Shown here: positions 1 to 20,000 of the stretch, one piece after another
How the letters are laid out: each line of letters starts with the position of its first letter
Position numbering within the stretch: the first letter of the stretch is position 1
IMG/VR virus record: IMGVR_UViG_3300021197_001384
DNA length: 20,000 bases
Strand: one strand, 5' to 3'
DNA from: an uncultured virus (IMG/VR IMGVR_UViG_3300021197_001384)
Taxonomy: Duplodnaviria; Heunggongvirae; Uroviricota; Caudoviricetes
The notes under the pieces: model-generated
The model's database searches: none
What the model was told of the DNA's origin: nothing
Seen by the model: the letters and a program-made list of their open reading frames with translations, nothing else
Translations under genes and position numbers: made by a program

Positions 1-1
1 T

Positions 2-133
2 GCGACGATCCACATGATGGTCCTACGCAATCCAGATGCCGATGCCCGTGCGGTGAGCAATGCCGAGGCTGAGATCAAGCGGATGGCGAAGATGGCCGAT
101 GCTTACTCCAAGCTTGTAAAGGAGGGCAAATAA
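2..133 (+). CDS. 3' end of a small hypothetical early protein (partial, enters from the left edge)
   Basis: Open frame ...ATIHMMVLRNPDADARAVSNAEAEIKRMAKMADAYSKLVKEGK, TAA at 131-133, next ATG 1 nt later. Confidence 0.6.
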   Translation, partial: ATIHMMVLRNPDADARAVSNAEAEIKRMAKMADAYSKLVKEGK

Positions 134-134
134 G

Positions 135-293
135 ATGCCTGAGAACAACCGCACCCTGACCTTTGAACTGACCGACTGTGATCACTGCAAAGCCTACGCT
201 GAACTGGTCCGCAGCTGCACCGACGCTGGCCTGCCGTTCAAGATCTGGAACGTTGGCACGGCGGCCATCATCAAAATCGGGGAGGGCTACTAA
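135..293 (+). CDS. small hypothetical protein (52 aa) with a CxxC motif
   Basis: Not in the ORF track. Reads MPENNRTLTFELTDCDHCKAYAELVRSCTDAGLPFKIWNVGTAAIIKIGEGY*; GGAGG upstream; fills the gap between neighbours exactly. Confidence 0.65.
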   Translation: MPENNRTLTFELTDCDHCKAYAELVRSCTDAGLPFKIWNVGTAAIIKIGEGY

Positions 294-294
294 G

Positions 295-537
295 ATGATC
301 AGAACGATTGACGTATTGGTTCCGAACCCCACCAACCCAGACGGTGATGACATCGTGCTGATGGCTGACGTAGAAGTGATTCGTGAGCGTGTTACGGCCC
401 CCTGCCATACAAGCTGGGTGGAGGGTCATGTGGAGATCCTGAGCGTGCTCGACCACGCTGAGGACGATGTGACCAAGTGGGCCATCGAGCAACACGCAGA
501 CGACATCGTCCACGCAGCATTGGAGGCCGGACTATGA
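295..537 (+). CDS. hypothetical early protein (80 aa)
   Basis: Track ORF 178..537 with start moved to ATG 295 (MIRTIDVLV...), which follows GGAGGG and the upstream TAA. Confidence 0.7.
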   Translation: MIRTIDVLVPNPTNPDGDDIVLMADVEVIRERVTAPCHTSWVEGHVEILSVLDHAEDDVTKWAIEQHADDIVHAALEAGL

Positions 538-755
538 ACTGGGGCACCGAATATCTGCTCCACCATCTGGGCAAGGCTACGGCCACCCTGCGTGACGTCC
601 CTCGGGGCACTCCGAGGCATCGCAAGAGCATGTTCCTGCAGGCGATGGTCTCCCACTCCATGTGGCTGCAGGAGTCCACTGGATCTGGCAATCGGGCCAA
701 GCGCAGGCTGCAGCATGACCGCTGGCTGATGATGAACCGCGAGCTGTATGGCTGA
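534..755 (+). CDS. hypothetical early protein (73 aa, basic)
   Basis: ATGA overlap with the previous stop; GGAGG upstream; MNWGTEYLLHHLGK... Confidence 0.65.
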   Translation: MNWGTEYLLHHLGKATATLRDVPRGTPRHRKSMFLQAMVSHSMWLQESTGSGNRAKRRLQHDRWLMMNRELYG

Positions 756-799
756 GATCCTCACCGAGCTGACCTTCGGGTCGGCTCCATGAGCACCTC
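754..799 (+). ncRNA. unidentified structured hairpin motif, copy 1 (CC/CA internal loop, UUCG tetraloop)
   Basis: Lower stem 754-763/790-799 (2 mismatches), internal loop CC 764-765 / CA 788-789, 9-bp upper stem 766-774/779-787 with one G-U pair, loop TTCG. Confidence 0.6.
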
Positions 800-842
800 T
801 GCTCGAAACCAAAACAACTGTAAATCGAAAGTATCAAAAATG
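783..842 (+). repeat. 60-nt intergenic direct repeat, copy 1, ending in the next start codon
   Basis: Matches 1125-1184 at 58 of 60 positions: GGCTCCA[T/A]GAGCACCTC[T/C]GCTCGAAACCAAAACAACTGTAAATCGAAAGTATCAAAAATG. Confidence 0.95.
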
Positions 843-1100
843 TCAGAAGAATCGAAATTCCTGTTCCTCGTTGCCACCGCAGATCAATGCTGGGGTCGGG
901 GCACCACACCGAAGGAAGCGGCAGGGAAGGCCATCGAGGCCGGTGCTCGCAAGGCGTCAGCGGCGTGCTGCTACGTCATCGTTGGGGCGAAAGATCCCGA
1001 AGAGGTCTGCGTAAACGATGACGGCTGGGTCTGCTGGCCCACTGGGACCGATGACCACATGTTCCGCGTCAAGCGGGTCAGTGCGCTGCTGGGTTGGTGA
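840..1100 (+). CDS. hypothetical early protein (86 aa)
   Basis: Start set at the ATG that ends the repeated leader (MSEESKFLFLVATADQCWGRG...). Confidence 0.75.
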   Translation: MSEESKFLFLVATADQCWGRGTTPKEAAGKAIEAGARKASAACCYVIVGAKDPEEVCVNDDGWVCWPTGTDDHMFRVKRVSALLGW

Positions 1101-1141
1101 TGCTCTCCGAGCCCAGTGACAGTGGGCTCCAAGAGCACCTC
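1097..1141 (+). ncRNA. unidentified structured hairpin motif, copy 2
   Basis: Lower stem 1097-1106/1132-1141 (2 mismatches), CC 1107-1108 / CA 1130-1131 internal loop, upper stem GAGCCCA/TGGGCTC; compensatory changes relative to copy 1. Confidence 0.6.
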
Positions 1142-1184
1142 CGCTCGAAACCAAAACAACTGTAAATCGAAAGTATCAAAAATG
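1125..1184 (+). repeat. 60-nt intergenic direct repeat, copy 2
   Basis: Same sequence as 783-842 apart from two substitutions. Confidence 0.95.
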
Positions 1185-2015
1185 ATTAATAACTTAGAAT
1201 CCTACGCACCTGCAGCCATGACCACTTTTGCCGCTCCTGAGCGCAGTGATCGGTATGCCCATCTGACCACCAGTGACGTGGTCGATGTGCTCGCGGCTGA
1301 TGGGTGGGCATTGAACCGAGCTACCCAGACCAGTGCTCGGAGTGATCGTGGCAAGCTGCATGGCAAGCATGTGTTGGACTTCCACCATCCTGAGCTGCCA
1401 GCGGTCAATGAGGAGTATCGGCCCCGTCTGGTGCTCCAGAACGCCTCGGATGGCACCAGTGCGGTTCGGATGTTCGCGGGGTTCTTCCGGTTCGTCTGTG
1501 CCAACGGAATGGTCAGTGGAGACGCTGCCATGAGCATGGTGGCACGCCATACTGGCAAGGGGCTGCAGGAGGCGGTCGTGACTGGAGCGGCTGAGATCCG
1601 TGGCCGGATGGACATGATGCAAGACCGTATCAGCCGCTGGGGCGCCACCGAGATCAACGCCATCGATGGCATCGAGTTCGCCAAAGCGGCCTGCAAGGTG
1701 CGGTGGCCTAAGGCTGAGATGGTTGTCGGTCGTGAGGGCCTCTACGACTTCCAAGACCACTCCGGTCGCGCCATCGATGTTGTTGGTGCCCTCCGCACCC
1801 GTCGTCGCGCTGACGACTCCCACGACCTCTGGTCCGTATTTAACCGGATCCAAGAGGCAGTCACCAAGGGATTCGTCAATCAAGCCACCATCCGAGATGG
1901 CTACCGCGACATCCGGTCTACCCGTCGCGTCAGCAGCGCGATCCAAGATCTCAAGATCAACCGCGAGCTGTGGAACGTAGCCGAAGAAGTGGCCGTGGCC
2001 TACGGTGTGAACTGA
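1182..2015 (+). CDS. DUF932/DUF945 family protein
   Basis: Family-like motifs SDRYAHLTT, LQNASDGTSA, AGFFRFVCANGMV, RRRADDSHDLWSVFNRIQE, LKINRELW. Start at the ATG ending repeat copy 2. Confidence 0.88.
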   Translation: MINNLESYAPAAMTTFAAPERSDRYAHLTTSDVVDVLAADGWALNRATQTSARSDRGKLHGKHVLDFHHPELPAVNEEYRPRLVLQNASDGTSAVRMFAGFFRFVCANGMVSGDAAMSMVARHTGKGLQEAVVTGAAEIRGRMDMMQDRISRWGATEINAIDGIEFAKAACKVRWPKAEMVVGREGLYDFQDHSGRAIDVVGALRTRRRADDSHDLWSVFNRIQEAVTKGFVNQATIRDGYRDIRSTRRVSSAIQDLKINRELWNVAEEVAVAYGVN

Positions 2016-2075
2016 GTCGAAACACCCTGCGGGGTGTCTGCGGAAACTGACCAACCCGCACTGATGAGACGGTCG
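2016..2075 (+). ncRNA. type II hammerhead ribozyme with loop I / 3' tail pseudoknot; predicted cleavage after C2038 (GUC)
   Basis: GTC-GAAA-CACCC TGCG GGGTG-TC-TGCGG(loop)CCGCA-CTGATGA-GAC. All core nucleotides present; stems I, II and III pair perfectly; loop TGACC 2048-2052 pairs with tail GGTCG 2071-2075. Confidence 0.93.
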
Positions 2076-2097
2076 TAACAACAACTGTAATCCAAAA

Positions 2098-2565
2098 ATG
2101 AAAATTAATAAGTCCCTTAATAAAACCGAACAACGTCTTCTCGACTTCGTGACAACGGCAATATCAACGCATCGCCAGCGCCCAGCCTTCCCGCTTAGCG
2201 ACTTGGTCGCCTCATTCAAGGTCGACAATCGCCTTCCGACGCAGTGCCAAGATCTCGGCCTCGTGGAAAGGGTTCGCGGTATTGGCTATGTTTGGCGAAC
2301 CGACGATCCAGTGAAGGCGTTCAACGCGATTTGCGAGCTTCGTAAAAAGGAGGCGCGACAAAAGCGAGCGCCGGATCAACAGACGCAAACGGTCTTTACG
2401 GAAGCGACGACGACCGCTGACGCTGACGCTGATCAGCAAGGGCCGGATCTTCGCACGCTTGAGACTCAAATCATGGCCATACATGAGCGAATCAGCGACC
2501 TCGAAAACACGCTGCTCGACGCTGTTGTCGAGCTCACGAACCAAGTCATCGAGATCAAAAAATGA
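2098..2565 (+). CDS. hypothetical protein, possible winged-helix N-terminus and coiled-coil C-terminus
   Basis: 155-aa ORF after an A-rich leader; heptad-like C-terminus LRTLETQIMAIHERISDLENTL. The domain guess is inference. Confidence 0.7.
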   Translation: MKINKSLNKTEQRLLDFVTTAISTHRQRPAFPLSDLVASFKVDNRLPTQCQDLGLVERVRGIGYVWRTDDPVKAFNAICELRKKEARQKRAPDQQTQTVFTEATTTADADADQQGPDLRTLETQIMAIHERISDLENTLLDAVVELTNQVIEIKK

Positions 2566-2741
2566 AAACCTACTTCCATCAAGCCCACTACGCGCTCAGA
2601 AGCGCCCTTTGCAGCGCATTCTACGCCCTTTCCATGTGGTCGGGGCGTCAGGCTGCCAAAAACTGGCGCAAGGCCGAGAAAGCAGCTTTGGCTGAGACCA
2701 ATGCCTACCGTCAGCACAAGGAGGTCAGTCGTCATGAGTGA
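2562..2741 (+). CDS. small hypothetical protein (59 aa)
   Basis: Not in the track. MKTYFHQAHYALRSALCSAFYALSMWSGRQAAKNWRKAEKAALAETNAYRQHKEVSRHE*; ATGA overlap upstream and 8-nt overlap downstream. Confidence 0.6.
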   Translation: MKTYFHQAHYALRSALCSAFYALSMWSGRQAAKNWRKAEKAALAETNAYRQHKEVSRHE

Positions 2742-2922
2742 CGTCACGAATTATGATGTCATCGTAGCGATGGACAAGTTTGGTGGGGGCTTCGTGAAAG
2801 CCTTGGCCGGAGCTGCCCTACGTGCAGACAGTCGCAACCTCGGCCGGATCAAGCGAGCGTTCCCCGATTATTGGGAGCAATACACCATCTTAGCCGGTCT
2901 GGACAAGGAGGTCTGGCGATGA
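2734..2922 (+). CDS. conserved small phage early protein (62 aa)
   Basis: AAGGAGG upstream of ATG 2734; the pattern GGGFVKALAGAALRADSRNLGRIKRAFPDYW resembles a recurrent small hypothetical phage family (recollection, unverified). Confidence 0.75.
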   Translation: MSDVTNYDVIVAMDKFGGGFVKALAGAALRADSRNLGRIKRAFPDYWEQYTILAGLDKEVWR

Positions 2923-3299
2923 GTGCCTTGAAGCCCCGCAAGCGTGGCCGTCCCTTTGGGACATCCAAGCCCGAGCAACGCAAGACGCTCAGGCGGATGT
3001 GGCTTTCCCCCCGGGCTGAGGCTGCAGTGTCCGTCCAGCAGGAAATGCTGCGTGCCAGCCTGCGGGTGAGGGCGAGCTTCGGTCAGGCTTTTGAGCTGAT
3101 CGCCATCGCGCAAAGCGAAGGGACCACTCCGCTGGATGTGATGCGCGGTTTGATAAAGAAGTATGGCCGAAAGCAGATGACTGTGCTGAAATATCTAAAT
3201 CGACTCAACGATGACTTAGTGGAGCCCGAGGAAGATTCCGATGAGGCGCCGCTGACGAGTGAAGAGAAAATCAATTTCGAGGATAACGGGTCACTCTGA
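2919..3299 (+). CDS. putative DNA-binding protein with AT-hook-like motif
   Basis: ATGA overlap, AAGGAGG upstream; N-terminal KPRKRGRPFG and acidic C-terminus. Confidence 0.65.
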   Translation: MSALKPRKRGRPFGTSKPEQRKTLRRMWLSPRAEAAVSVQQEMLRASLRVRASFGQAFELIAIAQSEGTTPLDVMRGLIKKYGRKQMTVLKYLNRLNDDLVEPEEDSDEAPLTSEEKINFEDNGSL

Positions 3300-3339
3300 T
3301 TCGCCCTCAAAACCAAAGACCAAAAAGAAAGATAAAAAA

Positions 3340-4032
3340 ATGAGCTTAATCGCTAAAGAATCCGGAGGTTCCGCCTCCTTTGATCCAGTTGCCGCAGGAA
3401 TGCACCCAGCCCGATGCGTCGGTGTGGTGGATCTGGGCACTCAAGAAAGTTACGACAAGGCATTTGCGCCGAAGCGCCAAGTGTTGATCACATGGGAGAT
3501 CCCATCAGAGCGCATCGACATCGATGAGGACGGCAAGACCGTGTCCAAACCGAGGTTCATCTCCAACACCTACACGCTGTCGCTGAACGGAATGTCGAAC
3601 CTGCGCAAGACGCTCGATAGCTGGCGTGGTCGGGCGTTCACGGCCGAGGAGTTGGAAGGCTGGGATCTGTTCAACATCCTTTCGGCGCCCTGCCTGTTGA
3701 ACGTGACGCACAAGTCGAGCAAAGATGGGCAGAAGACCTACGCCAACGTGACCTCGGTGAACCCGTTGCCGAAGGGCATGGACTGCGGCCAGCAGGAATC
3801 GGATACGATGAGTTGGTCGATTGATGACCAGCCTGACTGGAAGAGCACTGCGCTGGAACTGCCGACGAACGTGCCTGAGTGGGTCAGTAAGAAGATCGCG
3901 CAGAGCGAGGAATACGTGCAAAGCCATCTGCCGACCGAAGCTCGCAAGAAGGAGCCCAATCACCTGCAGGACGCCAAGCCTGCCTTCGATGTGAGCACCG
4001 GAAGCGACGACGAGGACGAGCCGCCCTTCTGA
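3340..4032 (+). CDS. putative ssDNA-binding protein (OB-fold-like, acidic tail)
   Basis: Start after an A-rich leader; motifs HPARCVGVVDLGTQ and SNLRKTLDSWRGRAF; C-terminus DDEDEPPF mimics the SSB tail. Confidence 0.7.
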   Translation: MSLIAKESGGSASFDPVAAGMHPARCVGVVDLGTQESYDKAFAPKRQVLITWEIPSERIDIDEDGKTVSKPRFISNTYTLSLNGMSNLRKTLDSWRGRAFTAEELEGWDLFNILSAPCLLNVTHKSSKDGQKTYANVTSVNPLPKGMDCGQQESDTMSWSIDDQPDWKSTALELPTNVPEWVSKKIAQSEEYVQSHLPTEARKKEPNHLQDAKPAFDVSTGSDDEDEPPF

Positions 4033-4055
4033 TCTCGTCTGATCCCTGAACCAAC

Positions 4056-4087
4056 AGCCCCGCCTCCTTGGATGGAAGCGGGGTTTT
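4056..4087 (+). terminator. terminator-like hairpin between the SSB-like gene and the HNH gene
   Basis: AGCCCCGC-C-TCC/GGA-A-GCGGGGTT stem with only four T's in total, so probably leaky. Confidence 0.5.
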
Positions 4088-4105
4088 CGGGTGATGAATA
4101 ACAAT

Positions 4106-4645
4106 ATGAAATCAGAAAACGAAGAAGTCTTCCGGCCCATTGCTGGCTATGAAGATCTCTACCTAATCTCCTGCTCCGGTCGAGTTCAATCGTTACCGAG
4201 ATGGGTCGTCTGCAATGGCGTTATGGCCCTCAGGGATGGACGGATCTTGAAGGGAAGCTCACATCCTGATCGATACAGGATAGTCGGCCTCTGGCGTGAC
4301 GGAGTTAGGTGGACAAGTTACATTCACCGACTGGTGGCCCAAGCGTTCCTGAGTAATCCCGATGGCAAGCCGCAAGTGAACCACATCGATGGAGACAAGG
4401 CCAATAACCGGATGGAAAATCTGGAGTGGGTCACTGACCTTGAGAATAAGCGACATGCCATGGAGACTGGGCTGACAATAAAGGGCGAGGACCACGGTAA
4501 CTCCAAGCTCACGGAGGAGGAGGTCCTTTACATTCGGAGCAATCCCGACGGGCTCACTCAGCGTGAGCTGGCCACCAAGCTGGAAGTCTCCCAATCCGTG
4601 ATCTGCAACATCCAGCTCGGCAAGACATGGGGGCACGTTCAATGA
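4106..4645 (+). CDS. NUMOD4-HNH homing endonuclease with C-terminal HTH
   Basis: NUMOD4 (EVFRPIAGYEDLYLISCSGRVQS), HNH (IHRLVAQAF...VNHIDGDKANNRMENLEW), HTH (TQRELATKLEVSQSVICNI). Start could also be 4091 or 4094. Confidence 0.93.
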   Translation: MKSENEEVFRPIAGYEDLYLISCSGRVQSLPRWVVCNGVMALRDGRILKGSSHPDRYRIVGLWRDGVRWTSYIHRLVAQAFLSNPDGKPQVNHIDGDKANNRMENLEWVTDLENKRHAMETGLTIKGEDHGNSKLTEEEVLYIRSNPDGLTQRELATKLEVSQSVICNIQLGKTWGHVQ

Positions 4646-4866
4646 GCCGAGCGCATCTCGCCGCCGTCACCCTGACCGTCACTTTCTGTGGCATCGTGCC
4701 GAAGGGAGTCACGGCAGGTGGTCCCAAGGCTTGGCTCAAGCAGCGGGTCCGGCACATGAATTTGGAGATCGAAGGCTTCGTCCAAGTGGACCGAGTAGCC
4801 GAGATCTCCGTCAACCCAGAGCCGGTCGAACTGCCACCAGCTCATCAACTCAACCCAGAAAAATAA
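4642..4866 (+). CDS. hypothetical protein (74 aa)
   Basis: ATGA overlap with the HNH stop; MSRAHLAAVTLTVTF... Confidence 0.6.
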   Translation: MSRAHLAAVTLTVTFCGIVPKGVTAGGPKAWLKQRVRHMNLEIEGFVQVDRVAEISVNPEPVELPPAHQLNPEK

Positions 4867-4871
4867 GCACC

Positions 4872-5381
4872 ATGCACATCATCAAAGTCAGTCATTCCCG
4901 AAAGAGCATCTCCGTCACCTTCACCGTCGAAGACGAGAAGCGAGTCATCGTCAGTCACGACAACCCATTGCCGTCCTTCGCGAAGGCGTTCCACCCATTG
5001 CCCAAGGTAGCCTGTGGGCTGCTGGAGCTTCCGGATTCCTACGCCGATGGCATGAAGATCACTGGCATCCAGATCCAGACCAAGGGTGGGAATGAGCACG
5101 TCATCCTGACTGGCACCAAGGATCTCCCTGATTCCAGTCAGCTCTTCAGGTTCTCAACTCCTCCCCGCTTGCTTGAGCAGCCGGTGGAGGAGGGGAAATA
5201 CTCTCCCCCGATCAGCGACAAGCAGGCTGACCTGATTGCCGATGCGCTCCATGAGGTGGCCAAGTATGCTCGCGGCGAGCGAGCGCAGGGCCAACTGGAT
5301 CTGGAGGACGACGACGACAAGTCGGAGGCCACCAAGGCTGCTGCTGATTCCGAAGGCCAAGAGGTCATGGCAGGAGTCTGA
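4872..5381 (+). CDS. hypothetical phage protein (169 aa)
   Basis: Start at ATG 4872 (MHIIKVSHSRK...), 5 nt after the upstream stop; C-terminal GERAQGQLDL plus acidic tail. Confidence 0.75.
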   Translation: MHIIKVSHSRKSISVTFTVEDEKRVIVSHDNPLPSFAKAFHPLPKVACGLLELPDSYADGMKITGIQIQTKGGNEHVILTGTKDLPDSSQLFRFSTPPRLLEQPVEEGKYSPPISDKQADLIADALHEVAKYARGERAQGQLDLEDDDDKSEATKAAADSEGQEVMAGV

Positions 5382-5447
5382 GTTCAGTGCCTGCCGGTGG
5401 GCCTAAGCACCGGCACCAATTTCACCCAAACAACTGAAAGGAAAATC

Positions 5448-5915
5448 ATGAAGACAACGATAGGAGAACATATGGCCAAGGCCGTGGTCGCAGACTACGC
5501 CAAGGGCAAGCGATACAACGAGGCGCAGCTGGCCAAGAGACTGGACGAGCTGGTCATGCAATACCGAGCGGTGGAGGAGGCCCCCAAGGTAAAGAGCATC
5601 TGGGACGTGAGCTCTCTCGACATCTACAACGCCTACCCTCGCAGGGTAGCGAAGACGGCCGCACTGAAGGCGATTGGCAAGGCGATGATGGGCTGGCCTC
5701 ATGATATGCTGCTGGAGCGCACTGAGGCGTTCAAGGAAGCCACGGACAAGTGGCCTGAGGGGGACCGCAAGTTCATCCCGCACCCGAGCACGTGGTTCAA
5801 CAACGAGGGGTTCGACGAGGATCCCAAGGAGTGGGTCCGCAAGAGCGACGAGCAACTGAAGCAGGAGCGCCGTGAGGCCAAGGCGAGTGAACCCACCAAC
5901 TACGAGGTCTTCTGA
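5448..5915 (+). CDS. replication initiator/replisome organiser-like protein
   Basis: YNAYPRRVAKTAALKA and FIPHPSTWFNNEGFDED motifs typical of phage initiator C-terminal domains; directly upstream of a DnaC-like ATPase. Confidence 0.75.
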   Translation: MKTTIGEHMAKAVVADYAKGKRYNEAQLAKRLDELVMQYRAVEEAPKVKSIWDVSSLDIYNAYPRRVAKTAALKAIGKAMMGWPHDMLLERTEAFKEATDKWPEGDRKFIPHPSTWFNNEGFDEDPKEWVRKSDEQLKQERREAKASEPTNYEVF

Positions 5916-6721
5916 TGAATATCCCTGACAACGTGATTCCCTTTGCTGACATTGGATTGGATGAGTTCGGGGGCATGAGCCCCCAGCAGATCGGAACGAT
6001 CCCAGCCGATGAGAACTGGTCCCCCCTGAAGGAGGAGATCGAGGTGACCTGCCGAGTCTGCGAGCGGGAGAAGTTCCGAGCGGTTCGATTTCTTGCCGGT
6101 AAGATGGCCTGCCCTAGCTGCTGCGATGCCCATGAGCTGGAGGATTTGAAGAACCAGTGCAGGGTGGCGTGGGAGCGGCTTGCTCCGTCCATGTTTCGGG
6201 AGACCGATGTGAAGCATCCTGACTTCCCGAAGGGGATCTGGAAGGAGCTGAAGGCCAGTTGGGATCTCAACGAGAGTTTGGTGCTCTACGGCCCGACTGG
6301 TGCAGCGAAGACCCGGGTGGCCATGCTGCTGCTGCAGTGGGCAATGTTCAAAGGAAAGACCGTGGACGCGATCTGGCCGGAAGAACTGGTGGAGTTTGCC
6401 AAGGGCCGTGATCGTCTGAAGAAGATCCAGAGCCTTGGTTCCAACAACGTGCTGCTGCTCGATGATGCTCTGCTGACTGGTGCGGCCGATGAACGGGTGG
6501 CCAGCTTCTGTAAGGACATTATAGATTTTTCCCAGCGCCATGGGAACTCCATCATCATCACCACGCAGGTGGGTGGCGAAGCCTACAAGCAAGCTAGTGA
6601 CAAGTGGGAGAACGCCACGAAGGCCGACAGGGAGCGCATTGAGGCCCTGCTCAGGCGCATTCGGCAGGTGGGCAGAGTGATCCCCTTCGTGCAGCCTGAC
6701 AAAGACGAGGAGAGCTTCTAA
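5915..6721 (+). CDS. DnaC/IstB-like AAA+ ATPase (helicase loader)
   Basis: CxxC...CxxC at the N-terminus, Walker A GPTGAAKT, Walker B VLLLDD, IIITTQ sensor region; TGATG overlap with the initiator. Confidence 0.82.
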   Translation: MNIPDNVIPFADIGLDEFGGMSPQQIGTIPADENWSPLKEEIEVTCRVCEREKFRAVRFLAGKMACPSCCDAHELEDLKNQCRVAWERLAPSMFRETDVKHPDFPKGIWKELKASWDLNESLVLYGPTGAAKTRVAMLLLQWAMFKGKTVDAIWPEELVEFAKGRDRLKKIQSLGSNNVLLLDDALLTGAADERVASFCKDIIDFSQRHGNSIIITTQVGGEAYKQASDKWENATKADRERIEALLRRIRQVGRVIPFVQPDKDEESF

Positions 6722-6722
6722 T

Positions 6723-6995
6723 ATGAAAATAAAGGAGATTCAGCATGAACCTCTGCGCTACTGGGCATCGAGCAGCACCCGCAACATGACCTACGTGGTC
6801 GATCTTTCGGAGAACGAGGGCAATGGGTCTTGCTCCTGCGCTGACTTCATCACCCGAAGGAACCAAGCCATCCAGCAGGGGGAGGAGTTGTTCACCCGCA
6901 AGACCAGCTGCAAGCACCTGCTTGCGGTGCGCAAGCACTTCCTGAAGACCACCCTGCGCGAGATGGCGAGGATCATCAACAAGGGAGGACGGTGA
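6723..6995 (+). CDS. SWIM zinc-finger protein
   Basis: YVVDL...CSCADF...CKH pattern (CxC-xn-CxH). Confidence 0.8.
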   Translation: MKIKEIQHEPLRYWASSSTRNMTYVVDLSENEGNGSCSCADFITRRNQAIQQGEELFTRKTSCKHLLAVRKHFLKTTLREMARIINKGGR

Positions 6996-7348
6996 CCTAC
7001 GATCACGATGGGAAGCTGATCCGGTTTGACCTGAACGGGAAGCGGGTGAGCGGCACGGTGGTGAAAACCCATGACCGTCGCCATGTCACCGTCCGTGGCA
7101 GGTCAGGCAAGACCGTGAAGGTGGACATGCTCGACCAGCATGGCGTGGTTGCCTTGCCCAGTGGGTTGGAGGTCACCACCATTTGGAATGAGGATCACCC
7201 ACCGAATGGAGTGCCTGCTGATCGGGCTGAGTTTCATCGTGCTGTCGATGATCCTCCTGCGCCTGCTGTGGCTCCTGCTCCAACTCTAAAGCCTGCGCGT
7301 CCTGCTCAGGCACCAACAACAACAACTGAGCAAATGATATTCTTATGA
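6992..7348 (+). CDS. hypothetical protein with Pro/Ala-rich C-terminus
   Basis: GTGA overlap, GGAGG upstream, 118 aa. Confidence 0.6.
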   Translation: MTYDHDGKLIRFDLNGKRVSGTVVKTHDRRHVTVRGRSGKTVKVDMLDQHGVVALPSGLEVTTIWNEDHPPNGVPADRAEFHRAVDDPPAPAVAPAPTLKPARPAQAPTTTTEQMIFL

Positions 7349-7833
7349 ATCACACCAACACACAGGCCAAGATCCTGAGCCTCGACTTAGCAACCACCAC
7401 GGGGTGGGCCTTCATTGCCAACGGTGTCGTGGATCATGGAGCCCAGAGCTTCAAGCTCGGCACCAAGAAGGCAGACCCGAAGCATGCTGGGCTGCCCTTC
7501 GCCCAGTTCGACCACTGGATTGCCAATCGCATCAGGGACTACAAGCCTGAGCTGATCGTCTACGAGGAAGTCCGCAGGTGGATGAGCAGCAGTGCTGCAT
7601 GGGCCTTCTGTGGCTTCCGTGCCACGATGCTAATGCATGCTGCTCGAAACGGCATCGAGTGCATCGGCTACAGTCCGACCACTATCAAGAAGTTCGCCAC
7701 TGGTAGCGGTGCTGCGAACAAGAAGAAGATGATCGAGACGGCCAAGATGCGTTGGCCTGACGAGCAGTTCGCTTCGGACGATGCGGTGGATGCGTTGTTC
7801 CTGCTGCATCTCCATCTGGCAGGAGCCCCATAA
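7345..7833 (+). CDS. RuvC-like Holliday junction resolvase
   Basis: ILSLDLATTTGWA, IVYEE, PTTIKKFATGSGAANK and DDAVDAL give the RuvC acidic catalytic pattern. Confidence 0.88.
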   Translation: MNHTNTQAKILSLDLATTTGWAFIANGVVDHGAQSFKLGTKKADPKHAGLPFAQFDHWIANRIRDYKPELIVYEEVRRWMSSSAAWAFCGFRATMLMHAARNGIECIGYSPTTIKKFATGSGAANKKKMIETAKMRWPDEQFASDDAVDALFLLHLHLAGAP

Positions 7834-7985
7834 GCCGTGGTCCTGTCCATTTCTAGGCCATTTCCAGCCCATACTGGGGTCTAGGTATAGGCTGGACACT
7901 AGAACCGCCTTAATTTACGTCCGTTACCCAGAGAAGGCTATAGCGAGGAAACGTCCGAGTAGAATACGACGCTAACGGGTTTTCT

Positions 7986-8026
7986 ACCCCCGTCACCTGT
8001 TACCGCAGGGGCGGGGGTTTTTCTTT
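7986..8026 (+). terminator. rho-independent terminator ending the + strand arm
   Basis: ACCCCCGTCACCTG/CAGGGGCGGGGGT stem followed by TTTTCTTT, at the convergence of the two arms. Confidence 0.85.
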
Positions 8027-8029
8027 GGA

Positions 8030-8197
8030 TTACTTCGAATCCTTGGGAGGATTCGGCTCAGGTTGGGGAACTTTGGAATCGGTCACCACATTGGTCAGCA
8101 CTTCCCGCGCAGCGGAAAAGGCTTGGTGATCTTGGCCGGAACCAACGAACTTTATTTGAACTTGAGCGAGGATTTGTAGTGCTTCTTGAGGGCTCAT
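8030..8197 (-). CDS. small hypothetical protein (55 aa)
   Basis: Not in the track. MSPQEALQILAQVQIKFVGSGQDHQAFSAAREVLTNVVTDSKVPQPEPNPPKDSK*; stops next to the terminator hairpin. Confidence 0.6.
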   Translation of the reverse strand: MSPQEALQILAQVQIKFVGSGQDHQAFSAAREVLTNVVTDSKVPQPEPNPPKDSK

Positions 8198-8242
8198 CCA
8201 AAACGTATGAACAATCCCACAGAATTAAGCAACTCGGATCCG

Positions 8243-8335
8243 TTAGGGCTGAGCTTCAAGCGCAGCGATGGACGTGGAATCGCATTGATCGCCGTGGTTG
8301 TCAGATGCGACGACGAATCGGCGTGGGGATTTCAT
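8243..8335 (-). pseudogene. truncated metallophosphoesterase N-terminus fused to a short unrelated tail (30 aa)
   Basis: MKSPRRFVVASDNHGDQCDSTSIAALEAQP*. FVVASDNHGD matches motif I (DxH) of calcineurin-like phosphoesterases; later motifs are absent. Confidence 0.55.
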
Positions 8336-8347
8336 AAGCGGTGACGG

Positions 8348-8572
8348 TCAGCCGAGACGCTGCCAGATCCAATGACCGACGACAGTTGCGCAAGCAGCGA
8401 TCCCAGAAACGACGCCGCGCTGACGCCATTTCTCATTTTCGAGCTTAGTCACGCGACCGTTAGTGATCTTCGCTTGCTCTTCCGTGCGCTCCGTTGTCGC
8501 GCTGATCGTGTCGAGCCTTTGCAAGATGCGAGAGAACATTGCGTCGGTGCTGTTCGGGTCGTAATCGGACAT
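8348..8572 (-). CDS. holin-like membrane protein (coiled coil plus C-terminal hydrophobic helix)
   Basis: MSDYDPNSTDAMFSRILQRLD...TNGRVTKLE...GVVSGIAACATVVGHWIW; lysis-module position. Confidence 0.6.
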   Translation of the reverse strand: MSDYDPNSTDAMFSRILQRLDTISATTERTEEQAKITNGRVTKLENEKWRQRGVVSGIAACATVVGHWIWQRLG

Positions 8573-8580
8573 CGTGCGGA

Positions 8581-8856
8581 TCAATCTTTTTTGATGGTTT
8601 CAAGCTCCGCACCTTTGTAATTCGCAGTTCGCGAAAAGCCTAAGATGGTTGTGGTGTGCGTGAGCGAGTCGGCCTTTCGGACTACACTGCCGTCGTCCTG
8701 CGTGGTTTTCTCGATCCCGGTTGCGTGGATTTCCGACGAGAAGCCCGGCGCTGCAATGGTTTGATGCACCTCCTCGGCTGCGTAGCGCGGAACGGCAGAG
8801 CATCCGGCGAACGTGATCGCTGAAAGGGTAATGATAATGCTTTGGATTGCTTTCAT
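8581..8856 (-). CDS. lipoprotein (possible spanin component)
   Basis: Signal peptide MKAIQSIIITLSAIT followed by lipobox FAGC. Confidence 0.7.
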   Translation of the reverse strand: MKAIQSIIITLSAITFAGCSAVPRYAAEEVHQTIAAPGFSSEIHATGIEKTTQDDGSVVRKADSLTHTTTILGFSRTANYKGAELETIKKD

Positions 8857-8863
8857 AATATGA

Positions 8864-9253
8864 TTATTTGTCACCGCGTTTGAATTTCGGACCGCCAACT
8901 ACAACAGCGGCGACCATTATTTTGCGACGAATGCGCGAGACGCCCAGCGCTTCCATTGCTTCGCCGAAGATTGATGCAGCTTTCCGATAGTCGGTTGTTT
9001 TGGGCGACTCATCGCAAAGCCAGTCGTGCACGATTGCTGCCTTTCCGTGCCGCCCGACCGGAGAAACGATGCGATGAAAGAAGCGAGGCACGCTCGCAAA
9101 GTCGGTTCGATAGCCTGCTGGCACGGTGATGATCCTGCCGCCAGACGACTCAAAGCGAATCGCGTGGATCAGCTCGAACGGTCGTTCATCGAGGTCCAAA
9201 TTGTGGACCTTGAGATTGTAACTTCCAACGAACTTATCCACGCGGTCTTGCAT
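8864..9253 (-). CDS. DUF1353 family protein
   Basis: ITVPAGYRTDFASVPR and AAIVHDWLC motifs. Confidence 0.88.
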   Translation of the reverse strand: MQDRVDKFVGSYNLKVHNLDLDERPFELIHAIRFESSGGRIITVPAGYRTDFASVPRFFHRIVSPVGRHGKAAIVHDWLCDESPKTTDYRKAASIFGEAMEALGVSRIRRKIMVAAVVVGGPKFKRGDK

Positions 9254-9292
9254 GACTTATTTGGTTTCGGATTTTGGTTTCGGGGTTTGAAA

Positions 9293-11569
9293 TTAGTTAT
9301 TTTCCAATGCCTCAAGACGGGCCGTCAGTTCCTGTAGTGCACCGACGAGCAGAGGCACTAGCTTGGATTGGTCGATTCCTTGGTATTCTGGCACCGACCT
9401 AGTGCCCATGACGGCAGGAGTGACTTCGTTTCCGTCGTCATCTAATACCGCTGGAGTGACCTCGTATTCCTCGTCACGCATTGCATTTTTTTCGCCGGAT
9501 ATTGCTTCCGGAACGACCTCTTGAACTTCGTGAGCGATAAATCCATCCACGATCCTCTTGTCATCAGAGATGAAGTTGAAGCGGCTGGGCTTGAGCTTGC
9601 CGATGCGTTGCAGCGAATCCGACATTGGCACCACGTTTTCCTTCAAACGATAGTCCGAAGAGGTGTTGTATGCCGTGGAGGTCTGGTTGGTGGTAATCGT
9701 GCCGCAGGTCTGCGTGGCACTTATAAAGATGGCTTGGGTCTGCACCCCAGCCCCCATCTTCCCGAAGCGGACGTATTTGCTGGCGTTATCCCACGCAAAC
9801 CCACCGACTCCAACGGTGGGCATTGTCATTCCGCTGAAGATGGCGTCGCCGCCAGATTTAAGCGTCATTCTCTCGGTTCGAGTGCCTGCTGAGTTCTCTA
9901 CAAAGGTTAGGTTATTTTGTGATCCTCCTCCACTTGGGTCTTGGAGCGAGGTCTCCCACCAATAACTTGGGTTAGTGGTGTAAAGACTTATGAAGTTCCG
10001 ATAGTTCTCAGAACCGCTTCCTCCTTGGAATCGGGCCAATTCGGTAGCACCAGATACAGAACCTTTAAATACGTGTAGGGGTGCCGCCGGTGCCGTGATC
10101 CCAATGCCGACCTCGCCAGTAGCCAAAACTCGCATTCTCTCGACACCATCCTTGTCGTTAAGCTCAAGGATTCGATCACCCGAATTGCTACCAGCACTAA
10201 TTTCTAATCCGTTGCCGCTGGCTGTTGAGTTTGAAATCAGTCCGACAAAATCGGTGGTCGCGCCACTTACGGTGAACAACCGTGAAGGTGTAGACGTCCC
10301 CACGCCGACGTTGCCGCTCGTCGCGAGCGTCATTTGCGGAAACGAATTGTTCGTTCCGAAGATCAGCGGATGGTTAGTGGTAGTCCCGATAGCAAACGAG
10401 TTGGTCAGCGTGGTGCTGCCGTAAATGATGCCGTTGACCGTTCCGTCGTTGACCGCGATGCCGCCATTGGTGGCAGTTTGGACGCTTAGCTTGGTGCTCG
10501 GTCCCGTCGTCCCCACGCCGACGTTGCCTGCGGCGGTGATTCGCATGGCTTCACTGTCAAGTGAGCCGCCGCCTCCACCTGTGCGAAACGACATGGACCC
10601 AGTCCCAGCCGTTGCGCCCCATGAACGAATCCGGAAGTCGTTATTATTAAAATCGAGACCGCCCGCACTTGTTTGATTAAGAGAAACTCCTCCCCGTGCA
10701 AGGACAGGACCATTTACATCGAGAGTTGACTTCCCCGTTCCGGCTGGGGCAGGTGCCGTCAATCCGATGCCGAGGCCAGTGGAGGTGAATGTAGCGACAT
10801 CGCCAGTTCCGACGACTCCAACCTTGGTGCTACTCTGCGTGAGATTGAGTATGCGACCTGTGCCGACGTGGTCGTAAATCGAAAGACCAGCCGACCCAGC
10901 GTAAAGGCGGGTTTCGTTTGAAACGTCTAGACCAAAAAGACGCCCGAAAAAATCAACTTGTGTGCTTGCACTCAGACTCGTCGCCGCCACCGTGCTCGGC
11001 GTCGTCGCCCCAATCGTCGTGCCGTCAATCGTCCCGCCGTTAATGTCTGCCGTGTCAGCAACCAGCGAGTCGATGTTCGCCGTGCCGTCGAGGTAGAGGT
11101 TGCGCCACTCGTGGCCCGTGCGACCAAGGTCGTAGGTGTTGTCGGTGGCTGGCGTAAACTCAGATGCAATCCGAGCGTTGAACGTCACCGTGTCACTATT
11201 GCTGCTACCGAGAGTCGTGTTGTTGTTAATCGACAATGCATCTGCCGTAAGCAGGTTGGCATCACTGACTGTAACCCCAGAATTTTGTATGACCTTGCCG
11301 GTTGTGCTATCAAAACGAGCAACAGCATTATCCGTAGATGACGCTGGTCCAACTACATCACCAGCACCATTAGACGTCCATTCCACATCTGTAGCCGTGC
11401 CATTCAAAGAAAGCACTTTATTTGCATTTCCCGTATAATCAGGAAGCAAATTAACACGGGCATCAGACGCATTGTCAGCCCCTGTTCCACCGTTAACAAC
11501 GGGCAATACGCCAGAAATATTTTCCAGGGAGTCTGGTGTATCCAGAATCAGGGTCTTAAAAACGTCCAT
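9293..11569 (-). CDS. tail fibre with C-terminal intramolecular chaperone (peptidase S74)
   Basis: Gly/Thr/Ser-rich; repeated GNVG[VI]GT.xP units; SDYRLKENV...GFIAHEVQEVVPEA...IDQSKLVPLLVGALQEL chaperone domain. Confidence 0.92.
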   Translation of the reverse strand: MDVFKTLILDTPDSLENISGVLPVVNGGTGADNASDARVNLLPDYTGNANKVLSLNGTATDVEWTSNGAGDVVGPASSTDNAVARFDSTTGKVIQNSGVTVSDANLLTADALSINNNTTLGSSNSDTVTFNARIASEFTPATDNTYDLGRTGHEWRNLYLDGTANIDSLVADTADINGGTIDGTTIGATTPSTVAATSLSASTQVDFFGRLFGLDVSNETRLYAGSAGLSIYDHVGTGRILNLTQSSTKVGVVGTGDVATFTSTGLGIGLTAPAPAGTGKSTLDVNGPVLARGGVSLNQTSAGGLDFNNNDFRIRSWGATAGTGSMSFRTGGGGGSLDSEAMRITAAGNVGVGTTGPSTKLSVQTATNGGIAVNDGTVNGIIYGSTTLTNSFAIGTTTNHPLIFGTNNSFPQMTLATSGNVGVGTSTPSRLFTVSGATTDFVGLISNSTASGNGLEISAGSNSGDRILELNDKDGVERMRVLATGEVGIGITAPAAPLHVFKGSVSGATELARFQGGSGSENYRNFISLYTTNPSYWWETSLQDPSGGGSQNNLTFVENSAGTRTERMTLKSGGDAIFSGMTMPTVGVGGFAWDNASKYVRFGKMGAGVQTQAIFISATQTCGTITTNQTSTAYNTSSDYRLKENVVPMSDSLQRIGKLKPSRFNFISDDKRIVDGFIAHEVQEVVPEAISGEKNAMRDEEYEVTPAVLDDDGNEVTPAVMGTRSVPEYQGIDQSKLVPLLVGALQELTARLEALENN

Positions 11570-11570
11570 T

Positions 11571-11897
11571 TTACAAATAGTTCAACTCTTGCATTTCAAG
11601 CACAGCATCCGTGCTTGCTTCCCGAATGGCCTTAACCTTGGAAACCATTTCCCGTGTCCAATAAACAGAGCTTCCTGGCGGCATACGGTAACCCAATGAA
11701 GCGGTAGGATCAGTGGTGCCATCCATCGTTACACGAATCGCAGCATCATTAACCTGAACAAGCACGTGCGTCGTGCCAGAGTTTAGGGTCCAATCCAAGA
11801 CCTGCTCCGCCGTAGAACTAATTGTGTTCTGTTGGTGAGTGGTGGTGTTCTGGGGGATTGCCTGAGAAGGCGTATTAACAATTCTTGCGTTAGGCAT
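11571..11897 (-). CDS. small virion structural protein (108 aa), paralogue of 11902-12216
   Basis: Start at ATG 11897 (MPNARIVN...); aligns by eye with the upstream gene. Confidence 0.7.
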   Translation of the reverse strand: MPNARIVNTPSQAIPQNTTTHQQNTISSTAEQVLDWTLNSGTTHVLVQVNDAAIRVTMDGTTDPTASLGYRMPPGSSVYWTREMVSKVKAIREASTDAVLEMQELNYL

Positions 11898-11901
11898 GAG
11901 A

Positions 11902-12216
11902 TTAAACAGTAAAGGGTGATGCCTGCACGGCTGCGTCCGTTCCGCCAGCACGAATCATAATTGCGCTATCTGCTTGTCGGGCCGACCAGAAGCCTTTCCA
12001 TCCAGACTCAAACTTGTGTCCGTTTGACGCAGAAGGAACGGAACGATCAAAGGTAACCATAATATCGGCACCTTGAACATCAACATAAACAAACTTGGTG
12101 TTTTCGTCATACCAAGTTGACGTAAACTCAATAGGAACCGTAGAAACCGTCAAACGCTCATCTGTGCCGCCTTCGGTGGGGACAGGATAAAGATTAACTG
12201 AAAAGGTATTAGGCAT
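11902..12216 (-). CDS. small virion structural protein (104 aa)
   Basis: Beta-rich ORF tightly packed between the adaptor and tail fibre genes. Confidence 0.7.
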   Translation of the reverse strand: MPNTFSVNLYPVPTEGGTDERLTVSTVPIEFTSTWYDENTKFVYVDVQGADIMVTFDRSVPSASNGHKFESGWKGFWSARQADSAIMIRAGGTDAAVQASPFTV

Positions 12217-12220
12217 AGTA

Positions 12221-13078
12221 TTAACGTGATTGGCGAGAAACGTAAGTTGAAATTCGACGATATAAAGCGTTATTGTTTCTCTGGGTTTCTGCTTTATCCA
12301 ATTCTATCAAAAGGTATTGCTGCGCCACATTCTCTTCTGCAATGGCCTTGTCAATCTGACCGTCCATACGCAAGAAGTCTGCATATGCTGCGTGCGCTAT
12401 ATATTCAAAAAACTCCGACGGGATGTTGGTAGATGAATCCGAATATGGGCCTTCCCACTTTTTCAAATAACCCACCCAAAAGCCGCCAAGGTCCGTATAG
12501 TTATTAATTACATTAGCACCATCACTACCAACCCAAAACTCATACTCAATAGCAGAGTTAATGTTTAGTGGATTGCTGCTCCAAATACGATTAAAGCTAT
12601 CAATCTCAGGAACGCTATTAGCAATCACGCTCCCAGATCCCGTGTAAGTTTCAACACCAGTTCCCGTTGCAAGATTATATGTAAACGTATCGTTATTGAT
12701 TGATCCTGTGCTTACTGATACAACCTGATAGCTACCATTTGGATCAACAGAACCAGTTAATCCAGAAACAGTAACATACATTCCCTCTACAAAATCAACA
12801 GACGCGGTGCATCTAATTGTAACTAATTTATCTACACGGGAAGCAGCAGCAATGTTTTTGGAAGCAGGGGTAAATGTCGTAGAAATAACATTACCAACCG
12901 CTGGCCGTGCTTGTGCCCCAACAATATAACGCGGCCAAACTTTGTTCTGTCGATAAGCCTGATAAGCTCTACGATTAACAAAGTTAAGGATGCTTCCTTT
13001 TTCGCTAGGGTTAAAGTTGCTTACCCCAGAAAGCGAGCTAATTAAGGAGTAGAGATCACTATACGTCCGATTGGTCAT
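12221..13078 (-). CDS. putative head-tail adaptor / tail tubular protein with inserted beta domain
   Basis: Helical N-terminus (TYSDLYSLI...FVNRRAYQAY...WP) and C-terminus (IPSEFFEYIAHAAYADFLR) typical of podovirus adaptors; position after the capsid gene. Confidence 0.65.
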   Translation of the reverse strand: MTNRTYSDLYSLISSLSGVSNFNPSEKGSILNFVNRRAYQAYRQNKVWPRYIVGAQARPAVGNVISTTFTPASKNIAAASRVDKLVTIRCTASVDFVEGMYVTVSGLTGSVDPNGSYQVVSVSTGSINNDTFTYNLATGTGVETYTGSGSVIANSVPEIDSFNRIWSSNPLNINSAIEYEFWVGSDGANVINNYTDLGGFWVGYLKKWEGPYSDSSTNIPSEFFEYIAHAAYADFLRMDGQIDKAIAEENVAQQYLLIELDKAETQRNNNALYRRISTYVSRQSR

Positions 13079-13383
13079 ATCTTGTTAGGAGAAAGATGTG
13101 GGAACTTCTTTTGGTAATACTTCATAAACTCCTTAGAATGAACCTCTTTATGCCCATATTTTTGCTGCATACGGAAAAACTCCCACTCGGGGATCACACC
13201 AATACAGCGACCAAGCCCAGGCACTTCCTTTTGATTCACCAAATCCTTTGCCTGTTCAGCCGCTTGCGCTTCCTTTGACCGTTCAATTTCTTTCTTAAAC
13301 TCTAGCCCAGTAGTAAGCTCACGCATCAAAGCGCGATTAACTTCTCCGTCGTGATACTTAGGGAATGACGTAATTAAGTGCAT
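13075..13383 (-). CDS. small hypothetical protein downstream of the capsid gene
   Basis: 102-aa ORF overlapping the adaptor start; IP...W...F...P pattern. Confidence 0.75.
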   Translation of the reverse strand: MHLITSFPKYHDGEVNRALMRELTTGLEFKKEIERSKEAQAAEQAKDLVNQKEVPGLGRCIGVIPEWEFFRMQQKYGHKEVHSKEFMKYYQKKFPHLSPNKI

Positions 13384-13390
13384 AATAATA

Positions 13391-13412
13391 GGGCTACCCC
13401 GAAGGATAGCCC
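13391..13412 (-). terminator. UUCG hairpin after the major capsid gene (attenuator or stabiliser)
   Basis: Minus strand GGGCTATCC-TTCG-GGGTAGCCC followed by TATTATT, a weak U tract. Confidence 0.65.
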
Positions 13413-13442
13413 CATTATAACATGTAAGTCTAGTAGTTAGAT

Positions 13443-14426
13443 TTACGCAATAGCGGTAATCTTACCGTGAGCACCAGGGTGCTTGACCAACAGGGACAAG
13501 GTCGTGTCAACGTAACCACGCTCACCGCCACCTTGATTCGGAAGGCGGGTCGAACCAAGACCGATCAACTCGGCAACGCCGTAGTAGTCAGGATTAATGA
13601 GGTAACCCGTGTCTTTGTTCGTCGTGTCAGGGGAGCAGTCAGGGTTCATGTTAACAATGCTCACCATACCGTGATCAGACTCATACATCTCAACAGAGAG
13701 TTTGATGGTCTTGGAATCAGCAGATTGGGTAACCTGACGGTAAACCGCGTTGGTCGATCCAGAGGTGCGAGCATAGTCAGCAATAACCCGACGAAGAGCA
13801 GTGTCAGCAACCAAGGTAAGGTTGTTGGTGCTGCCAGTCACTCGGTAGATGGACGTGATAAGGTCGTTAAAGCCGCCTTCGGTCAGAGCACCCGTGCTGT
13901 GGATGGAATCCGCAGGGGTGCGGTAATCGGCAGGAACGTCAGTCGGACCAGCCGAATCAATCCAGTCACCAAGGCCGCGCAGACCATAAACAGTGCCAGC
14001 ACCATCTTCAGCCGTGCGATCATTGGTGGAGCAGAGGGTGGCCTCCACGTCACGCTTCAGTTCACGAGCAGACTTAGCTTCGGCCTCAGCAATCTTAGCC
14101 GGTCCAACGGACTCAACGGCATCTTGCAGGTCCGAAACCATGAAGTCACGGCGGAACTTTTGCACATAGTTGCCGAGACGAGCGCGGCCACTAAACTTGT
14201 CGGTGAAGGAGGAAACGTCAGAACCCTCGGCAACACCCGTGGTAACAGGAGCAGCCAGCGAATCAACCGTCCACTCAACGAAGGTGGCGGTTGCCTTGCT
14301 TTTGGGAGCAGACGAAAGAACAGGAGTTTCCTCGGGAGCGAGGATGGTCAGGATGTCGGTGAGGTCTTCACGATTGGAGACGCCGGACCCTGGATTGGTA
14401 GTATCGTAGGTATTAGAAAAGGCCAT
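13443..14426 (-). CDS. major capsid protein (DUF5309/SU10-like)
   Basis: NREDLTDIL...PEETP...EWTVDSL...EG.D...RLGNYVQ...ELKRDVE signature; follows the scaffold gene. Confidence 0.92.
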   Translation of the reverse strand: MAFSNTYDTTNPGSGVSNREDLTDILTILAPEETPVLSSAPKSKATATFVEWTVDSLAAPVTTGVAEGSDVSSFTDKFSGRARLGNYVQKFRRDFMVSDLQDAVESVGPAKIAEAEAKSARELKRDVEATLCSTNDRTAEDGAGTVYGLRGLGDWIDSAGPTDVPADYRTPADSIHSTGALTEGGFNDLITSIYRVTGSTNNLTLVADTALRRVIADYARTSGSTNAVYRQVTQSADSKTIKLSVEMYESDHGMVSIVNMNPDCSPDTTNKDTGYLINPDYYGVAELIGLGSTRLPNQGGGERGYVDTTLSLLVKHPGAHGKITAIA

Positions 14427-14441
14427 GATTATAAAGTAAAA

Positions 14442-15572
14442 TTATTTACGCTTAGAGTGTTGAAGAGTGCGGAGAGCTATAAAGTCCTGTGTAGCACCTG
14501 AAGTTGAGAATCGTTGTTGGACGTCTTTCACTGCCTTAGCAGTGCGAGGTTCTGGCTGCTCGCTTTGAGCAGTGGAACTAATCGAGATAGACGGAGGAGT
14601 GATTCTTGCGCTAGGCTTTGGCTGATTAACTGGCTTCCGATTATAAATGGAATTAGCAGCGTGAGCTATCATATATTCCATATACGGTTCCAAATCAGGC
14701 ACCTTCTCTACAGCCTCTTTAATCAAGGGGCTTTCGCGAAGGGATTCAAACTGCTTTCGCACATCATTGTCCTCTCCATCAATCCAAGAAAGCTCGGACT
14801 TAACAGCTTCAGAAAACTGCGCCTTCATATTAAGGCGTTGCTCTTTAGCCTGTAAATCCTGCAATCGTGCAGGCAAAAACGTCTTACGGGATTTTTGGGA
14901 ATCTCGCAAAACCTTTCGCACCTGAGCCTTTGTAATCTCTTGGTCGCCATTTTGTGCAACAACATCATCTGCTGCCAGATGGTCATTATTCCACAAAACA
15001 TCTTCTGCCCATTCAATAGCTTCGTCAATTTCGCGGGCTTTTGCCTGCAAATCTTCAACGGAATTGATGTCAGAAAAGGGGTTGTTTTCAACCTTCTTAA
15101 CTTCCAAGGGATCTTTTTGGCTTTCACGACTTTGCATTTCCTGCTTCAAGGCATTAAGCTGTTCCTCGGCTTGCTTACGCTTTGCGGTAAGCTCACCAAA
15201 TCTAGCTACTGCTCGGCTCCCTAGCTTTTCGGCTAGTTCACGAAGCTCGGCCTCTGACATGGATTCTAGGTCGATCTCGCTCTTAGAAAGAACTTCCTCT
15301 TCGTCTTGGCTTTCAGGCTGATCCTCGTTGACGATTTCCGCGTTAGATTCGTCTTGAGGTTCTGGAGCAGTTTCCTCCTCCACCTGTTCTGCCTTAACTT
15401 CCGATTCTTGGGGTTCTGTATTAATCTCCTTAGTAAACACTTTAGGTTCACCAGAAGGTTTTCCATCACCACCTTTGCGATGGAGTGCATACATTCCAAA
15501 CGCAAGATTATCTGACTGTTCCGCTGGACTTGGTTCACCCGCAGCGTTGGGTGTTAGGACTTCATTAGACAT
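14442..15572 (-). CDS. capsid scaffolding protein
   Basis: Very acidic N-terminus, coiled coil (RFGELTAKRKQAEEQL), Pro-rich linker, directly upstream of the capsid gene; start ATG 15572. Confidence 0.8.
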   Translation of the reverse strand: MSNEVLTPNAAGEPSPAEQSDNLAFGMYALHRKGGDGKPSGEPKVFTKEINTEPQESEVKAEQVEEETAPEPQDESNAEIVNEDQPESQDEEEVLSKSEIDLESMSEAELRELAEKLGSRAVARFGELTAKRKQAEEQLNALKQEMQSRESQKDPLEVKKVENNPFSDINSVEDLQAKAREIDEAIEWAEDVLWNNDHLAADDVVAQNGDQEITKAQVRKVLRDSQKSRKTFLPARLQDLQAKEQRLNMKAQFSEAVKSELSWIDGEDNDVRKQFESLRESPLIKEAVEKVPDLEPYMEYMIAHAANSIYNRKPVNQPKPSARITPPSISISSTAQSEQPEPRTAKAVKDVQQRFSTSGATQDFIALRTLQHSKRK

Positions 15573-15619
15573 AGTTATCAACGCTCTCTTTATACGCCTG
15601 AGCGATTTGCGATAATGAC

Positions 15620-15649
15620 ATTATAACAGTCATTTTTATTGCTTTACAA
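15620..15649 (-). promoter_or_regulatory. sigma70-like promoter for scaffold/capsid genes
   Basis: Minus strand TTGTAA-18 nt-TATAAT with extended -10 (TGtTATAAT) and an AT-rich upstream tract. Confidence 0.7.
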
Positions 15650-15671
15650 AAAAACAAAAAAATAATACTTT
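15643..15671 (+). promoter_or_regulatory. possible divergent sigma70-like promoter for the antisense ORF
   Basis: TTTACA (15643-15648)-17 nt-TACTTT (15666-15671); ATG at 15677. Confidence 0.4.
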
Positions 15672-15676
15672 TATTT

Positions 15677-15883
15677 ATGAGTTCTAATAACCCAAAACAA
15701 TCACCCCACGACTGGACCGCTCCAGAACATTGGAGCGTAGCCAAAACAATGGATCGCGTTAAAATTAAAAACAACGAGCACCACGCAAAGCTATACCCTT
15801 TTGGGGAGCTGGTGATTAAAGAGCATCCTATTTTTCAATACTCACGGAGAAATCCTCCAGCGCATGTATTAAAAAGTATTTAG
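15677..15883 (+). CDS. lone antisense-orientation small ORF (68 aa) inside the head module
   Basis: Fills the gap between the promoter region and the convergent 15880-16101 gene; the two stop codons overlap. Confidence 0.45.
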   Translation: MSSNNPKQSPHDWTAPEHWSVAKTMDRVKIKNNEHHAKLYPFGELVIKEHPIFQYSRRNPPAHVLKSI

Positions 15884-16101
15884 TGCGTCTTTTCCGCGTG
15901 CCGAAACAGTATACTTTCGGCGTTAGACATTTTAAGGATCTGGTCGTATGCCAGAATCTGCCCAGAGATTTGCTGAACCTTTTCAGTTTCTGCATCAAAT
16001 AGTGCAGAAATGCAGGATTCACGCTCATCTTTAATTGATTGCAGAAAGTCTGCAAACTGAGAAACGTGGGAAAGATGATCTAATGATTGTTCTAGTGACA
16101 T
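15880..16101 (-). CDS. small head-module protein (73 aa)
   Basis: Helical protein (VQQISGQILAYDQIL) of the kind found between portal and scaffold genes; TAATG overlap. Confidence 0.75.
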   Translation of the reverse strand: MSLEQSLDHLSHVSQFADFLQSIKDERESCISALFDAETEKVQQISGQILAYDQILKMSNAESILFRHAEKTH

Positions 16102-16637
16102 TATTGAGCGTATTTACGAACCATTGAAGCAAGGTTGAGTGCGCGTCCCTTTACCTGACGGGCCCACTTGCTATCAAGCATTTCACGCGCTGCTACGTTG
16201 TAATCCTTTTCCATAAGAGCAGCTTTAGTGTTTTCAAACGTTCTTAGGTTAGTTAAACCTAGATTGAAAGACATATCAATTATAGCCTTCTTTACGTCAG
16301 ACGGCTGCTCATCAAAGTTCGGTAACCACTTACGAGCATCGTTAAATGCTTGGATAATAGACTCATTATAAAGACGTTTAATTTCCGGCTCGGTTAAACG
16401 AACCTTTTTGTCAACTAAGTCTTTTACGTCATAACCCATCTTCCTAATAATCCGCTGGTTATGGGGCTGTGATAGGTTAAAGCCAATACCAATAGTAGGC
16501 TTTTTCTCACTATCAAGATAAGCATATTGCCTAACTCCTTCGTGTTGAGCAATTTGCTTATACAGGTCTTCAGAGAATTTCTTTTGCTGCGAGCTTGCCT
16601 GATTAGCTACCTCATTGTAGTTGCCAACATCAGGCAT
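16101..16637 (-). CDS. T4-lysozyme-like muramidase (GH24)
   Basis: Start at ATG 16637, just after the portal stop; HEGVRQYAYLDSEKKPTIGIG (E-D-T triad), AIIDMSFNLG, EMLDSKWARQVKGRA. Confidence 0.88.
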   Translation of the reverse strand: MPDVGNYNEVANQASSQQKKFSEDLYKQIAQHEGVRQYAYLDSEKKPTIGIGFNLSQPHNQRIIRKMGYDVKDLVDKKVRLTEPEIKRLYNESIIQAFNDARKWLPNFDEQPSDVKKAIIDMSFNLGLTNLRTFENTKAALMEKDYNVAAREMLDSKWARQVKGRALNLASMVRKYAQ

Positions 16638-16638
16638 A

Positions 16639-18729
16639 TCAACCGCCCATGCTTTGAGTGTTAACATCGCCCATAGCAGCAGGAGTAGTCCCAACGCGGC
16701 CAATTTGCGCGTTCTGCGCTTGCTGCTGCTGGAAGGTATATTGACCAGCATACTTTTGAATACGCGCTGAAAACGCTTCATCATTTTGTAGACGTTCATC
16801 AACATCAGGCTGTTGGGTGTATTCTTGGATGACTTGCAATGCAATTTGAGCACCATTTGGTCTAGCAGGCATTTCAATGCCTGCAAAGATTTTAGTTAGG
16901 TCATCGGTAACAAACTTCACGATTTGCTGCTGGGCCTCTTCTACAGGCTGCAATACGGCGTCTGCTGCAATAGGATCAATAGCATTTGCCGCAATATCAA
17001 TAAGCGCGTCTGGGTTAATCCGCCCATTCCGGTCAAGCTGAATCAAGCTAACAAGCTGGTTAAGTTTTGACTCTTGAGTTTCGGGGTCAGCATTAAGCAC
17101 ATCGTAACCAATCACAATGTCGTAGTTTTCATCAGGATCACCCTTATCAAACTCCATTGGGTCAACAACTCCGGTGACACGGAAAAACACTTGGTCTGGC
17201 CCAAACCGTTGGTAGCACTTAAAGGACATTTTAATCACCTCTTGAACGTGGGCCAAGAACTTGTCCAAAATAAACTGCCGCTTAGTGGAAGATGCTGGGT
17301 CGGCCTGACCAAGACCAACCAACTCATCAGCAACCTTTAGAAGCGTTTGCTCCATCTCCATAGAGCCTGGGTTGTATTGTGGCTGTGGACCAAACTGAAA
17401 CTCTCCACCACGGCGATATGGAACAAATCGGCCAGGCCCCCAGTCGCTAGGAGCATTGCCAACGGGGTGCATAATCGGCGGCATCGTAGCCATTGAGTTG
17501 CGATCAATGCGGCTGTCCCGTTCAATCTTTACCTGCCACTGAATGCCACGCAGAACGTCGGCCATGCTCTGAATATCGTAAAGACGTTTAGACGCTTCGC
17601 TAATACGAGTGACTACCACGGGATAATCCTCGTAGCCGTTCATTAACTCAAACTTAGCGTATGGTTTTGTTTCCTCAATCTTAGACGAAAGCTCACGATG
17701 GAACACCGTGCAGTAGATGCCTTCAGAGTTATCAATAGGGTCAATCAACCGCTGATAGCCATAAATAACCTCAATCAGCTCGTCAGCATTATATCCCATG
17801 TCGTCCCACAACGCAGAGCTGCGATGGGTATTGTCATTGCCAATAGTGTCAACATTTACGCCGCGATAGTGCTCAATGACATAATCCACCCAGTCGGCAT
17901 CCCAGCCTTCCGTAGACACTTTATTCTTTAGCTCCTGTGGCGTAAAGTAGGTGCGCCAAAAACAATAAGGAGCCCGTTGTGGATCAGTAGTGTAGGAAGG
18001 AAAGAAGAAGTCACCATCGGGGGTCAGGGACTGAACAAGAGGGCAATCAACCTGTCTACGGCTAACCGGAATTTCGGCCACTCCTTTTTTCCGCAAGTCC
18101 TTCAATGCTTTCTTGGCGCGAGCGTCAGTTACCGAAGGATAGACGGAACGCATCATTGCAATAAGCTCGTCGTCCCCAGACCCATCCATAACCATTTCAG
18201 CAAGCTGTGGGTCAACCTGAGCTAACTGCTGAAGGTCAAGCTGTTGCAGGTATGTGCGATCTTCACGCTGCCACCCAACATAAGTGATGGCCATACCGCG
18301 CTCCAGTAGGTGGTTAGCCGAAGCCTCCATCTCTTTCTTGAACCGTGGAATGTAGCTACTCACCATCCACTTCAGGAACGAGCTAACCACTCGGGCGCGT
18401 GACATGTCCCCAAACTCTACGGGATAAGCACGAATGTTGGCCCTCACCATAGAAGAAATAAGCAACGCTACATAGCTATTAATACGGGAATCAATAACGT
18501 GCGCCTCGGAGTCCGAAGCACCATCCCAAGGGAACGCATCAGAGCCATGCTTGCGAAGGTCTCGGTTCTTCCCAGGCCAGATGTTGTTGCGGTCGTCATA
18601 ACTCTGACGGCATTGCTGAAAGTATGCTTCTAGGTCTACAAGCGTATCATCACACGCTTTTTGCAAGACCATAACATTTGGCTCCTTAGAGGCAAACGTA
18701 AGAGACTTTTCTTGGCTCTTAGTGTTCAT
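16639..18729 (-). CDS. portal protein
   Basis: 696 aa between terminase and scaffold; FPWDGASD N-terminal motif and Gln-rich C-terminus. Confidence 0.85.
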   Translation of the reverse strand: MNTKSQEKSLTFASKEPNVMVLQKACDDTLVDLEAYFQQCRQSYDDRNNIWPGKNRDLRKHGSDAFPWDGASDSEAHVIDSRINSYVALLISSMVRANIRAYPVEFGDMSRARVVSSFLKWMVSSYIPRFKKEMEASANHLLERGMAITYVGWQREDRTYLQQLDLQQLAQVDPQLAEMVMDGSGDDELIAMMRSVYPSVTDARAKKALKDLRKKGVAEIPVSRRQVDCPLVQSLTPDGDFFFPSYTTDPQRAPYCFWRTYFTPQELKNKVSTEGWDADWVDYVIEHYRGVNVDTIGNDNTHRSSALWDDMGYNADELIEVIYGYQRLIDPIDNSEGIYCTVFHRELSSKIEETKPYAKFELMNGYEDYPVVVTRISEASKRLYDIQSMADVLRGIQWQVKIERDSRIDRNSMATMPPIMHPVGNAPSDWGPGRFVPYRRGGEFQFGPQPQYNPGSMEMEQTLLKVADELVGLGQADPASSTKRQFILDKFLAHVQEVIKMSFKCYQRFGPDQVFFRVTGVVDPMEFDKGDPDENYDIVIGYDVLNADPETQESKLNQLVSLIQLDRNGRINPDALIDIAANAIDPIAADAVLQPVEEAQQQIVKFVTDDLTKIFAGIEMPARPNGAQIALQVIQEYTQQPDVDERLQNDEAFSARIQKYAGQYTFQQQQAQNAQIGRVGTTPAAMGDVNTQSMGG

Positions 18730-18938
18730 AAAGTTTTACTATTAAATTTTTTAGAAAAAGACAAAATTGCAGTGTGGGTAAATGTGGGATGCGCCCCAAT
18801 CTTTTCACAAATTACAGAAGGGGCAATTGGATCAGGATACCCAGTAAGTTCTTGATAAAGAACCTCAAACCCAAGAAGCCTGTCTATTTGTTGGTCAACC
18901 CACTTGCTATTACAAGTTATATCCGGTAAGTGCTGCAT
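18726..18938 (-). CDS. hypothetical protein (70 aa)
   Basis: Overlaps both neighbours; ATGA coupling with the portal start. Confidence 0.6.
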   Translation of the reverse strand: MQHLPDITCNSKWVDQQIDRLLGFEVLYQELTGYPDPIAPSVICEKIGAHPTFTHTAILSFSKKFNSKTL

Positions 18939-19296
18939 GCCTGTAGGTTGTGTCCTTATTGTCGGTAATAGCGTTAATAGGAAATTTCTTACCTTTTAGC
19001 TTACCACGAAGTTTATTTGGAATAAGAACCGGACGCTTTCCGTCCACCCCGTCAATCTTTGCATAAACCCAACGCGGGTTAGGAGCTTCGTGAACATAAG
19101 TTCCATATATTACGCTTGGAGAAAACTCTGGCAACTCAAGGGCTAAAAAGATTTTCTTAACAGCGTCTTGCGTAAACCAAGTATTCTTCCCCCTTCCGCT
19201 CCAGTCCTCATCTATAAGTTTTGTTTCCTTAATATGAAGCAGGTCATTTACGCTGACATCAAGGTCTTTAGCTAAATTAGTAATTTTCGTTTTCAT
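18910..19296 (-). CDS. hypothetical protein (128 aa), possible N-terminal HTH
   Basis: TAATG overlap with terminase; KITNLAKDLDVSVNDLL is HTH-like. Confidence 0.7.
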   Translation of the reverse strand: MKTKITNLAKDLDVSVNDLLHIKETKLIDEDWSGRGKNTWFTQDAVKKIFLALELPEFSPSVIYGTYVHEAPNPRWVYAKIDGVDGKRPVLIPNKLRGKLKGKKFPINAITDNKDTTYRHAALTGYNL

Positions 19297-20000
19297 TAAT
19301 ATCCTCCTTTATTGGGTCGTGTGGCTTGCAGTCCGGTTTTAGAAACATAATCAATTCCATAGACAGCCGCGTAACGCAGGCAGTCAATTGGGTCTTTCCA
19401 CGGATGGTCCCGTGTTTTTCCATCATAGTGCTGCATAGATGATATGGTGTTCTCTAGCTCGTCAGAGATGTAAAAGTGTGGGCGATTCTGGGCATCAATC
19501 GGCTTCTGCGGATTATAGGAAAGCTTGTCTTGAATGGCCTGGAGACCAGGCTCCTCGTCGATGCCTGGAGCCGGAATCATAATTAGCCCTTGGTTTTCTA
19601 GATCGCTAATGTAATCGCTTTGACCTCCGTGCTCTGCGCTGTATTTGTTGGCTCCCATGCGAGGGTCAATCAGGCGCGTCATTATCTTCTCTTGCCCCTC
19701 AAGCTCGCGTATAACCTCCGCGTAGTCACGAACACCATAGCCCAGCCGCTGGCGACACGCCTCTCCTGCTGCCCACTTGCCGTTCTTCTCCTCTGCCCAC
19801 TTGCCATACAGGATTCCTGGCCACTCACGATACACATACCAAGTGTCTGTAGCATCCACCCCAATCCACGTAATGAACCAAGGCTTGCTGCCAGCAGGGT
19901 CAACCACCATGTATAGGGTGCAGTCCTCCAGCTTCTCCTCTACCTCCGCATGTGGTATAACATTCACGTCTGGGTTAAAGCGAGGGAACTTGCTAGCCAT
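19296..20000 (-). CDS. terL: terminase large subunit, C-terminal nuclease domain (partial)
   Basis: MVVDPAGSKPW, YVYREWP, RLIDP and KDPIDCLRY RNase H-like motifs; the gene probably extends beyond the window edge. Confidence 0.88.
   Translation of the reverse strand: MASKFPRFNPDVNVIPHAEVEEKLEDCTLYMVVDPAGSKPWFITWIGVDATDTWYVYREWPGILYGKWAEEKNGKWAAGEACRQRLGYGVRDYAEVIRELEGQEKIMTRLIDPRMGANKYSAEHGGQSDYISDLENQGLIMIPAPGIDEEPGLQAIQDKLSYNPQKPIDAQNRPHFYISDELENTISSMQHYDGKTRDHPWKDPIDCLRYAAVYGIDYVSKTGLQATRPNKGGY

Follow-up and report, generated by a model that had tools for sequence, protein, structure and literature searches.

Intercistronic gaps of an early phage operon

The DNA analysed, a stretch of 20 kb referred to here as the window, comes from an uncultivated marine phage in which two gaps between early genes each contain a folded RNA hairpin followed by a conserved leader. 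A third gap in the same operon contains a plausible type II hammerhead. The features of the three gaps and the genes between them are as follows.

TGA 753-755 to ATG 840, + strand: gap 1, 84 nt
754-799, + strand: hairpin copy 1 (from sequence, fold, pair counts and the variant A772G+U781C in a relative)
754-763/790-799, + strand: lower stem of copy 1, 8 of 10 positions paired
C764 C765/C788 A789, + strand: 2x2 internal loop of copy 1
766-774/779-787, + strand: upper stem of copy 1, 9 bp, G766-C787 to C774-G779
775-778, + strand: apical loop of copy 1, UUCG
791-804, + strand: alternative small hairpin of copy 1, GAGC/GCUC, then GAAAC at 805-809 (from pattern match and fold)
810-842, + strand: leader of copy 1, A-rich and unstructured, no Shine-Dalgarno sequence, AACAACTGTAA at 813-823, ending in ATG 840-842
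840-1100, + strand: 86-aa gene, between copies 1 and 2
TGA 1098-1100 to ATG 1182, + strand: gap 2, 81 nt
1096-1142, + strand: hairpin copy 2 (from sequence, fold, pair counts and inverted repeat)
1096-1106/1132-1142, + strand: lower stem of copy 2, 9 of 11 positions paired
C1107 C1108/C1130 A1131, + strand: 2x2 internal loop of copy 2
1109-1115/1123-1129, + strand: upper stem of copy 2, 7 bp, G1109-C1129 to A1115-U1123
1133-1146, + strand: alternative small hairpin of copy 2, GAGC/GCUC, then GAAAC at 1147-1151 (from pattern match and fold)
1152-1184, + strand: leader of copy 2, AACAACTGTAA at 1155-1165, ending in ATG 1182-1184 of the DUF932 gene
1182-2015, + strand: DUF932 gene, downstream of copy 2
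Gap before ATG 2098, + strand: gap 3, 82 nt, holding the putative hammerhead
2015-2078, + strand: candidate type II hammerhead (Hammerhead_II, 31.1 bits, gathering score 37, E 5.9e-4)

In both copies the 5' strand of the lower stem contains or adjoins the stop codon of the upstream gene (TGA 753-755 and 1098-1100), an overlap already noted in the preliminary description of the locus. No Shine-Dalgarno sequence precedes any of the three genes that follow the gaps; tightly coupled neighbouring genes have GGAGG. All three gaps end with AACAACTGTAA and an A-rich start region, and AACAACTGTAA has four matches where 0.29 are expected, a number reached by 0 of 200 shuffles. The leader is predicted to be unpaired in the full-length RNA as well. 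No promoter-like or terminator-like site was found on the + strand in 754-842 or 1096-1184, and upstream of the operon there is a promoter-like site, read in metagenome contig L261 (the window's own contig), suggesting that the units are internal to a long transcript. None of the sequencing runs listed as holding the stretch is recorded as RNA. The possibility that the hairpins are intrinsic terminators was rejected: they are followed by GCUCGAAACCAAAAC, with no U-run, and are not among the predicted terminators.

Hairpins also precede the leader motif elsewhere in this phage. One, at 5393-5418, lies in another operon gap, before 5429, and in L261 a CCC-UUCG-GGG hairpin follows the promoter-like site and stands ahead of the leader motif.

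Structure and natural variation of the hairpins

The lower stem of copy 1 runs from G754-C799 through A763-U790, with A757.C796 and C759.C794 unpaired, and that of copy 2 from G1096-C1142 through U1106-A1132, with U1098.U1140 and A1100.C1138 unpaired. The upper stem of copy 1 includes U770.G783, and the apical loop of copy 2 has seven nucleotides (GUGACAG). With 19-20 pairs in total and a small internal loop, each hairpin amounts to about two helical turns. Minimum-energy folding reproduced both hairpins, at -27.8 kcal/mol (z -3.84) for copy 1 and -29.8 kcal/mol (z -3.37) for copy 2, and in each case 0 of 200 shuffles were equally stable. The intergenic hairpin is therefore confirmed as real in both gaps, and sequence and fold bear out its initial description as a CC/CA loop between an imperfect lower stem, roughly 10 bp long, and an upper stem that opens with GAGC/GCTC. 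An inverted-repeat tool lists copy 2 (1096-1118/1120-1142, 78% complementary); copy 1 is absent from its output at the settings used.

When the two copies were aligned over 19 pairs, 91.9% of 37 cells were paired, and sliding the 3' partners by one to three columns lowered this value to 29.7-47.2%. Three pairs are changed on both sides between the copies (A-U/U-A beside the loop, G-C/C-G and C-G/U-A) and one goes from U.G to C-G, in agreement with the earlier observation that the copies differ in ways that preserve the structure. The observed pairing was reached by 60 of 500 shuffles of this alignment and is not significant, the control being weak with only two sequences.

Related phages provide further variants. 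A relative of copy 1 in sequencing run X2 carries six changes across 712-787, the stretch for which differences are listed. Four of the six (at 719, 722, 728 and 737) are coding, and the other two, A772G and T781C, are the partners of a single upper-stem pair, which they convert from A-U to G-C. A second variant from run X2, a unit following gene 840-1100, has a copy-1-like upper stem in which that same 772/781 pair is inverted to U-A, and its apical loop, UGCG, is likewise of the UNCG type. This second variant diverges from the window after GCUCCAAG (30 of 68 letters seen), and since the letters past GCUCCAAG differ, its lower stem and small hairpin may be lost. The X2 relative also has T821A and a 1-nt deletion at 836, which bears on stop-codon readthrough: stop and next ATG are in frame, and neither gap (84 and 81 nt) interrupts the reading frame, yet the deletion breaks the frame in this relative, and readthrough was rejected because the frame relation is not kept.

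Across all variants seen, GAGC/GCUC and CC..CA are constant and the apical stem varies freely. An invariant loop with adjacent invariant pairs beside a freely covarying apical stem would suit a sequence-specific protein site, and coat-protein and N-protein hairpins show an invariant loop beside a covarying stem. We nevertheless consider it improbable that the CC/CA loop and GAGC/GCUC are recognized by a phage translational repressor, antiterminator or RNA chaperone. A scan of 25 window proteins recognised no candidate RNA-binding protein, more than 50 nt separate the site from the start codon under its presumed control, and the hammerhead in the equivalent slot is without such a site.

The preliminary description had taken the G-U pair and the UUCG loop as signs of function at the RNA level. 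The loop retains its weight, and the G-U pair is a weak argument for the + strand since the - strand folds better (-32.6 and -33.2 kcal/mol), C.A mismatches turning into G.U there. The + strand is better argued from gene direction and from the UNCG loops (UUCG, UGCG) than from the G-U pair. Despite its more stable folds, a functional - strand RNA seems highly improbable: there is no - strand gene at the units, the sole promoter-like site on that strand (846 to 817) belongs to copy 1 alone, and the UNCG loops are on the + strand. Just as improbable is an RNase P substrate in which hairpin and CCA mimic a tRNA acceptor end. Here GCUC followed by CA would give U-C-C-A if the last two pairs opened, and the hairpin at 5395-5418 is likewise followed by ACCA, but the CCA reading needs two conserved pairs (G-C and A-U) to be opened, and ARAGORN reported 0 tRNA-like genes in the window.

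A 63-nt direct repeat (780-842 and 1122-1184), 95% identical between copies and reaching the next ATG, flanks the 86-aa gene. In run X3 a single contig (depth 2) joins 755 to 1152 through 53 other letters, which suggests a relative that has one unit and no gene 840-1100. This arrangement resembles PeSL cassettes, described as short repeated stem-loop cassettes in gaps flanking small optional genes, which mediate gain/loss shuffling of small genes in T4-type phages (Arbiol et al. 2010, PMC2839356). That the unit is mainly a DNA-level recombination cassette of this kind, with the hairpin as passenger or regulatory accessory, is nonetheless very doubtful. As described in the same source (PMC2839356), PeSL combines a strong sigma-70 promoter with a terminator, and neither a sigma-70-like promoter nor a U-run terminator was found in the + strand unit. 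A cassette would also leave the compensatory changes in the hairpin unexplained, and it is compatible with an RNA role while offering no replacement for one.

The 3' strand of the lower stem can form a second structure. A competing hairpin, GAGC-ACCTCY-GCTC followed by GAAAC, had been proposed and is present in both copies; the pattern of GAGC, 6 nt, GCUC and GAAAC has two matches where 0.01 are expected. In predicted folds the small hairpin forms once the 5' strand is removed, at about -6 kcal/mol (-6.1 kcal/mol for the copy 1 fragment from A789), and the leader remains open in such fragments. The small hairpin and the lower stem of copy 1 are mutually exclusive because both use 791-799.

Searches for known families and homologues

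The Rfam scan proposed earlier for both copies was run and matched them to no family. The whole 20-kb window gave no match at gathering score. At E<=10 the hammerhead was the only credible match in 650-2200; the C/D-box snoRNA rows at 722-774 stem from UGAUGA/CUGA in the coding end. At the same threshold each unit alone (106-nt slices) gave miRNA, snoRNA, lncRNA and OxyS rows far under gathering scores, and no Rfam ribozyme model, including twister-sister, matched either copy; the preliminary description had likewise failed to fit the hairpins to hammerhead, twister-sister or pistol patterns by eye. A hammerhead using CUGAUGA at 726-732 was also considered and rejected, as nothing corresponding precedes copy 2 and no model matches it.

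Pattern searches of viral contigs gave 0 matches to the exact 3' core and 0 to the copy-1-type stem pattern. CCGAGC..GCTCCANGAGC was found at at least 120 loci, none of which, among the matches listed, continues in a unit-like way, and GCTCCANGAGC..GCTCGAAA was found at two loci, both unrelated. The leader motif had 65 loci in these contigs, 0 of them with a hairpin, and the hairpin base plus leader had 41, with at most three further pairs. Metagenome contigs yielded at least 118 loci, and among the matches listed only the window's own contig was genuine; real relatives beyond those listed may have been overlooked. Genome contigs gave 0 matches in one pattern scan and six chance matches in another. 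Run over 267,693 bases, a covariance model (R1) built from the two copies recovered nothing but these, and the highest-scoring foreign match had 14.7 bits (E 0.43); in phage C75C1 the model found nothing, the best score there being 10.7 bits. Against GenBank phages, the unit yielded nothing in blastn beyond chance matches of 23-28 nt, and tblastn with the DUF932 protein gave identities of 32% at most. The DUF932 protein had no close relative in viral contigs and only two relatives in a large protein set, at 90% identity (an ENA contig) and 74% identity (a Logan contig). A conserved RAGATH-like class, raised as a possibility in the preliminary description, is not indicated, because among the matches listed no homologue lies outside the source contig. 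Judged by sequence, the unit is lineage-specific and not widespread among the matches listed in the viral, metagenome and genome collections.

Hammerhead slot and candidate RNA processing

The element at 2015-2078 scores below the gathering score of Hammerhead_II (31.1 versus 37 bits). It has CUGAUGA and GAAAC cores, a GUC triplet ending at 2038, and a possible 4-bp pseudoknot between GACC 2049-2052 and GGUC 2071-2074, and a pseudoknot between loop I and the 3' tail is typical of type II hammerheads (PMC3088659). Assignment to type II is plausible on these sequence features. Downstream of the hammerhead lie AACAACTGTAA at 2080-2090 and the ATG at 2098, and the earlier claim that hairpins and hammerhead share a slot agrees with the three gap lengths (84, 81 and 82 nt) and with the leader motif in every gap. 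Among 80 distant DUF932 loci, 20 were scanned with Rfam and 0 had a ribozyme; one had a tRNA. DUF932 genes elsewhere are thus not usually beside ribozymes, and the slot argument is drawn from this phage alone. The units themselves differ from hammerheads (Rfam clan CL00010) in having CUCCA(A/U) in place of CUGANGA and no third stem, and no hammerhead model matches them at E<=10. Their likeness to hammerheads is limited to GAGC-loop-GCUC-GAAAC, which resembles stem II plus GAAA.

Structured elements in successive operon gaps have a precedent in tandem prophage hammerheads around single genes, which their discoverers read as processing elements of long phage transcripts (Perreault et al. 2011, PMC3088659), and one gap of the present operon holds what appears to be such a hammerhead, with the type II pseudoknot between loop I and 3' tail possible. 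Since the hairpins occupy a position equivalent to the hammerhead gap, the unit is probably where the long message gets cut or stabilised. Structure, novelty with respect to Rfam, the hammerhead slot and the compensatory variants together suggest selection for an RNA structure in these intercistronic gaps. By analogy, we tentatively favour reading the unit as a cis-acting hairpin of the + strand early mRNA that serves processing and stability between cistrons, like the RNase III sites of phage T7. The preliminary description had likewise suggested a processing signal; the selected structure stands, with an RNase III-type site as the best analogy, and cleavage or self-cleavage is conjectural.

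In T7, RNase III sites R0.3 to R1.3 (R1.1 RNA) lie between early genes. The units have the same layout, each being a hairpin of about two turns with an internal loop, intercistronic, repeated between early genes in two gaps and free of any promoter or terminator inside. They differ from the T7 sites in their small, symmetric CC/CA loop, in a 3' strand able to form a second hairpin and in downstream genes that have no Shine-Dalgarno sequence; the likeness is structural, and cleavage of the phage unit putative. Internal loops are described as restricting RNase III to one phosphodiester, leaving protective 3' hairpins, and the proximal and distal box rules as given there are for E. coli only (PMC1540722). 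The constancy of GAGC/GCUC, CC/CA and the 3' strand exceeds what an RNase III site needs; recent duplication, a catalytic core or a sequence-specific protein could account for it instead.

On the RNase III-type reading, the interrupted two-turn hairpin would close the upstream cistron in the polycistronic early mRNA, and an RNase III-type endonuclease would cut the 3' side of the CC/CA loop, within it or next to it, near CA. The upstream message would then end in the stable upper hairpin, shielding it against 3' exonucleases. The same cut would release the 3' strand of the lower stem, which would refold at the newly made 5' end as the small GAGC/GCUC hairpin; about 35 unpaired A-rich nucleotides with AACAACUGUAA come next, ahead of a start codon that has no Shine-Dalgarno sequence. 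Through self-cleavage, the hammerhead one gene downstream would do the same job, and in its predicted 3' product a hairpin, stem I, likewise comes first and the same leader motif after it. Cleavage itself, the enzyme and the cut position are what we infer here. If the hairpins are cut, one phage would use two routes in neighbouring gaps, a protein-dependent hairpin and a self-cleaving hammerhead, for a single task, the release of messages of one gene each, protected at the 5' end and with the leader open. This arrangement would bear on the old question of the purpose of phage hammerheads and would tie processing to the translation of genes without Shine-Dalgarno sequences.

The hairpin might instead act uncut, as a barrier against 3' decay of the upstream cistron. 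It would then also uncouple the gene downstream, by halting ribosomes that terminate or scan and by preventing the leader from pairing with upstream coding RNA. A stable hairpin beginning at the stop codon in both copies, a leader predicted to be unpaired even in full-length RNA, and hairpins ahead of the leader motif in further operon gaps (5393-5418 and L261) are consistent with this role, and the downstream genes, having no Shine-Dalgarno sequence, would depend on an open leader. We regard an uncut element as not very likely, because it leaves unexplained the invariance of CC/CA and GAGC/GCUC, the competing small hairpin within the 3' strand and the self-cleaving ribozyme in an equivalent gap. 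A hairpin that only stabilises would be a gap element of the ordinary phage kind, from a single uncultivated marine lineage.

Twister-sister ribozymes are found in phage-like contexts near hammerheads, and the logic of hammerhead association led to twister-sister, pistol and hatchet. The slot equivalent to that of a hammerhead, and the invariance of the internal loop and flanking pairs beside an otherwise variable stem, would fit a small self-cleaving ribozyme, interchangeable with the hammerhead, with either a cut-down twister-sister-like loop (which would be cut at C788/A789 and C1130/A1131) or a fold of a new class. In a minimal twister-sister-like motif the C-A step is cut in the strand G7 C8 U9 C10 A11 A12 opposite G36 C37 U38 A39 G40, with C8-G40 and U9-A39 paired, U38C tolerated, and position 12 a U in twister-sister proper (PMC11620745). 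The units likewise have two stems round a conserved loop, a C-A step and a GCUC..A(A/U) strand, and their 3' strand, GCUCCA(A/U), fits the minimal pattern provided that an additional C-G pair is admitted; their loop, though, is 2x2 and not 6+5 nt (PMC11620745), so that the fit requires one insertion per strand. The units also have neither peripheral stems nor a match to the twister-sister model, and they offer nothing from which a catalytic pocket could be built, be it a junction, a pseudoknot or an apical loop that is conserved, the loops UUCG, GUGACAG and UGCG being different. The hammerhead core CUGANGA is missing from them as well, and they occur in a single lineage among the matches listed, whereas known ribozyme classes are widespread. 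A self-cleaving ribozyme therefore seems improbable; slightly less probable again is a new, very small self-cleaving motif in which a C-A step in a tiny loop is held by GAGC/GCUC, possibly as a stripped-down cousin of twister-sister. Were the hairpin self-cleaving, it would be among the smallest natural ribozymes, and the released mRNAs would carry a hairpin with a 5' hydroxyl at their start, then an open leader free of any Shine-Dalgarno sequence.

Gene layout and the two hairpin units

The window looks like tailed-phage DNA. It has a G+C content of 52% and makes up the right-hand 20 kb of a metagenome contig of 70,251 bp, the locus L261 on that contig being identical to the window from L261 base 1718 onward. 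C75C1 is the sole GenBank phage with a clear structural-protein relative (61% identity over 696 aa); its early region is unlike that of the window, and none of the elements described here occurs in it. The early operon is built of tightly packed gene groups, within which stops and starts overlap or lie 1 nt apart, and these groups are split by three gaps of 84, 81, and 82 nt. Two of the gaps contain a repeated unit, consisting of an interrupted hairpin, a small GAGC/GCUC hairpin and a leader, and the third contains a type II hammerhead.

Genes and ribozyme in the window
1182-2015, + strand: DUF932 protein (Pfam E 1.1e-25), early/replication block
2015-2078, + strand: type II hammerhead (31.1 bits, E 5.9e-4; this is under the Rfam gathering score, 37)
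4091-4645, + strand: HNH endonuclease, early/replication block
5448-6721, + strand: replication initiator and DnaC-like loader, early/replication block
7345-7833, + strand: RuvC, early/replication block
9293-11569, - strand: tail fibre, among the - strand structural genes

The HNH endonuclease gene is directly preceded by a G+C-rich hairpin with TTTT after it (4058-4090, + strand), which may mark the border of an inserted homing-endonuclease gene or act as a weak terminator. The tail fibre gene holds an exact 21-nt direct repeat (10295-10315 and 10508-10528, spacing 213 nt).

Direct reading of the sequence and minimum-energy folding bore out the structural account of both hairpins in the preliminary description in every detail.

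Structure of the hairpins
754-763/790-799, + strand: copy 1 lower stem, 8 of 10 positions paired
C764 C765 / C788 A789, + strand: copy 1 internal loop, 2x2
Copy 1, + strand: upper stem of 9 bp, starting GAGC/GCUC, including U770.G783 and capped by cUUCGg
1096-1106/1132-1142, + strand: copy 2 lower stem, 9 of 11 positions paired
Copy 2, + strand: CC/CA loop as in copy 1, upper stem of 7 bp starting GAGC/GCUC, 7-nt loop

The minimum-energy folds are the drawn structures (-27.8 kcal/mol for copy 1 and -29.8 kcal/mol for copy 2), and none of 200 dinucleotide shuffles was as stable for either copy. The upstream stop codons (753-755 and 1098-1100) fall in or at the 5' strand of each hairpin. A 63-nt direct repeat, 95% identical between the copies, extends from the 3' half of the upper stem through the next ATG, and alignment showed that the 5' halves are clearly homologous too; the differences between the copies cluster in the apical stem-loop and preserve pairing.

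The G-U pair had been taken as a sign of function at the RNA level, but as an argument for + strand RNA it is weak. The reverse complements (745-812 and 1088-1154, - strand) fold at -32.6 and -33.2 kcal/mol, versus -27.8 and -29.8 kcal/mol for the + strand, because two C.A oppositions per copy turn into G.U. We place function on the + strand RNA because all genes here lie on that strand, because the single promoter-like site on the nearby - strand is present at copy 1 only, and because the UNCG tetraloops are on the + strand. That the unit is a source of - strand RNA, or else a substrate of RNase P, seems most improbable even when the two are taken together.

Natural variation in the units

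In the two-copy alignment, 91.9% of cells were paired, versus 29.7-47.2% with the partners slid, and copies 1 and 2 differ by three pairs changed on both sides and one U.G changed to C-G. The pair count alone proves little, because 60 of 500 shuffles of this two-row alignment equalled the observed values. Natural variants gave better evidence of selection; they were surveyed by aligning contigs of four public DNA sequencing runs to positions 600-2200; the listed differences cover positions more than about 30 nt from contig ends. A relative in run X2 is 90-99% alike over the surveyed stretch and shows six listed differences from copy 1 between 712 and 787, four of them in the coding end. The remaining differences, A772G and T781C, are the partners of a single upper-stem pair, which changes from A-U to G-C. 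Also in X2, the unit behind the gene at 840-1100 has a copy-1-like upper stem in which the same pair is inverted to U-A and the loop is UGCG instead of UUCG; the letters after GCUCCAAG in this second variant are unlike the window (the reading covers 30 of its 68 loose letters), so that it may have lost the lower stem and the small hairpin. Across copy 1 and the two X2 variants, pair 772/781 thus takes the forms A-U, G-C, and U-A, the loop remains UNCG, and in the run variants the GAGC/GCUC and CC..CA flanks are constant wherever readable. The units are structured, repeated, placed between genes, and varied in a compensatory manner. As an RNA hairpin cassette set between early genes of the phage, they are real, selected, and specific to the lineage.

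In run X3, a single contig (depth 2) connects 755 with 1152 through 53 letters unrelated to the window, so this relative, which has a single, divergent unit, is without the 86-aa gene (840-1100). Such a junction would suit a recombination cassette of the PeSL type, a reading compatible with the others. However, the promoter and terminator by which PeSL are defined (PMC2839356) are missing from the units, and we consider this reading very doubtful.

Known classes and distribution

The comparison with Rfam proposed in the preliminary description left the unit without a known family, as nothing matched copy 1 or copy 2 at any threshold tried. The units have CUCCA(A/U) in place of the hammerhead CUGANGA and no third stem, they lack the U-run of an intrinsic terminator, and they do not fit a tRNA-like element. 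Programmed readthrough was likewise rejected, as the in-frame open relation of stop to ATG is broken by a 1-nt deletion in the X2 relative. No + strand promoter-like site lies inside the units.

Exact and degenerate patterns run against viral, metagenome, and genome collections gave, among the matches listed, only chance ones besides the window's own contig. By these searches the unit does not appear to be widespread, and the RAGATH-like class that had been suggested is not indicated. The proposed covariance model was built from the two copies and searched, and it found no homologue either in phage C75C1 or among 80 loci that surround distant DUF932 genes. Ribozymes do not typically flank such genes (Rfam scans of 20 of the 80 fetched loci gave 0). 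The unit is new as a sequence family, and the kind of element is already known.

Self-cleavage by the unit, the other possibility raised initially, would draw on the invariant loop, whose C-A step on the GCUCCA(A/U) strand recalls the catalytic loop of twister-sister or minimal TS-like ribozymes; the latter are cut at C10/A11 in G7 C8 U9 C10 A11 A12, facing G36 C37 U38 A39 G40 (PMC11620745). However, the unit has a loop of only 2x2, and the likeness requires one additional C-G pair; none of the ribozyme models matches it, and the hairpin has nothing able to form a pocket, making self-cleavage quite improbable. This small chance, together with the slot held in common with the hammerhead, gives the unit its interest.

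The shared slot and a candidate processing role

In the hammerhead at 2015-2078, both core strands are intact and the GUC triplet ends at 2038. Loop I (GACC, 2049-2052) could pair with the 3' tail (GGUC, 2071-2074) in a 4-bp pseudoknot, the tertiary contact known from type II hammerheads (PMC3088659). In run X3 the letters after 2017 differ, with 11 loose letters starting GAGCACC, and a relative may carry something other than the window's hammerhead in this gap.

At the end of each of the three gaps stand AACAACTGTAA and an A-rich start region (4 motif matches versus 0.29 expected). No Shine-Dalgarno sequence precedes the three genes behind the gaps, and GGAGG is present before coupled neighbour genes at 135, 295, 534, and 6992. 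With A for T, the leader motif also follows the hairpin at 5393-5418 and, within the 1.7 kb of L261 that precede the window, a CCC-UUCG-GGG hairpin. The latter lies just downstream of a promoter-like TTGACC-17-TTTAGT and before the first + strand gene; because the genes upstream seem to be oriented in the opposite direction, this stretch (L261 1330-1460) probably holds the early promoter. From these loci we therefore recognise a recurring design of hairpin, A/C-rich spacer, AACAACUG(U/A)AA, and A-rich start. The motif AACAACTG(T/A)AA precedes five early-operon genes (813-823, 1155-1165, 2080-2090, 5429-5439, and L261 about 1409-1420), in each case a few nucleotides past a hairpin or hammerhead and in three of the five without a Shine-Dalgarno sequence before the ATG. 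Its role may be that of a translation enhancer or of a binding site.

RNase III sites separate the early genes of phage T7, and these are the closest working model for the units, which sit between cistrons and would lie within a long + strand transcript. The double-stranded RNA of each unit spans about two helical turns and is interrupted by a small internal loop; the unit is repeated, and in the third gap a self-cleaving ribozyme takes its slot. We tentatively read the unit, at a little short of an even chance, as an RNase III-type intercistronic processing point in early mRNA. The analysis establishes the structure, its repetition, its position, and its compensatory variation; cleavage, enzyme, and site are putative.

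For bacterial RNase III, internal loops are described as restricting the enzyme to a single cut, after which the upstream RNA is protected by the hairpin left at its 3' end (PMC1540722). In the unit, a cut would fall at the 3' side of the CC/CA loop and free the 3' strand, identical in both copies, to form GAGC-loop-GCUC at the new 5' end. The small hairpin is predicted at about -6 kcal/mol once the 5' strand is removed, and about 35 unpaired nucleotides remain to the start codon. This predicted layout is common to the hammerhead 3' product and the 5' end of the primary transcript, which is why we regard all three gaps as equivalent points of processing. From each of them, gene-length messages would be released whose 5' end is protected and whose leader is open, allowing initiation that does not depend on a Shine-Dalgarno sequence; Perreault et al. 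proposed the same purpose for tandem prophage hammerheads (PMC3088659). An uncut barrier or insulator hairpin would account for position and stability but leaves the invariant loop and the built-in competing hairpin unexplained, and we think it unlikely. The conservation pattern also agrees with a protein-binding site; no candidate protein was recognised, however, and we give this reading little credence.

The loop of the small hairpin (795-800 and 1137-1142) reads ACCUCU or ACCUCC, which resembles the anti-Shine-Dalgarno end of 16S rRNA, and the 5' strand of the long hairpin that pairs with it is Shine-Dalgarno-like (GGUGAU in copy 2). This likeness of the loop may be due to chance. A 22-nt repeat (726-747 and 1950-1971, 86% identical) occurs close to the 3' end of both the 73-aa gene and the DUF932 gene, and both of its copies encode ..NREL..; the two gene products match weakly (E 0.06-0.6). 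The repeat may be left over from an ancient duplication that took in the end of a gene together with its downstream gap.

Follow-up and report, generated by a model that had tools for sequence, protein, structure and literature searches.

Proposed intercistronic cassettes of structured RNA and a Shine-Dalgarno-less leader between early genes of an uncultured marine tailed phage, one with a candidate type II hammerhead

Why should successive early genes of one phage be preceded by spacers of a single layout, running from a stop codon through structured RNA and a shared leader to an ATG, and why should one of these spacers hold a candidate ribozyme in the slot that a plain hairpin occupies in others? 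We addressed this question in a 20,000-nt stretch (the window) of the uncultured virus record IMGVR_UViG_3300021197_001384, together with L120, a further part of the same record; the two cover 22.8 kb of a record of 70,251 nt (70.3 kb). The capsid protein groups with the SU10 type, and the phage is not T4-type. The original prediction had described the layout three times in a row. The layout itself was borne out and the limit to three sites was not, since the leader box also stands before the genes that start at 5448 and L120:2557. The features on which the analysis is built are as follows.

L120:2516, + strand: box copy 0, upstream of the window, before the first early gene (ATG at L120:2557)
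753-755, + strand: stop codon of the upstream 73-aa ORF (534-755); the module 1 structure starts 5 nt later
760-793, + strand: module 1 hairpin, made of P1, a 2x2 internal loop and P2
780-842, + strand: repeat copy 1, comprising the hairpin 3' strand, a small alternative hairpin (791-804), the A/C-rich leader with its box, and the ATG
813-823, + strand: box copy 1, AACAACTGTAA, in the leader of the 86-aa ORF (ATG 840-842)
840-1100, + strand: 86-aa ORF, candidate cassette gene, no known family in family searches
1101-1137, + strand: module 2 hairpin, directly after the stop codon 1098-1100
1122-1184, + strand: repeat copy 2, ending on the ATG of the DUF932 gene
1182-2015, + strand: DUF932 gene, 277 aa (PF06067, E 1.1e-25)
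2016-2075, + strand: candidate type II hammerhead (Rfam covariance match below the cut-off, own descriptor, MFE fold)
2080-2100, + strand: leader 3, with the box (2080-2090), CCAAAA and the ATG of the 155-aa ORF; AAAAATG ends at 2100
2098-2565, + strand: 155-aa ORF, no known family
5392-5415, + strand: module 4 hairpin, 8 bp with an 8-nt loop, 10 nt past the stop codon 5379-5381
5429-5450, + strand: leader 4, with box AACAACTGAA, a weak AAGGA and the ATG of the next gene
5448-5915, + strand: replication-initiator-like gene (phrog_9474, phrog_270)

The two repeat copies are identical at 60 of 63 bases, with mismatches at 782, 790 and 800, and each closes on an ATG (840-842 and 1182-1184). Identity is complete over 801-842 (42/42 bases), and the 36-mer at 807-842 recurs exactly at 1149-1184, whereas none of 200 shuffles contained any such match. 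The predicted identity of 58 of 60 nt between 783-842 and 1125-1184, both ending on ATG, was thereby reproduced. Only modules 1 and 2 have more than the 11-nt box in common. In all four modules the structured RNA starts 0-10 nt past the upstream stop codon, and in modules 1 and 2 it starts within 0-5 nt. P1 of module 1 is formed by pairing of 760-763 with 790-793 (4 bp) and P2 by pairing of 766-774 with 779-787 (9 bp, UUCG loop), and the 2x2 internal loop CC/CA lies between them. The same CC/CA internal loop is present in module 2, where it separates a P1 of 6 bp (1101-1106 with 1132-1137) from a P2 of 7 bp (1109-1115 with 1123-1129) with a 7-nt loop. When the folds were compared with shuffled sequences, 756-806 gave a z of -4.31 with no equally good fold among 200 shuffles, and 1101-1148 gave a z of -2.89 with 2 of 200 equally good. 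Two of the three differences between the repeat copies are compensated by changes outside the repeat within the two-part hairpin: in P1 the A-U pair 763-790 of module 1 becomes U-A (1106-1132) in module 2, and in P2 the G-C pair 771-782 becomes C-G (1114-1124). The hairpin of module 4 is no more stable than shuffled sequences (z -1.15, 29/200 as good), and that of copy 0 is not significantly stable (14/200 shuffles fold as well).

The slot ahead of the 155-aa ORF is occupied by the candidate hammerhead. The Hammerhead_II model (RF02276) aligns over its full length (positions 1-66 of 66) to 2015-2078 with a score of 31.1 bits, which is below the Rfam gathering score of 37, and the match is absent from the gathering-threshold scan; its E-value is 5.7e-4 for 1.5 kb searched and 0.011 for 28.8 kb searched. 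The core elements are all present, namely CUGAUGA at 2061-2067, GAA at 2019-2021 and the A15.1-U16.1 pair at A2022-U2037, and position 17 is C2038, non-G as the class requires, so that the cut is predicted between 2038 and 2039. Stem I pairs 2039-2043 with 2056-2060 (5 bp), stem II pairs 2016-2018 with 2068-2070 (3 bp), and stem III pairs 2022-2027 with 2032-2037 (6 bp including 15.1-16.1). This three-way junction, in which loops cap stems I and III while stem II is open, is the MFE structure of 2010-2080, and the fold is no more stable than shuffles (z -0.56, 52/200 as good). A loop I/3'-tail pseudoknot pairs 2048-2052 with 2071-2075 through five pairs, four of them Watson-Crick; on its own it counts for little, as shuffles attain it in 281 of 5000 cases. 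Such a pseudoknot, of at least 4 pairs, in most but not all members, and a stem II down to 2 bp, are described for type II hammerheads (PMC3088659). Our own descriptor matched once in 20 kb and gave any match in 4 of 300 shuffles. Neither this descriptor nor the Rfam scan found a second hammerhead in the 22.8 kb of window and L120. The third copy of the predicted layout was thus found as described, with AACAACTGTAA at 2080-2090, an ATG ending at 2100 and the sub-threshold hammerhead in the hairpin slot. A link between hammerhead and DUF932 elsewhere was sought with type I, II and III descriptors in 80 distant DUF932 loci of IMG/VR (29-35% identity, 1.2-kb flanks, kept from 557 relatives), and no match was obtained.

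The hairpins of modules 1 and 2 were searched in the same sense. Comparison of 700-2200 with all 4227 Rfam families yielded no family match for them at E up to 10, and the covariance models of the twister, twister-sister, pistol, hatchet, HDV-like and hairpin ribozymes did not match them in the same region and E range. The possibility that they are degenerate hammerheads was rejected, as CUGANGA and stem III are absent and, by eye, only CGAAAC is in common. They carry no T run and are not among the terminator-like sites of the scan. In the original prediction all of these structures are RNA-processing modules; the hairpins are only putative ones, having neither an Rfam match at E up to 10 nor the CUGANGA half of a hammerhead.

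The element common to all sites is the box, which we describe by the pattern AACAACTGWA, of general form (AAC)n-UG-W-A. Five copies occur on the + strand and none on the - strand in the 22.8 kb covered, and all five are intergenic, on the early strand and 18-41 nt upstream of an ATG; the suggested search for the leader beyond the first spacers therefore succeeded. With at most one mismatch, AACAACTGTAA has 4 matches against a shuffle mean of 0.29, and 0 of 200 shuffles reach 4; AACAACTGWA has 6 against a mean of 2.09, with 3 of 200 shuffles reaching 6, and one of its one-mismatch matches lies inside a coding region (7321). All five copies have 10-11 nt in common, and the letters after CTG vary (TAA, AAA or AAC). 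The sole sigma-70-like site in L120:1800-2600, TTGAAT-18-TAAAAT at L120:2429-2458, lies upstream of box copy 0, so the box there would be transcribed as 5' UTR.

None of the words GGAG, GAGG, AGGA or AAGG is found within 20 nt of the ATGs at 840, 1182 and 2098, in agreement with the predicted lack of a Shine-Dalgarno (SD) sequence, and an SD-like word is absent from four of the five box leaders. The early-strand genes (n=18) fall into two start-site classes, nine with an SD-like word within 20 nt and nine without. The leader is G-poor, A/C-rich and, by prediction, largely unpaired; the mean unpaired probability is 0.60-0.76 for the five box genes versus 0.24-0.54 for the eight other SD-bearing genes. 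The spacing of 18-41 nt between box and ATG is odd for a ribosome-positioning signal. We also considered whether the leader encodes an N-terminal peptide; in copies 1-3 it is open in frame with the ATG. This reading was rejected because no ATG lies upstream in copy 2, the annotated ATGs are where the proteins of relatives begin, and the frame does not fit in copies 0 and 4.

Comparative evidence was obtained from three runs, read through contig comparison, with contigs of the relatives X2 and X3. The start of the 86-aa ORF is shared by a relative (P0116) of the same length with 86% identity, and in the comparison with X2, 11 of its 19 listed differences fall at third codon positions (binomial p 0.024). 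P0116 comes from a contig of 2,377 nt, and the further relative P0002 from one of 3,787 nt. The DUF932 start is backed by relatives of 277 and 278 aa with the same first residues. Contig 10 of X2 (1,798 nt, depth 6.9) runs through 1959-2087, continues with 272 other letters and resumes at 2570-3152. Hence 2088-2569, and with it the 155-aa ORF, is replaced, with the left junction at 2087 inside the box, and X2 keeps the hammerhead and the box ahead of a different gene. The hammerhead region (1959-2087) differs from that of X2 at 4 of 129 letters, and 1632-1958 is too diverged to be aligned at 80%. In X3, contig 14 passes from 755 to 1152 through 53 other letters, and the 86-aa gene is absent. 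As the depth is only 2 and the 42-nt exact repeat is longer than the 31-letter index words, this join could reflect collapse in de Bruijn assembly rather than true absence of the gene. Contigs of X2 end or start at 818, 788 and 1146, and one of X3 starts at 5425, as expected at repeated words. After the DUF932 stop codon X3 shows 11 loose letters unlike those of the hammerhead. In X2, 2 changes fall in 55 nt of the leader and 19 listed ones in about 230 nt of the gene next to it, so the leader is barely better conserved than that gene. The number of AAC units differs, X2 having an extra one at 5428. By eye, the 30 loose X2 letters after 1112 pair with 1109-1112 into a 9-bp stem like module 1 P2, and the seventh pair of that stem is flipped from A-U to U-A.

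The expectation that the repeats mark sites of gene gain, loss or replacement was supported by the replacement after 2087 in X2 and by the 755-1152 join in X3 at depth 2. A relative lacking exactly one repeat-bounded gene, which had also been foreseen, may be represented by the X3 contig without the 86-aa gene, unless the join is an assembly collapse. Wider searches of contigs and phage records added no close relatives. Leader patterns matched at least 119 stretches of viral contigs, which were chance matches in low-GC or coding DNA, the best upstream identity listed being 13/33; further leader-pattern searches of viral contigs returned 0 stretches in one case and 17 in another, all 17 unrelated on inspection. 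Protein-based locus searches of viral contigs gave no close relative with the DUF932 protein, the DnaC-like protein or P0116, the metagenome scan gave no record besides the window's own, and close DUF932 alignment against genome contigs gave 0 matches. Comparison of 1-8000 with 50,697 phage records by blastn gave only 2 short matches, both in the HNH gene.

Based on these observations, we suggest, as a reading to which we give about an even chance, that the spacers are intercistronic cassettes in which a 3'-end-forming or stabilising structure is combined with an unstructured SD-less leader, and that they also act as recombination linkers. One half of the cassette would be the structured RNA after the stop codon, represented by the two-part hairpin in modules 1 and 2, the hammerhead in module 3 and the simple hairpin in module 4, and the other half would be the A/C-rich leader with the box, running into an SD-less start codon. 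Cleavage by the hammerhead at 2038/2039 would place the stem III hairpin at the 3' end of the DUF932 message and the stem I hairpin at the start of the message that follows. The plain hairpins may reach the same end state less directly, as barriers to 3'-exonucleases or as pause or attenuation sites, and the single-stranded A-rich stretch beside them may be open to host endonucleases. The idea that the DUF932 mRNA is bounded on both sides is thus half interpretation, its boundary at the hairpin being putative. At genes whose translation is not coupled to that of the preceding gene, the open leader would draw ribosomes without an SD sequence. Since the same sequence recurs between unrelated genes, it could also serve as a homology patch where early genes are inserted, lost or replaced, and the replacement in X2 may have arisen by such recombination. 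The cassette probably both punctuates the message and marks gene-swap sites.

Here, we need to consider that the repeat may instead be the functionless scar of a recent duplication or insertion, the 86-aa gene having entered by recombination with a donor carrying the same spacer; the hairpins would then be generic stem-loops, the leaders ordinary SD-less starts, and the hammerhead an unrelated, independent insertion. A recent event would fit copies that are more alike within the genome (42/42) than the window is to X2 (2 changes in 55), and it would explain why only modules 1 and 2 have more than the 11-nt box in common. In addition, module 2 of X2 differs from that of the window upstream of the box (the loose end after 1112), so that the long repeat may be lineage-specific, and the leader shows no clear excess of conservation over coding sequence. 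A scar does not, however, account for five box copies that all lie on one strand, in intergenic positions and before start codons, for compensated changes that preserve both P1 and P2, or for structures that start 0-10 nt past the stop in all four modules, and in X2 the box persists both beside the hammerhead and where the gene replacement begins. We therefore regard a scar as unlikely, though deserving of attention.

It is also conceivable that the genes are separately transcribed, as in PeSL cassettes, with the repeat or box as the promoter of a phage-modified or phage-encoded RNA polymerase and the hairpin as terminator or attenuator. The order of stop, stem-loop, conserved motif and start is indeed that of PeSL (PMC2839356), and, with 22.8 of 70.3 kb covered, the remainder of the record may encode a phage polymerase or sigma factor. 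Nevertheless, of the 3 sigma-70-like sites in 1-6000 none falls on the + strand of 756-842, 1101-1184 or 2016-2100. The hairpins, which have no T run, are missing from the terminator-like sites, and past modules 1 and 2 only 10-11 nt are shared, so a -10-like element would sit in the variable part after CTG. Moreover, copy 0 is already downstream of a host-type promoter, and a hammerhead is sensible only on a read-through transcript; a promoter function is accordingly improbable in our judgement. A minus-strand promoter-like site at 846-817 was dismissed, since it is confined to copy 1 and such sites are about as frequent as chance predicts (3 found, 2.1 expected). The short invariant core, its variable distance to the ATG and its restriction to one gene set on one strand would suit a protein-binding site. 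The box might then be bound as RNA by a phage translational repressor or nuclease, or serve as a DNA operator, so that a set of early genes is turned off or on jointly. Yet the box is not palindromic, its number of AAC units changes in X2 (+AAC at 5428), and a scan of 17 early-strand proteins revealed no RNA-binding regulator, a weak argument as most of them have no family. We consider such a site very improbable.

Returning to the cassette reading, a bolder form of it can be stated. The hairpins may be functional equivalents of the hammerhead, that is, a processing signal not described so far, which a nuclease of host or phage, or the RNA itself, would cut, and the AACAACUGWA box a new SD-independent ribosome-recruitment signal. 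Together they would form a mobile 'RNA punctuation cassette', with a structure half swappable between ribozyme and hairpin, that drives early-gene shuffling among marine phages with SU10-type capsids. We think this form distinctly unlikely. Since 2011 it has been asked what hammerheads are for in phage operons, and a hammerhead and plain hairpins in the same slot, with the same leader box, provide a natural side-by-side comparison; a function found for the hairpin slot would also reveal the purpose of the ribozyme. The locus further ties RNA punctuation to the modular exchange of genes in a phage lineage that is not related to T4, and its compact SD-less leader with an invariant core is testable in reporters. 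If the hairpins are mere stabilisers, the locus would be an ordinary, tidy case of two known phage habits.

Several known systems resemble parts of this arrangement. In phage T7, the early genes on one long transcript are separated by RNase III hairpins that contain an internal loop, and each mRNA ends in a stabilising stem after RNase III cutting. The present hairpins likewise have an internal loop and lie between consecutive early genes; unlike the T7 sites, their stems total 13 bp (4+9, 6+7), and 13-bp stems are short for RNase III. SD-independent, unstructured A- or CAA-rich leaders are known, for example in S1-dependent initiation, and the CAA-rich omega leader is reported to work in E. 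coli. The leaders described here are similar in being G-poor and A/C-rich, with AAC/CAA repeats, high predicted accessibility and no SD sequence, but they differ in that conservation extends beyond base composition to a specific invariant core, AACAACUG, of putative function.

PeSL cassettes, on which Comeau et al. 2014 (PMC4122927) reportedly also worked, are a further precedent. Arbiol et al. 2010 described PeSL as mobile regulatory cassettes of T4-type phages (PMC2839356). In that description, as here, an intergenic repeat begins at the upstream stop, includes a stem-loop and reaches the downstream start, and the genes behind it are small and of unknown function. Close relatives differ by insertions, deletions and replacements located at the cassettes (PMC2839356); here such a change is seen in X2, with its junction in the box at 2087, and perhaps only as an artefact in the X3 join. 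Unlike PeSL, the modules of this locus carry no + strand sigma-70 promoter, no SD sequence in four of five leaders and no T run, one of the cassettes contains a ribozyme candidate, and the phage has an SU10-type rather than a T4-type background. For hammerheads, Perreault et al. 2011 described clusters that flank single genes or short blocks in prophages and phages, and already proposed that they cut long prophage transcripts into single-gene mRNAs (PMC3088659); in Agrobacterium the flanked gene is the anti-restriction gene ardA (PMC3088659). The present hammerhead resembles those of prophages in its place between early genes, its coding-strand orientation, its type II fold with pseudoknot and the variety of flanked genes (PMC3088659). 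It differs from the 2011 clusters in being the only one in 22.8 kb, with non-ribozyme hairpins in the equivalent slots, and an SD-less leader box is tied to each slot, a link not mentioned in the available part of PMC3088659. Both hammerheads that flank phage genes (2011) and shuffling cassettes of promoter and stem-loop (2010) are known, and this locus combines the two habits.

The original prediction described three consecutive intergenic regions of the early operon, each with a stop codon, a structured RNA, a leader (the A/C-rich stretch before the ATG) and a start codon. The observation proved genuine and was well described, and its interpretation, that interchangeable RNA-processing modules cut the transcript into single-gene units, was borne out in part. 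When 780-842 was compared with 1122-1184, 60 of the 63 bases were alike, with mismatches at positions 782, 790 and 800; over the span originally given, 58 of 60 agree, as claimed. The final 36 bases of both copies are identical (0 of 200 shuffles give any such match), and both copies have the ATG as their 3' end. Relatives use the same starts as those at 840 and 1182, since their proteins P0116 (86 aa), P0002 (277 aa) and P0003 (278 aa) have the same first residues. The third region retains AACAACTGTAA (2080-2090) and AAAAATG, as predicted.

Further copies of the leader's box, AACAACTGWA, looked for as the original prediction had proposed, do exist: there are five on the + strand and none on the - strand of the 22.8 kb examined, which comprises the window, a section of a 70,251-nt metagenome record, and the 2,819 bases upstream of it, numbered as L120, in which position 2820 is window position 1. 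Each of the five sits in intergenic DNA, 18-41 nt upstream of an ATG. The genes and box copies are as follows.

Genes and box copies of the phage
L120:2516, +, box copy 0, before the first early gene (ATG at L120:2557)
L120:2557 to window 7833, +, early and replication operon
813, +, box copy
1155, +, box copy
1182-2015, +, DUF932 gene (PF06067, E 1.1e-25)
2080, +, box copy
4091-4645, +, HNH/NUMOD4 endonuclease
5429, +, box copy, before the replication-initiator gene
5448-5915, +, replication-initiator-like gene
5915-6721, +, DnaC-like loader
7345-7833, +, RuvC-like resolvase
9293-11569, -, tail fibre, late gene
13443-14426, -, major head protein, late gene

The virus is a tailed phage, and SU10-type capsid clusters take in its head protein. 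A blastn search of 1-8000 against 50,697 phage records found no isolated phage with DNA-level similarity, the two short matches both lying in the HNH gene. GC content is about 0.52-0.62 in the early region and drops to about 0.39-0.48 across much of the late-gene region (11200-19600), within which it reaches 0.54-0.57 at 13600-14400; judged by this profile, the genome is a compositional mosaic. The divergent control region of about 700 nt upstream of the early operon contains an exact 13-nt tandem duplication (L120:1896-1921) and an exact 15-nt repeat with copies 100 nt apart (L120:1945-1959 and 2045-2059), which are candidate operator or regulator sites. After the RuvC-like gene, the last early gene, lie about 190 non-coding nt (7834-8025) that end in a strong GC-rich hairpin and a T run. 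This stretch has no Rfam match, its fold (z -1.79) is equalled by 9 of 200 shuffles, and it may represent a 3' UTR, a small RNA or merely the operon terminator.

The modules before ATG 840 and ATG 1182 (modules 1 and 2) have a two-part hairpin fold in common, with 13 pairs in each. In module 1, P1 (760-763/790-793) is followed by a CC/CA internal loop and P2 (766-774/779-787) with a UUCG loop, and in module 2, P1 (1101-1106/1132-1137) is followed by the same CC/CA loop and P2 (1109-1115/1123-1129). The repeat includes the 3' strand of each hairpin and leaves out the 5' strand. Folds as good were given by 0 of 200 shuffles for 756-806 and by 2 of 200 for 1101-1148. By eye, the 30 letters after 1112 in the marsh relative X2 make, together with 1109-1112, a stem of 9 pairs that resembles P2 of module 1, one of its pairs being flipped. 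At E values as high as 10, neither hairpin matched any Rfam family, and both have no T run and are absent from the terminator-like calls. The third repeat difference (800/1142) weakens a small alternative hairpin (791-804), whose loop region reads ACCUCU in copy 1 (795-800) and ACCUCC in copy 2 (1137-1142). We take these words to resemble the anti-Shine-Dalgarno end of 16S rRNA, and the loop could pair with GGAGG sites of coupled genes; the matching stretch differs in module 2 of X2.

CGAAAC is the sole sequence common to these two hairpins and a hammerhead, the structure that occupies module 3 (before ATG 2098). The Rfam type II hammerhead model matches 2015-2078 end to end with 31.1 bits, and because this is under the cut-off of 37, the default Rfam scan is silent. 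The core nucleotides are all there, the stems have 5, 3 and 6 pairs, the cleavage position is C2038, and the minimum-energy fold is the three-way junction. With our own simple descriptor, it is the sole match in 20 kb on both strands, and any match appears in 4 of 300 dinucleotide shuffles. Loop I (2048-2052) may form a pseudoknot with five bases 3' of stem II (2071-2075). The 2011 survey PMC3088659 describes a loop I pseudoknot in most type II members and a stem II as short as two pairs; the pseudoknot alone is weak evidence, since 281 of 5000 shuffles reach it. Judged by its sequence, the ribozyme is probably genuine, with cleavage as a prediction. After the cut, the DUF932 message would end in the stem III hairpin, and the next message would have the stem I hairpin at its 5' end, 59 nt upstream of its ATG.

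Module 4 (before ATG 5448) has a hairpin (5392-5415) downstream of the stop codon; this hairpin and the small one of copy 0 are not more stable than shuffles. A looser box pattern with one mismatch is less striking, giving 6 matches against 2.09 expected (3 of 200 shuffles reach 6), and one match, at 7321, falls in coding sequence. There, (AAC)4-CTG (7312-7330) lies within the coding sequence near the end of ORF 6992-7348, some 15 nt 5' of the RuvC-like start at 7345, which is without a Shine-Dalgarno-like word; it could be a sixth, embedded box copy or a coincidence. In X2, the AAC run of leader 4 (5428) is longer by one AAC, so that the box is polymorphic in its number of AAC units; X2 also has two single-base indels before this ATG.

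Among the 18 early-strand genes, 9 have a Shine-Dalgarno-like word and 9 have none. The claimed lack of such a word in the three leaders was confirmed within 20 nt of the ATG. Clear GGAG/GAGG words belong to genes abutting or overlapping the preceding ORF, and the box genes are preceded by long gaps. In their last 30 nt, box genes have 67-73% A+C and 3-7 G. The unpaired probability predicted for them is 0.60-0.76, compared with 0.24-0.54 for other genes bearing a Shine-Dalgarno word. Leader 4 has a weak AAGGA, and the 230-aa gene has a leader (3300-3342) that matches the box leaders in composition and contains no box.

Contigs of relatives from three public runs (X1, X2 and X3) were aligned to window 1-6000. 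The X2 contig (1,798 nt, depth 6.9) begins with 1146-1631, continues with 330 diverged letters and then 1959-2087 (4 differences in 129), and has 272 unrelated letters replacing 2088-2569 before 2570-3152. The hammerhead and box are therefore kept, with a different, shorter segment after them. The junction falls within the box, the match to the window is taken up again 8 nt inside the next gene, and this comparison provides solid sequence support for gene replacement at a cassette. Breaks of X2 contigs at 818, 788 and 1146 are as expected, because the repeats would cause them. The 86-aa gene is also in X2, and 11 of the 19 listed differences affect third codon positions (p 0.024), indicating coding constraint. 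The relative lacking one repeat-bounded gene, as originally envisaged, may be the marine X3 contig (271 nt, depth 2), in which 681-755 is joined to 1152-1285 across 53 other letters, leaving one module and no 86-aa gene; however, the join may be false, because the 42-nt exact repeat exceeds the 31-letter index words at depth 2. After the DUF932 stop codon, X3 has 11 letters unlike the hammerhead, too few to interpret. The middle of the DUF932 gene (1632-1958) is too diverged in X2 to align at 80% likeness (330 letters for 327), and its flanks are 92% (1146-1631) and 97% (1959-2087) alike; by alignment, this single gene is mosaic. A GC-rich hairpin and TTTT (4058-4083) lie immediately 5' of the HNH/NUMOD4 gene, and in X1 and X2, position 4025 is joined to 4094 or 4102 and cover of the gene is patchy; the region 4058-4645 looks variable, as expected of a mobile endonuclease gene.

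We give an even chance to the reading that the units are intercistronic cassettes with a structure half and a leader half free of a Shine-Dalgarno sequence, doubling as homology for early-gene exchange. The structure half would set or protect RNA ends, the hammerhead by self-cleavage and the hairpins as exonuclease barriers or pause sites adjoining an exposed A-rich stretch. The leader half would be an open start site for uncoupled genes, and the recurring sequence would provide homology for swapping early genes. Since the structures start 0-10 nt 3' of the stop codon, with hammerhead stem II abutting it, a ribosome terminating there would sit over their 5' strand, and their folding may thus depend on upstream translation.

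The repeat might instead be a functionless duplication scar, which we consider unlikely; two of its three differences are compensated on the other strand of the hairpin (A763-U790 to U1106-A1132 and G771-C782 to C1114-G1124). The units as promoter cassettes seem quite improbable to us; the sole sigma-70-like site of the 700-nt control region (L120:2429-2458) is upstream of box copy 0, and the box there is therefore within a 5' UTR. A protein-binding site is the least probable explanation.

In Perreault et al. 2011 (PMC3088659), multiple hammerheads flank single genes in prophages, and long phage transcripts are proposed to be processed into single-gene mRNAs. The ribozyme and its context are alike in our phage, whereas here a single ribozyme stands amid non-ribozyme hairpins and is tied to a leader box. 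The promoter-early stem-loop cassettes (PeSLs) of T4-type phages, as Arbiol et al. 2010 (PMC2839356) presents them, are repeated cassettes of stop codon, stem-loop, promoter, Shine-Dalgarno and start codon, through which small genes are inserted, deleted and replaced. Compared with that description, the layout and the shuffling signature are alike, but two defining PeSL features, the promoter and the Shine-Dalgarno, are missing here. The hairpin and the hammerhead in equivalent slots form a natural juxtaposition, which makes the old question of the purpose of phage hammerheads experimentally approachable.

Follow-up and report, generated by a model that had tools for sequence, protein, structure and literature searches.

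Gene organization of the locus

The window, that is, the whole 20-kb stretch analyzed here, which comes from an uncultured marine phage, carries on its + strand, from position 1 to about 8600, a DUF932 gene, a gene for a 155-aa protein, small ORFs and genes for an HNH endonuclease, a replication initiator, a DnaC-like loader and a RuvC-like resolvase, and on its - strand capsid (SU10 type), tail-fibre and lysozyme genes. The G+C content of the + strand replication module (1-8600) is 56.9%, compared to 48.1% in the - strand structural module (8800-20000), a gap which is large for one phage and suggests a mosaic origin. The HNH endonuclease (4091-4645, + strand), inside the replication module, has a NUMOD4 motif and may be a homing endonuclease.

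The element studied here is a hammerhead ribozyme which lies between the DUF932 gene and the gene for the 155-aa protein (Table 1). The true start of the DUF932 gene is probably ATG 1182 and not the GTG at 1116: a database copy of the protein (P0001) has 277 aa with 100% identity, and ATG 1182 is preceded by an A-rich leader. Judged from its homologue in L001, the downstream frame is a real gene. Its product gave no match in Pfam or PHROG, and the winged-helix leads obtained for it were weak and under the bar for assignment (feature score 0.83; TM 0.30-0.43 to winged-helix regulators). A terminator scan gave no terminator-like site on the + strand near the ribozyme, and a promoter scan, using a consensus which may not be that of the host, gave no sigma-70-like site on the + strand in 1-2728. 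This absence of terminators and promoters around the ribozyme fits a polycistronic transcript.

Table 1. Coordinates of the hammerhead ribozyme, its parts and the two flanking cistrons in the window
Feature	Position	Strand	Remark
DUF932 gene (upstream cistron)	1182-2015	+	Pfam PF06067, E 1.3e-25; ORF open from GTG 1116
TGA stop of the DUF932 gene, adjoining the ribozyme	2013-2015	+	A2015 is model position 1
Stem II, 5' strand GUC	2016-2018	+	Pairs with 2068-2070; C2018 is position 11.1; formed in the minimum free energy structure of the 60-mer
Core G12 A13 A14 (GAAA is 2019-2022)	2019-2021	+	Aligned to the invariant GAA of RF02276 and R1
Stem III hairpin, A15.1-U16.1 (A2022-U2037) closing CACCC 2023-2027 / GGGUG 2032-2036	2022-2037	+	Loop UGCG 2028-2031
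C17, predicted cleavage site	2038	+	Predicted scissile bond 2038/2039; from the position in the family alignment
Stem I hairpin UGCGG 2039-2043 / CCGCA 2056-2060	2039-2060	+	From sequence and folding
Loop I, 12 nt, AAACTGACCAAC (DNA) / AAACUGACCAAC (RNA)	2044-2055	+	Caps stem I
Pseudoknot, loop I strand UGACC	2048-2052	+	In covarying pseudoknot columns 71-75 of alignment A2
Core C3 U4 G5 A6 U7 G8 A9 (CUGAUGA)	2061-2067	+	Aligned to the invariant block of RF02276 and R1
Stem II, 3' strand GAC	2068-2070	+	G2068 is position 10.1; from sequence
Pseudoknot, 3' tail strand GGUCG	2071-2075	+	Complementary to 2048-2052; no linker base after stem II
A-rich leader without Shine-Dalgarno motif, containing CAACTGTAA	2076-2097	+	22 nt, from ribozyme end to ATG 2098
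Downstream cistron, 155 aa, no known family	2098-2565	+	60% identical homologue in L001

Three further features were noted in this region. The 9-mer CAACTGTAA occurs exactly three times on the + strand (815-823, 1157-1165 and 2082-2090). Two of these copies stand ahead of the ATGs at 1182 (DUF932 gene) and 2098 (155-aa gene), at distances of 16 and 25 nt; after each comes CAAAAATGA, and neither is accompanied by a Shine-Dalgarno motif. The 9-mer may be a shared leader or an operator; with one mismatch it has six copies, which is not above chance (35 of 200 shuffles). A 7-bp hairpin at 1109-1129 (+), GAGCCCA and TGGGCTC around the loop GTGACAG, is found just past the stop of the ORF at 789-1100; it is part of the 81-nt spacer that separates this ORF from the DUF932 gene and has no U tract after it. 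Finally, the - strand has a 344-aa open frame at 1194-2228, antisense to the ribozyme and to the full length of the DUF932 gene. It has no Pfam family and probably arose as a shadow of coding DNA rich in G+C.

Structure of the hammerhead ribozyme

All parts of a type II hammerhead are present at 2016-2075 of the + strand: the catalytic core is complete, and there are three helices and a pseudoknot of 5 bp. The conserved segments follow one another in the type II permutation (GAAA, GUC, CUGAUGA), stems I and III are capped by loops and stem II is open. The pseudoknot between loop I and the 3' tail comprises four Watson-Crick pairs and one U-G pair. Standard pairs adjoin the core in all three stems (G2068-C2018, U2039-A2060 and A2022-U2037); the Methods of PMC3088659, in the portion available, make standard pairs next to the core in all stems the rule for acceptance. 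The first-pass annotation had described an intact type II hammerhead at this site, starting right after the DUF932 TGA, ending 22 nt before the next ATG and closed by a pseudoknot of loop I with the 3' tail. Every coordinate of that description was correct to the base, and the core, the stems, the geometry and the covariance model R1 (below) agree with it.

When the 60-mer was folded alone, its minimum free energy structure was exactly the hammerhead three-way junction. The energy of this nested fold was no better than that of shuffled sequences (z -0.88 and -0.84), 41 of 200 shuffles folding equally well. The core pattern CGAAAC..GTC..CTGATGAG, which is found once in the window, did not occur in any of 200 dinucleotide shuffles. 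The pseudoknot by itself is weak evidence, since 728 of 20000 random 12-mers of the window (about 3.6%) give at least 5 pairs at that place.

Stems III and I are stable hairpins, and the segment could be read as two plain hairpins acting as an intercistronic stabilizer or terminator without catalysis. We consider this extremely improbable, since neither hairpin is followed by a U tract, the terminator scan was empty here on the + strand, and the intact 11-base core and the pseudoknot would be left unexplained.

The tetranucleotide ACUG occurs three times around the ribozyme (+ strand): at the stop codon (2011-2014), in loop I (2046-2049) and in the leader (2084-2087). The pseudoknot tail can pair with any of these copies, and the predicted folds use the upstream or the downstream one, not that of loop I. 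In these models the alternative pairings could be competing structures or a coincidence.

Scores with covariance models

The first-pass annotation had named a search with the Rfam Hammerhead_II model as a check of the assignment. The match obtained covers the full length of the model, with an E-value of 0.0076 over the whole 20-kb window, but its score lies below the Rfam cut-off. At gathering thresholds the Rfam scan of the window therefore reported nothing; with reporting by E-value, RF02276 (Hammerhead_II) matched 2015-2078 over model positions 1-66 of 66 with 31.1 bits against a cut-off of 37, the gathering score being an operational cut-off and not a biological feature. The E-value was 7.7e-05 when 201 nt were searched. 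RF02276 was the best Rfam family in clan CL00010 and the sole ribozyme match, and the four other Rfam rows in the window (E 0.43 to 3.3) belong to unrelated families. What lowered the score was an insertion and a deletion of one position each near stem II, together with the loop; the core has no defect. Since the default threshold of Rfam misses this hammerhead, annotation pipelines undercount phage hammerheads of the pseudoknot subclass.

A pattern search of viral contigs for type II hammerheads gave at least 133 stretches; among those listed 115 instances were well formed, a number that takes in the window itself and overlaps of loci that are neighbours. The covariance model R1 was built from 19 aligned viral type II pseudoknot hammerheads, with the window left out. 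R1 scored the ribozyme site at 63.3 bits (E 2.6e-15, a rough value from a shortened calibration), the next best site in the 20 kb reaching 7.7 bits. Among the 112 matches of R1 in 99 viral loci and the window, the site ranked 21st. Both Rfam and R1 found one hammerhead copy only within the 20-kb window.

Comparison with the type II pseudoknot family

According to the accessible part of PMC3088659, type II hammerheads, their stabilizing pseudoknot, the mutational proof that this pseudoknot matters and the gene-flanking position in prophages were described in 2011, and the same portion of that paper documents in vitro activity and pseudoknot dependence for the class. As far as the available text of PMC3088659 and PMC6765202 goes, the class is located between genes in phages and its biological role is still open, a processing role having been suggested but not proven. 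The statement of the first-pass annotation that type II pseudoknot hammerheads occur between small phage genes with an open role matches these sources.

The pairing of the family was analyzed in alignment A2 (101 distinct rows, pseudoknot written in), which was fitted to the model and so leans towards the structure. In this alignment 95.3% of the cells were paired, compared to 63.9% in shuffled alignments and 24-43% with the partners slid, and the covariation score was 0.688 against 0.147 (0 of 500 shuffles). Double-sided changes were found at all five pseudoknot pairs. The stems and the pseudoknot of the window, as the first-pass annotation had drawn them, occupy covarying columns of the family alignment, and the position of the window's U-G wobble is U-G in 14 of the 101 rows.

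Geometry was compared among 114 distinct hammerheads with a pseudoknot of at least 5 pairs. Stem I plus the 5' loop segment is 9 in the window and in 62 of the 114, stem I plus the 3' loop segment 8 (56 of 114) and stem II plus the spacer 3 (49 of 114). The values of the window are thus those of the modal or the second class, and the exact combination of six numbers is unique (1 of 114). The base that usually follows stem II is missing in the window, which amounts to a one-base deletion from the R1 consensus GaCAGGuC (GaC-A-GGuC). A pseudoknot that begins directly after stem II is common, occurring in 18 of 45 hammerheads. According to the part of PMC3088659 available, rates may fall by orders of magnitude when bases are inserted or deleted near the pseudoknot, so that the window ribozyme, which has no linker base, may be slow. 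By alignment and geometry the window hammerhead, sub-threshold in Rfam and without the linker base, is still inside the range of the family.

With RF02276 and the class of Perreault et al. (2011) the window hammerhead shares the permutation, the core, a 3-bp stem II, a pseudoknot of at least 4 bp after it and the location between phage genes; it differs in being one base shorter between stem II and pseudoknot and in falling below the Rfam cut-off. It is an ordinary example of the class described in 2011 and changes nothing that is known about hammerheads. The lineage of L110 and L136-L138 resembles it in having nearly the same loop I (AAACUGACCAAAG, compared to AAACUGACCAAC in the window), an identical stem II and identical pseudoknot letters. 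On the other hand, stems I and III of this lineage differ entirely yet pair, its pseudoknot has 6 bp and not 5, and its flanking genes are unrelated.

Relatives of the locus

Close relatives of the DUF932 protein are few (P0002, 90% and P0003, 74% identity), and a single-sequence search of viral contigs with this protein gave no relative. The DNA of 1116-2600 had no match by similarity among known phages. The closest named phage, C75C1, has a capsid protein 63% identical to that of the window, and no ribozyme match was found in it at E up to 1. Searching metagenomes for this stem I gave at least 125 stretches, and among the matches listed only the window's own contig, L185 (100%), was syntenic, synteny being defined as encoding any of the 15 window + strand proteins tested. 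Six sequencing runs carry 0.05-0.14 of the words of the stretch, with no RNA run among them.

Contigs from four sequencing runs were compared with the window at this locus. In a 1798-nt metagenome contig from run X1, 125 of the 129 bases of the ribozyme block 1959-2087 are identical. Elsewhere this contig follows 1200-1631 and 2570-3152, with 35 differences in each and 4 gaps in the second. In place of 1631-1959 it has 330 letters whose divergence prevents alignment, and in place of 2087-2570, which holds the 155-aa gene, 272 other letters. The ribozyme block is thus the best-kept part of X1, and the 155-aa gene was not kept. A contig from run X5 follows 1768-2017 with 10 differences, its last 11 letters being unlike the window; from these 11 letters at the contig end, X5 seems to be a variant without the ribozyme of the window. 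In L001 the 60% identical homologue of the 155-aa protein (2501-2947), the only one found, is encoded behind a different gene and has a similar A-rich leader, and neither Rfam nor R1 found a hammerhead ahead of it. On the evidence of these contigs, the position of the 155-aa gene is a variable slot behind the ribozyme.

The absence of a hammerhead from L001 and C75C1, the sub-threshold Rfam score and the missing linker base speak for an inactive relic which no longer cuts, or of a chance look-alike which never did. This explanation is highly improbable, as there is no defect in the core or in the pairs adjacent to it, the independent model R1 gives 63.3 bits, the core pattern is absent from all 200 shuffles and the block is kept in X1 between diverged flanks.

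The variable slot also bears on a wider role, in which the hammerhead is a portable junction element that marks a hot spot of gene-cassette exchange, its main value being that any incoming gene receives a defined, context-independent 5' end; in a variant of this role the conserved ribozyme sequence may itself be a recombination site. Three junction states agree with it, namely X1, with the block kept and the gene replaced, X5, which diverges at 2017/2018, and L001, with the gene but no ribozyme. Other contigs likewise have single small genes bordered by similar copies of a ribozyme (for example four in L082 and four in L088), and L110 and L136-L138 share loop I and pseudoknot letters with the window in spite of different stems and unrelated flanks. 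However, each state is represented by one contig, both of the relatives' contigs are short, and X5 contributes 11 letters at its end. Phages in general have mosaic junctions at their intergenic spacers, whether a ribozyme is there or not, and the same observations are compatible with plain processing, so that a junction role seems rather unlikely.

DUF932 genes and the position of the stop codon

The association of hammerheads with DUF932 was examined from both sides. Among the upstream genes of other viral hammerheads none of 83 encodes DUF932 (73 of these genes belong to no Pfam family), and among the downstream genes there is one (L018). R1 applied to DUF932 loci with 1.2-kb flanks matched none of 80 viral and one of 80 genomic loci. 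A type II descriptor matched one of the 160 loci and nothing in 5 shuffles, while 28 of the 35 loci L100-L134, the positive control, were matched. These tests cover type II hammerheads (descriptor) and the pseudoknot subclass (R1). A literature search gave nothing that links DUF932 with hammerhead ribozymes. A fixed DUF932-hammerhead gene pair was rejected on these counts (1 of 160 other DUF932 loci, 0 of 83 upstream genes).

The single positive locus, L350 (2017-2101, from an Acidobacteriales MAG), has a DUF932 TAG overlapping stem II, the hammerhead, a GGAGAG ribosome-binding site and an ATG, and is thus like the window in its order of DUF932 stop codon, hammerhead and next gene. The two DUF932 proteins are only about 30% identical, and the L350 hammerhead, unlike that of the window, has a short loop I, no pseudoknot and the cleavage triplet CUC, with 20.9 bits in Rfam. 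Comparison of the two sequences indicates that the hammerheads were probably acquired independently.

Tight packing between genes is typical of the family. In 59 of 84 hammerheads the stop of the upstream gene falls between -2 and +4 nt relative to the model start, and in 25 of the 84 it overlaps model positions 1 and 2. On the other side, 61 of 96 have their start codon 8-21 nt beyond the end of the model, and the value of the window is 18. Since the stop codon of the window ends at model position 1, a ribosome terminating there could cover stem II, GAAA and part of stem III, and the ribozyme could be conditional, cutting only when DUF932 is not translated. If it were so, processing of the downstream message would be tied to upstream translation. 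The stop offsets of the family and the TAG of L350, which overlaps stem II after another DUF932 gene, are in agreement with such gating, and regulated cleavage of phage hammerheads is raised as a possibility in the accessible part of PMC3088659. The same packing is, on the other hand, equally expected from plain compaction of phage genomes, and the offsets are spread over 7 positions and do not keep one register; we regard gating by translation as doubtful. A similarly low probability is given to the combined proposal in which the ribozyme is the fixed edge of a cassette slot, staying in place while related phages swap the sequence directly behind it and supplying each new gene with the same clean 5' end and maybe homology for swaps, and its contact with the stop codon could gate cutting by translation.

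Proposed function

We propose, with a probability of roughly 0.8, that 2016-2075 is a true type II hammerhead of the phage pseudoknot subclass, probably an active one, which cuts its own operon mRNA at 2038/2039 and thereby uncouples the two cistrons. Transcription across the ribozyme, cleavage after C2038, the chemistry of the ends and the effect on expression are inferred from the chemistry of the family and from the gene content, as is the early polycistronic mRNA of the first-pass annotation. The ribozyme would be transcribed as part of a + strand operon formed by DUF932, the 155-aa gene, the small ORFs and the HNH endonuclease, replication initiator, DnaC-like loader and RuvC genes. The three-way junction would fold, the pairing of UGACC (2048-2052) with GGUCG (2071-2075) holding stems I and II parallel, and the RNA would cleave itself between C2038 and U2039. 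The stem III hairpin, carrying a 2',3'-cyclic phosphate, would then form the end of the DUF932 message, 23 nt beyond the stop codon. The 5'-OH end of the downstream message would be paired from the first base onwards in stem I; the A-rich leader, which is unstructured, and the AUG at 2098 would come after this stem.

The predicted products were also folded. At the 3' end of the upstream product stem III formed a hairpin with one base protruding, and the downstream product had a 5'-terminal stem I and an open AUG region. In bacterial mRNA decay, 3' exonucleases are slowed by a hairpin at the 3' end, and 5'-end-dependent RNase E does not readily enter at a 5'-OH that is paired. A cut leaving a hairpin at one 3' end and a paired 5'-OH at the other end would therefore give both cistrons protected ends and independent fates. 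The likely effect is that the stability and translation of the two cistrons would be uncoupled, the ribozyme acting as a natural intercistronic insulator. Engineered insulators of the RiboJ type place a self-cleaving ribozyme before a cistron, giving it a fixed 5'-OH end and a hairpin and uncoupling its expression from upstream sequence. RiboJ is a synthetic device and offers only a functional analogy for the role proposed here.

For a class whose purpose in phages is open, according to the available part of PMC6765202, the window adds one more clean and correctly placed example. The locus with its three junction states is also a small natural test case of whether such ribozymes insulate genes that are swapped in.

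The triple hammerheads associated with ardA in an Agrobacterium tumefaciens prophage, as presented in the accessible text of PMC3088659, are intercistronic like that of the window, implying a transcript cut into gene-length messages. The Agrobacterium tumefaciens hammerheads and those of many viral contigs form arrays, whereas the window has one copy in 20 kb. Arrays of 3 to 6 type II hammerheads, about 300-450 nt apart, were observed in the viral contigs L082, L088, L023/L024, L100, L016 and L053; each hammerhead of an array flanks one small gene of unknown family, and the copies within a contig are very alike.
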